Assembly (NCBI GenBank): GCA_051362555.1
Contig: CM120643.1
Coordinates: forward strand, 15,350,644-15,414,643
Length of the DNA stretch: 64,000 nucleotides
Direction of reading: 5' to 3'
Source: Lingula anatina
Taxonomy: Eukaryota; Animalia; Brachiopoda
Part shown: piece after piece, positions 1 through 64,000 of the stretch
Layout of the letters: each line of letters begins with the position of its first letter
How positions within the stretch are numbered: the first letter of the stretch is position 1
Notes under the pieces: model-generated
Told to the model about the DNA's origin: nothing
Seen by the model: only the letters and a program-made list of their open reading frames with translations
The model's database searches: none
Program-made: the position numbers and the translations under genes

Positions 1-329
1 GTCTATGACAGGAGTGAATGTGAATTAAGCTGAGGTCCAAAGCCAGACAGTTAACAACCACCGTTGACGTTCCCAAGGCTGGTTTAATTTTTATCTGAAT
101 CAATATTTCATTGGAATCAATTAAGGGATGGTTTTTTTGATAAGTAGACTTTTTATACTCTTTTTAGACCGTGATTTTGCAGTTCGTTAATGAATTCCCA
201 CTTTGTTAATTAGCAGTTCATTTTAATCAAGGGACTTGTTATTTCAAGTAAAAGAGTGAACACAAACATTTGAATATTATTTACTTGTGCTCGGTGTCTG
301 GTTGCAGGCTTTGTGCACACCTGGTAGGG

Positions 330-336
330 TATAAAA
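330..336 (+). promoter_or_regulatory. Putative TATA box of paralog A
   Basis: GGGTATAAAAAG lies 130 bp upstream of the ATG and is conserved at the equivalent position in all three paralogs. Confidence 0.6.
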
Positions 337-459
337 AGTAGTCACGTTTGCATAAGAAAGCTGGTTCTTTTTTTTAATGTTAACAGGAATAATTAGTGCC
401 TAGCATGAACGAATAGGGATTACATTACATTTGTCCTTGTTCGAGACCTCAAATTCAAG

Positions 460-1245
460 ATGTCAGATGCAAGGAGCGACAGTAATGTCAATCATGTGAC
501 GAGAACCAACCAGTTGGAAGGTAATCCTGCCTTTCCAAATATTTTGATAAATGTTTTCTTTAGCCAGAAAAGATTTATAAAATCAGTTATTTTTATGTAC
601 GCGAGATTTTTTTCAAAGAATGATTTGGCGAACATGTGAATCATGACATAACTGATGAATACAATATAAAAGTCCAAAGGGAAGGTAACATGGAAAATAT
701 GTGGTTACCAAATTTGACGCTCCTATGGTGGTTTTAACAAACTTTAAGTTCCAACATATTTACTAATTTGTAAAAGTATGATCAACTCTTATTACATTCT
801 TGATATAAGCTTTCGTTGAACGCATCGCATTTCACTGAGATAATCTACAGCAATTTACTTCACAGGTGGTTTCTACAGTGTGCATTCTTATCCTTATTAA
901 GAGTTGTCACTTGCGAATGTCTCTTATTTGATTAAGTGCTTAAATATACTTTCTTCCAGCCAGTCGCATACTGACAGTAACCATAGTGACATGTGTTCTG
1001 GTTGCGATGATTGCGCTCATCATCTCAGCCGTCGCAATCTCCAACCCTGCTGGCTCTGACATTACAATCCAGGGTACAACGGCAAATATTCAGCAAAATC
1101 AGCCACCCAGTAGGGCCTATGACGCCATCAACCGATATCAGGCCTCAAACAATAGAAGAATTTACACGATTGCCGTTGGATACGATACTGGGCCTTATAT
1201 ATATAAGTAAGCAGAAGCATTGGCCACATGCCGTGTGCGCGGGAG

Positions 1246-1284
<39 letters not shown>

Positions 1285-4200
1285 CTGTGTGTCAGAGAGA
1301 GAGAGAGAGAGAGAGGGTAAAATCTGCATATCTGATAAATTTAACTTTCCGTATAACTTTTTAGGGACGTCAGCGGATTCCTAATTGGATTCAATCACGA
1401 CTTAATAGACGCAGGTAATCAAAATTTTCTTTTGAACAATTTGTTTCGTTGTATAACATCCATTGATAGCAATAATACTGCGAAAATATCAACTTGAAAG
1501 TTAATGGTTTATTTATTTAATTAAAAAATTTTATTCATTCCATTATTAATTTTTTAAGTGTGTCAGGAGGCGGGAATTGATTGTAGGGTTGTCAAGGAGC
1601 CTTCCACCAACTGCATGTTCTCAGAGAGAGGACAGCCACACAGAGGAGGGATAGGTATGGAGCATTCTTTTATTTATACCATAGCAGTTGGTTGTTAAAA
1701 CCTATTTCTTATATTGCTTCGTTTTATGTTTTTCTTTCTTTCAAAATCGCACTTGGAAGCAGAGTTTTTAATGACTGGGTGAACTGAAGCTGACAAACTT
1801 TAATGTCAGAAATAATCAAAGTGGTTTGGTATTCATTTTAGTTAGGTCAACTTTTATAATTATATGGCGATCGAGGTTGAATACAACTTGTTCAGTTTTA
1901 TCCTAATATGTATTGACTGAGACTGTTTTGTGCTATATTGGACTGGGGCTGAAGCTTTCCCAATATGTTTTACTTTTGTTTATAGTTGAACATGATAATG
2001 AAATTCAAGTATTTGAATATAAATTTTACCTTGAATAATCCTATACATGGCATCATTTCAGGACTTATGGAAGGTTGGTACGACGCCTGCACCGGGTGGC
2101 TGACCACACGTCAACGGAAGCAGATTTTCGCATTTTCCAAGCCGTTTTTGAAACCTATTGAGGTCTATTTCTTCGCCTTTCCTGGATTTAATCCATTCAA
2201 TATCACTGGAAAGAAAATAGGTGAGTGAGTTATCCTGTATGCACGCATTAGAAGAAATCATTCGAGTTGAAATTTCTCCAACCAGTTATTCACTTCAGCT
2301 CTTTTCCTCACGAGTACCCGCTCTTTTTCTGGTATTACTATTTAATTGTTGTTCTAAAATATACGTAGAATGTCTAAATTGATGGAATATTTTGACAAAT
2401 TAATGTATTTGCGATTCCAAAAAGGTCAAACTACATTGTAAGACAAGATACGTCATTCACCTAGGTTATTAGTATTTTATTTTGATTTCAACTACTGACT
2501 CAATTAAAATCCATTAACTCCTGAAGTTTCTTAACCGTTTTTTTTTCATTTTGGTTCCTTTTGGTGCTCAGTTGTAATGTTACATTTCATGAAGAATTCC
2601 TACACCAAGTGAGGATGTCGTGTAGCTGCCACAAACCTCTGGAATCTACATGACGTGATCTTTCTTTGATCCATATCTTAAAGAATATTGCATGCGCGAT
2701 TTCAAGTTCAAACTAGAACCAACTGTAACTTACAACCAGCTCGTTGGTATTTTAATATAATTTCATGGTCTACCCTCAAGTTACAAATTTAAATTATTTT
2801 TGGGGAATTCCCTTCCTTTTGGTACCTTTTGGTGATCAATTATGGTAAATAAACGGTAAATTACAGAGAAAAGTTTATGTTAAGAAAACCAGGAATTAGA
2901 TCAGAAGAGCGGTTATCCAAAGGCTATATGTACTATTAAGAATTTAATGACATAGTCATCTCGGGTAGGTGTCACACACGTCCTCTATTCGTGAGGTTCT
3001 GACTTAACCCGTTTCTGCAGTTTGTTGGCTCAGATGAACCCAACCCTCAAGAACGCCTGCCTCAACTCATCCCTTAAAGTTGTCTGGTCCTCTCTTGTCC
3101 TTAAAGTACGATGAAGAGCATCTCAACATGCTCCTTAAAATAGAAAGGTGTTGCCATCAGTGAGTCGTGTAATGTCGTATTCAGACTAAGTAAGATCTCT
3201 TTACATTAATGTTTACATCAAATTTGACCGCAGCACTGAACAGTTCTATTCAGATAATGAATATTTATGGGAATAGAGGATCCCCCTCTTTGACACCCCG
3301 AGTGACCCCGAGATGTCCATCCTATTCAACAACAGCAGAAACATAAGAGAAGAGGGTTTTGATACATTTTGGGTGTCTCCAATGAAATTTAAAAAATGAT
3401 ACATTGCAAAATAAATGTATTTCCACTAGACGGAATCAAAAGCCTTTTCTAAATCTAGAGGTAACAGAAGAATGTTGGTTTTGGGTGCTTTGGGACGAAA
3501 GGCAACAACTGCAGGGACAAAAAAAGAAGGAAATAAATTTTTCATCTCTAGCTGTCACCCCGATTTTGCTTCTTAAAGGCATCTGCTATTAGGAATAATG
3601 AATTTCCTAGAGTAAAAATAACTGCTGTACATATGTCCTTGGAAATGTCAAAGAGGACTTTGGCTGTCTAAATCATTTGTGGTTCTTACACACTTGCTTT
3701 ATTTTTCTGGGAGAATTGCATTTGGCGCGAAGATGCCTTGTTGGATACCATTAAATACAGTGCACGTACGCATAGGTCTGAAACAACAGCAGCGCCTTGC
3801 CTTGAATGTGGGTTTCATGTAATTAAACTACAATTGCTGTATCTTGGGTTGAAAAAGAATAAACAAAAGTCAAGGCCAATTTGCGCGTTAAAGTTCTATT
3901 GTGAAATAAACCGCTAGCTGACACCCGTTCCCTAAACGACGTCAAAAAAGTCAGAATCGGCCTCGGCATTGAAATTGGCATAGACAAAGCTGGGTCTTAA
4001 AATGCAATCGTTAACCAATAAGCTCTGTGACCAATATCCAAAATTGGACTTTGTTTCGTCGGCTATCAAAGTAAACCAGACCTATGCCTACAAACGAGTG
4101 TCTTTAAAACGGCACATGGGTGTAAACATGCATGCTGACTCCTTACAGGACTGATAAGCGGCTTCTTCAGTAACGAAGCCTGCCTAGCTGGACTGGACCA

Positions 4201-4549
4201 GGTGACTGGAAGAGACGTCCCGCACTCCAACGTTTTCCACGCCCAGACGGTTGACGAGCTATTGGCTATGATCCAGAACGGAACTGTGAGTGTTTTCCCA
4301 TGCTACCTGTTTTTGTAACTCTTTTAAATACGCCCATATGTTTTAAATCCCACCGCATCCCAGTGTTCAGACTTCACCCCTTTTCATTATTGTGAAATAA
4401 GCTTTATGACTTAACATTGGCCAGAAAAGCTACGTTAGGCTACTCGCCACTATGGTCTACTGGTTAAGCTGCATATATAAACATATCAAAAGCACGATCA
4501 AAAACAATTTCGTGAAATATTTCGTATCACTATGTAACCTTCTCAGATG

Positions 4550-4611
<62 letters not shown>

Positions 4612-5419
4612 CAGCTTTACCATCGTCATTCATTTGAGTTATTACAACCAAATACGTTTTCAAGATCATTTAATGAATTTCAGCGGTTAAATACATTGAG
4701 GCGCATCAGCTCTCGACAATTATGAACCTTTTTCAGTGATGTCGAAATTGGATATTTTCTTTACCAATCATTTAATAATTCTTAATATACAGGTAGACGT
4801 GGGTTTAAGCACGGGGCCTTCTATGGCCACCAAAATCAATGGCACTAATACCCAACGGTTCCCATCGGATCCCATGTTCTGTAAGAATGCCGGACAACCT
4901 GGAATGATGACCCGTAAAGACAATGACTTCAACTCTAAATGGAATGAAGGGTTTGAGAAACTGGTCTCTTCAGGACGTTTTAGACGGCTATGTGATGAGG
5001 CACGGATCAAGCACGGTACGTCTGGGCAGTTTTGATTAATTTCCGGTAGTATGTTATTAATAACTAGGGATCTATTACTTAATTTACAATACGTATATTG
5101 ATTATTACAAAACACTGTAAGCTAGTTAATGTAAGCAATGTCGCAAGAAACCGCCACAAGAGGTGCTGTTTTCAAGATAAGCAAAGGAAGGTTAACAACG
5201 CCCATGTTTTTTTCACAGTAAAAACTTCCCTTATAGGATATCAAGGCAAAATCATTACACTGAAAAACAAAGTTATCAAATTAAGATATCGCTTGAGGTA
5301 ATCTTTCATGTTTAAAGATTACATTCATGACACGTCACGTGATATCATCCAACGTCACATACATTGTAACGTTTGTCTCAACAGGTCATCGCGGTGAGAT
5401 TGGCTGTGTGGATGCCTAA
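460..5419 (+). CDS. Membrane-anchored solute-binding-protein family 3 (PBP type II / SBP_bac_3-like) protein, paralog A, 335 aa, 8 exons
   Basis: Exons 460-520, 960-1206, 1365-1414, 1559-1654, 2062-2220, 4149-4285, 4793-5015, 5385-5419 join in frame (1008 nt), all GT-AG. A short N-tail (MSDARSDSNVNHVTRTNQLE) precedes a hydrophobic helix (ILTVTIVTCVLVAMIALIISAVAI). Motifs then follow in SBP_bac_3 order: YTIAVGYDTGPY, DVSGFLIGFNHDLIDAVC, LMEGWYDA, TTRQRKQIFAFSKPF, ITGKKIG, DELLAMIQNGTVDVG, RKDNDFNSKWNEGFEKLVSSGRFRRL. Gene structure is high confidence; the domain call is by motif recognition. Confidence 0.85.
1248..1315. repeat. (TG)n(AG)n compound microsatellite in intron 2 of paralog A
   Basis: Seen directly. 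Related tracts occur in B (~8133-8181) and C (~13237-13295). Confidence 0.9.
4551..4608. repeat. (TA)n microsatellite
   Basis: Seen directly in intron 6 of paralog A. Confidence 0.95.
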
Positions 5420-5432
5420 CAACAGGAATCAA

Positions 5433-5650
5433 AAACTTTCACCTTGATAGCTAAAGCACAAAACAATGCACCCGTAACCTTTATCTTGATGGTTAAAACA
5501 CAGAAATTTAGGAATTGGTAACCTTCACCTTGATGGTTAAAACAAAGATATAGGCGGCCGTTACCTGAACCTGATATCTGGATCTCAGAAGATATCCTTG
5601 GCCTTCAGGTTGAAAGCTAAACCACAGGACGAGGCATCCGTAGCTTTTAT
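5433..5650 (+). repeat. Degenerate ~43-bp tandem repeat in the 3' UTR of paralog A
   Basis: The core AACCTTCACCTTGATRGYTAAA recurs about 5 times. B has about 1 copy (10771-10820) and C about 3 (16973-17070). Confidence 0.65.
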
Positions 5651-7252
5651 CAGCTTGCGGAACTTACAAGAAGCCAAGACGAAATTTATAAATGAATCTA
5701 ATGGATAGAACCGAAAATTTATTGATAATGTGTGAATTTCATGCTGATGAAAGGATTACCACCAGTGATATCAATTTCAGACCCGCAGTGTTTTTTTAAG
5801 GAAGCACAAATGTAATTCCAACAGGCTTATTACATGTAAATGCATAACTTTAGTGCTGCAGTTGATAGTTATTAGCATTTCATTACCACTACAATTAACT
5901 AATTTTATTAATTTCTTTTTTGACAAAATCAACAGTCTCATGAAAGAAATGTCGTCTTCGGAAAAGAAAAACATAACTGTTTATAATGGAAATAAGCTGA
6001 TTTATTTTTATTTTTCACATGACGCACAAGGCTCCTGGTTTGATTTAAGATACTAATTTAGCAAAGCAAAAGTAATCAGGCGGTGCCGTCCTGACTGAGG
6101 TAATGCAGTTATATGGGTTATATAAAGCCAAGGAGTTATAACAGAACTAAGATTTGTTAAAATATTTGTAGTAGGTAATTCTGAAACTTCCTGTTTGGGC
6201 ATAGATGAAAATTATAGCCTCGTTTTGGCCTACGACAAAGGCCATAGGTTAACTTACATGTATTAACAAAATTTGAAAAAATGTGATGCTTTTGTTTAAG
6301 TTGTTATACATGTATTTACATACATGAAGGCAAATTTTACGAATACGAGTGGGGGAAAGTGTATCAGGCAAATACACATTTTGAATTACTGTAGCTGGAT
6401 CCATCAATTATAAAACTCGGATTAAGTTGAGTCCGTAGCCAACGGTATGCGCCATATCTAACTAGCTGCGACCCCTTTCAGCAGAATGAAAATGGTATAG
6501 TTCAGCAGGTTCATTTGCGAAATATTTTACCTTTGTAGGAAATAAAGCTTTAAACGCAAAAACCTCGGCTTTTTATCTCATAGCCATCAAGGCGGTTTCT
6601 GTTGATTCGTGATAACTTTGCTGACTTGGACGCAAACACTGAGACAATTTAACGTATATTGCAACGCGCATAATGTTGTTGAATTTAGGGATGAAAATAA
6701 TATCTGTTTTACCTAAGCAACAGTGACAGCTTTGACCTATAAAATCCCATGAAGATTAAGTGGAGTAATAATGCTTGTAATTTACTTTTTATTTGCTTTT
6801 GGTGATTAATGCATTTCTATGGCTTTAACTTCAGTCTTCCACTGATTGAATTTGATACCACACCATGTATAAGACATTAAAAGTATTACAATATTTTCAA
6901 TACTGTGGTCTCTGACAGGAGTGAATGTAAATTAGGCTGAGATCCAAAGCCAGACAGTTAAAAACCACTGTTGACGTCCTCAAGGTTGGTTTGCTGTTTT
7001 TTTTTCTGAATCAGTATTTCATTGGAATAAATTTATTGATAATTTGTGTAATATGTAGGATTTTTCTTGCTCTGTGAGCAAACTTTTAGATCGCGATTTT
7101 GCCCACTTTGTTAATGTATTTAGGCTTTGTTAATTAACAGTTCATTTTAATCAAGGGACTTATTATTTAAAGTAAAGGTGTGAACACACACGTTTGAATA
7201 TTATTTAACTGTTCTCGGTTTTGGCTGCAGGTTTTATGCACACCTTGTAGGG

Positions 7253-7259
7253 TATAAAA
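7253..7259 (+). promoter_or_regulatory. Putative TATA box of paralog B
   Basis: GGGTATAAAAAG lies 144 bp upstream of ATG 7397 and is conserved despite divergence of the flanks. Confidence 0.6.
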
Positions 7260-7396
7260 AGTAGTCACATTTGCATAAGTAAGCTGGTTCTTTTTTTTAC
7301 TTTTTTAATGTTAACAGACACAATCCGTGCCTAGCATGAACAGATGGAGATTATATTACATTTGCCCTAGCTCGAGACATTTGTCCTAGCTCCAAG

Positions 7397-8130
7397 ATGT
7401 CGGATGCAAGGAGCGACAGCAATGTCAACCATGTGACGAAAACCAACCAACTAGAAGGTAATTTGCCTTAGAAAAGATTTGGTAAAATGTTTTCTTTAAA
7501 CAGAAAATATTTTACTTCAGCAGCGATTTTCTGTACTCGATTTCATTTATTGTAACCGAATGTCGAACATGTACAGAGGGGTGACACAAGTACAGGGGTA
7601 GTGTATTATCTATGTGAATAGGTCGCTGTGTGATTTGGAGGGACCCGTAAGTAAAAAAGTGTTTTGCGTTTTATTGTTCGTCTAACCAGTGATGGATTTT
7701 CGATCATGTGCACTGTAAAGGGTGCCATCGATGGTGTAACGCCTTCTGGCTGTCAAGTTTCTACCATGGTGAATGTACGGGAGCTCAAACATGCAGGAAG
7801 AATTTTTTTTTCGGGTTAATCCCTATATTTCTTCTCTTCCAGCCACCACGACAATAACCATAGCGATTTGTGTACTGGTTACGATAGTTGCGCTCATCAT
7901 CTCAGCCGTCGCAATCTCCAAACCCGCTGGCTCCGACATTACAGTTCAGGGTAAAACGACGAGTTCTCGACAAACTCCCCAGCCTGCAATAGCATACTCA
8001 CCCAGTACCTATGACGCCAGCCGGTGTCAGGCTTCCAATAGAAAGAGAATTTACACAGTGGCCATTGGATTCGATATTGGGGCTTATGTATATAGGTTAG
8101 CAGAAATAAGCAGAAATATAGATCAAATGA

Positions 8131-8170
<40 letters not shown>

Positions 8171-10753
8171 GGGGGGGGGGGTCAGAGCAAATGGAGGGTT
8201 TGTGTAAAATCTGCAAATCTGATGACTTTAACTGTCCGTCTAACTTTTCAGTGACGACAGCGGGTTTCAAGTTGGATTCGGTCACGACCTAATAGACTCA
8301 GGTAATCAAAAATTTCTTTGAATAATTTGTTTGGTTCTTGTTTAAATATCCTTTAATAACATTGAACACTGCATTACCACTGCAAAATATTAACTTGGAA
8401 GTCAATGGTTTATTTATTTAATTAATCATTTTTTATATATTTATTCGATTATCTATTTATTTAAGTGTGTCGGGAGGCGGGAATTGATTGCAGGATTGTC
8501 ACGGAGCCGTTCACCAACTGCATGTTCTCAGAGAAAGGGCAGCCACAAAGAGGGGGGATAGGTACAGGGCATTATTCTATTTACATCATAGCAGTTGGTT
8601 GTTAAAACGAGTTTCTTTTATTGTTTCGTTTTAGGGTTTTTTTTTTTAAAACGCGCTTAGAAGCAGAGTTTTTAAAGAGTGGGTGAAGTGAAGTTGACAA
8701 AGTTCAATGTAAGAAAATAATCAAGTGGTTTGGTAAAGCTGGCAACTAAATTATTCACTTTGGTCAGGTCGACTTTTATATGGCGACAATTTGTTCATTT
8801 TTATTCTAAAATGTATAGTTAAACTGAGACTGTTATGTGATATATTGGACTAGAGCTAAAGCTTTTCCTACATGTATGTTTTAACATTTATACGTTTTTG
8901 TTTGTAGTTTATAGTTGGGCATGATATTGACATTCAAGTATTAGAATAAATTTTACCCTGGATTTTGTCTTTACATGGCATCATTTCAGGACTTATGGAA
9001 GGTTGGTACGACGCCTGCATCGGATATCTGGCCTCACGTCAACGAAGGCAGATTTTCTCATTTTCCAAGCCGTTTCTGAAACCACTCGAGGTCTATTTCT
9101 ACGCCTTTCCTGGATTTAATCCATTCAATATTACTGGAAAGAAAGTAGGTGAGTTTTCTTGTATTCACATAGTAGGTAAGATAATTCACGTTTCATCATG
9201 AGTACCAGGTCTTGTTTTGGTATTACTGTTTTTAAAACTGCGAGTCTTTTAAAAGCGGTCCATTGGTATTAATATGCGTGCTGCCTCCTTACAGGACTGA
9301 TTAGCGGGTTCTTCACTAACGAAGCTTGTATAGCCGGACTGGACCAGGTAGCTGGAAGAGACGTCCCGCACGCCAACGTTTTCCATGCCCAAACACCTGC
9401 CGAGCTCTTGGCTATGATCCAGAACGGAACAGTGAGTGTATTTTCTATGTTACCAGTTTTTGTAATAATTCTTTTTAACACGCCAATATGTTTGAAATCC
9501 CACAGCATCCCAGTGTTCAGACTTCATCTCTTTTAATTATTGTGAAATGAGCTTTATAATTAGACATTGGCCAGAAAAGGTGAGGCTGCCCTTTTATCAG
9601 TGGCAGATTTGGAAGGGGGGGGGGGGGGGGGGGGGTGCACCGGGGGGGGGGGGTCCTGACCCTCCTTCCATTTCTGAAAATCCAACTGCCCTCTCTTGAA
9701 ATTAGAATTTTGACTTACTGAATCTTAGTTCTAAATAGTACCAAATAGGACCCTTCGCCCTCTAAAATACCAATTTTTTATCGGGGCCCTTCAGCGGATC
9801 CGCCCCTGTTTTGTGGTACATTCGTAAAGCTGAAATTTGGCATCTGCATATATATAAACATATCAAAAGCAGAATATTTTGTATCACTAATTATCCCTCT
9901 CAGTCTTAACTGTTTATACAGATGGCCTATTTCAGCTTTACTATCGTCAATCATTTGAGTTTACTGCATCCAAATGCGTTTTCAAGGTCATTTAGTGAAT
10001 TTCAGCGGTTAAATACATTGAGGAGTGTCACCTCTCGACAATTATGAACCTTTTGTAGTGATGTCGAAATATTGGACGTTTTCTTCACTGATCATTTAAT
10101 ACTCCCCAAATCTTACAGGTAGATGTGGGTTTTGCGGCCGCAGTAGATGTGATCAACGTAATCTCTGACACTAATGTTCGACAGTTCCCCTCGGGTCCCT
10201 TCTTCTGTAAGAATTACGGACAGCCCGGAATGATGACCCGTAAAGACAACGACTTCAACTCTAAATGGAATGAAGGGTTTGAGAAACTGGTCTCTTCAGG
10301 ACGTTTTAAACGGCTATGTGATGAGGCACGGATCAAGCACGGTACGTCTGGGCAGTTTTGATTACTTACCGGAAGTATGCTGTAAATTACTAAGGATATA
10401 TTACTTAATTTACATTACGTATATTGATTATTACAAATATACACTGTAAGCTAGGTAATGTAAGCAATGTCGCAAGAAACTGCCACAAGAGGTGCTGTTT
10501 TCAAGATAAGCAAAGGAAGGTTAACAACGCCATTCTTTTTTTTTTTGCACAGTCAAAGCTTCCCTTATAGGGTATCAAGACAAAACCATTACATTGAAAA
10601 ATAAAGTTATCAAATTAAGATATCGCTTGTGGTAATGTTTTTATGTATAAATATTACATTCATGATCGATACGTGATTTCATTCAACGTCACATACATTG
10701 TAACGTTTGTCTCAACAGGTCATCGCGGTGAGATTGACTGTGTTGATGCCTAA
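7397..10753 (+). CDS. Membrane-anchored SBP family 3-like protein, paralog B, 337 aa, 8 exons
   Basis: Exons 7397-7457, 7843-8095, 8252-8301, 8466-8561, 8990-9148, 9295-9431, 10119-10341, 10719-10753 (1014 nt). Exon sizes and phases match paralog A except a 6-nt longer exon 2. The frame is intact. Confidence 0.85.
9598..9808. mobile_element. Short TIR element (MITE, hAT-like termini) in intron 6 of paralog B
   Basis: Termini CAGTGGCAGATTT ... GGATCCGCCCCTG are imperfect inverted repeats with a poly-G tract inside. It is absent from the homologous intron of A. The TSD is not clean. Confidence 0.65.
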
Positions 10754-12315
10754 CAACAGCTGGGATCTGTAACCTTCACCTTGATAGCTAAACCACAGGA
10801 CGAGGCACCCGTAACTTTTATGGCAACTTGTGGAACTTACAAGAGGCCACGGCAAAATTTTTAAATGAATCTAATGGATAGAACCGAAAATTTATTGATG
10901 ACGATGATGATGATGATGGAAGGATGACCACCAATAATACCAGACCCGCAGTGTTTTTTAAGGAAGCACAACTGTAATTCCAACAGGCTTATTACATGTA
11001 TATGCATAACTTCAGCGCTGCAGTTAATAGTCATCATCATTTCATTACCATTACAATTGACTAATTTTATTAACTTCTTTTTTTGAAAAAATCAACAGTC
11101 TCATGAAAGAAATGTCGTCTTCAGAAAAGAAAAACAGAACTTTTTATAATCGAAATAAGCTAGCTGTTTTATTTTTTATTTTTCATGTGACGCACGAGGC
11201 TCCTGGTTTAATTTAAGAGACTACTTTAGCAAAGGAAAAACGACCAAGCGGTGCCGTGCTGACTGCGGTAATGCAGTTATATGGGTTATATAAAGCTAAG
11301 AACTAAGTTTTGTTAAAATATTTGAAACAGGTAATTCTGAAACTTTTTGTTTGGGCATAGATGAAAATTATAGCCTCGTTTTGGCCTACGACAAAGACCA
11401 TAGGTTAACTTACATGTATTAACAAAATTTGAAAAAGGTGATGCTTGTGTTTAAGAATTTTACGAATACGAGTGGGGGAAAGTGTATCAGGCAAATACAC
11501 ATTTTGAATTACTACAGCTGGATCCATCACATTATAAAATTCGGATTAAGTTGAGTCCGTAGCCAACGGTATGCTCCATATATAACTAGCTGCGACCCCA
11601 TTCAGCAGAATGAAAATGGTATAGTTCAGCAGGTTCATATTTGCGAAATATTTTACTTTTTCAAAAATCATGTAGAAAATTAAGTTTTACACGCAAAAAC
11701 CTCAGCTTTTCAACTCACGCGGTTTCTTTTGGTTCGTGATAACTTTGCTGACTTAGACAAGCACTGAGACGTGTATTGGAACATGTACAGTATAACGTGG
11801 TTGAATTTAGGAATGGAAAGAATACCTGTTTTACCTTAGCAACCGTGATAGCTTTGACCTATAAAATCCCATGAAGATTAAGAGGAGTAAGAATGCTTGT
11901 AATTTACTTTTTATTCGCTTTTGCTGATTAATGCATTTCTATGGCTTTAACTTCAGTCTTAAGGGTACTTATACAGTGATGTTCATAAGTGAAGAAACAT
12001 TTGCTTTTCAATTTTCTTTTTAAAAAATCAAACCTTTATTCAGAGGGAAATCTGCACAGACGTTTTCCACTGATTGAATATAATACCACACCATGTACAA
12101 AACATTAAAAATGTTACAATATTTTCAAAGTAGACTTTTTATACTCTTTTTAGACCGTGATTTTGCAGTTCGTTAATGAATTCCCACTTTGTTAATTAGC
12201 AGTTCATTTTAATCAAGGGACTTGTTATTTCAAGTAAAAGAGTGAACACAAACATTTGAATATTATTTATTTGTGCTCGGTGTCTGGTTGCAGGCTTTGT
12301 GCTCACCTGGTAGGG

Positions 12316-12322
12316 TATAAAA
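12316..12322 (+). promoter_or_regulatory. Putative TATA box of paralog C
   Basis: GGGTATAAAAAG lies 131 bp upstream of ATG 12447. Confidence 0.6.
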
Positions 12323-12446
12323 AGTAGTCACGTTAACATAAGAAGGCTGGATCTTTTTTTTTTATGTTAACAGGAATAATTAGTGCCTAGCATGAACGAA
12401 TAGGGATTACATTACATTTGTCCTTGTTCGAGACCTCAAATTCAAG

Positions 12447-15400
12447 ATGTCAGATGCAAGGAGCGACAGTAATGTTAATCATGTGACGAGAACCAACCAG
12501 TTGGAAGGTAATGCTGCCTTTCCAAATATTTTGATAAATGTTTTCTTTAGCCAGAAAAGATTTATAAAATCAGTTATTTTTATGTACGCGAGATTTTTTT
12601 CAAAGAATGATTTGGCGAACATGTGAAACATGACATAACTGATGAATACAATATAAAAGTCCAAAGGGAAGGTAACATGGAAAATATGTGGTTACCAAAT
12701 TTGACGCTCCTATGATGGTTTTAACAAACCTTAAGTTCTAACATATTTGCTAATTTGTAAAAGTATGAGCAACTCTTATTACATTCTTGATATAAGCTTT
12801 CGTTGAACGCATCGCATTTCACTGAGATAATCTACAGCAATTTACTTCACAGGTGGTTTCTACAGTGTGCATTCTTATCCTTATTAAGAGTTGTCACTTG
12901 TGAATGTCTCTTATTTGATTTAGTGCTTAAATATACTTTCTTCCAGCCAGTCGCGTACTGATAGTAACCATAGCGACATGTGTTCTGGTTGCGATAGTTG
13001 CGCTCATCATCTCAGCCGTCGCAATCTCCAACCCTGCTGGTTCTGACATTACAGTCCAGGGTACAACGGCAAATATTCAGCAAAATCAGCCTCCCAGTAG
13101 GGCCTATGACGCCATCAACCGATATCAGGCCTCAAACAAAAGGAGAATTTACACGATTGCCGTTGGATACGATACTGGGCCTTATGTATATAAGTAAGCA
13201 GAATCATTGGCCACATGCCGTGTGCGGCGCGAGCGCGTGTGTGCGTGTGTGTCTGTGTGTCAGAGAGAGAGAGAGAGATTGGGGGGGGGGGGGGGTAAAT
13301 CTGCATATCTGATAAATTTAACTTTCCGTATAACTTTTCAGGGACGTCAGCGGATTCCCAATTGGATTCATTCACGACTTACTAGACGCAGGTAATCTAA
13401 ATTTCCTTTTGAACATTTTGTTTGGTTCGTTTTCTGTTCGTGTTTGAAAACAATAACAATGCTAAAATATCAACTTTGAAATACTGTCTCATTTATTCAT
13501 TTATTCTTTATTGAGTCTGCCTGGAGGCGGATATGGATTGTAGGACGGTCACGGACCAATCCACCAATTGTATGATCTCGGAGAGAGGGCAGCCGATGCG
13601 CGGGGGCAAAGGTATGGAGATTCAGATTCTGTTTTGTTTATATCATATTATTTGTTTCTCCTTTTGATTGTATTTCTTCAATGTTTTGAATAACTGGGTA
13701 AGTTTAATGTGAGGCAATAATAAAATAATTAAAGTGAATCATGAAAGTGTTTTGGTTAAGCTGACAGCAAACCTACTCACATTGGCGAATGCGGTTCTTC
13801 TAAGATAATTCTGACGATTTTTTAAAAGTTTTATTCTAAAATGTATAGTTTGCCTGAAACTGTTACACGCTATATTACACGCTATACTGATCTAGGAGTG
13901 ATGTTTCTCCTATATGTTTAACTTTTGTTTATAGTTGTTTACAGTTAATGTTGAACATGATATTGAAATTCAACTATTGGAGTATAAATTTTACCCTGAA
14001 TTTTGTCTATACGTGGCATCATTTCAGGACTTATGGAAGGTTGGTACGACGCCTGCACCGGATGGCTGGCCACACGTCAACGGAAGCAGATTTTCGAATT
14101 TTCGAAGTCGTTTCTGAAACCTCTTGAGCCCCATTTCTACGCCTTTCCTGGATTTAATCCATTCAATATCACTGGGAAGAAAATGGGTGAGTTATCCTGT
14201 ATTCTGATTTTGGAAAAGATATTTTGAATTATGATTTCTCTAAGCCCATATCTGACTCTTACAGACCATTGTTCTTAATAACGATAAGTTCCCTCAGTTA
14301 AAAATGCCTGAAGTCTCTATTTCCTTAAAAATGCGAGAGAGACTATGTATAGCCGTCAAAATCAATCATGATTCTTTTTGAACCAAGTTATTTATTGAGA
14401 AATAAGACAAAACGTCGAATCCTAGATGCTGATTCGTTTCTTTGGGAAATGCTTTTTTTCTCTCTAGGAAAATTAGATTTGCTGCGTTGTTCCCGCAAAT
14501 GATACTACAAAAGATAAAGTACGCATAATTGGTCTGTACTGTAACAGAAGCAGTCTTAATTGTTACAAAACGAGCGAGATATGTTATACTACTGAGGTTT
14601 TTGGTTATCAGAAGGCTTAATCTTTTGACTTGAAGCTTAGACAAATGTCCGAACTACAGTTCTATTGTGAAACAGGCCAATGGCACTTAGCTGTCTCATT
14701 AAACGAAGAAAGTCAAAATAAGACTAAGCATAGATATTCATAGTCGACAAAGCAGATTTGTACAAAGGCAATCGTTTGTAAATCGCTCTTTTCGCAATAT
14801 CGCGAAGTCGACTTCACTTCACACGCTGTCAAAGTTAAGCAGGCTAGGAAGACCTACAAACTTGAAACTCATGACAGCAACCCTCTGTTTATTCACATGT
14901 AAATACACACTTACTCTTTACAGGACTGGTAAGCGGGGGTTTCACTAACGAAGCCTGCCTAGCTGGACTAGACCAAGTGGCTGGAAGAGACGTCCCGCAC
15001 TCCAACATTTTCCATGCACACACGCCTGACGACCTCGTGGCTATGATCCTGAACCGCACTGTAAGAGACCATTCCCACAGATATATGGATCGATCTATCT
15101 CCCTGGGGAGTCTCACTCAATTGCTGTCAACTTGACCGGCTTAAATGTCTGTCACGCCTAGTAAAGCTGTTAGGGAGTAACTATCTTTACCTCCTAGGTG
15201 ATTCGGTAGGCGTGACAGACAACTAAGCCGGTTATTTGATAGCAATTTAGGGAGACTCCCCAGGGAGTTAGGTCGATCCAGATGGATCTATCTAAGTATT
15301 GGAACCCAAGCTAAGTGTTTTACCTACGTTCTCAGTTTTGTGCCGTTCTTTGACATATACGCCAAAAGGGTCATATAATATATATATATGACCCTTTGCC

Positions 15401-16955
15401 AAAACGTGACTAGACATACAAGGGCCTCTTTCTGTACCCTCGTCTCTTAACCTTTCATAATACAGAACAAGCTTCTTAATCGAGTTTTTGCACGATTTCT
15501 CTCAACTTATCTGCTATTTTTTACTCATTATCATGAACTAAGTTTGGATCCGTTATTTTGTACCAAAATGAGTGAAAAAAGTAGATTTATATATCAGAAA
15601 TTGGCGGAAAATACGCACTAAAGGGCGTTACACGCTATGCCCAGTGTTACTGTCGCATCTCAAGTGCAACAGCAACCTGTTCCTTGGTGGAATTGTCAAC
15701 ATGGTATATTCCAAAAGTACTGTATATAAGTAACGTATGGAAAGAATAACAAAAACCCATAGTCTGGCGTACTTAATTACACCCACTGTGTTGCAGCCCA
15801 TCTTTATTTAAAAGTGTAACATCTGTTATATCCTAAAATCAGAGCATCACCTTTGTCAGCCATTTGCAAAACTTGCAATATGTGAAAGAAGTCTTTCAAC
15901 CAGTAACAATCAGGCAGTTTATTTTTGATGTCTGACATTTGGTATTTTTAAAGGGACGTTTTGGTTAAGGGCCATATATGTATGGAATCGGTCCAATATG
16001 TGTGCCTGTGTGTGTGAAATAGGCCAAAAAAAAAAAGGTCTTACAAGTCGTATTATTCCATCTTGTATTTCAAAATTTCAAGACTGAGAAGTCATATTAT
16101 CAATGCCAAAAAATTCCTTGAAATTTATTTTGATCGTACTTTCAATATTTTTATACAAATTTAAAAGCCCAATTCCGACTTTACCATCGTCATTCATTGT
16201 GTCCAAATGCGTCTCCAAGACCATTTAGAGAACTTCAGTGGTTTGATACATTAAGGCTTACATGTTCAAGCTCTCGGTGGTACAAACCTTCTTGAATGCT
16301 ATCAAATTTCAGTGTTTTCTGCCCCAATCATTTTACGCTCCCCAAACATTACAGGTAGACGTGGGGTTTATCATGAGGTCTGTGATGGATATCAAAATAT
16401 CTGGCACTAATATCCAACGGTATCCAGAGTACCCCCTCTTCTGTAAGAATGCCGGAGCATCAGCGATGATGACCCGTAAGGATAATGACTTCAACACTAA
16501 GTGGAATGAAGGGTTTGAGAAGCTTGTTTCTTCGGGGCGTTTCAAACGCTTATGTGAAAAGGCAGAAACTGAGCACGGTACGTCTGAGTAATTCTGTTCT
16601 CAAATTAATGCCAGTATAGACTGATAACACAGCATGTATTAAAATGCTATTTCTCTTTCTACTTTACTCTCTACAATACATGTGATGACCAAAAGCGGAA
16701 GATACAGGCAATGTCGCCACGGTCAGCCAGCTGATTTTATAACTAACAAAGAACTGTAAACAACGTTCTTGTTTCATTGTCCACAGTCAATGCAGCCCTT
16801 ACATAATAGTATAGTATTTACATTTCACATCGTTTTTGTCCATGAAACAGAAAGTTATAAACTTTCAGTAGTGCTAGATCGAAAACCCCATTTAACGCCA
16901 CATAACTTTTGTCTCAACAGGTCACCGCGGTGAAATTAATTGCGCGGATGCCTAA
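12447..16955 (+). CDS. Membrane-anchored SBP family 3-like protein, paralog C, 335 aa, 8 exons
   Basis: Exons 12447-12507, 12947-13193, 13342-13391, 13516-13611, 14028-14186, 14924-15060, 16355-16577, 16921-16955 (1008 nt). The frame is intact. The exon 4 acceptor is an uncommon GAG. Confidence 0.83.
15065..15311. mobile_element. Palindromic MITE with TAA duplication (Tourist/PIF-Harbinger-like) at the exon 6 donor of paralog C
   Basis: Inverted arms of ~75 bp at 15086-15160 and 15207-15280. TAA flanks at 15062-15064 and 15312-15314, after which sequence homologous to the A/B intron resumes. Confidence 0.7.
15389..15974. mobile_element. Non-autonomous TIR element in a TA tract, intron 6 of paralog C
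   Basis: Ends TGACCCTTTGCCAAAACGT and ACGTTTTTGGTTAAGGGCCA are imperfect inverted repeats flanked by TA runs. It is absent from A and B. Confidence 0.5.
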
Positions 16956-18093
16956 ACAACAACATACAGCGTCACCTTCGCCTTGATGGCTAAATCACGG
17001 AAGGGGCATCCGAAACCTTCACCTTGATGGTTCGATCATAAAAAGGGTCATCATTATCCTTCACCATGATGTCGCATTATGAAATGTATATTTGTTAAGA
17101 AGGAATTTATAAGCATAAATAACTTTTTGATGGTACATGTATCGAACATTCAACAAACATTAATATACATATTCCACGTTAATGCAGAAGACCAAAATTG
17201 GCAGATTTAAGGGCCCTCTATTATTCACCTCACTAAAACTGAAAAGGAATCTTGGAGCTATGCCCGTTTCCATGGTTACATGATCATTAGCTATGCCCTA
17301 ACCATGGCATGTAAACTATACATAAGAATCATTTTTTCGGTAAATCCATGATTTTACATCTCCTTTTTTTTTTTAATTCATACGACGCAAGACAATATAT
17401 ATCAGTGAAGTAGTTGTGTAGTGTAAAAAGCACCATTTATCATTTTATTCTTCATTTTTAAATTCAACAAGGCAGATGCGTATCAGAAAAAGATTTACGC
17501 TTGGCATTTTATTCAGTCTGTTTACATTAAACGCATTTCAAATGAAGTAGTAACAATATCATAGCCTTTTGTGTTAATATTTTCCAAAAACGTATTAGGA
17601 ACCCAGAAATTTCATGGGGTGAGCTCGTAACCCAGAATTACCGTATGGGGAATATTTCTAGAAGCACTTACCACATGAACCATTTTACATAAGAGGTTAT
17701 AACTATCCAAAGGACAGATTGGACAGATCCGTAAGAAAAGAAAAGTTTGACCCTCTGAGGCATTGCCCTGTATCATAAGAAAAAATATGAAAAATGGTTA
17801 AAATGGTTAAATGTTAAAAAGCATTAGTGAGGACCGCTCTTGGTAAAAAAACCTGAAAATTTTTTTTTTGGATTTGAAAGGGATTAGTAAAAGATAAGTA
17901 GCTTTGCAGCATATTTACACATAAAACTATTACTTTGAGGTTTGTCAAACACTTTAAGTATATCTTTTGAAGTTAATTAATTATATTTGAAATCCTACTC
18001 TTAAAACCGACCTCTTCTCTCATTGTGGGACAATGCATCGTTCAACAACGAAGCGTAACGTCGCGTAATCGGTACGTCATTTGAATAGTAATG

Positions 18094-18101
18094 TGACGTC
18101 A
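18094..18101. promoter_or_regulatory. Palindromic CRE-like site (TGACGTCA) upstream of the orphan membrane-protein gene
   Basis: A full TGACGTCA plus nearby half sites (ACGTCA at 18074, TGACG at 18111) in a CpG-rich patch ~75 bp before ATG 18173. Confidence 0.45.
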
Positions 18102-18172
18102 TAAGTAATGTGACGACGACGCTTCCGTAGTTACAAAGTCAACATGGAAATGCGAAGATATATGTTTCCATT

Positions 18173-21100
18173 ATGTCGATTTTACGGTTATTGATATTAT
18201 TAATTCTCAGTTTTGCTTGTGTATTTATATTACACTTTCTCCAGAATAATGACAGGTACGTACAAATTCAATGTATAGACCGTCTTCTTAAGTTTAAGCA
18301 ACAAAAGCAAACGGTGTAAATTTTCACGCTCGTAGACTGTCTTCACTTGCTCAGCACAAATTCTGAAAACTCTTCTTATAGACGTTTTTTTGTGTTTTTT
18401 CAAAATATTTCGTTGGAAATTCTTGTTCATAAGTAGATACCCAATTGTTTCTAATGTGTACATTAATGTTTATTATTCCATTATACTTACTCATAGGAAC
18501 ATCGAAGATCAAAACCTGGAGATTTACATTAACATATCGGTTCGAGCTACTGGGGACAGCAGTCCAGAAGAATTCGTAAGTCATAAGATACATCTTACAG
18601 AATTCGGACCGAGGGAGGGCCACCCATGGTTTACAAGAACAACAACGAGAAGGAGGAGCGGCGCCAGTAGACATCTCTTCAGCACTGACTTAAATGAAGA
18701 AATCGCTGGAAATGAACCACCTCCAACGAACCATGATGAAACAACCAAGACAGGAAACAAAACTAGTACTGGTGAGAGTCCCTTTTTTATTGAATTCGGC
18801 TTCAGACATGTTTGAATGAAGTTGATGTAGATTGAATTACAGTAAATAAATAAATAAATAAATAAATAAATAGCTTAGAGAAAAATGCCCAATCAGTGGT
18901 ACATTGTATCAAACTTCCTGGTACTTTATCAAGCGAATGATCAAAGGAAAACTGTAAGGAAACAAGCTCTTGGTTAGAAATAAAGCGGGTTTGTGTTCGA
19001 TTAGTACAAATGTCCATACTTTTTAAATGGATAGCTTATCTTTAAAAAAAAGAGTAGATTTCAAAGCACGCTTTAACGTGCAGAATCATAATGATGAGTG
19101 TGGCAACAGAGTTTTGATTGGACCGTGCCGCATATCAAAATTAACGCCGCCTTTATCCATCATTCTTTTGATTCATTAAAATGTCAAATATTTTTCAGAC
19201 CGTGGGTGGAATGCCTCTTACTTCAAGTCTGTAGCTTTCTCAGCCTATCAGGACGCTGTTCAAAGCATCGCCGACGTTAAAGACAAGAGTCACAGTCACT
19301 TTGTTTTTTGGCAACACAGCCTTTATGCTCTTCTTAATAACTACTGCGACAAAGTTCAGGCAACATCAGCAGCAATAGGTGAGACAGTTGTGCCATATAT
19401 GGATATCCTTAGCTACTACTATGTCAAACTGGTTAATTATCTTCTTCTTTCTGGCATTTTGAAAACGTGTTCAGTTGTTGAATAATGTCCATTTAGTGTC
19501 TTACATGTGTCTGCCATTAGATAGCATGCGATTTTGATGCATGCTCTATGTAAATGAATTTGATTGAACATTATACATCTCACTTTTTTTCATTTCAGTG
19601 CATGACATTGTAGAGGCCATTGAAGGCAGCAAGAAGTCTGCAGAAGAAGTCTTCAGGTCATTCAAGGACGGGCTTGTAGCACACATTGATAATGGCATCG
19701 CTCGAGTGCGCCTCTACTTCGTTCCTGAGTCTCCCGTGGAACGAAAGTGTAAAGGACATTCCAACTGGTACGCAAAGAGCGCCTGTACACTCTTGTTCCA
19801 TGCTGCTGAATACCCTCCACAACTTGTCTCCACTCTGGCTGAAGGATACGACAGAATTTTTGAAATCACCAGAAGGCTCTTCGTGGGTGAGACGCACAAA
19901 GATAAGGTCTGCAAAGGCTACGACACCGTGCCGTTCCTTCGGAAAGTCTGTGAGACAGGATTTGATGTGGCGTCAAAGACAAACGAAATCCTAGAGAACG
20001 CCCAAGAGTTCCTCAGTAAATGTATTGCACAGCCAGCCTTGGACTTTACCCGGAAGGTCATCACATCTATAACAGACTGTGTATGGAAAGTTAAGGAGGG
20101 GTTTGCAAGAGCCTGTCACAATGGGATGAACCTGGGAAATAAAATTACAACTTACCTGTATCAGGGCTTGGACGTCGAAGCGGCTAAAGGTAGATACAAC
20201 ATACAAATTGAAATCACCCTGGTCCCATGCAATTCCCGTTTAAAATATCACCTTTTGAAGCACATCTACATTGCCAGAAATGTTTTCAATTTAACATGTT
20301 ACAACACTTAATTATCTTCATTTCAAATATTGTTATTATAACAATAACGTTATTAGGCACAGATAGAAATCAAAACATTGCCCTCTTCTTTTTTCAGCAC
20401 TTCTGTATTCTGTGTTGAAGAAGGTTGCGTACAAAGTCCATGACGTCTACGTACGTCTTCCCCGCTTCAATGGTGATCCCATACATGATGGGCTGGTGGT
20501 TGTAGCCTGGGTGGTGTGTGCCCTAGCCCAGGGGTTGGTGGTCTACTGGGCCAGGAGGAAGATCAGTCTAGGTACAATATCCAATGTTTAGGCTACTGTA
20601 GTAGCCCATGATGTATTCACACACGATTGATGACTATTCCGCGCTATTTGTATTGGTTTTTAAAAGCTTTTATATTGACTATTAATGCCGTATACACTGT
20701 TTGATAATCATAAAGCTATTTAGCCACAAATTAAAAGGTTAACTGGCATATTTTAACTGTACGTTTTGCAGCATTTATAAAGTATGTTGTCTTTCTAGAT
20801 AACAACGTAAGAAAGGCCCGTCAAATGCGACTTCGTTTCTCCCATCCCACCTCATCAGAAGATTACTATGACAGGATTACGAGACTCGTTAGGGAGCAGG
20901 AGAAAGATGCAGAAAGCGGAGGTGCAGAATTACCCGATGAAACCGAGAGCTTTCAAAATGTAAATGTCACCCCTGCTGTTACTGACAACGATGACAAGGA
21001 CGGGGCCAACCCAGTCGATGACCTAGGCAACGATTCCGGCGTGTGGGCAGACATGTCTTTAGGACGGATCGAGGAGGAGGAGGAGGAGGCGGCACCAACG

Positions 21101-21994
21101 GTATCAGCGCCCTCTTTGGCCCAAGAAGAACCAAAAGAAGTGAAAGAGGCGCAGTTTCACCTACCTCCAGAACCAGAGGCTAACGCACAACTGCTAGACC
21201 TGAAAGATGAATCCGCCCTGGAGAGCGAAGTGGTGCAGCCTGACGACACACATGATGAAGAACAAAACACTTCAGTAACAACTTATGGAGAGGAGCTAGA
21301 AAGCTCCACAGATGCAGCAAAGTACAGCGAAGGAGAGACGCAAAAGTTAGCTTCCTCTGCAGTTATCCATGACCCACAGGGCGAACCCGTACCAGATGCC
21401 GCATCTCAGATGGATATGAACAACAATGAAACAGAAAATGACGGCAGTGAACACCTCATTGAGGTAAGTTTTACGTTGTATTAGCTCGAATATATATAAC
21501 TTTAAAAAGTTTCATTTTAGCTCGTCATTTCCTCATATAAAACGTTGATTGTTGATTATTACTGAAGAAGATAAAACACAATCTGCCTTTTACTGAAACA
21601 TATATTTAATAGGTAATTTGTTTTATAAATGTTCTTTAGGCTTCACTTATTTTTCTGCCCCTAGCTATAATTAGTAATTAAGGTATGGAGAAGGCCCTAC
21701 TCCCAATTTTTTTTTTTTTGAAAAAAAAAAAAAAAAAGAACCGGAAACTAATTCTAAATAAAATTGTTTTAGGAAATCAAGGAGTCCCTGCCGTCCAATG
21801 TCTCTGATGTCAACACGGATGAGACACGCGGAAAGACAGTCATCTCCGAGACATTAAACCAAACTGACAGACGTGACCTCCCGACTCCTCAGCCGACCGA
21901 GGCCAACCGCGGGGGCGGCGGTTGGTGGTCCAGAATCGGCCATGCCGCTTGGGTTGTGTTCAGATACATTTTAGAGCATCCAGAGCTTTTCTAA
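18173..21994 (+). CDS. Uncharacterised membrane protein, 729 aa, 7 exons (signal/anchor, Cys-containing helical region, TM helix, acidic disordered tail)
   Basis: Exons 18173-18255, 18497-18771, 19199-19378, 19599-20189, 20398-20571, 20799-21463, 21773-21994 join in frame (2190 nt), all GT-AG. The N-terminus is MSILRLLILLILSFACVFILHFLQ and the TM helix is GLVVVAWVVCALAQGLVVYWARRK. No family was recognised. Confidence 0.75.
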
Positions 21995-22654
21995 TTTTTT
22001 TACTTCTCTTTCCATGAGAACATTTTGCTTCCTTACCGCTCTGGGTGTTCATCGAACAGTATTTCAAACTTCGAATTGTTTGTGGACATGATACACTTTA
22101 TTTGTTTTATGAGCTTGAAAAAAATCATGCCAGAAATGATATTATGTTAAGAAAGAAGAAAAAAGAAATCACAATTACTCTCATTCAGTGGTATTTCATT
22201 TTTCTATTGGAATAACATCCATAATTTATCAATTTACCACAACCATATCTTAAAATCGGTAAAACTGTACATGTAGTTAAAAAGTCACACAGATATCTTA
22301 CAGAGAATAACTATGCAGTTTACTGTTGTTTTAGTATATAAATATAATTATATGTCTAACGTTGTTTCTTGTGTTGATACTCAATCGCGGATCCAGAAAG
22401 TGTTAAAAAAAAAAAAAAAAAAAAAAAAAACGGGAAAGTTTCCGCCCCAAAATCTTTAGACAATCTAGTATTCTGCCTGTTCGCTTTGCAGGATAAATTC
22501 TTTCATCTTTGAAAGTCCTGGGTCCGCTAATAGGGCCTAAATAGCCTACTATTTTTATCCCCCCACCCCCCCTTTCTTTTCCACCTAAATTTACAAGTTA
22601 AATCCTCCTTTTCTGTCAGCAACATATATGGAGTTTTTAAAGTCAATGTTACAT

Positions 22655-22705
<51 letters not shown>

Positions 22706-22975
22706 AGGTAAAGGATATTCTGCGTTAATTAAAGCCCGTACGTTTTGTTTCATATCGATGTGAAAGTGCTTGTTAACCTGTTGGAAATTTGCTTAAAACC
22801 TGTTGTTGCAAGCTTAATTTAATGCGGTTACACGACGTTAAGATATGTCATGTTTATGTATTTCACGGAAGCTTCAGAAAAATTAACGTTAATGTTTATG
22901 CGTTATTATATGGTAATTTTATCGATTTTGTCCTGTCTTGATTTGCATCTCAGTCACATGATCAATATAAACAAC

Positions 22976-25030
22976 ATGGCGACCAGAAGCGAGACACAGC
23001 AACTTCGGAACAGGCGAAGTTCAAAGGATGCTTTATGGACACCTTCCCCTAATGATGAATGGGACCCTAATCTGCCGTATGGAGGTAAAGTCTACCTTGC
23101 GCGGAAGAAAAAGCCGGATCCGTTACACGTCAGACTGTTTGAGGTAAGTGCAGAGAAGTTGTTGACAAGTGCGCTTCACAATCACATGCAGTCTGTTATT
23201 GAAGCCGTGTATTCTAGGCTTCTAGCCTTACCAACCTTTATCAGGGGCTTAACAAAACTTAGAGCAATATGGGAAGGGCACACAGTAAGATGAAATGTCG
23301 GTGTTGCAAATAGGTCTATAGTTCTACTATTCATTTTAAATGACGTGTCATTATCTGATGCCATCGGTTAATTACTTTCTAGACCTTTTATTGATTATTA
23401 TTCCAGGGTAAAGAAAACTCGATACTGCATCGTTTGGCATGAATAATTAAAGGCTTAAGATTGATCACAGTATTGCATGTTAATATAGCCACTTTTTAAT
23501 GCAGCTGAAACTTTTTTTTTCTTCAGACATATATTACCAGGCACTGATTCAGTTTGCTGGGATGGTTTATTTCAAATTATTTCACCTTGTATACTTTGAT
23601 TCATCCAAAGTAAATTTTATTTCCATATTTTCTAGGGATTCATCATTCTCCTGGTGTTTGCGTTCTGTCTCTATGCATACTACTACTTTGATAACCTCCA
23701 TTTCCATGTGATTCACGGGTACGCTCACCTTGGCTATGAGCACGCACAACACTTGGTGGGACAGAGATATCTCTATGGTAAGACTAGTCTTTTATATGTG
23801 GTGTTTATATTGTTGTTGACATTTCAGTGAGGGAATAAATGTATTTCCTGGAAGTTTGTGGGTGAACTTCTGTGATTATCATATCTATTAGGAATTAATG
23901 TAAATGTTTTCATTTGATTTTGCAAGGTCAGTTTTCCTTGATTTCACTATCAAAAATAATTATTTTATGTATTTACAACTTATTATGACTTAGATCTACA
24001 ATCCTAAAAATTCATTGTATAAAACAATATTTGCAGGTTTTCATGTTATATTCATATTATTTCTATTAGAAATAAATATTACACTCTTTGCATTTTGATA
24101 TTATAATATAGCTTATTAAGACTTACAATCTTTAGAATTTATTGTATAAAATATGTGTGCTGTTTTCATGTTATATAAATATTGTTTCTATTAAAAATAA
24201 ATGTTACACACTTTGCGTTTCGAGACTACTTTTTTCTTCGCTTTCTCTGTCGGAAGTGGTAATTTCACTGATTACTTTTAAAATTCCAGGTCATGGTGTT
24301 GAAAAACATGAAGGCAAAGCAATGGAATGGTTTAAGTAAGCATTACAAATTGATTGATTATTGTAACTTGTGCTGTCAGGGAACTCTCACAATTACCACT
24401 CCAGCAGTCAACTTCTACATATATGTACCACTGCTCTCGCAATTGTTTTATGTTGGTTTAAAAGTACTGAAATATTAAGTCACAATTTGCAGCAATTTTT
24501 GTTAATTCTATTTATGTAAATGCTTTAGTAAAATGAGATGTAATTTAAAAAAAAAGGTAACTTTCTTTTTGCCCCCTCCGACTGAACAATTATATTGACA
24601 TACTCAGTTGTGCCTAATAACATGTCATACTTTATACGACCATTATCTGAGAACAGTAAAATATTTTAGTTAAACAAAGAGAAATTGATGTGATGGCCAG
24701 TTTCCCAATGCTGGTTCATTTTCTGACCTACTGCACTCACCAGGTTATCAGTACTTCATAGTGGAAGTCATAGTCAAACTATAGTCAACAAAATGAGAGC
24801 CAGCAGAGTAGAAGGCTCGTACCTGTAGTTTTATACCTTGAGTAGTGCCAGTGATCAGTAGTCACTGTATTTTCTATTTCCATTTGTCAGCTCCCAACAT
24901 TACTTTGTTTTCTATTTATGATTTAATATTGTATTTAATTGTATTTCAATACTATTCCTTTTATCAAGAACAGTATTTATCAGGATCCAGTAAATGTGAA
25001 AATTTAAAATAACCTTTTAGAACTCAATAA

Positions 25031-25063
<33 letters not shown>

Positions 25064-25958
25064 TTAGAAAAGCAGCAGATCAGGGACATCCTCATGCCTC
25101 CTACAATCTGGCAGTGGGCCACCTGAATGGGTTACACACATTACCCAGAGGGTAAGTTTGTGGTGATTGCTCTCCAAATTTGAACAAAATGGCAATAGAC
25201 CTTGAGTAGACTGACATAAAGACACTCACCTATGGTATACTGAATCTGGAATTCTCAGTATTATTTAACAACCATCAAACAAATGCAGCAGTGTCCAGTT
25301 TCATCAATACTGGATAGCACTATCCATTGGATAAAATTGTTATCATCTGGAGAATTATCCGGTGGGTGAGGTAATATTTACTAAACACTACATACTTTTT
25401 TTCTGTCTCTGATATTGCTTTCCAGTTGTTAAAAAAAGGCTACTATCCTCAGGATAACTTTCCAGAGGAGAGCAATTTTATCTGAAGGATATGTAGTGTT
25501 ATCCATATGATAGCATTATCCCGTATTGATGAAACTGGGCCCTGGACAGTTATCTTGTGGATAAAGTTATGTTTCCTAAATGCTAGACAAATATTTTTGT
25601 TTTCGATGTTGCTATCCAGTGGTTAAAAATGGCTGCCTTCTTCAGGACAACTTTCCATAGGATAACAATTTTATACAGTGGACAGCATTATCCATAGGAT
25701 AGCACTATCCAGTGTTGATGAAACTGGGCCCAGTATAATAGACTTATTGTATAATGGTCAGAAATAGCAAGTCTCAAAATGTGCATTATTTGTCAGGGAA
25801 ACGTATATTTATTATATTACTCTTTTGATTCCTGCAATCTGATGTCTTTATTCAATTCCAGTGAGGCCCACAGACTGGTCCAGCATGCAGCACAGAAAGG
25901 CGTCCCTGAGGCCCACCACGTCCTCAGCAATATATGCTCCAAGGGAGGGTGTGAATAA
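22976..25958 (+). CDS. Small single-pass membrane protein with Sel1-like repeats, His-rich, 178 aa, 5 exons
   Basis: Exons 22976-23143, 23636-23777, 24290-24335, 25068-25151, 25862-25958 (537 nt). The TM helix is GFIILLVFAFCLYAYYYF. Sel1 consensus is seen in AQHLVGQRYLYGHGVEKHEGKAMEWFKKAADQGHPHASYNLAVGHLNG...AAQKGVPEA. Confidence 0.85.
25289..25733. mobile_element. MITE with duplicated right half in intron 4 of the Sel1-repeat gene
   Basis: Left end CAGTGTCCAGTTTCATCAATACTGGATAG. Two right ends TTGATGAAACTGGGCCCWG finish at 25544 and 25733. The interior is built of GGATA..TATCC subrepeats. Confidence 0.7.
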
Positions 25959-27302
25959 GTATCAGCAGGCATTAAACAGAGGTCAGAGGGCTTAAATGGA
26001 GAACAAGGAACTTATGTTAATAGAGATCTGAATTGAAAAAGCATTACTAGAATTGTGTAACCAATTACAACTCTGCCAGTTGCAATATTACTGAAAATGA
26101 AAAACATTTCAATTAAATCTTTGGATAATTTTTCCTATTGGCATTGACTGAGATTATCCATCAGAATCCAACCATCTTTGTACTTAAATCCATCGCGGAA
26201 TCTAGCTTTTCAAATGATTACAAATAACTTTGGGCAAAAGTCGACCAGTAATGAAAAATGCAATTTCTTAGATCTGGGATGATTAATGTAAAATATTGGC
26301 ATGTTTGTACTTATCATGCACAAATCTCAAACTTGTCACCTGCTCCAATATTTTTTTAGGACTCATTGACATTCTGTACTTGATATACTCAAATATACAT
26401 GATCAGTTCAGCTCAAATGGGGAAAAACATGACAGGGTTGTATACAACCTGCCACACTCTCATTACATTTGTTCATGTGTTTATTACCACTCATTCAAGG
26501 AAAGTGTAATATTTGGTGTTGTTTTTTTTAAACAAATCTTCAGTTTTAAGCTTGCGTCCAAATCTCCCTATGTGTTAAGAGAGAACAGAGTTGTTTGCAA
26601 ATGTTTGTTTTGGTGCAGTTTTAAAGATTGTATCATTTTGATAACTGCTATTCTACAGTAGACCTTACATACATTGTATTAATTGGGACCAACTATTATT
26701 GTCCATAATATGCAGTCTGATTTTACATGCATACTGTTCTGTCATAAGACAGGGGCAGAACATTATAATAGGGGAGTGTCTGGTTGATGTGTGGCCATTA
26801 CAATAATATTATGCAAGATCTGCTGTTACATGGATTTAATTTTATCAACTGGTAGCATTTATTATTTAATTAAAGTGTTGTTTAAGGATTTCAATAATTG
26901 TTAACCTCATAAGAATGTTTATTTTGTGGAATTTATACTAGTCTGTCCATCTCATGGATAAAGAAAAGAATCTCATTTTTGTTTGTGGGTTAGTGCAAGT
27001 TTAACATGTTTTATGTTTATTGTATTACTAATAAGATGATTGTGCATTTTATTTAAGGTATTTTATAAGATCTTTTTTTGTAATACTCACATTCCGTCCG
27101 ACTTGCATGAAAAGTACCCCAAGTTGCAGAGGTTACTAAGGGTTGTGAAAAAGAGAACCAAAGAAACTGCAAAAGGCTGCTGAAATTCTCCACTCCGTTA
27201 TTGCATCTTTGCTTCATCGTACTGTGTTAAATAATTACACTTTATTTTTGTTTATCAATAACTGTAAATCAATCAGTGTGCATATTGTCAAGTCAGGCAA
27301 GA

Positions 27303-27338
27303 AATAAATGTGTTCACTGTATAAAAATTGAATTTATT
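27303..27338. terminator. Candidate opposed polyadenylation signals of the Sel1-repeat gene (+) and CTNNBL1 (-)
   Basis: AATAAA on + at 27303-27308 and AATAAA on - at 27333-27338, between the convergent stop codons. Other candidate hexamers exist. Confidence 0.35.
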
Positions 27339-28145
27339 GACATTTTTACATTCCACTCTTAGCAGAATTACCAAAGCTTAATTGGTATTTTTCTGAACTT
27401 TCTTTTGTTTTTCTCTGTAGGAATACACGTTGTTCCATAGACAGCTTACTATGCAATTTATCCATTTTTTTTTTTTTTTTTTTTTTTTTTGAAGGAAGAT
27501 TCTTTTTCATTAAAAATTAATGGTTACGTAATTCAGTATCTCCGCCCATAATTATGAGAAGCACATCATGCAATGCTCAAGTCTGATATCTTTCTCCCTC
27601 CCTGTCCAAAAAATCCAATAGAAAAGTTCAATAAGTATTCTATAGTATAATGGATAGTATACATTAGAGTATAATGTATTCAGCCTTTTCGTCCTTGATA
27701 TGTGGCATAACAGCTCAGAACCTATCAAGACTGAAAATGAAATGTTCAGGATCTGACAGGAAATTCTCAGTGAAGGCCATACCACAGGCTAAGTTAACTG
27801 CAGTAGGAGGGGCTGTCTCTATTGATCCACTACCTGTCAGGCTTTGTCATCTGGACACAGTACACCATGGACTACACTTTCTAACCATAGGAGCCATTCC
27901 CATCCCTATGCTGGCTCACTGACACTATTATTAGACGCAATTTATTTCCAGCATACTGTGATTTTGCTATCCTTTCCTAACATTTGGAATTTACCTTGTT
28001 CTTGACAATACCAATCAATGCAAGACAGTCATGCCTGTACTTCATGTTATATTCTTTGTCATCAACGACATTACCTTTCACATATATAATCCCCTTCACT
28101 TATGTTGAAATTCACATATCCTCTTTACATGTTGTTTTCTTCCCT

Positions 28146-31100
28146 TCAAAATTTGCTGACCAGATCGAGAATTTTGGACTGCTCTGCTTCTTTGGCTTCA
28201 GGATTCTTTGCATCCCCAATGTTTCCCGCATACTCTAAAATGTCAAAATAAGGAGCTTTAAAAATCTCCTTTTAGACTACATAAGAGTCAAAATTTATCA
28301 AATTTATTTTTCCAATGAACTGTTTGTCCACTATATCTTATAAAAAGTTTGAACTGATTTGACATTCAACTGCTATGAAGTAATTTTTTTGATAAATGAA
28401 ACTTTCATCCAATCATTACATGAAATCTTACAGATGAAATGTTTTCTTTTTTATTTCATCCTAAAGACACACAATTAGTGCTCAACTTACAAAAAAAAAA
28501 AAAAAATTATATATATATATACTTCCGAAATGTCAACACCATTTCCTTAATCACTAAGGCATACCATATCTAAGATTGTTCACAAAGTATGCCCTGACTT
28601 CAAGTTCCCCAAGTTTTTACTTCTCAGTAATGGAGATGGAAACAATGGAATATCATCTGGACCATGATGGTAAATTTATAAGTCAAAATGGGTACGTGGA
28701 TTGTGAATGGATATTCTTTGATTTTCCAGTGACACATGAGTGAGGGGAAAAGGGTTGAAAAATAATTATTTGAATATGTATGTGCCTAATGCCCTTCACA
28801 TGCTTATAATATATGATGGTCTTACCCCTCATAACACTCTTAATGGTCTTCACTGATCCTCCTCGTAAGTTCAATATCTGCATGACACGCTGCTTTACCT
28901 GAGAATAAAGAGGCATCTCTGTGAAAAAAGTTAGAAAACCTCCCAGTTGAAATATAGCAATGACAACTAAAATCCCCACGATTATGATCAAACAAACTCT
29001 AAAAATCAAAATTTTCTAGTATGTCAAATCTACTAGTCAGCTGCTCTGGACTGGTGGCTAATGAATGCGTACACCTACAGATGACACTCCAGTATCACAT
29101 ATCTCACACTTACAGATGACACTCCCATAACACATATCTCACACTTACAGATGACACTCCCATAACACATATCTCACATTTACAGATGACACTCCCATAA
29201 CACATATCTAACACTTACAGATGGCACTCCCATAACACATCTCACACTTACAGATGGCACTCCCATAACACTTATCTCACACTTACAGATGGCACTCCAG
29301 TAACACATATCTCACACTTACAGATGGCACTCCAGTAACACATATCTCCAGCATGATAAAATCAACCAGTTGCAGTGTAAAGAGGCCAGCATCCAGACGT
29401 CTGAGGTAAAACTGATCCTCCATATCATCATCAATATCACCACCAAAGAATTTCAGGTCCTTTAAAACAGACAAAGAGATTTGAATGACATAGTGTTATA
29501 TCTGATATAAATTGATTTTCTTTTGTGTACATCCTACCTTTCTATATTTTCTCTCATTTTCATTTCATTCCTCCACTGTGTGTTTATAATTAACAATTCA
29601 GTAAGAAATAAACTAATCATATAGAGGTTTTGTTTGCAAATTTAACAATGAAATATCACATCGTGAAAATCTGTAGATATCTTTATTTTCTCATAAAAAA
29701 TATTCAAACAGTGCCTAAAAGCAATTTGGAATGAATTAATGAGCAATATTCATTGTTTTTAAAGTATAAATACTTATTTAGTATTCATTTCAATAACATA
29801 AGAATTAGGAAAATGAGCATTTTAGGATATTTCCTACAATTAGACCCAATATTTGATATTAGTGTTACAGTAGTTAACCTTTTCACCTAAGTAAAAAGAT
29901 ATAGTCATAAAACAAACTCACATTTTTCTCTTTCTCAATCTGCAGGTCCACTTGCCGTACTTTTTCCAGGTACTTAAAGTGGAGTTCCATTAATCTATCA
30001 ACCTGGGAGAAAAAAATAAATTCTGTAAATAACAATAACTGCATAACAAGCAAAATAAAAATTAATGAATAAATAAATTAAATTCACAATAAACTATGCT
30101 ACCAATAAATACAATAATTTCTCTAACTGCTAAAGATAATCAAATTTGTGTAGAGAAAACAAATTTAAAACATTTGGTCATATTTCATCCAGTCATTGCC
30201 ACTGTGATAACAGGAATTCTTTAGGTCACAACAAAAATCTAATCGCATGATCCCAGCAAAAAACCAGTAACTTCTCAATTTCCATGACACCTTCAAAGAT
30301 GAAATATTTGATAGTATTATATTTACTTTTTCATGGTCATTTTCTGTAAATTTGTTGAGCAGCCTCTGGCGCTGGGTTCCGGTGCAGTTCTTTAGTAAGG
30401 AGCCAATGATGGAACAGATGTGTTCTGAAAAATGACATAACTGTTGCTGTCAGACAGATTTATAAAAAAAAAAAAAATACACACACACACACACACACAC
30501 ACACTTCTGGCACGTATATCAAACTTGCTTTACAAAAACTTTGACATCTTCTCTCTCTGGTATAACTAATCAACCACAGTTATTTCATTTGAAAATCAAT
30601 TTTGTTTGATTTTTGTGCATGCTATAAATACTGAAGAAATGGACCTCTGGGAATTTTTGTCATCCATCAAAAAAAAACTTACATTAGTGGATGATGTGAA
30701 AGGCTGACTACTAAATACCTTAGTCAATGGTTTATAATTGAATTTTGATAGCAAAATAAGTCAAGTACAACTCCTCAGACATAAAGCTCCAAGACTCACC
30801 TTCTAATTCCTCGGGTCCCGGGCCTCTCTTGTTTGCCTTTGGAGTCTTCATGAAAACTGGGAAAACACTCCTCAGTCCTAGAATATCTATAAATTTTTGG
30901 CAGTTGTCCACCCCTTCCTGCCCTGTCATGGCATGATCTAGGACCTTAATGGCACTGTTTCTGGACATTTTCTTCTCTCTGGGGATAAAGAGTTAGCTCA
31001 ATATCAAACTTACTAAAGCTGACTCTGCAATTCTGTATTTATCAGCATTTAAGAGCAACTAGTCAACAATAAATGTGGTTCACAAAACCAAAATGTAGTA

Positions 31101-32215
31101 CTGTGATCAATAACTGTCAATAAATATCGTTGTAAAAACAGTCACATCTGCTCTAGAGGCTTTAATTTACTTCAAACAATGTAAAAATAACTTAAGTGCC
31201 CTTTAAAATTCTTTATAAAGCATAACTTGTTCAACTAAAATTCTTCATTCTTTACTAAGACTGATTCTCTATTTTTAATTTGGCAATTTTTGAAATTGGT
31301 CAAAAAAAAAAAAAAAAAAACCTTTAGCAGGACTCACCTTAACATGAGGTTCATCAGCTGCAGTCCTTCACCTTTGAGAAACCTGTCCCTATTGGAGGGC
31401 AGCATGAGAGCCGCACACAGACTGTTGAAGAGGTTTTCCATGTACTCTCCCTCCTCTCCACTGCTTGGATCATGCCTTTTGTAAACCTGTACACACAGAT
31501 AGTAGTTACTGAAGAGTTTCTAGGTGAGGTTATGTTTATATATTTTTCCTTTTATAACCTCTTACCTGATTTTAAAACAATTCCAGGAAGATGAGTTTAG
31601 ATCCTCATCTCCCAGCTGTACTTTCAGAAATAGAATAAATAGAATAAATATTAAAATAGTAAGAATATCTTATTGAAGGTTAACAGCAACCATTATTATT
31701 AGCAGAATTATTTAAAACCACTGTAATTTATTAAATGTAGAATATTTATTTTGTAATTAGTAATTTTTTTATATGTCCAAATTTCATTTTTTACTTGCCA
31801 TAAAGGAAAACTAAAACTATAAGCTTTGTGCGAGTTGGAAAAAACTAAGTCAATTGTGACTACTAATTTTAACTAAATTTTGTGACTTGCTGTCATAATT
31901 TTACAATTATTCAAAATGGCACAAGGGTATGCACAAATTAACTATCCAAGTTATAAAAATAATCCTGGACATTTCTTTAAATTTACCGCTAACTGCTGAA
32001 GTAAAACATCAATGCCATCCATCTCTCCTAAAAGTTCCTGATTTTCTGAAAAAGGAAAAAAATATGCAGATTAGTCCATTTACTTTTTATTTACAGTCCA
32101 AAATATACTCCTTTAAACATTTCAGTTTTTATCAAAAACTAAAACCCATCTCATTACTTTTAACTCTTTCTATTACACTGATTTGAAGAAAGTATAACAG
32201 TTTATTTTTTCCTGT

Positions 32216-32248
<33 letters not shown>

Positions 32249-35200
32249 TTTTGTCTTCATAACATTATACTCACCATCATGATTCTGTAAAAGAATAGCT
32301 AAAATCTCACTGCAGTATAATTTATTGCCTTCAAATGGAATTTTTGCCTGAAAGAAAAAAACAGCTTTTTTTTTTCAACTACATCTTAATGTTATAAAAC
32401 ATCAACTTTTTTAATGTCATTCTGTAATGAAATTTGGCCTTTATCCAAGAAACAACAAAAGACTGCTAGTTTCTATTTCTTTTATAAAAGAAAAATAATT
32501 CACAAATTCAAGTTTCTGGGTAAAAATTGAATAGCAAAAATATGTCTATATCTGAACTCTTCCATCATTTCTTCTGTCTAACTTTTAACTCCACATAATA
32601 TTTTGAGAGATTAGCTGAAGATATTTACTTTCATGTCCCACCCAACTTTGATAGGAGTGTCTGAAGAATATTTTACATTCTGTCAGTGTCTGTTAAAAAA
32701 TGAAAAAGTATTACACTGACCCTACCTTTAATCTTTTTAATAACCATTGCATCAGTCCTTGCTTAGCGGCATCAGGACACACCTCTGGCCTGAACTCTGT
32801 GATATTTTCTATAATTCCTTCATAATAATAGATGGAAATATACACTTCAAGTTAATAATCAAAAGCCAAATTACTGGCATCCAAAATAATGTTAAATAAT
32901 ACAGACTACTGAGACTAGTATATTAATATAGAAATCATGCACATAATGTTAAGCCAATATGTTGTCCAATGTAAATAGCACAGAAATTGGTTCAAAGAAC
33001 TACTTCTAATAATGTAGTTTAAATTAGAGAAAGTGACTCACTTTTGAAATTTGAAACTTTTGAGACAAAATTATTCATCACTTGTACCCACAGATAGTTT
33101 ACAACTGTTACAGTTACTATCTCTGTTTAATCACACCCAGCAGCACTGTTATTTAAAAATAAAACATTTTCTTTTGTTAACACCTACCTAATGTATTGTG
33201 TACACCCTCAGATTCTTCTTTATTTGATTCATCTAACCTTTCCAGATTTTGAACTAATACTGCAACAATTTGTCCTTCAAGCTGAAAGTGTCACAACAGT
33301 AATATTATATAATAAGTTCACTAAAAAAACTGTAAATCTTAAACTTTTAACCTTTTTCAATATTAATCAGTCTGAATCAATCACAAATTAAATATTCTAA
33401 AAATAATGAATCAAACATCTGACCTTATTTTGTTCAAAATAAGTGAAAAATGACCATAACATGAAAATTTTGAAAATAAATTAACAAACAATCCAAAGCA
33501 CATTCATGTATATTTTGTACTTAGTTGCCCAAATTTTTTCAGCCATTGGTGAAAATTATCATGGGTAAGCTGTGCTCACATCAGGAATAACTTAGACTTA
33601 AACTTTGTTAACAGTAGTTGCAAAAGAGACTTCACCGCCTACACAATTTGGGGCACAATTTGGGGCGGATTTAATTAAGCTGTTGTTAGTTGTAAAATGC
33701 CTATTATTTTTTCATTTGCTGAAGATACTTTACCAGTAATCTGAAACACAGAATCCACACCAGCAGTCATAAAATAGACCCCTGGTTGTGGCAAATGGAC
33801 CATTTTCGATCCAAATTTGCCCCTGTGTGAACACATCCATACTTACCAGGGCATCAACTAAAGCTTCGGCACCCTCCTCACTTTCATTTAATGTGTCGAC
33901 GTCTGTGAGTTCCTGGAGAAGATCTACCACTGCTATGCTTATATCTGCAAGAATAATGAGGTACATAACAAAATATGTTCATCACTAGCTAAACCTGAAC
34001 AAAAATCACTCCATATCATAAAACTTTGGTTTGTTACTAAAATGGGGCAATGGTGTTTCGAAAAAGAATATAGTATTCTCTTCCTGCTACTGACATCTGT
34101 TCATATATACATATAAATTAATAAATATGTTTACTGTGATTTTCTACCTGTATTTTCATGTGAAAGTAGCTGTAGTAGTGACTGGATAGCATTCATTTCT
34201 ACTAAGATGTAGTACAAGTCTGGGGCGGTGGCTATTACATGCATCTCATGAATCATGTCATTCATCTCGAGTTCCGACTCCATAAACCTGAAATTAATGC
34301 AGGCATTAAATGTAATTAGCAAATATGTAACAAAATAATAAAGCAATTAATATTTTTAGAAATTACACGTGATGCATAACTGTGACATAAATTTTATCTG
34401 GCATAATGTGCTGCATTGATACTGATGGTCCTGATACTTCTAAGCATACAAGCTATTGTCTCTTTCTTCCAAACTGAACTAGAATATATATTTTACTTCA
34501 ATACAGAATATGATGAAAACTGCAAGTTAAAACTGCTGGCATCCTGCTTAAAGTATGAAAATTACATGCCTCTTCAGATGTTACTAAAAATTCATAATTT
34601 AAAGATTAAAGCTATTTTGACATCTATTTATCATCATTTTAAAAACATTGCTTTCTTTTGCCCACTTCTGTCACCAGAGTCTTACTTTTCAGGAAGATCT
34701 GGGAACTTTATTCTCATCTCCTGGTTCTTGTAGGCTTTCTTCTCAAACTGTAGAATCATCTTCTTCAAAGTTGTCTCATCCATGGGAGGGGCCTGCAACA
34801 AAAAATGTACATAATTACATAAGGATAAATATGAAGAGTAAGTTCAAATCACATGCCATATTTACTGTCAAATTTCAAGCCCACTTTTTTAAAATCACTG
34901 TATCTTTACAGGATTTCTTATACTTTCAGTAACTGACAAAAACAGTATTACTTTCCTACATCCAACTCACTTAACAGAACTGATAAATTTTCTGTTCCAA
35001 TATTACTTTCAAGGAACTTCTTTGGAAATTTTAACTTCTAGTTCCTAATCTTACATGTAGTGCTGGAGTGCATTTATAATTTAACCAAAAAACTCCAAAT
35101 TTATTTACAAACAAACTAAAATGACTGTTCTGCATGTTGACAATTTTTCATTAAAGAATAATCTACCTCTGGTTCCTCTTCGACCATCTTCAGAATTTTT

Positions 35201-35835
35201 TCTCGCTCATCTTCTGAAATTCTTGGCGTTGATTGGTTGGTTATCACAGGCTGTTTTTTTCTCGACTTCGTTCTTCCTCGATCTTCATCCTCATTTTTAC
35301 GTTTCAGAGTACCCAGCGCAGGTTTTTCTGGCTGCATTTACCAAAGATATAAATTTCAGATTTGTGTATCTTTTTCCTGATTTATATACTGTTCACACAA
35401 AATGACAAATGTTGTTAAGTATACAATGGATTTTTATGTAGGGAATACACTTTTAGTCAATATTCAAAATATGAATCATAATAAACAAACATCAAAATGA
35501 CTACCAATAAATTTCCCCCAAAGTCGCTAAAGAAAAAGGATGAGAAAAGGAACAGAGAATGATCTTAAAATTTATTACGGGGGCATAAACATGACACTTG
35601 CAGCATTTGGCTACCCCCCCCCCCCCCCCCCTCCCACAACAGGTCGGGGTTTAGTGTATTTCTAGTTGCTAAGTGGCAAAGTAGGCAAAAATAAAACAGC
35701 TGTCGAAAATTGAAGCAAATATAGACAGTCACTGGCATTAATGAAAAGTTTCAAAGACATGGAAGATATCAGTGGGTCGGAATCACTGCGAACAGGCCAC
35801 ACTACCTGAAAGGACAAAAGCTCGCCGACGTCCAT
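28146..35835 (-). CDS. CTNNBL1: Beta-catenin-like protein 1 (PRP19/CDC5L spliceosome complex), 554 aa, 16 exons
   Basis: Exons (5' to 3') 35835-35806, 35331-35167, 34792-34686, 34287-34148, 33944-33847, 33281-33188, 32817-32726, 32347-32275, 32045-31987, 31486-31338, 30978-30800, 30424-30327, 30002-29922, 29459-29322, 28898-28826, 28234-28146 total 1665 nt in frame. Diagnostic peptides: MDVGELLSFQP, KNQEMRIKFPD, FMESELE, DISIAVVDLLQELTD, FLKGEGLQLMNLMLREKK, KFTENDHEKVDRLMELHFKY, FYLRRLDAGLFTLQ. Confidence 0.97.
29072..29349 (-). repeat. 35-bp minisatellite (8 copies) spanning the CTNNBL1 exon 14/intron 14 junction
   Basis: Unit on the minus strand is GAGATATGTGTTACTGGAGTGCCATCT|GTAAGTGT. The first copy is the real exon end. 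Confidence 0.92.
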
Positions 35836-36285
35836 GTTGGATTTCGCGCTCAATTCACCCTTTTGCGCATTATTTTGCGCATGGCAATAAAAATACTAAA
35901 CTCCTATGGATTTGTGTATATTTGGGTATCTGTGGACAGTCTGTGGATTTTTTTAGTTGGCAGAGGATGTGGGGGTGCAGTATGAAAGAACGTGGTAGTA
36001 AATCCTCATTGATAAATTGAAATATTCCTCCTCGGCTAAATCCGCTCTTCTTCGAGAACTTTCGTGTCAATGATCACATGCAGTCTTTCATCCAATCAAG
36101 AAAAAGACATGGCGAACACTGGAGATTGATGCATACTGCAGTGTGGGTTTTCCTTATTATTCGCGATCCTGTGTTAACTTGAGATCTAATCAAGCCGGAC
36201 ATTGTCATTTACTGATCCTGACGACTTGAGAATCAAATGCAGTTATCTTAAATTTCAGTTGTCGTCCCAGGGAGTTGTTGCCAAG
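35836..36285. promoter_or_regulatory. Bidirectional promoter region CTNNBL1 / ZC3H18, including the probable non-coding first exon of ZC3H18
   Basis: The divergent start codons are 839 bp apart and the region is locally CpG-richer. It has CCAAT at 36092, ACATGGCG at 36107 and E2F-like TTTCGCGC at 35842. A donor-like CAAG|GTATAT at 36286 could pair with an acceptor at 36665, just upstream of ATG 36674. Confidence 0.6.
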
Positions 36286-36673
36286 GTATATTATTGAAGA
36301 TGGGTATCTAATCCATTGTATTTTTTCATCATTTGTAGTCTTCTAATGTTCATGATAAGTTAATTAAGTATTATTGACGATTTGTATAGGGCAGTTGATT
36401 TCTTTTACTGCTTATATAAAGTTGATTTTGAAATTCTAGTCATTACTTAATTGGATACATTGGACGAGAGTGATGCAAGAACGAACAAGGTCTTGGTTCT
36501 GACTTTTTAGGTTTCATTTTATTTTTGTTGACCTGGACTCTTTCAGTCAGTCAGGAGATGATGTCACAGGAAAAGGGTTTGGCAAGTTTAATCCATTTGC
36601 TTATTTTAAACATTTTTGTTAAAAAAAAACGAATATGTAACTTTATTATTGTTGTTCATCCTTAGACTGTAGC

Positions 36674-39600
36674 ATGGAAGCCCCAGAAGATCAAAACCTG
36701 TCCTTGGAGGAAGGCATTGAGGCTGCACAGGAGGCCAGAGAGTCTGACCCAGAGGCTGAGCAGGGGGTCAGGGATGAGGAAGAGGAGGATGCAGGGAGAG
36801 AAGAGGACAGCGGGGCTGAGGATATCCAGGATGAGCAGGTAAAGAAAACCTTTGTGAAACCTGTCTTACAAAAGCAATGAAAGTGGACAGTTGGTCTGAA
36901 CTTTTAAGCCAAAACTATGGTCTACTACAGTTTAAAATAAATCCAGTGTAGGCTGTTGAATAAAGTAAGCATTTTAAAAGCAGAAACTTACATATTTTAC
37001 TTGTTGTAAAATATGGACAACATTTCCTTCAGTGTTTTTTAGATGTGTATTGTATCATCAATTCATTACTCTGTGTTTAAAGAACTAACGAAAGGTAGCA
37101 TAGAACTGTACTCTTAATTGAGATGTCTCATATTTATTTAAAGATAAGATAATGATATTATTTACATATTTTAATCCTAAAGCAACACCAAAGGCGATCA
37201 GCAGTGGTTGCAGTATTTGCATTTTTCCTGATCTTTTTAGACCAGTAAATCTCAATAATGTCCAGTCTGATACAGTGAGAAAAATCAATACAGTATGGCT
37301 TTTTCTAGTCACTAGACTAGTTATTTTGAAAATTGATGAAATTATAATTTCTGATAAACTTACATCACAATAAAAAATCCAGCTTAAGTAATTATTAATT
37401 AACAAGAAATTTTATTGATAACAATGCCCCTCCTTGTACAGCATGCTACTCCACGACACATTACCTTTCACACTACGAGTGACTCCCATAAACCTATTAT
37501 CAGAGCCCACAACCTTAACATAGTACCAGTGATCCCTTAAATTTATGTTTTTGTCTATAAACATTAGCAGTTACAGTTAAGGTATTCAATAATAAAAAAA
37601 ATCTGGATTAATTGAGGTTGAATCACATTTGATTTATTTTCTAGGCTGGCTCTGGTGCAGAAGATGATGCCTCTGATGTGGAGGGGGACCAGTTAGTTAC
37701 CTCAGAAGATAATCCAGAAGGACAAGTGCCTGTTGTGGAACAACTTCAAGATGTGAGCCAACCCCAGTCTGCTGGTCAAGGAGCAGATGGACTATATCTA
37801 CCTCCAGAAGAGAGCGTCCCTTCTCAGACTGATGATGGTAGACTGGTGTCCAGCAGTGCTGAGGCGCCTGAGACTGAAGTTGACCAGTCACATCTCCTGT
37901 TGCAAAGCGAGGCTGACCAGGCACAGCTGACTTCCCAAACTGAGGCTGACCAATCACAAGCAATGTTGCAAGTAGAACCTGATCAGTCCCAGGTCAATTT
38001 ACACACTGAAGCTGACCAATCACCAATAGCTTCAGAAATTGAGGCTGACCAGTCACGGTCAGCCTTGCAAGTCGAGGCAGATCAGAATGAAGGGGCTGCC
38101 CAGCCAGTGTTTGGGGAGGATTCCACAGACAGAGAAGCAACACGGGACAGCACTGAAGAGGTTTCTGAAACCGAGAGCACGGGTGAGGTGGATGACGCAG
38201 AAGAAAGCACACAGGACTCACAATTCACTGCAGATAGCACCAACCAGGGGATCCCTTCATATTCTGTGATTTCTGGAGTAAGTGACCCCCCTGGGTCACT
38301 CACTGGGGACTCTCAGTCCCAGTCTTTGCCATGGGAGGGTTATTTTGGTGGTGCTGCCCCTGGCTCCCACCCAGAGGAGTCTCAGTCCCAGTCTCTGACA
38401 GGGGAGGGGCTCTATGGAGAAAGAGATGCCACAGAGGATATTTCTCAGGACTCCTCAATACAGCAGGGGGACATTGAGGAGGAGGAAAGGGGTGGACTGT
38501 CTGACCAGATATGTGATAGTAATCAAAATGATTCTCAAAGTGCGATTATCAAACAGGACACTGAAAACCAGGGACAGGGAAATCCTCCAACACAGAGTGA
38601 TTATGGTATAGAAAGGTTGGGTATCAATGGAGATAGTGACAGTGCCACCCCAGGGATAAGAGATGGTGGTGGTTCCACCACAGGGATGGCCCCAGATAGT
38701 GGGTGTAATCAGGCAATCCTGTCAGAGGGTGAGGATGGAGAGGGAGAAAGCTCAGATAGCGGGGAAATTGAGGAAGAGAAAGACAGTGGTAAAATGGGGA
38801 CGGATCAGAAAAATGCCACACAGCACCAAACTGATGTAAAAGCTAAGAGGAAAGACAACCCTTTGAAACATGATTTAAATGAGGATCACGTTGAGCTGGA
38901 CTTTGAAGAAGATGTGGTGGATGTGCATGCAAGTGAGAGTGGGATGTTAGTGGATGGACAGAAGGAAGAAATGGATGACACTGGAAGAAAAGAGGAAGGT
39001 GAAGAATCGGAAGAAGAGGGAGAAGAAAAGGTATTTATTGGCAGAATTTCAGTTAGAATGTACAAGCTCTCTTTGAATGTACATAAACTTAAAAAAAACT
39101 ATTGATAATATTTTTTACTGATGTTTAAGTTTGAGTATTTTAGTAGTATTTTCTAATGTAGTATTGCTGGTAAATGGTAACTTATTGCTTAATAATATAA
39201 TGTCCTTTTTTGTCAGTGTCATTTTATTATCAATATTTTTTACACACATTGAGATTTTCACGGAATGTACCAAAAAAACAATTAATTGTTTTTATTACTG
39301 TAGCAGTAACAAGTAACCTTCATTAGTTTGGTATCTTTCAAGTGAGGTGAGGTTAAAAATCTACAGTTTATATTACGTAAAAAAAGTAATTAGAGGAAAA
39401 TCTTATGATTATCTTGCGATTATTTAATGAAACCCTGGAAAAAAGAAAAATTAATGTTGACTATGTTTCAGTAAGAAAATAAAAACTAAGAAGTTTGTTG
39501 ACTTGTTTGCAGGAAGAAGGAGAAGCAAGATCTGGAGACGAGGGTGAGATAGAGGTCAGTGCTGGATGATACATAGCGAAAAGTTCAAATGAATTCAATT

Positions 39601-42600
39601 AACTCGTCCCATTGCAGACAACTGATGCATTCAGACATGAGCTCATCAAATAGTAGAATATTTGCACTTATGAATATTATTTGATATGAACATTTCAGAT
39701 ATCACATATGGATCACAAATATTTTAAATGTAAATGTTATAGATTTAATAGATGAAAAAGGAAAATTGATAAAAAGAGAACTATTTGAGTAGATTATAGT
39801 TGATTTTTATGACGGGCAAGGGTTTCCCCAGAGAGCCATCCTGTCGCCATTTGGACAGCCACTGGCTTCAAAAGATGGCCTAAATACAAAGACAGCTGGA
39901 CAGCTTATAAAAATTTTGAGAATGACAATATATTTTAGTTGTGAATCTGTAAATAGGTGAACAAATAACAACAGATCAACATTTTAGGTTCCCTGCTCCC
40001 CAAATCCTGGTGAAACCCCTGATGCTGAACTTGTATTTTTCTGTGTTTTGCCGTGGATACTTTGATGAAAAATTTTACTTAACTCTATTAGGATGAAGAT
40101 TGTGAAGAAGGAGAAATAAAGGACCCTGATGGGAGAAAGCCATTTGTAAGGCCGATGTGTCGTTTTTTCAATAGAGGGCACTGCACATGGGGCCCTTCTT
40201 GTCGATTTCTTCACCCTGGGGTCAATGACAAAGGTGAGCAAAAAGGGTTTGTTAAATATGCAGCTAGAGTAAAGGAAACGTTTGATATTTGACCAAAATA
40301 ATATATATTATGACGTATATTTATTTATGCTATACAATAAGCTGAAAAATCAACTATCAAAAGCACTGTGTTTCATTTTTATGTACAGACACAGATGTGT
40401 CTGTACATATAGCCATCATCTGCGTCTGTCGTCGCCGTCGTCGCCGTCGCCGTGCACTTTTACCGATAACATGATAAGTGGAAAACCATTTTGCCTTTTG
40501 ATTTGAAACTTGCAGAACTGATGTATATTCATAATACGCAGGTCAAGTTCGAAAATCAGCATGATCGGGTCACTCTTAGGGAATTTATGCTGTTTTTTCA
40601 CTTTTTTCAACATATATGCAGCACTGATAACACGATAAGTGGAAAACCATTTTACCTTTTGACTTGAAACTTACCGAACTGATGAATATTCATAATACGC
40701 AGGTCAAGTTCGAAAATCAGCATGATCGGGTCACTTTTAGGGAATTTATGCAGTTTTTTCACTTGTCAGCATATATGCAGCACCGATAACACGATAAGTG
40801 GAAAACCATTTTACCTTTTGACTTGAAACTTACAGAACTGATGAATATTCATAATACGCAGGTCAAGTTTGAAAATCAGCATGATTGGGCTATTTTGAGG
40901 GAATTTATGCTGTTTTTTCCCTATTTTCAGCATAAATGCAACACTGATAACACAATATAAGAAAAACGGATTGGCCAATTGTAATTATACTCACAGGAGT
41001 GGTCAATCTTACTAAAACGCAGGTTGAGTTCGAAAATCAGCATAATCGGGCCATTATTTTAGAAGTTATACTGTTTTTTTCACATTTCCTCAGATTCAAT
41101 TCTTAAGCATGTTAACAGTCTCATTATTTAACTAATAAGATGCCCAAAAGTGTTTGTTTGATATTTCCTGCATCTTTACAACATTGTTAGTTGATTATGT
41201 AAAAAACATGGTAAACTTGTTATCATGTATTGTGTAATAAAGTGTCAAAAATGGAAATAAACTCATATCATTGCAGTTTGTCAGATTCAATCATCCACTA
41301 TGTTCAGAATCTCAGAATGGAGGAAATTGGACATTTAACACTGTTCTATTGATACTTTTCCCATTTCATCAATTTTTTTAGTTGGTCATATAAAAATGGC
41401 AGTAAAATGTTTATTTTGTTTTATGTTAAAAAAGTGTTAAAAATGGAAATAAACCCATTTCAGAACAGTGCTGTCTTGTTCAGCATATATGCAACACCGT
41501 AAACACGATAAGTGAAAAACTGTATTACATTTTGGCTTGAAACTTACAGTACTGATGAATATTCATAATACGCCGGTTAAGTTCGAAAATCAGCATGATC
41601 GGGTAATTTTTAGGGAAGTTATGCTTTTTTTTCACTTTTTTCAGCATATATGCAACACTGTAAACACGATAAGTGAAAAACTGTATTACATTTTGGTTTG
41701 AAACTTACAGAACTGATGAATATTCATAATTCGCCGGTCAAGTTCGAATATCAGCATGATTGGGTAATTTTTAGGGAAGTAATGCTTTTTTTTCACTTTT
41801 TTCAGCATATATGCAACACCGTAAACACAATATAAGAAAAACAGATTGGCCAATTGTCATTGTACTCACAGGAGTGGTCAATCTTGCTAAAATGCAGGTT
41901 GAGTTCAAAATCAGTATAATCGGGCCATTATTTTAGGAGTTATGCTGTTTTTTCACAATTCCACAGATTCAATTCTTAGGCATGTTAACAGTCTCATAAT
42001 TGAAAGTGTTTGTTTGATATTTCCTGCATCTTTACAACATTTTTAGCTGATTATGTAAAAATGGTGGTAAACTTGTTATCGTGTATTGTGTAATAAAGTG
42101 TCAAAAATGGAAATAAACTCATATCATTGCAGTTTGTCAGATGCATTCATCCTCTATGTTCAGAATCTCAGAATGGAGGAAGTTGGACATTTAACACTGT
42201 TCTATTGATACTTTTCCCATCTCATCAATTTTCTTCATTGGTCATATAAAAATGGCAGTAAGCTGTTTATTTTGTTTTATGTTAAAATAGTGTTAAAAAT
42301 GGAAATAAACCCATTTCAGAACAGTGCTGTCTTGTTTACATTTTGGCATTTTCAATATGTGACTTAAAGGACAATGTTCATGTAAAAATCCATTTCTCGA
42401 ATTTTGAAGATACAGCACTCAATCTATACACTAGAGGTATGTTTTAATCGATCCCCGCCATTTAAAAATTATAAAAACAATCTATTAGTAGAAAAAAAAG
42501 CGTTTTAGTAAACCTCACCTCAATATGCAAAAATGAAGCAACAGATCTGGGTCACGTGGTACTGTGACGACAATCACGATAAAGGTCTATGAGACTCAAC

Positions 42601-45600
42601 TGAGCTGCATGGTGCATAGTTAGGAAGTTTAGAAGTTAAGGAAAGTTGTGTTGAACGGAGTTGAGGAATTTTCGTTATGCCTCGGTGTGTTGCCGTGGGA
42701 TTCACCAAAATTGCAGCTCTTTCTTTGTCTGTGACGGTCTTCCGTGACTTACTTACTAACTTCGGTGACAATAGTTGCGATGCTCTAGATCATGGTCACC
42801 TCAGGTGGTTTAGATCATATCAAGAGCTGGTAGTCTTTCAGATTAACTATCATCAGTTGGCAAACTTACTGATTGCTGATGCATTTTAAATGCATTGTAG
42901 TTGACCAAAAGCTCGTTTACAACAAACCTGTTAATTATGCACAGCTGCAATTCCCAACCCAGGTAATAACAGGTATGAAACTAGTCTTGGTGGGCTTTCA
43001 TATTTTTCAATATATCTCATTTATTTCATGGGGTTATTTTTTTGGTATTTGTAAATGACGTTAAATATCAATACTTAAACAATTAAGTTCAAACACGGTC
43101 GCGAACATTAATAAAAGAAATTGCTCTCAGGGTATCTTGAAGCTTCCGTGGAAGAAAACGTGTTGAGGAAAAACAGGAAAAAGAGCGTTATATTAAAGAA
43201 AAAATGGGAACTGCTATAATAAAATGGTTCGTTATCCTAATTCGTTTATGCTTTGAGGATTTGTTTCTGAAGATTATTTCATCTGAAATATTAAATAATT
43301 TAAAAGATTGATTATTTTATAACTTGAAACGCAAATTCTGCGTCAGTACGCAATTTTTTTTTTGCAAATTTGTAAGCTTATAACACCGTGCTATAAAGAT
43401 CTACTCAAGAAAAAAATTTGCTTGGGTAAAATTGAGTACGGAATGAACTGGAGACACTTGGCTTGTCATTAAGTTTACACGAAAATATGTCAGGTAACTT
43501 TATACTGTCTTTGAAAGAGTAAAGATTGAAAGATAATTTTAGACAAACTTTGACGGGGGAAATACCTACAAAGAGTAATGGGCTATTTCGCCAACATCTT
43601 GTTGAACATTTTACACTGCAATTCTATTCAAATAAGCTAAGGAACTAATTGCCAAATTAATACTCTCATCACATAACAGGGGGGTAACCAGACCTGCAAA
43701 AATTGTACGCACATATTTAAAAAGATTACAAGCACATACAGCAAAATGTAGACTTACGCAAAACATGAAGGACAGTGTAATCACAGCAAATGTACCTCAT
43801 ATAGTAGCTTAATTTCCATTAATAATAAAATCATCATTTAAGTCAAAAATATTCTTGCGATTTAATAACTATTTTAATTTACCCAGAACGGTATATTTAT
43901 TTTAAAGGCGGTTAACTGAAATATAGTTTTATGATTTGTTTGTGAAAATTGCCCATGTCACCCTGTTAGTTTGGAGGTCTAAGCTGGATCAAGTCCGAGT
44001 TAAAATTCCTATGAAGTTGTGCAGGAAAAATTCTTCCTTTCTTTCTCTAGCTCCTCGATAAACCTGGTGTTCAGATTTTATCTAGTACCCCCAGGTCTAC
44101 GGGAGCTGCGCTTTGTAACTAACGCACAGGTAGATTTTTACCTGAGATAACTGGAGTAAAGCTTAGATAGAGAGTGCGTTCGATACAAGCAAGGCAAATT
44201 GAATGCCATTTAACCCTCTAATTAAGAGGTAAAGGAAGTTCCAGGTAGATGGATGATTAAGATAGGACTTGTAAAGGTAACGGGCATTGTTTACCTCAGT
44301 TTAATAAAAGTATGCAAGACGGAGTGTCAGCGGTTTAATAAAATAAATTGAATTTCACAAATAACATGGACCTCATATGCAATAATCAACATTTCCCTTA
44401 ACTCATTCAAATGCAGTGTTTTATACAACTTGGGATAACCATAATGAAATGCTTGTTAAAGAAATGACTAGACGGGAAATGGTTTTACACAGCTTCACGA
44501 GGATTTAGACCCCTCGGGTAAGAGATTTGAATGAGTATAAACTTTTATCAGACGCCAGAGAAGTCATCTTACAGGTAGACAATGCAGCTCAGTTTGACTG
44601 CTAAGCACGCTCTGTTCTCCAGTGGCTCGATTGTCGTCATTGGACCACGTGACCACGTAGCTCATTAACTCCCAGGCCGAGCAAATAGGACGTTTTTTAA
44701 AGCCAAAAATTTACCAAATGAGCTTTTAATTTGTGTATTTGGATAAAGATATCGTTAGTTGGGCATGTTTTCTGAAGAATATGTTCCGTTCAGGCCATTC
44801 TGACGGCATGAAGCAAACCCTTTAAAGTTCCATGGGCCTGAAGACTTTTGCTAGTCACATTTTCTGAATAACCATGATACTAATATTTTATAATTAAAAA
44901 TTGATGGTCATTATGCTGCAAAACATTAGGTAATCTTGCATCAAAATTTGAAGAAACCCCTATTTTGGGCACTGCTCCCATGATGACCATTTAAGGAAAA
45001 TCATGTCACTTACTGTTCTCAAACTTACAGGAAAGAAACATGGGTCTAAAATACAGCTTCAGTAGACAATGCAGTCTGTTTGGTAAATTTTTCTGGCAAT
45101 TAAACAGTTTTTTGTGAAAATTTAATTTTTTACTTATTGGCATTTCCAAGGTGTGACTTAGAACCTCCACGGGCTTGAAGACCCATGCTAGTCACATTTT
45201 CTTAAATCCATGACAGGTATAATTTATTATGAAAAATGGATGGTCATTATGCTGTAAAACATTATGTAATATTGCATCAAAATTTGAAGAAACCCCTATT
45301 TTGGGCACTGCTCCCATGATGACCATTTAAGGAAAGTCATGTCACTTACTGTTCTCAAACTTACAGGAAAGAAACATGGGACTAAAATACAGCTTCAGTA
45401 GGCAATGCAGTCTGTTTGGTAAATTTTTCTGGTAGTTAAGCAGTTTTTTTGTGAAAATGTAATTTTTCACATATTGGCATTTTCAATGTATGACTTAGAA
45501 CCTCCACGGGCTTGAAGACCCATGCTAGTCACATTTTCTGAAAATTCATGACACTTATATTTTATTATTAAAAATCGATGGTCATTATGCCGTTAAGCAT

Positions 45601-46567
45601 TATGTAATGTTGCATCAAAATAGAAGAAAACACAATTTTGGGTGCTGCTGCCTTGATGACCATTATGGGAAAACTGTGTTACTTATGACTGTCAAACTTT
45701 CAAAAAAGAAACACAGGACTAAAATGCAGCCTGAGTTGGAAAAGCAGTCTAATTGGCTTCTTTTTCTGGAAGCTATACATTTTAGTGTAATATTCATTAT
45801 CTTTTTGGCATATTCATTGTGGGACTCAGAGCTCCCATGGACATGAAGCCGAATGGTAATCATATTTTCTACATGTCCATCCTATTTATAGTCAATAAAC
45901 AAAAATTGGTGATAATTATTCTCTAATTTATTATGTAATGTTACATCAAAATTGACAACAATCTTTTTGCACTGCTACTGCAAACATTATGAAAAGAAAA
46001 CTGTGCTACTTATTATCATTTTTAACTTACAAGTACGATTTTTAGGATTGGCCTTCAGCTCATATGAGAAAACCAGCTCTATTGGATTATCATTTTTATT
46101 GAATTTATGCATTTTTTGTGAAATTTTCAATTTTCTCATTCTGGCACTTTCTAAGTATAAACTTGAACTCCGATGGGCCTGAAGCCTTATGCTTTTAATT
46201 TCGTCTGTGTTACCTGTTGTGCATAAGTTGATGTTGACTGTGCAGATAAACATAATGTATTATTGCATCAGGATTGGTAGTCTCCTATTTTGGGCATTAT
46301 GGTTTTGTGCTTTTCTTAAAGTGTGACTTATGGGCCGAAAGACCTTTGAGTGGGTCAGTCTGTAAATTACCCTTGGGTATCACTAGATGAATTTCAAAGT
46401 TATAAAGTCATTTGCCTTAATAGGCCATTAAATGAGATTACATAAAGCACACTTGTTGATATTTCCCTGTAAACTCCCAAAGGTAAAGCTCTCTGCTAGA
46501 TTAATAATAAGGAAGCAGTGATAATTATGCAGGTAAATTTTGTTTAATATTGCAAATAAGTTTTAAA

Positions 46568-46633
<66 letters not shown>

Positions 46634-49600
46634 TTGTGACATTTAGTTTTCAGGAGTAGACTTTCTTAAAGAGCACTACTTCAAAATATCTGAGATGAAA
46701 AATATCCAAATGAGTGAAGCTTAAAAAAATTGTTTTTCCATATATATTCATATATACTATTTAGTATAAACTGAAGGCATTATAAATTAAATTTTCAACC
46801 CAACTCCACTGTAAATAATGGTGTTTATCATTTGAGACACCTGTATAACTTTTTAATCTTTAAATCACTGCAATTAAGCTCATTATCCATCCCTCCCATA
46901 TAAATGCAATAAAAATTCTGTTAATAATGAGATCAAATGTGTTCCCGATTTACCTTATTACTAAATCTCCCCAAAAATACCTAGTATTTGATATATATAT
47001 ATATATATATATCAAACTGGAAGATTAAAAGTTTGAATAGCATCTTCATAGGAATTATATTTACCTCAAGCTCTGCCAAGGAGGTCATATTTTCACCCCC
47101 GTTTGTCTGTCATCCACATAACACAAAAAGTTAAGGACTGATTTTGCAGAAATTTTCAGGAACTGTCGGAAGTGGGCCAAAGAGGACAATGATTAATTTT
47201 TGGTGGTGGTCTGGAACAATAATCAATCAATTATCAATAATAATCAACAATTGCTGCCTTGGCAGAGGTCTGCACTCTCAAAGTGCTTTTCTAGCTTTGT
47301 TATGTTTTCCTTTATAATTTTTTCTCAAACACTTGCATTTGTGACTTTTAACTCTCATCTGCCTGGGGCTCTGCACATTTTCTGTATTTCCACATAAGCA
47401 GTTGTATTGTTTTTTATGTCTTTAAACATTATGTAATATTATTTTATGCACTGTCATCATTTTTCAAATATTGAGAGTTTCATAGTGTGAATTTGAACTC
47501 TCATGGTCCTGAAACTGTAATTTTATTGAAGGGGTGGACCATCTCCTGGGTCTTCCTGAAGACAGTCAGGTTATTAAGTTTATATTGACTGGTATCTATT
47601 TTTTTCTGTTGGAAGACCATCAAAATGGAGGATGGATCAACATAGATACTTTGTAATACTGTCAGAAAATATCTCTGGGTCCGCTCCTGTTATTGACCAT
47701 GTTACCTGTTGTGCAAGATTAAAATTCAGTGTTGACTGACAGTGCTATTATAAGCATTATTTATTATTGCATCAAAATTGACAAAATGACCTATTTTGCA
47801 TCTTTATTTTCTGTTTTTTTGTCTGTACATTTGACAGCTTTGCTGCCTTGTTTCACCATTATAATTAATAGTAGAAATATCAAAAGCAGTAGCAATGGTA
47901 AAATTAGGAAAAAAAGCTTGAAAACGTGCATTGTATTTGGTTGCCATTCAGTATTATTGTTTATTTGGAATCTGTTATTTTTCTTCTCTTCCAGGTAACT
48001 ACTCCCTGATAGAAAGACCAGGGTTTCACCCCCCAGGGAGGCTGGGGCAGCCTGGGGGTCAGGGACCCCGGGGACAGGAGGTATTATTGTAATATATATA
48101 TATTTTTACTTTTTGTTTGATGTATAATTCATATATATGCTACTTAAGCATAGATTTCAGATTAGTTTCTTATATGAAGTCCTGCTTAGTTCTACCATGT
48201 CTAGTTGCAAATAAAGTCATCAGTTTTTGTAAAAAAATGTTTGGTAAATTGAATTAAATACCTTTCCATGAATTATTTGATGATATTTATTATTATAATA
48301 TTTATTTACCTGTAATATGTTTAGTTGGCTTGATTTATTTTACGTCTTCTTAATATTACTGTTCTGTATCATATAGGGTAATCCAGTGGAAGAACTTCCC
48401 CCACCCCCTCCAGTGGAGGAACCTGCTACAGAGAGTGCCTGGGAAAGAGGGCTGAGGCAAGCCAAGGAGGTACAAGGACATGGGAGTTTTTGTGTATATG
48501 GGTTAAATGGGGTACCCAAAACTTTTAAGCCCATTGGTCGGTTGGACCAGCAGACCTTAGAAAACTATATGGCCAAATTTGCAATAATTGACAATAATTG
48601 ACTTTCCCAAAGATAAAATCTGTAATTTAATGGAAAAATAATCTAAAACAGCCTTTGAAATTTCTAATAGCCTGAATTGACAAGTCACTTTGAAATTTTT
48701 CCGTTGCTTCTATCCCAATTCATACAGTAACTGATTGCTTTGGACTGACATTGCAGACTGGGAAAAATATGCATCAGCTCCATCAAATATGCCATATTAC
48801 TTCCCCTACTGAACTTCAGCCCACAAAATACCGTGTATAGATATGCTTTTAAACCACAGTCTCACATGCTTGCTGTTTTAAGTGAATTAAACTGGACTGT
48901 TTGATGATTAACTTTTTACTGGCTTTAATGCAATATTACAGCACAAGTAGTTGTCACATTGCTCTAAAATATTGTATTAGGATTTAGAAGATGGTATTCC
49001 TAAAAATGTATTTTCAGAGAGAAAAGGATAACTTGAGACAACCAAATGATCAACATCTGTCACATAACTGGAACTTAAGATATTTATTGTCAGTTTTATT
49101 CTGATTCAAGCTGATGAAGAAGGCCAGTAAAAAGAAAGAACAAGAGGTGAACTTACATGAGAAGCGCCTCACACTGAGTATAGAGGATCAAGACAGGGAG
49201 ATGAATAAAGAAAACGACAGGAGAAGATTTGAGCCAGACCCGTACTATGATGACATGTAAGTAGACTTACACAGGTATGGGCAGGTTATGATGACAAATA
49301 CTAGGTATTTTTGGGGAGATTTAGTAATAAGGTAAATCGGGAACACATTTGATCTCATTATTAACAGAATTTTTATTGCATTTATATGGGAGGGATGGAT
49401 AATGAGCTTAATTGCAGTGATTTAAAGATTAAAAAGTTATACAGGTGTCTCAAATGATAAACACCATTATTTACAGTGGAGTTGGGTTGAAAATTTAATT
49501 TATAATGCCTTCAGTTTATACTAAATAGTATATATGAATATATATGGAAAAACAATTTTTTTAAGCTTCACTCATTTGGATATTTTTCATCTCAGATATT

Positions 49601-52600
49601 TTGAAGTAGTGTTCTTTAAGAAAGTCTACTCCTGAAAACTAAATGTCACAAGCAAAATTAGAAATCAGATAAAAACCTGTAATAGTGCTTAAGAAATTGT
49701 ACTACTTACTGTGGGATTTCTGTTGAAAAATTGTAGAATTTGCTGAAGCATATTGAGATTAGGTTGGTAACAATATGCAAGTGAAAAATCAACTATTTTT
49801 TTTAATCTGTAGGTTTGATGATCCTTACTATACAAAAGAACTAGACATCCATCCGTACGAGAACTTTGAAGTACGCTGGAGTCGGGAGCCTTTGCCACCA
49901 CCGCCTCAGGAATATTACCCCAGGGTACGTAATATGAAGCAAGATATCCAAGTCCTAACTTCATCTTTTTTATGTACAGACACAGATGTGTCTGTACAAA
50001 TAGCCATCATCTGCGTCTGTCGTCGCCGTCGCCGTGCACTTTTACCGATAACACGATAAGTGGAAAACCATTTTACCTTTTGACTTGAAACTTGCAGAAC
50101 TGATGAATATTCATAATACGCAGGTCAAGTTCGAAAATCAGCATGATCGGGTCACTTTTAGGGAATTTATGCAGTTTTTTCACTTTTTTCAGCATATATG
50201 CAGCACCGATAACACGATAAATGGAAAACCATTTTACCTTTTGACTTGAAACTTACAGAACTGATGAATATTCATAATACGCAGGTCAAGTTCGAAAATC
50301 AGCATGATTGGGCTATTTTGAGGGAATTTATGCTGTTTTTTCACTATTTTCAATATAAATGCAACACTGATAACACAATATTAGAAAAACGGATTGGCCA
50401 ATTGTAATTATACTCACAGGAGTGGTCAATCTTACTAAAACGCAGGTTGAGTTCGAAAATCAGCATAATCGGGCCATTATTTTAGAAGTTATACTGTTTT
50501 TTTTCACATTTCCTCAGATTCAATTCTTAAGCATGTTAACAGTCTCATAATTTAACTAATAAGATGCCTAAAAGTGTTTGTTTGATATTTCCTGCATTTT
50601 TACAACATTGTTAGTTGATTATGTAAAAAACATGGTAAACTTGTTATCATGTATTGTGTAATAAAGTGTCAAAAATGGAAATAAACTCATATCATTGCAG
50701 TTTGTCAGATTCAATCATCCACTATGTTCAGAATCTCAGAATGGAGGAAATTGGACATTTAACACTGTTCTATTGATACTTTTCCCATCTCATCAATTTT
50801 CTTCATTGGTCATATAAAAATGGCAGTAAACTGTTTATTTTGTTTTATGTTAAAATAGTGTTAAAAATGGAAATAAACCCATTTCAGAACAGTGCTGTCT
50901 TGTTTACATTTTGGCATTTTCAATATGTGACTTTAAAGTTCCATGGGTCTGAAGACTTTTGCTAGTCACATTTTCTGAATAACCATGATACTAATATTTT
51001 ATAATTAAAAATTGATGGTCATTATGCTGCAAAACATTATGTAATGTTGCATCAAAATTTGAAGAAACCCCTATTTTGGGCACTGCTCCCATGATGACCA
51101 TTTAAGGAAAATCATGTCAATTACTGTTCTCAAACTTACAGGAAAGAAACATGGGTCTAAAATACAGCTTCAGCAGACAATGCAGTCTGTTTGGTAAATT
51201 TTTCTGGCAATTAAACAGTTTTTTGTGAAAATTTAATTTTTTACTTATTGGCATTTCCAAGGTGTGACTTAGAACCTCCATGGGCTTGAAGACCCATGCT
51301 AGTCACATTTTCTTTAAATCCATGACAGGTATAATTTATTATGAAAAATGGATGGTCATTATGCTGTAAAACATTATGTAATATTGCATCAAAATTTGAA
51401 GAAACCCCTATTTTGGGCACTGCTCCCATGATGACCATTTAAGGAAAGTCATGTCACTTACTGTTCTCAAACTTACAGGAAAAAAACATGGGACTAAAAT
51501 ACAGCTTCAGTAGGCAATGCAGTCTGTTTGGTAAATTTTTCTGGTAGTTAAGCAGTTTTTTTGTGAAAATTTAATTTTTCACATATTGGCATTTTCAATG
51601 TATGACTTTGAAGTTCCATGATCCTGAAGACCTTTGCTTGTCACATTTTCTGAATATGCGTTATACTAATATTTTATAATTAAAAATTGATGGTCATTAT
51701 GCTGTTAAACATTATGTAATGTTGCATCAAAATTTGAAGAAACCCCTGTTTTGGGCACTGCTCCCATGATGACCATTTAAGGAAAATCGTGTCAATTACT
51801 GTTCTCAAACTTACAGGAAAGAAACATGGGTCTAAAATACAGCTTCAGTAGGCAATGCAGTCTGTTTGGTAAATTTTTCTGGCAATTAAACAGTTTTTTG
51901 TGAAAATGTAATTTTTCACATATTGGCATTTCCAAGGTGTGACTTAGAACCTCCACGGGCTTGAAGACCCATGCTAGTCACATTTTCTGAAAATTCATGA
52001 CACTTATATTTTATTATTAAAAATCGATGGTCATTATGCCGTTAAGCATTATGTAATGTTGCATCAAAATAGGTGAAAACACAATTTTGGGTGCTGCTGC
52101 CTTGATGACCATTATGGGAAAACTGTGTTACTTATGACTGTCAAACTTTCAAAAAAGAAACACAGGACTAAATGCAGCTTGAGTTGGAAAAGCAGTCTAA
52201 TTGGCTTCTTTTTCTGGAAGCTATACATTTTAGTGTAATATTCATTATCTTTTTGGCATATTCATTGTGGGACTCAGAGCTCCCATGGACATGAAGCCGA
52301 ATGGTAATCATATTTTCTACATGTCCATCCTATTTATAGTCAGTAAACAAAAATTGGTGATAATTATTCTTTAATTTATTATGTAATGTTACATCAAAAT
52401 TGACAACAATCTTTTTGCACTGCTACTGCAAACATTATGAAAAGAAAACTGTGCTACTTATTATAATTTTAAACTTACAAGTACGATTTTTAGGATTGGC
52501 CTTCAGCTCATATGAGAAAACCAGCTCTATTGGATTATCATTTTTATTGAATTTATGCATTTTTTGAGAAATTTTCATTTTTCTCATTCTGGCACTTTCT

Positions 52601-55600
52601 AAGTATAAACTTGAACTCCGATGGGCCTGAAGCCTTATGCTTTTAATTTCGTCTGTGTTACCTGTTGTGCATAAGTTGATGTTGACTGTGCAGTTAAACA
52701 TAATGTATTATTGCATCAGGATTGGTAGTCTCCTATTTTGGGCATTATGGTTTTGTGCTTTTCTTAAAGTGTGACTTATGGGCCTAAAGACCTTTGAGTG
52801 GGTCAGTCTGTAAATTACCCTTGGGTATCACTAGATTAATTTCAGAGTTATAAAGTCATTTGCCTTAATAGGCCATTAAATGAGATTACATAAAGCACAC
52901 TTGTTGATATTTCCCTGTAAACTCCCAAAGGTAAAGCTCTCTGCTAGATTAATAATAAGGAAGCAGTGATAATTATGCAGGTAAATTTTGTTTAATATTG
53001 CAAATAAGTTTTAAATATATATATATATCAAACTGGAAGATTAAAAGTTTGAATAGCATCTTCATTGGAATTATATTTACCTCAAGCTCTGCCAAGGAGG
53101 TCATATTTTCACCCCCGTTTGTCTGTCATCCACATAACACAAAAAGTTATGGACTGATTTTGCAGAAATTTTCAGGAACTGTCGGAAGTGGGCCAAAGAG
53201 GACAATGATTAATTTTTGGTGGTGGTCTGGAACAATAATCAATCAATTATCAATAATAATCAACAATTGCTGCCTTGGCAGAGGTCTGCACTCTCAAAGT
53301 GCTTTTCTAGCTTTGTTATGTTTTCCTTTATAATTTTTTCTCAAACACTTGCATTTGTGACTTTTAACTCTCATCTGCCTGGGGCTCTGCACATTTTCTG
53401 TATTTCCACATAAGCAGTTGTATTGTTTTTTTATGTCTTTAAACATTATGTAATATTATTTTATGCACTGTCATCATTTTTCAAATATTGAGAGTTTCAT
53501 AATGTGAATTTGAACTCTCATGGTCCTGAAACTGTAATTTTATTGAAGGGGTGGACCATCTTCTGGGTCTTCCTGAAGACAGTCAGGTTATTAAGTTTAT
53601 ATTGACTGGTATCTATTTTTTTCTGTTGGAAGACCATCAAAATGGAGGATGGATCAACATAGATACTTTGTAATACTGTCAGAAAATATCTCTGGGTCCG
53701 CTCCTGTTATTGACCATGTTACCTGTTGTGCAAGATTAAAATTCAGTGTTGACTGACATAAGCATTATTTATTATTGCATCAAAATTGACAAAATGACCT
53801 ATTTTGCATCTTTATTTGTTGTTTTTTGTCTGTACATTTGACAGCTTTGCTGCCTTGTTTAGTCACTTTGGCTCGTGATAGAGATGGAGACTCATGCTGT
53901 CAAAGTAGAAACTAACAACCCCTTTAAAAAGTTTCATAGATTGTAATTTTTCTCAACAGGTTGAATGCAGTATAAATTAGTGATTTAGTATTTTGTAGAA
54001 GTTTCCAGAAAAATGAAAGATATATAAATTTAGTTGAGTATTGTATACTTTTCAGCAACAAAAAAAGTGCATGATATTTAAATGTTTTCTTTAATGCAAG
54101 TGGAAATATGTAGCAATGAATTTAAGCAAACTTAACCAAATAACATTCATTAAAATATACTTGCACTCTGTTATTGATGTGGCTAGTGAAAGTAGGTTAG
54201 AGACAGGGAATTGTTTTAAATGTGACAAAAATTATGCTTGGAACAGTATATTCATTTTTGTTTTTAAAAAAAGTTTTTAAAAAAGTGAATTGTTTTAAAG
54301 CAGTTTGTTTTTCCTATGAGGCACACCATTTCAGCCCTTCACCACTTAACTCACGTCAACAAGTCAGCCATGTAATCAAGATCATTTTCTCATCTCTCAT
54401 GTGTAGAAACAAGTTCAATCTCTTTAGAAATGAATAACTGGTTGAACACGTTTAATATATTTGTTTCTTTTTTTTTTTCACCCATGACCTTATGCTGTGA
54501 GAAAAACACTCATTTTTAACAAAATGTTATTTTTTTTCTAAATAGGGGCATGACTACCCACCTATGAATCGTGACAGGAGAAGGGAGAGAAGGAGAAGTC
54601 CATCTCCTCACAGGTACCAATTTATTTCCTAAGATTTTCTTTCTTATTTCCTTCTGTTTTTTTCTGATTACAAGCAGAATTTACTTCTGTTTGCTTAATC
54701 TGATTATCTTCATATCATTTCATATACTGAATGAGATAAGTTAAACCTTGGTCACTGTTCACAAATTAACAATTTTTTTTTAATGGGCATTCCTGTTGTT
54801 GAGGTGAAAATTGCTGATATTTTAAAGAATTTTCATGCCGTTTTTCTTTTCCAGATGCCTTTGAATCTGTATTTTGACATTTATGTCTGTATATTTGCCA
54901 GCCTTGTCTGGTTTTACTTCTTCTTCACTGATATCTCAAAAAAATTATTCTCTTTGAATTCAGGCCAAGGGAGCACCGCAGACACAGAGAGCGTGTCCGT
55001 GAGCGCATAGAACGGGAGCCAAATCCACCACCTCAGAGAGTTTTGCCCGACAGTAAACCACCTCCAGAGACAATGGGGAACAAAAATAATAAGCCAGATG
55101 AATGGAGAGATCCTTGGATGAGGTTTGTGAATAAATGATTTACCTCAGAAAAAGAAAAAAAATGTTTTGTCAGATGATGTTTGAAAACCTATTTAAAGGA
55201 AAGATTATTTTTCATATATTTATGGTCTTTGGCCCTTGTAAAAAGACTTTTTGGTGAAAAAAGAATCTCAGTATGGACTAGATGTGGTTTTACCAGCAAG
55301 GCATGGCTGAAAACCTCTGCTGACCTAGCTCTACAAGTTTATGGCCCTGATGAATGAAACAGTCTTCCAATGCACTTGAAAATCATAGAGACTCAAGACA
55401 TTAAGATTTTAAAAAAGAACTTAAGGCTTCGTTCACATGGAATGTCTGTTTTCTAAAAATCTATTTTCTATTCGCGCTATCTTATGATCACGGTCTGTGC
55501 CCTGAATATCCTGCCGCGTAATTACTGGCAGCGCGAGCCAGTTACTTATAGTAACTTATAGTAACTGGCTCGCGCTGCCAGTAATTACGCCGCGGGATAT

Positions 55601-58600
55601 TCAGGGCACAGACGGTGATCATAAGACATACCGCAAATAGAAAATAGAATTTAGAAAATAGACATTGCATGTGAATGAAGCCTAAAACTTTGAATTTCTG
55701 AAAGTTATATTGCTGAATTGACTGGATTTTAATCTGAACTTGCACTGTATATTTTTATTAGCTTTATAATTGAGCTGTTTTAATTAATAATTTATTTTGC
55801 CCTCATAAACTCTACTCAACATTTGAACTGGACTTTAAATTAGTAAAATTTTGACCCTTCATAAAAGTACCTTGACTGATGTGATTTTTGACTTGCTGAT
55901 TTTGAAGATAGATGGAGCTCACATCAACAAATCAGATATGTGGTCAGTGCAAATAGCATGCCTCATAGGAAAAACATGACAAGTTTCTTTGGAAGTAATT
56001 TATTTATTTGTTTGAACCATCTTTAGACTATTTTCCCAACCCTATTTCACTGAACTTTTTCTCTGTTTTACCAGGTCAAAATCTCCAAAGAGAAAACCTG
56101 GGTCTCCGGAGCCTCAGTCGCGGGGAAGGAGGAGGAACAGGTCTGGGAGCTACTCATCGTATTCATCATCAAGGTTGGTGTTAGACTACATTCATGGTTT
56201 GTTTTCACTCAACTTGGGTCAGCCATCTTTTTGACTGATATCAGTGGGTTGCAGTAAATATTATGCCTTTTTTTTTAATCATGTTTCCTTGGGTTGACCT
56301 CCAGTGGTAAGCTGTTAGTTAACAGTTACCCTGCTGAGACTGGTAGTACAAAGTTAGACCACCACATCTAACATTTTTGCGCAAGAGACAATGCAAAACC
56401 CATTTTACTGTATTAGATGATGTGTTTTGGCAAGAAATACACTGGTAAGCAACCAAATGGAAGTATCTGTGGTTTAATTGTGCAGTGGGATCTCTCTGTA
56501 GACAGTATATGGCACAAAGACATTTAAATATTTGTATATTCCTCTACATAACCACAACAGTGAATGAACAACATAAAAACTCTCTGTTAGTTGAGGAAAT
56601 GGATCATATTAAAAATTAACAAAATATTTGTTCATTTGAAGTCATGTGTTTAAATTTGCAGTATTTTGCCCCACAATTTTCTGCTTTCTGTGGTGGTGGT
56701 ATAGTTTCTTTCATATCATTAAGCAAAACAATAAGGTTATTTCTTTTTGAACAGTCATTTCCAGAGGTATAGGTGTTAAATTTCATTCACTGGAATTTAA
56801 TCCTCTTCTGTTTATTTATTCATTTGTCCCAATGCAATGAAACACTGTATGAAAAAGAAACAGTTAAGCCCCCTTTTACATCCTTTTTGCCTCATGTAGT
56901 ACGGCCCTGTTTGAGAGTAAAAAAATATTCTTTACATGCCAACAACTGGCCAATCAATGACCATTCATTCTGTTACCAAGGCAATGCTTGTGCCTTTTTT
57001 CTACAACCTCAACTATGCCAGTTTCATGGTCACACAAAGGATGCAGATAGGATGTTGTCCAGTGTAAAGGGGTTTTACTGATAACCCTATTGTTGTATCA
57101 CCAACCTAGAGCTGGACATACCAAGGATCCACAATGCACTCTGGGGGGTTTATATTCCACACAAATTAAATTTTCACTGAAATTTCAACACTTTCTTCAA
57201 TCGCCAAGAGCACCATGTTCCAACCTGCTGAGCGACATAATTACAATCTATAAATTTGATTTTGATGTACTTTGATAAGAGAGAAAGAAACTGGTGAATT
57301 TTACTCTTAACAGTAAAAATTTCGAATTTGCCCACTTAAAGTTCAATTTTAAACAACTTACCATTTTGCTATTGCTCTAAAAAAAATCTGATCCATTTTC
57401 CTAAAGATGTACAAAGTGCAGCTGGTGGTTCATACCCAGGAGATAGCTCTGACCCTCTTGATTTTGTCTGATTTTTGTTCTTTTTCTGATTTTGCATGAG
57501 TGATGGGATGACCTGTGGTGCACTATTTTCTTTCAGATCTAGGTCAAGGTCATCTTCATATTCTGTCTCAAGTCGTTCATCATATAGCCGGTCATCTTCA
57601 TTTAGTTCAAGGTGGGTGACAAGGGCAAAGAACCTTTTTGCTTGGCAATTTTTAAGGCTATGGCTTTCATGGATATTCTTCACATAATCCATAAGATATT
57701 TTACCTGGGCATGAAAGATCGTATTATTTTCCTTTTATGTAGCTGGAATATCAGTTTGTTTTTCTGTTTACACAACTTTTTCCTAAGAATTGGTTGAAAA
57801 GTCTAAAGTATGTGGTAATGATTGAATGATTGAAAATATGTGGTAATGATTGAATGCTGCCATGAAATGAAATGAAGTATCCCTTTTGAATATTGCAGAA
57901 GTTCATCATATTCACGCTCTCCAACACCAAAAGGTAAAAAAGCAGCAGTGCCTGGACCCCCAACAGAGAAAAAGCCCCTGCCTGCTCCAAAACCTGGGTA
58001 ATGTTGTATAAGTTTATATATGAAATGATATATATTAACAGTAAGTTAATATAGTTTGGTGTTACTATGGATATGTGAAAAGTTGGCGTCTAATATTTCT
58101 ATGTTTGGAGATTCACCTTATATTCTTTTTATATGTGAAAATTGATAGCAACTCCAATTACCTTTAGTATTTTCTGATTAACTGTATTAACCATGTTGGT
58201 TATTGGTTTCTTGTATTTGGATGTTTTTGATCTGTGCTGTTCTCATAACTGTTCTATGTCATAATGATTTATACCCTGTCTGCAAAAGTTTGTTTCCAAG
58301 CTGACTATAATTTTCTACATTCTACCAAATAGTTTAATGGATTGTAACTGATGATTTTCAATTAGTGAGGCTCCAAAGAGTTCTGTGCAGAAGACGACAA
58401 CAAAATCTCCAGACAAGAAAGCAAAACCTCTGGTGGGCCCCACATGGGCACCCCCAGTGACACCTAGTGGTGGAACAACAACTTCTGGTTCGGCGCCATC
58501 TCAGCCACAGAAATTATTGGGACCACCACCAGGGGCCAAGACAGGACCAACAGAAAGAGGAAGGAAAAAGGAGAAAGGACCCCCGAGGTGAGTACTTGCA

Positions 58601-61172
58601 TTGCACACTGCACATCGCAGAGACTTTTCTTATAATGCTGGTATCCAACTATTATACCATTGATGGAACAATAGGATAATTGGACTTGTATTTCCCATGC
58701 AGGCTTACCTGTTTTTTCATTCACTTGGGTGCGTTCATCCTATTGTTTGAAGCGCCATCAGTGGTATAAGTCAGTTACAACTACTCATCATCAACTGTAT
58801 GAGACGTACAAGAGCAAATTATATCTTGGATTTGCCTCGATATAATTATGCTCCTGTATGTTGCATACAGTGAACGGCTCATATTGAAACTAGTACTTAA
58901 CTCTGAGTGTTCTCAAAAACTTTTAAAAAGGCACAAAAACATTCCTAAAACCTGACCTGTCAGCACTCCAGTAGATGTCAGAATCTAGAGTGCAGACCAT
59001 CACTAGGGCAAAATGTAATTGAGAAAAATACATAGACACTTGGATCCAGTTGAAATTGTAATTGCTTTTTTTCCATCCTGAATAAATGTCTAACATTAAA
59101 ATTTCTTCAAAATTTATGAAGAACTTTTTTGAATTTTTTTGTCCATAGAAAAAACAAATTAAGCAACCACTAATAACCATTAAGATAACCTCCCTCGTTT
59201 GCAGAAGCAATAACTGGTTTTACACTGGGTGGCGAATAGCTTTAAAATTAGAATTATGAAAAATTTCTTTTGTCTCAGGACTAAGAAGAAAACTCACAGT
59301 CCAAGTGGCAGTTCCTCTTATAGCAGCTCCAGCTCTTCTTCATCACGATCACGCAGTCGTAGCAGCAGTGCATCATCTGTCAGTAGTACATTTTCTAGTA
59401 GCTCAGGTGGAAGTGCCGACTCCGATAACATATACAAAGACATGGGAAAGGGGCCTAAGAAAGGTGGGGATTATTGATGAACAGTTTAGTGCTGTTCATA
59501 TAAATGCATAAAAATTGATACAGAAAGGACAGAATTATTGGAGTTGAAAACATGTCATAAGTGTTAGTTTAGATTTTGATTTAGTCTCTTGTATGATTTA
59601 TGTCAGTCATTGATCTATTTTATTTTGTTTGTAATCACTGAAATTGCCTGCATTCCTTGCCTGCTGAAAAATATTATGACCTCCAATGATTCTCACACTA
59701 GGAAAAAATAAAGATGTCACAAAGAGGCCACCACCTGGAGGGGTACCTCCAGCGCCATCTACTGGCGGTCCAGCCGGAGGACCTCCAGTGCCACCTCGGA
59801 GAGAAAAAGAGAAGAAAGACAAGTCAAAACAAATGGCCAAACCCACAACATTATCAAAAACTGGACCACCACCAGCACAGATGTCCAGTGGGGCTCAGCC
59901 TCCACCACTCCAGCCAGTTTCAGGAAGAGGTGACCGAGTGGACAGTTCAAAGACAAAGTCCAGTGTGACGTCATCAACATCTGTGGTCAAAACAGCCAAA
60001 GATCCAATGAAGATGATAGGGCAAAAGCAACAGATTAAGTTAACCCTTGTGAACAAGGTAACTTTGTAGATTGATAAAAAAGCTTATGTTAACTTATTCT
60101 TGCATTGATAAAAAAGTGAAGAAGTTGATCTTGCACATTTATGAAAGGCAAATTTATCATTGTATCTCTGTGCAAATGAAGGTAAAAGCTTTACTACTTT
60201 CCGTCATTTGGTTTGATGTCCCGCTTTCCCCTCATAAAATAGATAAATGATAAAAATAAATAATGGAATTTGATACAAATTTTGAAAATACTGATCTTTT
60301 CCATCACACATCATGTATACTGTCCTTTAGTCTTGAACATTAGAAATAATCTTTTTTTTTTCCTTTTTCAGCCAAAGGACAAGGGAGGTCTGAAACGACC
60401 AGCAGAGGGCAGTAGTGCTCCTCCTGCCAAGAAGCCCACGCCTGCCAAACCTCCTGTAAAAGCTGCCCCAATACCAAAAGGTGATATCTGTGGTCATTTA
60501 CTCTCTAGTCTCTAGATTTCATGTGGTCACTTACTTTCTAGATTTTATGTGTGGCTAAAGAAAATTAAGATAAATTTTTGTCTTTTTTCAAGATTGTCGA
60601 AACTTAATTTTCGTTCACATTATTTTTACTTTGGTGAAGTTATAGGGTGAAGTTATATAATTAATGAAACATTCTAAATGATGATTCTAATGATCTCAAG
60701 TTAAAAGGTGCAAATGATGGAAAACCTAGATCCTGATTTTCACTGAAGAGATTCATCTAAGGAACCTCTGATGCACTTGTCATGTAAATCTTCAGTAAAA
60801 ATATAATTTGTCAAGGATCTTTTAAAAATTCACAATTTTCCAAGTACCCTATTTTGAGCAGGTGAGATATTTGTGATTTCAGATTCAAAGGCATCTGTGA
60901 AAGTTCCTCCGAAAGCCCCAGAGAAACCAGCTGAGGCAAAACCCTCTATACCCAAGGTTAGCATGAAAATTGAGAGCAAGAAACCACTTCTACAGCCTCC
61001 AAAGCCTGTTAAGACGGCGTCTAGCAACAATGTGCCACAAGGAGGCTCCACTGCAGCTCCAGTGGTAGCCAAAGCATCAAAGAAGAGCACGTCTTCGAGG
61101 AGAGAAGAACTTTTGAAACAGCTAAAAGCTGTGGAAGACGCCATTGCTCGAAAACGCTCAAAGATGAATTGA
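36674..61172 (+). CDS. ZC3H18: Zinc finger CCCH domain-containing protein 18 (CBC-NEXT/exosome adaptor), ~1277 aa, 18 coding exons
   Basis: Exons 36674-36838, 37645-39030, 39513-39554, 40092-40233, 47995-48080, 48377-48469, 49111-49256, 49813-49924, 54546-54613, 54964-55122, 56075-56173, 57537-57611, 57899-57997, 58366-58587, 59279-59463, 59702-60057, 60372-60480, 60883-61172 total 3834 nt in frame. Diagnostic peptides: CRFFNRGHCTWGPSCRFLHPGVNDKGNYSLI, ESAWERGLRQAKE, DEWRDPWMRSKSP, RS-rich tracts and the C-terminal SRREELLKQLKAVEDAIARKR. Confidence 0.94.
37870..38100 (+). repeat. Coding 33-bp (11-aa) degenerate repeat, 7 copies, in the ZC3H18 N-terminal region
   Basis: ETEVDQSHLLL QSEADQAQLTS QTEADQSQAML QVEPDQSQVNL HTEADQSPIAS EIEADQSRSAL QVEADQNEGAA. 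Confidence 0.8.
42368..44821. mobile_element. Kolobok-like DNA transposon remnant nested in HINE copy 1
   Basis: TTAA on both sides (42364-42367, 44822-44825) with termini AGG...CCT. The empty site is visible in copy 2 near 50932. Subterminal inverted repeats GGTCACGTGG..TGACGACAATC / GATTGTCGTCA..CCACGTGACC are present. A decayed THAP-like start MPRCVAVG sits at 42677. Confidence 0.75.
46627..46990 (-). repeat. 364-bp inverted copy of ZC3H18 intronic sequence 49295-49658, inserted in a (TA)n tract
   Basis: Reverse-complement match by eye with one mismatch noticed. It is absent at the equivalent TA tract of HINE copy 2 (~53015-53028). Confidence 0.9.
47060..47294 (+). mobile_element. Small second-family HINE-like element nested in the large element (copy 1)
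   Basis: Subterminal inverted repeat CTCTGCCAAGG (47071) / CCTTGGCAGAG (47257), then a 3' hairpin GCACT-CTCAA-AGTGC and CTAG. Confidence 0.65.
49295..49658 (+). repeat. Partner arm of the 364-bp inverted duplication
   Basis: Reverse complement of 46627-46990. It begins 39 nt after the donor of exon 49111-49256. Confidence 0.9.
49966..53860 (+). mobile_element. Helentron/HINE non-autonomous element, copy 2
   Basis: Same termini and interior as 40376-47853. It has fewer 160-bp units, one more 337-bp unit, and lacks the Kolobok-like and 364-bp inserts. Confidence 0.8.
53076..53310 (+). mobile_element. Small nested HINE-like element (copy 2)
   Basis: Near-identical to 47060-47294. Confidence 0.65.
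55425..55682. mobile_element. Fully palindromic Tourist/PIF-Harbinger-like MITE
   Basis: TAA-GGCTTCGTTCACATG ... CATGTGAATGAAGCC-TAA. The inverted arms extend ~125 bp to the centre. Confidence 0.88.
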
Positions 61173-63555
61173 TGATGTAAATCATGGCACCAGGGGATGG
61201 TGTGATTGTTATCTTGTTTTAAAAGTTCTCTTGAGATCATGACATCGGCAAGAAGTGTGACTTGGTAATTTTATCCAAGTTTACCTTGAATGGCAATATT
61301 GGTATGAATGGTCATTCGACATAGTAGTTGATGTTACAGAGGATGCAGCCGACTTGGAGTGCACCTATATTGAATGCTTTATTGCCCATAGTCTCAAGAT
61401 TAGAAAGTGCTTTGCTCTAGAATTCCAGCTCAGTGCTGTGAGAAGATTGCTCTCATGATATCAAGCACAAAAGATGGTGGTAGAATGCCTTCAGAAACAT
61501 ACTGAAGAAATAATCCCAGATCGACTGAGCTTTGCTACAAAATCTGAGTTTTAGGAGTTAATCTACAATTTTGCAAAGAAAAGAGTGGAGTTTATTTAAA
61601 ACCATGGAGAGAACGTGGACATGTTAACAGAATGATGTTTAGATCTAGATAGGCATAGAAAACCCCAAATGAATGCCTATTTGCCATAAAAGAAGCATTT
61701 AGAGATGATACGTATCAGCTCATAATAGTTAACGGATTCAATATATACGAGTATGATATCTTTTTCTAAAAATGAAGGGGGTTTCTCTCTCTGACAGTAC
61801 AGGTTGAGTGCAGAGTAAGTTCTTCAAACAGATCTCACTGCTGCATTGGGTCATTAATTAATTTTTTCAATTGGTGGCTTGTTTTAGTATCAGAAAGGCT
61901 TGATAAATCTGCAGTGTAATAAGGTTTACGTGAGATATGTAAAGAATTGCACACCACACTGGAATATAGGAATTGAAGAACTAATAAATAAAGGCACTAG
62001 AATTATTCATTATGCTATGCAAACCGAATCTAATTGAAAGTAATTATGAGAATTTGTCTTTGCTCATTTTTTCACTCTGCATTTTGCTAGCAATTATTTG
62101 TCTTCATTATTGGACATTCAGGCAATTACAGAAATTATACCTGCAGTTTTTAAACAGTATTGAAGTCTGTAGTGTGCTGGGGTTTGCCTTACTTGAAATA
62201 AAAACTAGCGTCAGTCTTTTTATTGAAGCCCATTAGTATTGAGGAAAGTAGACCACATCTGAAGCCAGAGATGAAAATGGATAAATTTTGGGAAATTACA
62301 GCTTATTTGATTGTTTGTATTTTTTTTAATTTATCATATTACAGACAGTTACATGTTCTTTGTCTTGCCAAATTTTTGTCAGTCTTCATCATAAAACCTG
62401 ATCTAATTAGTGCAGGTATTACTGTGCACAGGTGTCATATTAGTATGCTGTTCTTGGCTAATCAGTTTAATGCAGGTGTCTTATTAGTATGTTAACTGAT
62501 CAGCTGTGACATCTAGTGATCAGTACTAATACAAAGAAAGTGTAACTTTTTGTGATATCATGATAGAAAAACAATTTGGATTTATTTAGGGACTAATGAG
62601 TCCAGACATTCTTCAAAAACTTGTTTGATAATAACCATAATGGAACTTGTAAAATAAATCTTTTTTAGTAAATGACTTTTCTTATGTTAATCTTTATGCC
62701 AGTGGTTATTTTTTAAAGTTTATCATTACTTATATTAAATAGGGGGTTAAATGTCTAACATCATTGCAAATTTTGGCCCCTAAAAATTTAATTTAATTCC
62801 CTTTAACTAAAAAGGCTGTTCAAACATATAATGACTTGTAATTGGACCCCCCCCATCTCAAACAATGCCAGGTCTCAATTTTTAAACTTTCTAACTGATC
62901 TCTACTGTGGGATTGCTGCATTTGGTTTGTGTTTATCATTTTTGAAAAGTTATAGTAAATAAAGAGGGAACCTCACCCTTATTAGTTTAGGACCTCACTC
63001 AGCTAACAGATGAATGCTCAAAGAACACTTAGGGAACGTACGTCAGGTTTATGTCACCATGTACAGTATTGTTGCTATTTAATTCCTTCCCCAAAGTAAT
63101 GAACACTAGAATGTGGTGGTGTATTCAGTTTATTAGTTTAAGCTTTTCATCACATGTCGGTTTTTTTTTTTTTTTGGGGGGTACGTACCGACACTGCGAC
63201 AGACCAAAAATTCTAAAATCCGCACCGTGCCAACCGCTGTCGACCGCTGCTTGCTATCTGGGCAAATAAAACCGACACATCATAACATTGTGGGAACGTA
63301 GATGTGTTCATTAAAGTTGTGCAAATTAAAGTGATGCAAAATTTGAGAACCTTGTTTCATGTTTCCCCCTCTAAAACTAGCAAAAGACGTATAATTTAAT
63401 TTCATTTAAAGGATCTTGCTGGCAACCATTCTCGGGTCAAATGATAACAGTTGCAGTGTAGAACGTTAGAATAACGTTTTCTGAACGTTTGTTGATGTTC
63501 TAACTACTTTTACTTTTATGTCACACCTAGCAGAAAGAGGAGAGTATGAGTATCC

Positions 63556-63650
63556 CAGGGGCGGATCCAGGATTATTATATAGGATGCGAAGCCAAACAC
63601 ACCCACCCCCCACCCCCCAAGTTTTTTTTTTTTTTTTTCGAATGTATTTC
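63556..63650 (+). mobile_element. Truncated end of a CAGGGGCGGATCC-type MITE
   Basis: CAGGGGCGGATCCAG matches the terminus class of the element at 9598-9808. No partner end was found. Confidence 0.35.
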
Positions 63651-64000
63651 TTAAAATGAAATTCACTAGTTAAGCATAAACACACACAAAAAAAAATGTA
63701 AATAAATAAATAAAAAAAGGTTATTGTAAAACGCAATTTAATCATTTTTAATCAAAGTTTGTTCAATATTAATATATAGGCCTATTTCATCATTCCCGGA
63801 AGAAATGAACCCTAGAACATGGTGTTTTCAGTTTAATAGTTTATTTAATCTTTTCATCACATGTCGATGATTTCGGGCACATATACCGACAGTCCGAAGG
63901 ATCTTAAATCTGCACGTCCCTGGTTGCCGATTAGCCCCACCTCCTATTTGAATTAGGCGGTTTCCCATGAGTTTGTCTCTAATACTTCCACACCCATTTA

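What the first reader, a model, noticed from the sequence alone, without database searches (positions are those of the whole stretch)
460..16955. Tandem family of intron-containing, membrane-tethered 'bacterial' solute-binding proteins: a candidate stand-alone small-molecule sensing or capture system in an animal
Seen: three intact 8-exon genes, each with a TATA box. Each encodes a ~20-aa N-tail, one hydrophobic helix, a short stalk and a single ~250-aa domain with 8 conserved Cys. Established: the motif order (P-Y/F loop; GF.hDL..A; L..G..D; T..R...F.FS.P; GKKIG; ..G.VD; N..h..h...G.h..L) is that of family-3 amino-acid solute-binding proteins (HisJ/GlnH/ArtJ). In bacteria these feed ABC importers. 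In animals the fold is best known as the split S1/S2 domain of iGluRs/IRs. Here the domain is contiguous, with no pore, no ABC permease in the window and almost no cytoplasmic tail. Inference: a domesticated gene, possibly from ancient horizontal transfer, became a type II cell-surface binder. It could serve chemosensation, dissolved-nutrient scavenging or microbial metabolite sensing through an unknown partner. Similar automatically annotated proteins may exist in other marine invertebrates; I know of no characterised function.
Basis: partly seen in the sequence, partly recalled or inferred. Interest (0 to 1): 0.9.

Follow-up and report, generated by a model that had tools for sequence, protein, structure and literature searches.

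The report
Animal stand-alone solute-binding protein array
Three intact, spliced genes of a lamp shell encode likely membrane-anchored versions of the clam-shell protein that bacteria use to grab nutrients; they belong to an undescribed family spread across marine invertebrates and likely capture small organic acids rather than free amino acids.

Summary
Observation confirmed: three intact 8-exon genes (335, 337, 335 aa), all GT-AG, dN/dS 0.33-0.45. Near-identical database proteins are labelled Lingula anatina. They pass Pfam SBP_bac_3 and fold as a contiguous two-lobed binding domain, closest to LAO/GlnH/NocT, with no pore. The family is not Lingula-specific: named relatives come from annelid, mollusc, priapulid, echinoderms, hemichordates, amphioxus, a protist and a few bacteria. 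About half are anchored and half look secreted. First, the carboxylate-binding Arg is kept, but both residues that lock the alpha-amine in LAO are gone, as in the opine binder NocT, which cannot bind free amino acids. Second, transfer from bacteria predates the bilaterian ancestor, and its direction is unresolved. Pocket positions vary more than the rest among nine Lingula paralogs (13 of 17 vs 104 of 229; permutation p 0.003). Best reading: a diversifying set of surface ligand-capture proteins that cannot signal alone. Ligand and partner are untested. No paper describing the family was found; this scan noted similar genes before in Owenia and Naegleria.

The parts
330..336 (+). TATA box of gene 1
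   Evidence: TATAAAA 130 nt upstream of the ATG; the same motif in the same place before all three genes
460..5419 (+). Gene 1 CDS, 8 exons: 460-520, 960-1206, 1365-1414, 1559-1654, 2062-2220, 4149-4285, 4793-5015, 5385-5419; 335 aa
   Evidence: 93% identical to P0005; no RNA laid on this copy
142..1446 (+). 5' block of gene 1 (promoter to exon 3, introns included), 94.8% identical to gene 3's 12128-13423; likely recent conversion or unequal crossover
   Evidence: the rest of gene 1 aligns to gene 2 at 84-89% including introns and 3' flank
7253..7259 (+). TATA box of gene 2
7397..10753 (+). Gene 2 CDS, 8 exons: 7397-7457, 7843-8095, 8252-8301, 8466-8561, 8990-9148, 9295-9431, 10119-10341, 10719-10753; 337 aa
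   Evidence: spliced reads at introns 3, 4, 6 and 7
10754..12040 (+). Likely 3' UTR of gene 2 (about 1.3 kb)
   Evidence: stranded reads of run X4 cover 10705-12040 at depth up to about 6; the end was not mapped
12316..12322 (+). TATA box of gene 3
12447..16955 (+). Gene 3 CDS, 8 exons: 12447-12507, 12947-13193, 13342-13391, 13516-13611, 14028-14186, 14924-15060, 16355-16577, 16921-16955; 335 aa
   Evidence: 98% identical to P0006; intron 3 joined by 4 reads, low depth
960..1050 (+). Hydrophobic anchor of gene 1 (predicted helix, residues 25-47), followed by a stalk of about 36 aa
   Evidence: helix H25-47 in the model of P0005
2062..2220 (+). Exon 5: carries the invariant carboxylate-binding Arg170 and Leu165, which replaces LAO Ser72
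   Evidence: alignment to NocT numbering and HisJ
4793..4830 (+). Start of exon 7: hypervariable patch 256-263, including position 257 (LAO Asp161 equivalent; Thr/Ala/Met)
   Evidence: pN/pS 1.06 in the patch vs 0.39 in the rest

Best explanation
These are three expressed-type, intact tandem genes for a two-lobed solute-binding domain, predicted to sit outside the cell on a single membrane anchor and likely to trap small carboxylate-bearing molecules that are not free alpha-amino acids, each copy likely tuned to a different ligand. Shown: gene structure, splicing (genes 2 and 3), fold class, conserved Arg170, loss of the alpha-amine lock, excess variation at pocket positions. Inferred: the domain closes on a ligand whose carboxylate pairs with Arg170. 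The hydrophobic and aromatic pocket fits N-substituted or amine-free acids (opines, betaines, N-acyl amino acids, short organic acids). With a tail of about 22 aa and no pore, the protein cannot signal or transport alone. It would concentrate and hand the ligand to a separate receptor or carrier at an epithelial surface, much as odorant-binding proteins or tethered Gram-positive binding proteins do (analogy recalled). Secreted relatives would do the same job in fluid or mucus.
For: PF00497 is above its cut-off in 8 of 9 Lingula database proteins. The model of P0005 has mean pLDDT 87. Top structural matches are GlnBP/LAO/NocT (Foldseek E about 1e-16 to 1e-15; VIA Z 23.9, rmsd 2.8, 223 aligned). 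Arg at 170 in 156 of 168 family domains; Ser/Thr at 165 together with Asp/Glu at 257 in only 3 of 168, against 6 of 17 canonical bacterial rows. NocT lacks the same two side chains and does not bind Arg, His or Orn (PMC4192606, passages); LAO D161A falls from 1 nM to 42 uM (bioRxiv 2023.03.18.532921, passages). Aromatic residues stand at 135, 164 and 210 in 110, 138 and 131 of 168. With the 17 published NocT contact positions, 13 of 17 vary among 9 Lingula paralogs against 104 of 229 other positions (permutation p 0.003). The family holds 52 anchored and 56 signal-like single-domain proteins among 149 (crude hydropathy rule). The bacterial Cys-rich relatives also lie apart from ABC genes (0 of 20 neighbouring frames scanned had an ABC domain).
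Against: No ligand, location, tissue or partner was tested. The pocket map rests on sequence alignment at about 20% identity, not on superposed coordinates. For the three window genes alone the excess is weak (9 of 17 vs 74 of 229, p about 0.07-0.10). Pocket pN/pS is 0.8, not above 1, so relaxed constraint explains it as well as diversifying selection. The paralogs are related by conversion and are not independent. Flanking charges do not clearly fix type II topology, and an Ala-X-Ala site follows the helix, so cleavage is possible. The backbone carbonyl of Gly163 and aromatic residues could still hold a free amine.
Confidence: 0.5

Rival explanations
1. Ordinary amino-acid scavenger: the tethered domain binds free dissolved amino acids and feeds an epithelial solute carrier.
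For: The closest structures bind amino acids. Arg170 and Gly163 are kept. Databases label some relatives arginine-binding; these are automatic names.
Against: Both alpha-amine-locking side chains are missing, which in NocT goes with no detectable binding of free amino acids. The Asp11/Glu36 equivalent is Gly. No carrier domain was seen in the window, though eukaryotic partners need not be linked.
Confidence: 0.13
2. Ecto-enzyme or luminal enzyme built on the binding-protein fold, like cyclohexadienyl dehydratase; short tail, anchor and stalk is also the layout of ecto- and Golgi enzymes (recalled).
For: An enzyme evolved from this very fold (bioRxiv 157495, passages). The genes are stand-alone in animals and in the bacterial relatives.
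Against: No conserved acid or base lines the pocket: Asp/Glu at 257 in 17 of 168, and position 260 reads Ser/Asp/Val in the three genes. Only the Arg and glycines are fixed among the mapped contacts.
Confidence: 0.12
3. Ligand-binding subunit of a signalling receptor: it assembles with a separate channel, GPCR or kinase and transmits closure through the stalk or anchor.
For: The same fold forms the iGluR ligand core (VIA Z 16-19, GluR0 21.7). One unnamed relative (P0199, unverified model) puts eight such domains before membrane segments, a WWE domain and an ADP-ribosyltransferase domain. Paralog diversification resembles receptor repertoires.
Against: The stalk is low-confidence and likely flexible (pLDDT about 50). 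Half the family looks secreted. None of 32 relatives scanned, mostly the longer ones, had a channel or GPCR domain.
Confidence: 0.13
4. Sponge or buffer: it sequesters endogenous metabolites, transmitters or dietary toxins without passing them on, like molluscan acetylcholine-binding protein or saxiphilin (both recalled).
For: Secreted and tandem multi-domain forms (2-8 copies) would raise capacity.
Against: Read depth was low in 8 of 8 runs sampled (tissues unknown, 6-30% of each run read). The anchor limits capacity.
Confidence: 0.12

Closest known systems
LAO/ArgT, HisJ, ArtJ, GlnH (family-3, cluster F solute-binding proteins)
   Same: Fold, Pfam family, carboxylate-binding Arg77 = Arg170, and the Cys38-Cys45 pair = Cys121/Cys128
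   Different: No Ser72/Asp161/Asp11 equivalents; six extra conserved Cys and an insertion of about 11 aa after the Phe52 position; spliced animal gene with an anchor; no ABC operon
NocT, nopaline-binding protein of Agrobacterium
   Same: Keeps the Arg and lacks both alpha-amine-locking side chains; among the best sequence and structure hits
   Different: NocT has Gly at the Ser72 site and Glu36 for the guanidinium; here these are Leu and Gly, so the ligand is unlikely to be nopaline. NocT sits in an ABC operon
iGluR / IR / GluR0 ligand-binding cores
   Same: Same two-lobed fold (Z 16-22)
   Different: Contiguous domain, no pore, stop right after the domain; PF10613 far below cut-off (12 vs 30 bits); no iGluR among the 60 listed of 70 PDB sequence hits
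Acetylcholine-binding protein, odorant-binding proteins, transferrin/saxiphilin (all recalled, not tested)
   Same: Stand-alone, disulfide-stabilised extracellular ligand binders in animals; transferrins are also of a periplasmic-binding-type fold
   Different: Unrelated or only distantly related folds; no sequence match was sought or seen
Cyclohexadienyl dehydratase
   Same: Stand-alone use of the same fold
   Different: Its general acid has no conserved counterpart here (position equivalence inferred)

Membership tests
SBP_bac_3 / PBP-II cluster F fold | Profile match above curated cut-off | tested here: met
   8 of 9 full-length Lingula database proteins, e.g. P0005 52.4 vs 26.4 bits; the truncated P0002 misses. 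Of 15 single window exons only one gave a weak hit (E 0.037).
SBP_bac_3 / PBP-II cluster F fold | Contiguous two-lobed alpha/beta fold | tested here: met
   AF2 pLDDT 87; VIA Z 23.9 over residues 87-334; modelled on P0005, 93% identical to gene 1
Polar amino-acid ABC binding proteins (LAO/HisJ/GlnH) | Arg that binds the alpha-carboxylate | tested here: met
   Arg170 in 3 of 3 genes and 156 of 168 domains
Polar amino-acid ABC binding proteins (LAO/HisJ/GlnH) | Ser72 and Asp161 side chains locking the alpha-amine | tested here: not met
   Leu165 and Thr/Ala/Met257; both kept in 3 of 168 family domains
Polar amino-acid ABC binding proteins (LAO/HisJ/GlnH) | Works with a cognate ABC permease and ATPase | tested here: inconclusive
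   No transporter domain in 148 of 148 frames of 62 aa or more beyond 17 kb; short exons are missed and no whole genome is held
Polar amino-acid ABC binding proteins (LAO/HisJ/GlnH) | Measured ligand binding | not testable with these tools
   needs purified protein
iGluR / IR | S1 and S2 split by pore-forming membrane segments | tested here: not met
   no hydrophobic segment after residue 60, stop at the end of exon 8; exon 7-8 joint and 3' UTR reads, no onward joint within 8200-13200
Cyclohexadienyl dehydratase-like enzymes | Conserved general acid in the cleft | tested here: not met
   positions 257 and 260 are variable and mostly non-acidic; equivalence inferred by alignment
Type II membrane protein | Uncleaved N-terminal anchor, C-terminus outside | tested here: inconclusive
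   a 23-residue predicted helix, 2-3 N-glycosylation sequons and 8 Cys after it; flanking charges ambiguous

The most novel reading that the evidence does not exclude
An unrecognised class of animal chemosensory or metabolite-capture proteins, as old as the bilaterian ancestor: disulfide-locked bacterial-type binding domains, tethered or secreted, expanded lineage by lineage into repertoires that read marine organic acids, betaines and opines, and presenting them to receptors. It would be a marine counterpart of odorant-binding proteins, overlooked because the usual model animals may lack it.
Probability: 0.3. Interest if true: 0.85.

Novelty: new variant of a known kind. Interest (0 to 1): 0.62.

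Why it matters
In animals this fold is known mainly as the split ligand core of glutamate-type receptors (established knowledge). A stand-alone, spliced, multi-phylum family with a remodelled pocket would add a class of extracellular small-molecule binders to marine invertebrate biology. It makes a long-standing question directly testable: how such animals capture or sense dissolved organic compounds. The domains should be easy to express and screen, the paralogs give a natural specificity series, and the fold is already used as a biosensor scaffold (an iGluSnFR structure is among the hits).

Tried and rejected
Whole genome: none held, so copy number and partners could not be surveyed. Bacterial contamination: rejected (introns, spliced reads, eukaryotic neighbours). 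Pseudogenes: rejected (open frames, dN/dS 0.33-0.45). Fragment of an iGluR or GPCR gene: rejected. Recent Lingula-specific transfer: rejected. Positive selection on the pocket: not shown (pN/pS 0.8). My first pocket tests were weaker or post hoc: nine LAO residues gave p 0.15 for three genes and p 0.018 for nine paralogs, and the 14-position set was chosen after seeing the alignment. Disulfide pairing by co-loss fits 121-128, 138-161 and 216-280, but is confounded by one clade. A 168-row IQ-TREE run and the careful 44-row run did not finish; quick trees are quoted and no AU test was run. The look-up of sequencing runs listed no indexed RNA holder. The ESM Atlas gave only bacterial SBP clusters for the P0005 domain; a second query did not complete. 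A homodimer prediction was never run, so no verdict. Literature: nine novelty searches (listings only) showed no paper on the family. Term searches of the hemichordate genome supplements and of the Lingula genome text and supplement gave nothing relevant. Subscription journals and bioRxiv supplements are not covered. A paper on insect IRs was not held.
Full report
Observation. I rebuilt the genes from the sequence. Three + strand models (460-5419, 7397-10753, 12447-16955) each have 8 exons, GT..AG at 21 of 21 introns, the same phases, no internal stop and a TATAAAA 130-144 nt upstream. The products are 335, 337 and 335 aa, 71-80% identical, with dN/dS 0.33-0.45. Each has one N-terminal hydrophobic segment, a stalk of 36-38 aa, 2-3 N-glycosylation sequons and 8 shared Cys in the domain. 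Gene 1 is a mosaic: 142-1446 is 94.8% identical to gene 3 including introns, while the rest follows gene 2 at 84-89%.

Expression. On 8200-13200, four RNA runs gave 42-264 reads each. Joints fall at predicted introns 3, 4 and 7 of gene 2 (3, 3 and 4 of 4 runs), with 4 reads at intron 6; stranded runs give the + strand, and one run covers about 1.3 kb of likely 3' UTR. No joint leads from exon 8 to another exon in that stretch. Most reads are only 90-95% alike, so they show that the family is spliced more than that this exact copy is. On 13310-19400, gene 3 has low depth and 4 reads across intron 3 in 1 of 4 runs; most reads there belong to a repeat.

Identity. An exon-5 profile found nine proteins at 75-98%, all labelled Lingula anatina, uncharacterised. 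P0005 is 93% identical to gene 1 and P0006 98% to gene 3; P0005 stood in for gene 1 in all outside tools. PF00497 passes its cut-off in 8 of 9; PF10613 scores 12 bits against 30. The model built on 120 sequences has mean pLDDT 87, a helix at 25-47, a low-confidence stalk and a well-defined domain. Foldseek ranks GlnBP, LAO and NocT first. The wide search gives LAO Z 23.9 (rmsd 2.8, 223 aligned), GluR0 21.7 and eukaryotic iGluR cores 16-19. Scanning 148 of 148 frames of 62 aa or more beyond 17 kb found CTNNBL1 exons and a CCCH finger, but no transporter, channel or GPCR domain.

Family. P0005 hits 298 representatives at E 0.001 and 139 at 1e-10 (best 150 listed). From 178 proteins then held I kept 165 domains of 149 proteins that span most of the profile, plus the three window genes (168 rows). 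The eight Cys (83-97%), Arg170, Gly111, Gly150, Gly152, Asp159 and Gly284 are near-invariant. Names were available for only part of the set: Lingula, Owenia, Haliotis, Priapulus, sea urchins, a brittle star, three hemichordates, amphioxus, a marine protist transcriptome and Acidobacteriota bins. No cnidarian, sponge, vertebrate, insect or nematode name appeared, but absence was not tested. By a crude hydropathy rule 52 of 149 are anchored, 56 are single-domain and signal-like, 10 are tandem, and a few have a C-terminal hydrophobic tail (some anchors are miscalled). None of 32 relatives, mostly the longer ones, carried a channel or GPCR domain. One unnamed 3750-aa model has a receptor-like layout.

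Origin. Quick IQ-TREE runs (65 rows LG+G4; 44 rows mixture model with 21 rows left out, long branches and near relatives) separate the Cys-rich group from canonical bacterial proteins (SH-aLRT 99). Named animals fall on one branch (96). The window genes group with other Lingula proteins and an amphioxus protein (90-91). Cys-rich bacterial members form a shallow clade (97-99) next to two unlabelled sequences, apart from the protist group. They are rare: 3 real loci in a scan of GTDB contigs and 3 of 401 genomes in one phylum sample. None of 20 neighbouring frames scanned has an ABC domain, whereas all five annotated canonical plasmid regions show ABC permease genes beside the binding protein. 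Cys121/Cys128 align with the NocT cysteines and the LAO Cys38-Cys45 pair. Inference: the domain descends from a LAO/HisJ/NocT-like bacterial protein and was in animals by the bilaterian ancestor. Whether it came through unicellular eukaryotes, and which way it moved between bacteria and eukaryotes, is open. There is no bootstrap or AU test, and the outgroup sample is thin.

Pocket. I mapped contacts through HisJ and through NocT, whose 17 binding-site residues are listed in PMC4192606 (passages) and matched the fetched sequence at 17 of 17. Arg102/Arg77 is Arg170, and Ala95/Ser70 is Gly163. Gly97/Ser72 is Leu165, Ser207/Asp161 is Thr, Ala or Met257, and Glu36/Asp11 is Gly94. The two alpha-amine-locking side chains occur together in 3 of 168 family domains and in 6 of 17 canonical rows. 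The NocT paper attributes its failure to bind Arg, His and Orn to the loss of these two residues; D161A costs LAO four orders of magnitude (bioRxiv 2023.03.18.532921, passages; PMC4917951, passages). Family-wide the cleft is rich in aromatics. Among nine Lingula paralogs (two near-alleles dropped), 13 of 17 contact positions vary against 104 of 229 others (permutation p 0.003). For the three window genes it is 9 of 17 against 74 of 229 (p 0.07-0.10). Pocket pN/pS is 0.8, the 256-263 patch 1.06 and the rest 0.39. This fits divergent specificities but also relaxed constraint.

Mechanism. I commit to extracellular ligand capture (0.5): closure on a carboxylate-bearing, N-substituted or amine-free small molecule, with paralog-specific preference and hand-over to a separate receptor or carrier. 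Fold, splicing and pocket changes are shown. Topology, ligand class, hand-over and tissue are inferred. The rivals are free amino-acid scavenging (0.13), receptor subunit (0.13), enzyme (0.12; precedent in bioRxiv 157495, passages) and buffer (0.12).

Novelty. The fold is known and databases label some members automatically. Nine searches of the held library (listings only) and term searches of two genome papers (supplements, and main text for Lingula) showed no description of the family; PMC5924519 (passages) gave only background on EhuB. Subscription literature and bioRxiv supplements were not seen. This scan noted similar genes before in Owenia and Naegleria (unchecked notes). The Owenia note calls its family worm-specific, but Owenia proteins fall inside the multi-phylum family here; I did not check that they are the same gene. 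Verdict: a real, ancient, uncharacterised variant of a known binding-protein kind; interest 0.62.

Noticed in passing
window 15060-15310: Palindromic element (15083-15283, 78% self-complementary) in intron 6 of gene 3 that draws reads from many loci on both strands; likely a MITE
   Followed up: partly
window 1-122: Matches the stretch upstream of gene 2 (6908-7033, 86%), so the array may continue before the window; the database holds five or more close paralogs on one 94.9-kb scaffold
   Followed up: no
window 29286-34346, - strand: Seven exon-bearing frames of a CTNNBL1 gene
   Followed up: partly
window 37645-61172, + strand: Long acidic exon, a CCCH finger at 40092-40289 and a basic C-terminal exon resembling ZC3H18 (name recalled)
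   Followed up: no
window 40373-53860: About 6-kb internal duplication with 161-nt and 336-nt tandem repeats, 86-98% identical; a 364-nt inverted pair at 46627-46990 and 49295-49658, 99.7%
   Followed up: no
window 19180-23293, + strand: Several long open frames with no Pfam match at E 0.01, directly downstream of the array
   Followed up: partly
P0199 (3750 aa, unnamed assembly): Eight Cys-rich binding domains, TSP1 and EGF, then hydrophobic segments, WWE and ADP-ribosyltransferase domains: a receptor-like layout; gene model unverified
   Followed up: partly
L001 6001-6864, L002 1-1574, L003 5860-6882, L009 568-2253: Rare bacterial genes with the same Cys-rich domain and no ABC gene among scanned neighbours; 3 of 401 genomes in one phylum sample; tight clade; direction of transfer open
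   Followed up: partly
P0213 (Owenia): Family domain fused behind antistasin, pacifastin and VWC modules
   Followed up: no

What the first reader, a model, noticed from the sequence alone, without database searches (positions are those of the whole stretch)
4793..16577. Paralog divergence concentrates in predicted ligand-pocket loops
Seen: exon 7 begins VDVGLSTGPSMATKING (A), VDVGFAAAVDVINVISD (B) and VDVGFIMRSVMDIKISG (C). The rest of the exon and the following intron are nearly identical between A and B. Other variable spots are GYDTGPY/GFDIGAY, EPSTNC/EPFTNC/DQSTNC, TGWLTTRQR/IGYLASRQR/TGWLATRQR, ISGFFS/ISGFFT/VSGGFT and NAGQPG/NYGQPG/NAGASA. Established: in family-3 SBPs these segments line the binding cleft. 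The Arg of T.ER binds the ligand carboxylate, and an Asp shortly after the VDA strand binds the alpha-amino group. Inference: the Arg is kept, the Asp is apparently absent and the loops differ. This suggests diversifying selection for different carboxylate ligands, i.e. a receptor-like repertoire.
Basis: partly seen in the sequence, partly recalled or inferred. Interest (0 to 1): 0.75.

Follow-up and report, generated by a model that had tools for sequence, protein, structure and literature searches.

The report
Brachiopod binding proteins with variable pockets
Three neighbouring brachiopod genes encode relatives of bacterial nutrient-binding proteins, predicted to be anchored in the cell membrane; their differences cluster partly in the predicted binding cleft, so they likely catch different small molecules, but ligands and positive selection remain unproven.

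Summary
Real and partly supported. The window holds three intact 8-exon tandem genes, closely related to Lingula anatina RefSeq proteins. Each encodes a predicted N-terminal anchor plus a lone family-3 solute-binding domain with a LAO/NocT-like fold. The family (eight conserved cysteines) also occurs in annelids, priapulids, echinoderms, hemichordates, amphioxus and protists; six literature searches found no paper on it.
All quoted motifs are present. The exon-7 patch (aa 256-266, at and after the LAO Asp161 site) is a sharp divergence peak between A and B (20 of 33 nt differ), beside a near-identical tract, in genes that are mosaics from gene conversion. Across nine clade members, cleft positions vary more than the rest (p 0.04 with a published 16-residue list; 0.001-0.005 with wider lists); that published list is not significant on A/B/C alone. 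Pocket dN/dS is about 1.4 versus 0.4 elsewhere, but not significantly above 1, and M1a/M2a finds no selection. Arg77's equivalent is kept. Asp161 is absent family-wide, and a clade-invariant hinge Glu185 may replace it, so 'non-amino carboxylates' does not follow. The predicted cytoplasmic tail is short, so these are capture proteins rather than self-sufficient receptors.

The parts
460..5419 (+). Gene A CDS span, 8 exons (460-520, 960-1206, 1365-1414, 1559-1654, 2062-2220, 4149-4285, 4793-5015, 5385-5419); 335 aa: predicted N-terminal anchor, linker, SBP_bac_3 domain
   Evidence: closest RefSeq protein in the domain is P0004 (LOC106165231), 9 domain differences
7397..10753 (+). Gene B CDS span, 8 exons (7397-7457, 7843-8095, 8252-8301, 8466-8561, 8990-9148, 9295-9431, 10119-10341, 10719-10753); 337 aa
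   Evidence: 98% identical to truncated RefSeq P0012 (LOC106158017) over aa 1-250
12447..16955 (+). Gene C CDS span, 8 exons (12447-12507, 12947-13193, 13342-13391, 13516-13611, 14028-14186, 14924-15060, 16355-16577, 16921-16955); 335 aa
   Evidence: 96-99% identical to RefSeq P0009 (LOC106165178) in four blocks covering aa 1-290; 4 differences over aa 88-329
4808..4840 (+). Hypervariable patch aa 256-266 in A (STGPSMATKIN); codon 257 (4811-4813, Thr) aligns with LAO Asp161 / AncQR Asp167 / NocT Ser207
10134..10166 (+). Same patch in B (AAAVDVINVIS); 20 of 33 nt differ from A; Ala at the Asp161 site, Asp three residues later
   Evidence: present in a contig of DNA run X1
16370..16402 (+). Same patch in C (IMRSVMDIKIS); Met at the Asp161 site
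   Evidence: same peptide in RefSeq P0009
2115..2117 (+). Arg170 of A (B 9043-9045, C 14081-14083), aligned with the carboxylate-binding Arg77 of LAO; Arg in 141 of 148 family domains
2160..2162 (+). Glu185 of A (B 9088-9090, C 14126-14128): invariant in 9 of 9 clade members, absent in 14 of 14 outgroup proteins; aligns with NocT Met117 / OccJ Asn111 / LAO Ser92
1603..1605 (+). Codon 135 of A (B 8510-8512, C 13560-13562): S/F/S, aligned with aromatic clamp Phe52 of LAO; Tyr or Trp in 14 of 14 outgroup proteins
4163..4165 (+). Codon 210 of A (B 9309-9311, C 14938-14940): F/F/G, aligned with LAO Ser120; Trp in 14 of 14 outgroup proteins, F/G/L/W in the clade
142..1414 (+). Tract nearly identical between A and C (12128-13391): upstream region to exon 3, intron 1 97.9% identical; inferred gene conversion or unequal crossover
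4898..5419 (+). Tract most alike between A and B (10224-10753): 3' half of exon 7, intron 7 (91%), exon 8; inferred gene conversion

Best explanation
A, B and C are intact tandem paralogs encoding a lone family-3 solute-binding domain behind a predicted membrane anchor; they likely act as cell-surface capture proteins whose pockets have likely been retuned by selection for different small anionic ligands. Steps. Shown: gene structure, spliced expression of clade members, SBP3 membership, mosaic ancestry, and a divergence peak at aa 256-266. Predicted: a two-lobed LAO/NocT-like fold and a type II anchor at about aa 24-48. Inferred from alignment to solved homologues: the ligand's acid group is held by Arg170; any amine or N-substituent is probably read by Glu185 rather than by an Asp161 equivalent; specificity is set by aa 97, 113, 135, 184, 210, 256-260 and 285-286. 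Inferred: conversion homogenises scaffold exons and reshuffles lobe-1 and lobe-2 pocket halves, while selection keeps the exon-7 patch distinct. Inferred and untested: having only a ~23-residue tail, the protein hands its ligand to, or signals through, a separate transporter or receptor. My best guess for the ligand class is amino-acid derivatives (N-substituted or opine-like) rather than free basic amino acids.
For: Pfam PF00497 above its cut-off for P0004, P0009 and P0003. Model of P0004: mean pLDDT 79.7; Foldseek top hits NocT and LAO, E about 2e-16. Clade entropy at cleft positions versus the rest, nine non-redundant members: 0.68 vs 0.42 for the published 16-residue list (p 0.042; circular shift 15 of 246); 0.79 vs 0.41 with two more NocT contacts (p 0.005; 3 of 246); 0.91 vs 0.40 for my 15-position list (p 0.001; 0 of 246). 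The same positions are not more variable than background in 14 outgroup proteins. Patch 256-263 entropy is 1.73 versus 0.68 in the disordered linker. A-B patch pN 0.66 exceeds domain pS 0.25 (Fisher p 0.0001, post hoc). Arg170, Gly163, Gly209, Glu214 are invariant in the clade, and the rest of the domain has omega about 0.36. A divergence peak amid conversion is a published signature of selection (PMC3924837 passages). NocT and OccJ lack Asp161 and prefer N-substituted amino acids. CdgH uses Glu122 on the alpha-amine instead of the Asp. Spliced exon 7-8 reads from clade members were found in 3 of 3 RNA runs.
Against: Omega is not significantly above 1 for the pocket (p 0.32) or pocket plus patch (p 0.07); M1a versus M2a p 0.83 (only three codon sequences). 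The published 16-residue list is not enriched on A/B/C alone (7 of 16 vary, p 0.26). My 15-position list was drawn up partly from recall after I had seen the alignment. The exon-7 segment is also highly variable in outgroups (entropy 2.3 vs 1.5), and aa 261-266 probably run away from the cleft. The allele-versus-paralog contrast is not significant (1:16 vs 19:64, p 0.18). The clade's stem lost several deeply conserved near-pocket residues (H95, W132, D133, D213, K215, R219), which also fits decay of binding. No ligand, partner or tissue data. The fold match to NocT is no closer than to LAO (17-21% identity for both).
Confidence: 0.55

Rival explanations
1. Relaxed constraint plus patchy gene conversion. 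After duplication the pocket drifted almost neutrally, because binding is loose or redundant. The exon-7 peak is an old, unconverted island next to a recent conversion tract, not a selected one.
For: Pocket omega of 1.3-1.4 is compatible with 1; no selected class in M2a. Strong mosaicism: 272 pattern switches among 853 informative sites, p 0.0001. Synonymous divergence varies widely by exon (pS 0.00-0.68). The patch is variable across the whole family.
Against: The A-B patch differs at 20 of 33 nt, while the adjacent intron 6 end is 84% identical. The patch is more variable than the disordered linker. Arg170 and Glu185 are invariant in the clade. Eight distinct patch versions occur among 11 sequences, yet C and P0009 share theirs, as do A, P0003 and P0004.
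Confidence: 0.3
2. Immune or microbe-sensing role. The proteins recognise microbial small molecules such as cell-wall fragments, and the variation reflects host-microbe conflict.
For: Lineage-specific expansion (about 20 Lingula loci), conversion-driven shuffling and a hypervariable patch resemble invertebrate recognition families (recalled comparison). An MltF-annotated SBP3 chain is among the weak PDB hits.
Against: No signalling or effector domain was found. There are no induction data. The cleft is small-molecule sized in all solved homologues.
Confidence: 0.1
3. Ecto-enzyme. As cyclohexadienyl dehydratase did, the family turned the SBP3 fold into a catalyst, with Glu185 or Glu214 as the catalytic acid, and the paralogs differ in substrate.
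For: Cyclohexadienyl dehydratase and its ancestors are among the PDB profile hits. Both Glu residues are invariant in the clade.
Against: Those hits rank below the amino-acid-binding proteins. Glu185 is not conserved outside the clade, and Glu214 occurs in only 72 of 148 domains.
Confidence: 0.05

Closest known systems
Bacterial polar amino-acid SBPs (Pfam PF00497: LAO, HisJ, ArtJ, GlnBP)
   Same: Fold, Pfam membership, Arg77 equivalent. The Cys121/Cys128 pair aligns with cysteines of NocT; the HisJ/LAO disulfide there is recalled.
   Different: Intron-containing animal genes; predicted N-terminal anchor; six further conserved cysteines; Asp11, Tyr14, Ser72 and Asp161 equivalents replaced; far below the NCBIfam LAO cut-off (26 vs 256 bits); no ABC permease partner known.
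Opine-binding PBPs NocT and OccJ
   Same: NocT is the top Foldseek hit by a small margin. Both keep the Arg, lack Asp161 and use the hinge residue at LAO 92 for specificity (PMC4192606, PMC5740067 passages).
   Different: About 18% identity; the G97-M117-H170-S207 signature reads L-E-S/T-T/A/M here; the arginine-side-chain pocket (Glu36, Tyr39, Trp77) is not kept.
Ligand-binding domain of ionotropic glutamate receptors and insect IRs (recalled)
   Same: Same SBP3-type clamshell in animals; IRs diversify pocket residues while often keeping the Arg (recalled).
   Different: The domain is contiguous rather than split by pore helices; no channel; one predicted membrane helix; no Lig_chan match.
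Opsin-type divergence peak under gene conversion (PMC3924837 passages)
   Same: A narrow peak of replacement differences at functional sites next to homogenised sequence.
   Different: Here the functional difference is unmeasured, and homogenisation is clear on only one side of the peak.

Membership tests
PF00497 SBP_bac_3 domain | Profile score above the gathering cut-off | tested here: met
   52.4, 33.7 and 44.2 bits versus 26.4 for P0004, P0009 and P0003. These are RefSeq relatives; single window exons alone did not pass.
PF00497 SBP_bac_3 domain | Two-lobed type II PBP fold | tested here: met
   Model of P0004; Foldseek probability 1.0, target TM 0.70-0.82 to most closed-form hits.
LAO/HisJ/GlnBP-type amino-acid-binding proteins | Arg77 binding the alpha-carboxylate | tested here: met
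   Arg170 by alignment.
LAO/HisJ/GlnBP-type amino-acid-binding proteins | Asp161 and Ser/Thr72 binding the alpha-amine | tested here: not met
   T/A/M at 257 and Leu at 165.
LAO/HisJ/GlnBP-type amino-acid-binding proteins | Asp11 plus aromatic clamp Tyr14/Phe52 | tested here: not met
   Gly94; T/I/T at 97; S/F/S at 135.
LAO/HisJ/GlnBP-type amino-acid-binding proteins | Works with a cognate ABC permease | not testable with these tools
   No genome is held for this window; no permease-like ORF was noticed, which lists only long single-exon ORFs.
Opine-binding PBPs (NocT/OccJ) | Ketoacid-binding signature (G97-M117-H170-S207 or S91-N111-T163-A164-N202) | tested here: not met
   Aligned residues are L165, E185, S/T212 and T/A/M257.
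Ionotropic glutamate receptors / IRs | S1-S2 domain split by pore-forming membrane segments | tested here: not met
   One hydrophobic helix, at the N-terminus; contiguous domain.
Positively selected receptor repertoire | dN/dS significantly above 1 at ligand-contact sites | tested here: inconclusive
   Pocket 1.38 (p 0.32 vs 1); post hoc patch 2.26 (p 0.045); M1a/M2a p 0.83; three sequences only.
Positively selected receptor repertoire | Different ligands for different paralogs, and coupling to a signal | not testable with these tools
   Needs binding assays and partner identification.

The most novel reading that the evidence does not exclude
Marine invertebrates carry an overlooked small-molecule sensing or scavenging system built from stand-alone, disulfide-locked, bacterial-type periplasmic binding proteins on the cell surface. 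Lingula has turned it into a ligand repertoire in which gene conversion shuffles pocket halves between tandem copies and selection keeps a hypervariable exon-7 cassette distinct, the proteins working in trans with a transporter or receptor as bacterial SBPs do.
Probability: 0.3. Interest if true: 0.85.

Novelty: new variant of a known kind. Interest (0 to 1): 0.58.

Why it matters
In animals this clamshell fold is familiar as part of glutamate-type channels (recalled). A separate stand-alone family, found here in six animal lineages and in protists, sits in databases as 'uncharacterized', and my searches found no paper on it. If the paralogs bind different ligands, this is a new class of animal chemical-capture proteins, a candidate for chemosensation or dissolved-nutrient uptake in marine invertebrates. 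It would also be a natural panel for studying how SBP specificity evolves and a source of biosensor scaffolds. The test is cheap: three soluble domains and a ligand screen.

Tried and rejected
Assembly or annotation artefact: rejected, since the ORFs and splice sites are intact, RefSeq has matching proteins and B's patch is in a DNA contig. Bacterial contamination: rejected, given seven introns per gene and spliced RNA reads. Paralog-specific loss of Asp161: rejected, Asp occurs in 8 of 148 domains. First mapping of LAO Asp11 to Asp96: replaced by Gly94 from the ungapped NocT alignment. One search used wrong patch coordinates (259-269) and gave an inflated omega of 6; this was corrected to 256-266 and the first value is not used. 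Site model M2a found nothing. The allele-versus-paralog test was not significant. Expression of the exact B and C patches: no reads fit B's patch in the parts read of X12, X15 and X18, and C-like reads were only weakly seen in X14. Only 6-30% of each run was read and tissues are unknown, so this is no evidence of silence; one search listed no RNA holder. No whole genome or relatives are held. The ESM Atlas and VIA-align searches gave no answer, so there is no atlas look-alike list and no Z-scores. No model coordinates were available, so no distances to the cleft were measured. Earlier scan findings: none. A recalled link to brachiopod opines (tauropine) found 0 papers and is not used as support. 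No complex prediction was run, since no partner is claimed.
Full report
WHAT IS THERE. The first 17 kb hold three tandem + strand genes: A 460-5419, B 7397-10753 and C 12447-16955. Each has eight exons with the same intron phases, GT-AG ends and an intact ORF of 335, 337 or 335 aa. A search with A's exon 7 returned 11 proteins among 20 candidates, all named Lingula anatina, up to 96% identical, so the window is likely from Lingula. It differs from the RefSeq proteins, so it is probably another individual or haplotype. An AlphaFold model of the nearest relative P0004 (33-sequence alignment, mean pLDDT 79.7) shows a helix at 24-48, low-confidence stretches at 1-25 and 48-84, and a confident domain thereafter. 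Foldseek matches it to NocT, LAO, HisJ and ArtJ at E about 1e-16 to 1e-15 and 17-21% identity. PF00497 passes its cut-off and is the only Pfam family in the 3 clade proteins scanned. Type II orientation is inferred from hydropathy, the cysteines and 2-3 N-glycosylation sequons. Cleavage of the anchor was not tested; some relatives have only a short signal-like N-terminus.

THE FAMILY. A profile search gave 41 proteins, about 20 Lingula loci plus Owenia, Branchiostoma and Priapulus. A search of 1.84 billion representatives gave 134 clusters at E up to 1e-30. Of 30 proteins looked up, 12 carried an organism name: Saccoglossus, Ptychodera (2), Lamellibrachia, Lytechinus, Owenia, Priapulus, Amphiura, Prasinococcus and Namystynia make 10 of these, and I count an MMETSP transcript and none other as organism-less, so the firm count is 10 of 30. 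Of 148 aligned domains (145 of 184 fetched proteins passed a coverage filter, plus A, B and C), 135 have the first seven conserved cysteines, 97 have all eight, and 141 have Arg170. The weakest hit examined, P0184, is an ordinary bacterial SBP-permease fusion. In a 27-protein tree the 11 window-type proteins form one clade (100/100) on a long stem (0.58), within Lingula sequences at 93/89 support (truncated P0012 left out). I did not test the family's origin from bacteria.

OBSERVATION. All quoted peptides are present. Between A and B, exon 7 differs at up to 18 of 30 nt near its start, 4-6 of 30 in the middle and 0-2 of 30 from nt 106; intron 7 is 91% identical and the end of intron 6 is 84%. 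The densest 11-codon window of replacement changes lies at aa 254-266 in all three pairs (p 0.0002 for A-B and B-C, 0.09 for A-C). Still, 54 of 83 variable domain positions lie outside the six quoted segments.

DO THE CHANGES MAP TO THE CLEFT? No coordinates were available, so mapping is by alignment to AncQR, ArtJ, STM4351 and NocT. Residue lists came from passages of PMC5431781, PMC4192606 and Table 3 of PMC5740067. In A numbering: G94 = LAO D11, T97 = Y14, S135 = F52, T162 = S69, L165 = S72, R170 = R77, E185 = S92, I207 = L117, F210 = S120, T257 = D161, and 285-286 = NocT G238-V239. One ArtJ alignment placed the F52 equivalent at 132 instead; three others and the predicted helix start favour 135. 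All six quoted segments thus contain cleft positions. In nine non-redundant clade members, entropy at the published 16 positions is 0.68 versus 0.42 (p 0.042; shift control 15 of 246), and at 18 positions 0.79 versus 0.41 (p 0.005; 3 of 246). On A/B/C alone, 7 of 16 vary (p 0.26) and 9 of 18 (p 0.13). My own 15-position list adds D30, S18 and L71 from recall and was drawn after seeing the alignment; it gives 0.91 versus 0.40 (p 0.001) and 10 of 15 on A/B/C (p 0.007). In 14 outgroup proteins these positions are no more variable than background. In nine other Lingula proteins the published list is enriched too (p 0.019) but my list is not (p 0.22). Most telling, positions 135 and 210 are Tyr/Trp and Trp in 14 of 14 outgroup proteins but S/F/Y/T and F/G/L/W in the clade. 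Aberrant ends of P0008, P0009, P0012 and P0018 were blanked before counting.

IS IT SELECTION? I fitted a codon model to the three genes with separate branch lengths in four segments. One omega gives 0.46. Pocket versus rest is 1.38 versus 0.41 (p 0.0004), but pocket versus 1 has p 0.32. The post hoc patch gives 2.26 (p 0.045), pocket plus patch 1.59 (p 0.07), and M1a versus M2a p 0.83. So the pocket is released from purifying selection; positive selection is suggested, not shown. The genes are mosaics: A matches C from the upstream region to exon 3 (intron 1 97.9%) and matches B best from mid-exon 7 on; 853 informative sites show only 272 switches (p 0.0001). Among RefSeq proteins, P0002 and P0003 join B-like N-terminal halves to the A-type patch, so pocket halves are reshuffled. 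A narrow peak amid conversion is described as a signature of selection (PMC3924837 passages). The patch is also more variable than the disordered linker (1.73 vs 0.68). Against this, the patch is variable family-wide, and the allele-versus-paralog contrast is not significant (p 0.18).

LIGAND CHEMISTRY. Arg170 argues for an acid group (established for LAO, GlnBP and AncQR). The missing Asp161 is a family trait (8 of 148), not a paralog novelty. It does not exclude an amine: CdgH uses Glu122 instead, and NocT and OccJ lack the Asp and prefer N-substituted amino acids. The clade has an invariant Glu185 (9 of 9; 0 of 14 outgroup proteins) at the hinge position where NocT Met117 and OccJ Asn111 contact the ligand, and B has an Asp at 260. 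The ligand class is therefore inferred to be small anionic amino-acid derivatives; this is untested.

EXPRESSION. Reads of clade members splice exon 7 to exon 8 at the predicted GT-AG intron in 3 of 3 RNA runs (28, 3 and 51 reads). They also join exons 4-5 (2 of 4 runs) and 5-6 (4 of 4 runs) when laid on C. Most of these reads carry letters of other paralogs, including the A-type sequence just after the patch.

LITERATURE. Six full-text searches for this family in animals listed no paper on it; I saw only listings and abstract starts for those hits. Term searches of the Lingula genome paper (PMC4595640, main text and 1 supplement file) and the hemichordate genome paper (PMC4729200, main text and 2 supplement files) found no mention of PF00497 or solute-binding proteins; one Lingula supplement row lists a different family, Peripla_BP_6. 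PMC4917951 passages confirmed the LAO pocket residues. Most subscription journals and bioRxiv supplements were not searchable, so absence from print is not established. Databases already label these proteins by domain.

VERDICT. The cleft mapping is moderately supported, and diversifying selection is plausible but unproven. The wider finding, an apparently undescribed stand-alone SBP3 family of marine eukaryotes with a pocket-remodelled, recombining Lingula subclade, is the more interesting result. New variant of a known kind; interest 0.58.

Noticed in passing
window 15062-15315: A MITE-like hairpin element (inverted arms 15083-15130 / 15236-15283, 88% complementary; inner arms 15135-15232) is inserted immediately after the exon 6 donor GT of gene C, apparently flanked by a TAAG duplication. 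Many RNA reads from other copies map to it.
   Followed up: partly
window 13514-13516: The modelled acceptor of C exon 4 is the rare GAG type (TAG in A and B); its use in C itself was not shown.
   Followed up: no
window 5420-5640, 10754-10820, 16956-17070: The 3' UTRs carry repeats of a short TTCACCTTGAT-like unit in varying copy number; reads show 'goes back' joints there.
   Followed up: no
window 40373-53860: A large nested duplication (about 40.4-47.9 kb versus 50.0-53.9 kb, up to 97-98% identical) with ~160-bp and ~340-bp tandem units, and a 364-bp 99.7% inverted pair at 46627-46990 / 49295-49658.
   Followed up: no
window 18336-23293 and 37645-39105: Open frames of other, unidentified intron-containing genes, including acidic low-complexity exons.
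   Followed up: no
proteins P0147, P0136 (Ptychodera), P0088 (Lytechinus), P0042, P0062, P0138: Other expansions of the same family also show diverse pocket residues. Some members have two to five tandem SBP domains, and P0062 is fused to thrombospondin repeats.
   Followed up: partly
P0001 versus P0002: A RefSeq isoform of LOC106158025 skips exon 5, which carries Arg170, and would lack the acid-binding residue.
   Followed up: no

Follow-up and report, generated by a model that had tools for sequence, protein, structure and literature searches.

Eight tandem 5' splice sites in a CTNNBL1 minisatellite of Lingula anatina, with splicing at the first donor in the sequenced mRNA

CTNNBL1 of the brachiopod Lingula anatina carries a 35-bp minisatellite of eight units, the first of which straddles the exon 14/intron 14 border, and the 5' splice site is reiterated along the array. 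The sequenced CTNNBL1 mRNA is spliced at the first of these sites (donor 1). The array is probably a tolerated, turning-over minisatellite with one donor in use and seven mostly silent pseudo-donors, and not a control device. The features listed here lie in the window, the whole stretch of 64,000 nucleotides that was analysed (a slash marks the exon/intron border).

28146..35835, minus strand: CTNNBL1 coding span, 16 GT-AG exons, 554 aa
29322..29459, minus strand: exon 14, 138 nt, residues 456-501; RNA reads cover the exon
28899..29321, minus strand: intron 14, 423 nt, with 251 nt occupied by the array
28826..28898, minus strand: exon 15, 73 nt, begins GTAAAG
29071..29348, minus strand: 35-bp minisatellite, 8 units; unit 1 straddles the exon 14/intron 14 border and unit 4 has 33 bp
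29314..29324, minus strand: authentic donor 1, TCT/GTAAGTGT; the intron starts at 29321; sole donor seen in use in the reads
29071..29313, minus strand: seven intronic copies with pseudo-donors, none with a listed junction
29283..29285, minus strand: TAA within pseudo-donor 2, the stop for donors 3-8 or for a retained intron 14

CTNNBL1 is a member of the Prp19 complex. The array-bearing exon is number 14 because the 16 coding exons reconstruct the 554-aa open reading frame. The 46-residue peptide of exon 14 resembles human beta-catenin-like protein 1 (PDB match, E 4e-10) and is 100% identical in two 554-aa Lingula anatina records; Pfam PF08216 is present on the Lingula protein that matches the window CTNNBL1. 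The window protein differs at one residue from record P0002 (553/554 identical) and at four from P0003. Both database proteins read VPS-VKQR, which is the splice product of donor 1. The two records are three residues apart and lie on different contigs, and the window protein is unlike either; the three are probably haplotypes of one gene. The length of intron 14 is ordinary for CTNNBL1 (15 introns, 203-591 nt). The first four letters of exon 15 are identical to the first four of intron 14.

An acidic gene on the plus strand (36641-39105) stands head to head with CTNNBL1, its first open reading frame about 800 bp from the CTNNBL1 ATG; it has a 486-codon open frame with an internal 33-bp repeat (37881-37958) and no Pfam match. 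Farther along the plus strand (about 48377-61172) are exons of an RS- and proline-rich protein, the last piece of which we take to resemble the ZC3H18 C-terminus; the one open reading frame scanned gave no Pfam match. Tandem arrays of long period, with units of 161 bp and 336/337 bp, recur as two pairs about 6-10 kb apart (40462-41832, 44829-45750, 50044-50476 and 50906-52198), with near-identical spurious open reading frames behind the 336-bp arrays (45987-46259 and 52435-52707). These paired arrays look like a repeated element with internal satellites.

Tandem Repeats Finder places the CTNNBL1 array at 29071-29348 (period 35, 8.0 copies, 93% matches, score 437). The repeat unit, read on the minus strand, consists of the final 27 nt of exon 14 and 8 nt of intron 14, and unit 4 lacks 2 nt (33 nt). 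The preliminary description had reported eight tandem 5' splice sites at this border, which is confirmed with coordinates shifted by one base, and the sequence agrees with its account of the unit as exon end plus intron start. CT/GTAAGT is kept in six of the eight units; donor 5 (29183) reads GTAAAT and donor 8 (29078) reads GTAGGT. The first intron bases of pseudo-donors 2-8 are at 29286, 29251, 29218, 29183, 29148, 29113 and 29078, and among these intronic copies CT/GTAAGT is intact in 5/7 and GT in 7/7. GTAAGT occurs six times in the array, against 0.13 expected per 278 nt on one strand at the window's own frequency. Copy 2 matches the end of exon 14 exactly (units 1 and 2 are identical, as are units 6 and 7), and the remaining copies differ from it at three to five positions. 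Pairwise, the units differ at 0-7 positions in an ordered pattern. Unit 8 is the most divergent relative to the middle units (4-7 differences), as expected when array edges escape homogenisation.

The donors of units 1-4 are identical from -12 to +8 and are spaced 33-35 nt apart. Scored against the U1 consensus, donors 1-4, 6 and 7 match equally, with 7 Watson-Crick positions of 11; the true CTNNBL1 donors have 6-10 Watson-Crick positions to U1. The predicted unpaired probability of positions +1 to +6 is 0.23 for donor 1; across donors 2-7 it spans 0.14-0.42, and at donor 8 it falls to 0.003. Donor 1 is predicted to be no more open locally than donors 3-7. A general masking of the pseudo-donors by RNA structure was therefore rejected, donor 8 alone being predicted to be paired. 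As neither U1 match nor local folding sets donor 1 apart, position is its remaining difference.

Donor 1 gives the full 554-aa CTNNBL1. Donors 2-8 are all predicted to give one and the same 513-aa product, in which the final 53 residues are swapped for 12. Donor 2 adds 35 nt, and the immediate stop is a TAA created at the start of exon 15; this frameshift had been described before and stands, as does the position of the TAA at 29285-29283 in the shifted frame. The earlier statement that only donor 1 keeps the frame needs a refinement: the added length is 138 nt for donor 5 and 243 nt for donor 8, both multiples of three, and these two donors fail only through the TAA at 29285-29283. NMD acts on transcripts whose stop codon precedes the last junction by more than 50-55 nt. 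In the predicted donor 2-8 isoforms the premature stop lies 69-277 nt upstream of that junction, and these products would therefore be NMD targets.

Splicing was followed in seven (X1-X5, X7 and X8) of the nine raw-read RNA runs under the same species label, which come from three studies; 6-26% of each run was read. Joints and loose ends were listed only at three or more reads per run, and the depth table shows single reads. The reads represent steady-state RNA, which hides NMD targets, and none of the runs is known to be NMD-blocked. The RNA came from animals other than that of the window, several fixed exon sites being different. All 141 exon 14-15 junction reads (seven runs, X1 counted once) are compatible with donor 1. 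Over the stretch 29038-29457, in 14-nt bins, donor-1 junction reads number 38 in X1, 38 in X2, 33 in X3 and 5 in X5; over 28700-30100 they number 39 in X1, 9 in X4, 7 in X7 and 11 in X8. Six of the 141 (two in X1, four in X2) fit two places, which leaves 135 unambiguous reads. Allelic differences where exon 15 begins shift the joint rows of X7 and X8, and the read letters assign these rows to donor 1; five reads among them have an allelic letter at the last base of exon 14. The preliminary description had one of several near-identical donors being picked and had named junction RNA-seq as the check, and in steady-state RNA the reads show donor 1 only.

No exon 14-15 joint at donors 2-8 is listed in the seven runs at three or more reads per run. 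The linker 29314-29317 tests these donors, because each transcript from a later donor holds it beside exon 14; it is covered by 0 reads in the seven runs, against the 135 unambiguous donor-1 reads. The depth over the array is zero in X1, X2, X4, X5, X7 and X8. With 135 reads, use of other donors is bounded at 2.2% (95% upper limit), or at 4.3% if each fragment was counted twice; for X3, the only run shown to carry the array, the bound is 9% (33 reads) to 16%. Exon 13-14 joints number 30 (8 in X1, 3 in X4, 6 in X7 and 13 in X8), against which no 13-15 joint, that is, skipping of exon 14, is listed in these four runs. Use of donor 2 in X1, suggested by a depth of 1.09 over 29264-29310, was rejected, as finer bins resolve this signal into short overhangs that fit both copies. 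An X3 read on 29283-29313 considered as donor-2 use does not include the linker and is ambiguous between copies. About one read pair of X1 lies on the opposite strand over intron 15, exon 15 and intron 14 (28700-28981) and would be antisense RNA or DNA carry-over.

Three sense-strand reads of X3, each of about 150 nt (450 letters), lie wholly inside the array, from 29076 to at most 29243. They start at about two places and perhaps represent two molecules. At five listed sites they depart from the window: three successive units have G at -6, donor 5 reads GTAAGT, and unit 5 opens with the consensus letter. An array model made of one uniform unit, namely window copy 6 carrying that G as its single change, predicts each of these five differences; it gives nine differences per X3 read, and the cleanest read shows eight others by the count of the tool. 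In these three reads X3 thus shares across copies a unit variant that the window lacks, and the X3 allele is homogenised differently from the window array. The whole array is spanned by no read or contig from another animal in the seven runs. The X3 reads run unspliced through four consecutive intact donors; therefore, those four were unused in these molecules. Most simply, the reads are pre-mRNA or a retained intron; they could possibly derive from splicing at a donor farther downstream. Relative to exon-end depth, they make up 5.6% in X3 and 1.5% pooled over X1, X2, X3 and X5. RNA that contains the intron thus exists, and its downstream junction was not seen. One X3 array read ends at 29076 (12/12 decompositions), the point at which a donor-8 splice would cease to match; it was not counted as such a splice, because an allele with GTAAGT at donor 8 predicts the same clip (mismatch at 29075).

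Selection acts on the protein that exon 14 encodes, a constraint of which the copies give no sign. Among the exon 14 variants tested in the reads, 15 of 16 are synonymous; in the same frame, the copies have come to encode other residues and one stop. Conversion from copy to exon gave no clear signal: the variant at 29334 is the letter of copies 3-7, and the neighbouring change is absent. Exons 13-15 (28826-29994) contain several synonymous sites at which all seven RNA runs have a fixed difference from the window, and X7 and X8 diverge further from X1-X5 despite the shared species label. These differences may reflect deep population structure or cryptic species.

A leak to donor 2 or later, affecting anything from a few percent to some tens of percent of transcripts that NMD then removes, is unlikely. 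It would be a passive cost, which may grow with the number of units, and no regulated switch. Such a leak could escape notice: with a stop 69-277 nt upstream of the final junction, all alternative products would be scarce in polyA RNA. Copy 2 matches the true border exactly, X3 does hold three array reads, and human 6-16 and CBS splice at two additional donors according to the available text of PMC1557585. However, reads from exon 14 into copy 2 number 0 against 135 unambiguous donor-1 reads, and the array reads of X3, being unspliced over four consecutive donors, exclude those donors in those molecules. It is very unlikely that donors 2-8 form a length-tunable poison ladder, which would lead, at a rate masked in steady-state RNA, to the NMD-bound 513-aa isoform, with unit number setting the dose of CTNNBL1. 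The preliminary description had suggested that repeat number tunes CTNNBL1 through NMD-coupled autoregulation; this idea found no support, neither a donor 2-8 junction nor exon 14 skipping being listed at three or more reads per run.

Regulated feedback, in which the CTNNBL1 level or the cell state moves donor choice down the ladder and repeat number acts as the gain, is hardly credible. The identity of CTNNBL1 as a splicing factor and the convergence of seven alternatives on one truncated 513-aa product would suit it, but the alternative junctions are absent from seven runs of three studies, and the array differs between animals and appears homogenised rather than conserved. The same architecture also occurs in F7, globin and Adh3, genes unrelated to splicing, and searches of the open-access literature for CTNNBL1 with NMD and autoregulation, or with poison exon, each brought up one review in which the gene is mentioned a single time; among the papers listed, none dealt with its autoregulation. 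The chance that the array is a mis-assembled duplication is negligible. The unit number of the window itself is taken from the assembly; against an artefact, the units differ from each other in an ordered way (0-7 positions), and another animal yields three raw reads, each about 150 nt long, that fall entirely within a related array. The raw-read check for an artefact, proposed earlier, thus finds a variant array in another animal and the array to be real.

Border-spanning minisatellites are known from other genes. The 37-bp VNTR of human F7 intron 7 has 5-9 units with identical donors (Borensztajn et al. 2006, PMC1557585); in the available text of that paper, the most upstream functional donor is used alone, the next is activated once the upstream donor is mutated, and the molecular cause of this preference is left open. 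The same text summarises the LMNB2 and PDGF intron 4 minisatellites, in which only the first donor is used, and those of human 6-16 and CBS intron 13, in which two further donors are used. The amphioxus 'mirage' minisatellites (Adh3 and globins BflGb6/BflGb9) retain splice signals while splicing is undisturbed, and they evolve in concert with divergent edge units, according to the available part of PMC3087553. The available part of PMC10078293 contains nothing on border-spanning repeats, and no paper on this Lingula locus was found in the open-access literature.

As far as these sources describe it, F7 resembles CTNNBL1 in that unit 1 spans the exon/intron border, identical donors are reiterated and the most upstream is used; its 5-9 units of 37 bp compare with 8 of 35 bp in Lingula, and the exon contributes 4 nt to its unit versus 27 nt in CTNNBL1. 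The preliminary description had invoked a preference for the intron-proximal site; such arrays behave otherwise, the most upstream functional donor being the one used in F7 (PMC1557585, available text). Length polymorphism and pseudo-donor competence are experimental for F7, whereas the CTNNBL1 array is known from sequence and RNA reads. The 'mirages', as described in the part of PMC3087553 available, share with CTNNBL1 an invertebrate border duplication that includes coding sequence, kept splice signals, normal splicing and concerted evolution with divergent edge units. They differ in phylum and gene and in the globin units of 150-160 bp, and length and somatic instability are shown for them. 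The arrays of 6-16, CBS, LMNB2 and PDGF likewise have border-spanning units and many reiterated donors; from the summary available, CTNNBL1 is like LMNB2 and PDGF (no extra donor seen in use) and unlike 6-16 and CBS (two extra). Set against the F7/'mirage' class, the CTNNBL1 array is head-to-tail, with unit 1 over an authentic border that the reads confirm; the splice signal is reiterated in the intronic units, donor 1 dominates steady-state mRNA, and turnover and homogenisation of units between alleles are seen in three X3 reads. As for AS-NMD, the premature stop in the predicted donor 2-8 isoforms precedes the last junction by more than 50-55 nt, and an unproductive CTNNBL1 isoform was not seen in the seven steady-state RNA runs, none known to be NMD-blocked.

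We infer that the minisatellite was seeded when the exon 14/intron 14 border was duplicated in tandem, and that slippage or unequal exchange drove its growth and turnover. Donor 1 would prevail through its position, as the first functional donor downstream of the exon 14 acceptor, and this choice may be made through exon definition or on a 5'-to-3' first-come basis, as argued for F7. In transcripts from rare donor errors, the premature stop would lie over 55 nt upstream of the last junction; NMD would clear these transcripts, and because of this clearance the array would be nearly neutral.

The array in Lingula is probably an unexceptional further case of a repeat type already described in human and lancelet genes; with it the known class of border minisatellites gains a brachiopod member. 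It suggests that the upstream-donor preference of human F7 also holds in a lophotrochozoan. CTNNBL1 offers a tidy natural test case, human F7 being already more tractable. If NMD-blocked RNA showed length-dependent leakage, repeat polymorphism would set the level of a spliceosome component.

Follow-up and report, generated by a model that had tools for sequence, protein, structure and literature searches.

An inverted copy of intronic DNA in the TA tract of a HINE-like repeat beside three ZC3H18 exons of Lingula anatina, likely a product of break repair

A gene of the brachiopod Lingula anatina assigned to ZC3H18 carries in two of its introns a pair of long, nearly identical segments in opposite orientation, which raises the question of how such a pair originated and whether it alters the processing of the transcript. 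ZC3H18 degrades transposon RNA. The pair was examined in a window of 64,000 nucleotides, the whole stretch of DNA analysed here (contig CM120643.1 of assembly GCA_051362555.1). Its arms, 46627-46990 (minus strand) and 49295-49658 (plus strand), are 2304 nt apart and are reverse complements identical at 363 of 364 bases, with the sole mismatch at 46673, and the near-perfect 364-bp inverted duplication described in an initial annotation of this DNA is thus borne out. No other inverted pair of this size is present in the window, the runner-up having arms of 67 nt, and no third copy of the arm was found in the 64 kb with a word size of 7. The right arm lies within the 556-nt intron 49257-49812, close to the donor as had been claimed (38 nt between 49256 and the arm), and the left arm lies in the 7761-nt intron upstream of the bracketed exons, 1004 nt from the acceptor at 47995.

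The exons between the arms, 47995-48080 (86 nt), 48377-48469 (93 nt, coding for the conserved ESAWERGLRQAKE stretch) and 49111-49256 (146 nt), are on the plus strand and total 325 nt, with a reading frame continuous with the neighbouring exons. RNA reads joined the first to the second (113 reads, all four runs), the second to the third (111 reads) and the third to the plus-strand exon 49813-49924 at 49813 (96 reads), while 58 reads in three of the four runs put the end of the upstream plus-strand exon 40092-40233 before 47995. The earlier description of three exons whose length is not a multiple of three is confirmed by these joints in all four runs, and the frameshift expected upon their skipping is arithmetically correct, with a stop at 49842. 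Since the order and strand of the exons between the arms are normal, an inversion of the 2.3-kb loop was ruled out. The assignment to ZC3H18 also holds, based on the CCCH finger, the ZC3H18-like mollusc matches and the homologue alignments: the upstream exon matches the PF18044 CCCH finger; 13 of 16 candidates gave matches, and 10 of these matches are named, all of them molluscan, with five called ZC3H18-like by NCBI; and the joined exon model aligns with all four homologues tested at 44-54% identity. A conserved C-terminal helix is matched near 61050-61169 (E-values down to 7e-15), so that the orthologue layout of a single CCCH finger, a conserved helix block and a C-terminal helix is present. 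A Pfam scan of the second and third bracketed exons identified no family, and a search of solved structures with exon 3 and P0010 as queries gave no matches.

What the initial annotation had missed is that a Helentron-like (HINE-like) repeat hosts the left arm, which is inserted in its (TA)n tract. This copy of the repeat (copy 1, 40382-47853, plus strand) contains a nested element of 2454 bp in addition to 161-bp and 336-bp arrays, and has a 10-bp subterminal inverted repeat, a 5' hairpin, a 3' stem-loop and T-rich ends. Copy 2, in the same orientation (49973-53860, plus strand), shares blocks of 95-98% identity with it and occupies the next intron, where it starts roughly 315 nt downstream from the source segment. 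The HINE features found in the host repeat are the 3' stem-loop, a T-rich target, a microsatellite, central tandem repeats and no coding capacity, whereas both copies have a subterminal inverted repeat of 10 bp, against the 11-15 bp expected of HINEs. Around the TA site the two copies differ at 17 of 1697 aligned bases, and copy 2 has only an (AT)7 run (53015-53028) where copy 1 carries the arm, the filled site being longer by 432 bases in the pairwise alignment; this empty site is a paralogue in the same window and not an allele.

On the left, a TA tract of about 30 units (46567-46628) shares only 2 nt (AT) with the end of the arm. On the right, the junction is a perfect 30-nt palindrome, TTTG(AT)11CAAA (46987-47016), and the source segment also starts with CAAA, a 4-nt match noticed post hoc with a chance probability of about 0.7-0.9%. 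The source segment has no terminal inverted repeat (4/10 and 11/30 terminal matches), and neither a target duplication of 2-11 nt nor TA flanks were found at the right arm. The right arm is ordinary intron without transposon ends, which makes the left arm the derived one of the two. Its insertion in a TA tract, with an empty site in the same window, would account for the pair as an outcome of repair. Two hallmarks of a templated insertion are present: a template match together with an empty paralogous site, and microhomology in the form of the CAAA fold-back on the right and AT on the left. With regard to the content of the insert, a crude motif scan gave no strong donor or acceptor for a cryptic exon, and its AATAAA (46908) is not notable as a new poly(A) signal, being one of 14 in that intron.

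Break repair likely produced the left arm as a flipped copy of the 364-bp intron segment, and carriers of it would likely form at most a minor 325-nt circle and splice mostly normally. The TA tract would have formed a hairpin or cruciform and then broken or stalled; the strand ending in TTTG(AT)n would have folded back and gained CAAA, which would have annealed at 49295, allowing 364 nt to be copied before the tract was rejoined via AT. The resulting allele would be young and probably not fixed. The arms diverge by 1/364 or 0.27% (95% interval up to 1.5%), below the upper estimate of allelic divergence, roughly 2.5-3%, that word shares gave for two further studies, and this single mismatch supports the recent origin suggested initially; the arm divergence is not significantly lower than that of the repeat copies (17/1697; P=0.23). 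Gene conversion could mask age. Overall, the pair is probably a young, polymorphic templated insertion and so a further example of an established type.

In the pre-mRNA of carriers the arms are predicted to pair into a 364-bp RNA duplex closing a loop over the three exons, with a predicted energy of about -603 kcal/mol, against -46 and -63 when each arm is folded by itself. The layout of RCM-type circRNAs is present, with a reverse-complementary 364-bp pair in both flanking introns around an exon block of at least 300 nt (325 nt), and the predicted 325-nt circle holds a 112-codon frame across its junction. Co-transcriptional back-splicing is described, in the excerpted text of PMC4617980, as favoured by long intronic repeats, with exons of at least 300 nt circularising. 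By estimate, A-to-I editing of the arms in carriers is fairly probable, a detectable circle falls a little short of an even prospect and skipping above 10% is improbable; carriers may plausibly form circRNA at a minor level, and a regulatory switch is unsupported. The RNA pairing would be a by-product of the insertion and not an evolved switch. At present the case consists of one allele, and its RNA effect is a prediction.

RNA was surveyed in four of nine runs, which come from other samples, with 488 reads placed (19-406 per run) and run X10 (share 0.11) left out; depth was low in three runs, two were poly(A)-selected, and joints were listed from a threshold of three reads. The search for runs had listed no RNA holder, which speaks neither for nor against. 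The four runs contained 320 canonical joints, no run matches the exon haplotype of the window exactly, and read depth over the right arm was zero in all four, with no intron reads. Neither the back-splice nor the skip joint was listed in any of the four runs, whose samples are probably non-carriers of the insert. In run X11, also probably a non-carrier, none of the 81 reads into 49813 came from a skip, the reads comprising 73 joints and 8 loose ends whose sequence is that of the normal exon. The circRNA, exon-skipping or editing switch proposed in the initial annotation is not supported so far; because the samples probably lack the insert, the missing joints are weak evidence against it. Editing in the exons was considered and rejected, as 13 of the 14 difference rows at allele-like frequency are synonymous (28 rows in total); the A>G rows within exons resemble allelic differences, seven of eight being synonymous, and the remaining 14 of the 28 rows pass the listing threshold in X11 only, with 3-6 reads each.

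A working switch, by which carriers would make circRNA in abundance as well as a skip product out of frame, with ZC3H18 lowered or truncated as a result, is unlikely. The long near-perfect duplex, the nearness of the right arm to the donor, the length of the upstream intron and the 325-nt circle speak for it. It is also favoured by published accounts, as seen in excerpts, that reverse-complementary matches in C. elegans promote both back-splicing and skipping (PMC8330042), that TBXT exon skipping arose from one new Alu insertion (PMC10901737) and that truncated human ZC3H18 acts as a dominant negative (PMC13476778). However, besides the missing joints, the left arm is remote from the acceptor and the arrangement bears no sign of conservation. 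The skip product, with an early stop and later exon junctions, would likely be lost to nonsense-mediated decay. Equally unlikely is the fuller scenario of filler-DNA capture in the act, wherein a Helentron-type TA hairpin broke, copied host intron and created a ZC3H18 circRNA and exon-skipping switch from nothing; if true, a 325-nt circle would arise in carriers together with a truncated form of the zinc-finger product, and the allele would be a natural experiment on circRNA birth.

The insert is known here from the assembly sequence alone, its arms are nearly identical and both junctions fall in low-complexity TA sequence within a repeated element, so that a fold-back chimera at the TA tract might have doubled a local segment in the consensus. 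Such an assembly or library artefact is quite unlikely, since two switches would be needed for the sequence to exit and re-enter the same tract, the sequence on either side is collinear with that of the sister repeat copy, the arms differ at one base and the junction has structured microhomology. The left arm has TA tracts on either side, which according to PMC4486113 is the signature of small TA-targeting transposons like MuTAnT, and the copy count covers the 64-kb window only; yet independent insertion of each arm as such a MITE or MULE is very unlikely, given the lack of terminal inverted repeats and target duplication, the TA flanks at one of the two copies (the right arm being without them) and the presence of only two copies in the 64 kb. 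Uptake of the segment by the repeat as it transposed locally by the rolling-circle route, instead of later repair, would suit a source that adjoins copy 2 at its 5' end, and repeat copies about 1% apart near the site. It is nevertheless the most improbable of these explanations, as the insert is internal and inverted, which end-bypass in the model excerpted from PMC6544945 does not produce, and the repeat copies differ in array structure and so are not simple parent and daughter.

A templated insertion by break repair agrees with several known systems, as far as the excerpted sources describe them. TA repeats are break hotspots with MMEJ repair and templated duplications (PMC13645644), and in yeast, fold-back with microhomology-mediated template switching yields inverted templated insertions (PMC11724301). 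Insertions of this type (MMBIR, Pol theta end joining and fold-back; PMC11724301, PMC13645644) resemble the present one in the local template, the inversion, the short junction microhomology and the TA tract as break site; they are known at induced or tumour breaks, whereas this one is in an animal genome assembly, and most of the fold-back inversions in yeast measure 5-34 bp, far under 364 bp (PMC11724301).

Among RNA systems, Drosophila laccase2 with DNAREP1_DM (PMC4617980) and the C. elegans RCMs (PMC8330042) likewise have, in the text excerpted, complementary intron segments around exons totalling at least 300 nt. The laccase2 arms are two transposon copies of 69-75% identity (PMC4617980), in contrast to a copy of unique intron at 99.7% here; one arm here is also 1 kb off, and no circle was seen in RNA that is probably from non-carriers. 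TBXT AluY and Alu loop-out skipping (PMC10901737, PMC13019027, PMC13019944, in part) are alike in that one new insertion produced an inverted pair around coding exons, but the TBXT insertion is fixed, with skipping and phenotype demonstrated, while the present one is probably polymorphic and encloses three exons that are out of frame. No report of this ZC3H18 locus was present among the literature matches listed. If the insert is real and polymorphic, comparing carriers with non-carriers of one species would show directly whether one new, perfect inverted repeat suffices to set off circRNA formation, skipping or editing at a locus endogenous to an animal.

The capture mechanism of rolling-circle elements is described as unsettled in the excerpts of PMC6544945. 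Helitron-like filler-DNA capture, as outlined there, is similar in that host DNA comes to lie within an element that is non-autonomous and rolling-circle-like, with short homology at the junctions; it differs in that here a 7-kb stretch holds the filled copy, the empty copy and the source together, a TA tract can be identified as the break site and there is no sign of the filled element moving again. The locus would provide a clean case for a filler-DNA capture route in rolling-circle elements. As regards the host repeat itself, it shares with the HINE or DINE-1 non-autonomous Helentrons (PMC4067079) the subterminal inverted repeats, 5' hairpin, 3' stem-loop and microsatellite as well as the central tandem arrays and T-rich ends, and departs from the mite HINEs, whose inverted repeat is 12-15 bp long and 38-60 nt from the 3' end (PMC4067079), in having one of 10 bp at 24 nt.

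The segments at 46627-46990 and 49295-49658 (the left and right arms) are identical in inverted orientation at 363 of 364 positions, with a single mismatch at 46673 and a spacer of 2304 nt, bearing out the near-perfect 364-bp inverted duplication described in the initial annotation. Identity stops abruptly at either side, and no third copy of the arm was found in the window at word size 7. The arms form by far the longest inverted pair within the 64-kb window, and chance does not account for them.

The introns on either side of a four-exon block of ZC3H18 each contain a copy of a composite repeat in the same orientation (copy 1, 40382-47853; copy 2, 49973-53860), with blocks 95-98% identical. 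Each combines a 5' hairpin and a 3' stem-loop with T-rich ends, a short microsatellite, a subterminal inverted repeat of 10 bp, and 161-bp and 336/337-bp arrays; these features are as given for HINE/DINE-1 elements in PMC4067079, although the inverted repeat is shorter here than described there. Copy 2 carries (AT)7 at 53015-53028, and at the equivalent place in copy 1 the 364-bp arm is preceded by about 30 TA units and followed by 11 more, amounting to 432 extra bases. The right arm, inside the intron 49257-49812, has no TA flanks, terminal inverted repeat or target duplication. Because copy 2 shows the empty site and the right arm is devoid of transposon hallmarks, the left arm is, on sequence grounds, a copy of ordinary intron that was inserted in inverted orientation; its loss from copy 2, formally possible since the empty site is that of a paralogue, is less parsimonious. 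Copy 1 also hosts a nested 2454-bp element (42368-44821) with TTAA on either side, AG...CT ends, imperfect terminal repeats and no frames above 74 aa, its site being empty in copy 2; we take it to resemble a non-autonomous Kolobok element. The direct, near-identical HINE-like copies bracket four ZC3H18 exons, and recombination between them would delete 47995-49924.

At the right junction of the left arm, 46987-47016 reads as a perfect palindrome, TTTG(AT)11CAAA. The CAAA 3' of the tract belongs to the repeat itself, and the TTTG 5' of the tract is the end of the arm, complementary to the first four bases of the source. This 4-nt coincidence, noticed after the fact, has a chance probability of about 0.7-0.9%. 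A strand with TTTG(AT)n at its end may have folded back on the self-complementary tract, added CAAA, switched to the source at 49295, copied 364 nt and re-entered the tract via shared AT. TA repeats form cruciforms and undergo cleavage and Pol theta repair with templated duplications (PMC13645644), and inverted templated insertions, mostly of 5-34 bp, arise in yeast from fold-back and microhomology switching (PMC11724301). In the filler-DNA model of Helitron capture, host DNA is acquired internally by break repair (PMC6544945). That the arm pair is an assembly artefact seems quite unlikely. It is very improbable that the 364-mer is a TA-targeting transposon of the kind described in PMC4486113, as its ends and flanks do not fit, and capture of the segment during transposition is more improbable still. 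Elsewhere in the window, a repeated segment carries a (TA)29 tract (4551-4608) in one of its copies, whereas its relatives near 9930 and 16170 have none; thus, TA tracts expand or appear in a copy-specific manner there too.

The single mismatch corresponds to an arm divergence of 0.27% (95% interval 0.007-1.5%). Around the TA tract, copies 1 and 2 differ at 17 of 1697 sites, not significantly above the arm divergence (P=0.23). Of the words sampled from 47860-49960, a fraction of 0.39-0.46 was present in the DNA runs of two further studies, which would imply an allelic divergence of up to 2.5-3%, a figure inflated by contig gaps. The insert thus probably arose more recently than typical alleles diverged and probably has not reached fixation.

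Exons 40092-40233, 47995-48080, 48377-48469, 49111-49256, 49813-49924 and onward form a single open frame, and the zinc-finger exon (40092-40233) matches PF18044. A search with this exon hit 13 of 16 candidate proteins; all 10 that bear a name are molluscan, five being called ZC3H18-like by NCBI. The joined exon model aligns with all four homologues tested (44-54% identity), whose C-terminal helix maps near 61050-61169; partner-binding sites of human ZC3H18 are placed at residues 125-131, around 813-820 and 921-953 (PMC12873606). A very long exon candidate of about 1.39 kb (37646-39031), containing a short 33-bp internal repeat, is predicted to encode the acidic low-complexity N-terminal region.

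Four of the nine available RNA runs, drawn from three studies, were aligned to 47860-49960 (19, 38, 406 and 25 reads placed; 6-25% of each run sampled). Read depth is restricted to exons and is zero in introns in all four runs, and the three stranded runs contain only + strand transcript. The bracketed exons (47995-48080, 48377-48469 and 49111-49256) were confirmed by 113, 111 and 96 reads across their canonical joints, and 58 further reads (three of four runs) join the zinc-finger exon ahead of 47995. The proposed 49256-to-47995 back-splice and 40233-to-49813 skip were not seen: no backward joint was found in the four runs at a threshold of three reads per run, and in one run (X11) all 81 reads entering 49813 derive from the normal exon. 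These samples probably lack the window haplotype, since in every run all or almost all reads disagree with the window at 1-7 exonic positions (fewest in X14, one site covered by 3 reads), and two libraries were poly(A)-selected, so that circles are lost. In these samples, which probably do not come from individuals with the insert (carriers), the circle and the skip are thus not general features of ZC3H18.

The predicted arm duplex has an energy of about -603 kcal/mol, versus -46 and -63 for the single arms. Co-transcriptional back-splicing is described as promoted by repeats from about 300 nt upward, and exons of at least 300 nt as circularising well (PMC4617980); reverse-complementary matches promote circles and skipping alike (PMC8330042), and symmetry of Alu pairs about the exon is seemingly not crucial (PMC13019027, PMC13019944). 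A large splicing effect is disfavoured because the left arm lies 1004 nt from the acceptor at 47995, both nearby splice sites are outside the arms (at 38 and 154 nt) and constitutive exons are also flanked by inverted pairs (PMC13019027). The predicted circle would contain a candidate 112-codon frame from 49247 across the junction. By frame arithmetic, the skip product would reach a stop at 49842, and such an early-stop product would probably be degraded. Carriers are expected to show arm editing, perhaps a minor circle, and mostly normal mRNA. It is unlikely that the pair acts in them as a functional circRNA or skipping switch, for which TBXT offers a precedent (PMC10901737) and dominant-negative ZC3H18 truncations would be the stake (PMC13476778). 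No report of this arm-pair locus appeared among the listed matches of the literature searches; every ingredient of the case is already known, and the locus is a tidy further example, its main value being that of a natural test allele. A later ZC3H18 intron contains a 266-nt self-complementary MITE-like element (55421-55686; 88%, inner arms of 67 nt at 96%), giving this pre-mRNA a second candidate for double-stranded RNA.

In positions 1-17000 a unit of 5-7 kb is repeated in tandem about three times, the copies having diverged (blocks 70-90% identical); they probably represent a small gene family. Two frames examined there gave no Pfam match. Nor did the long + strand open frames at 19568-20308 (247 aa), 20735-21481 (249 aa) and 22823-23290 (156 aa). 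A tandem array of about 8-10 copies of a 35-bp unit occupies 29024-29382.
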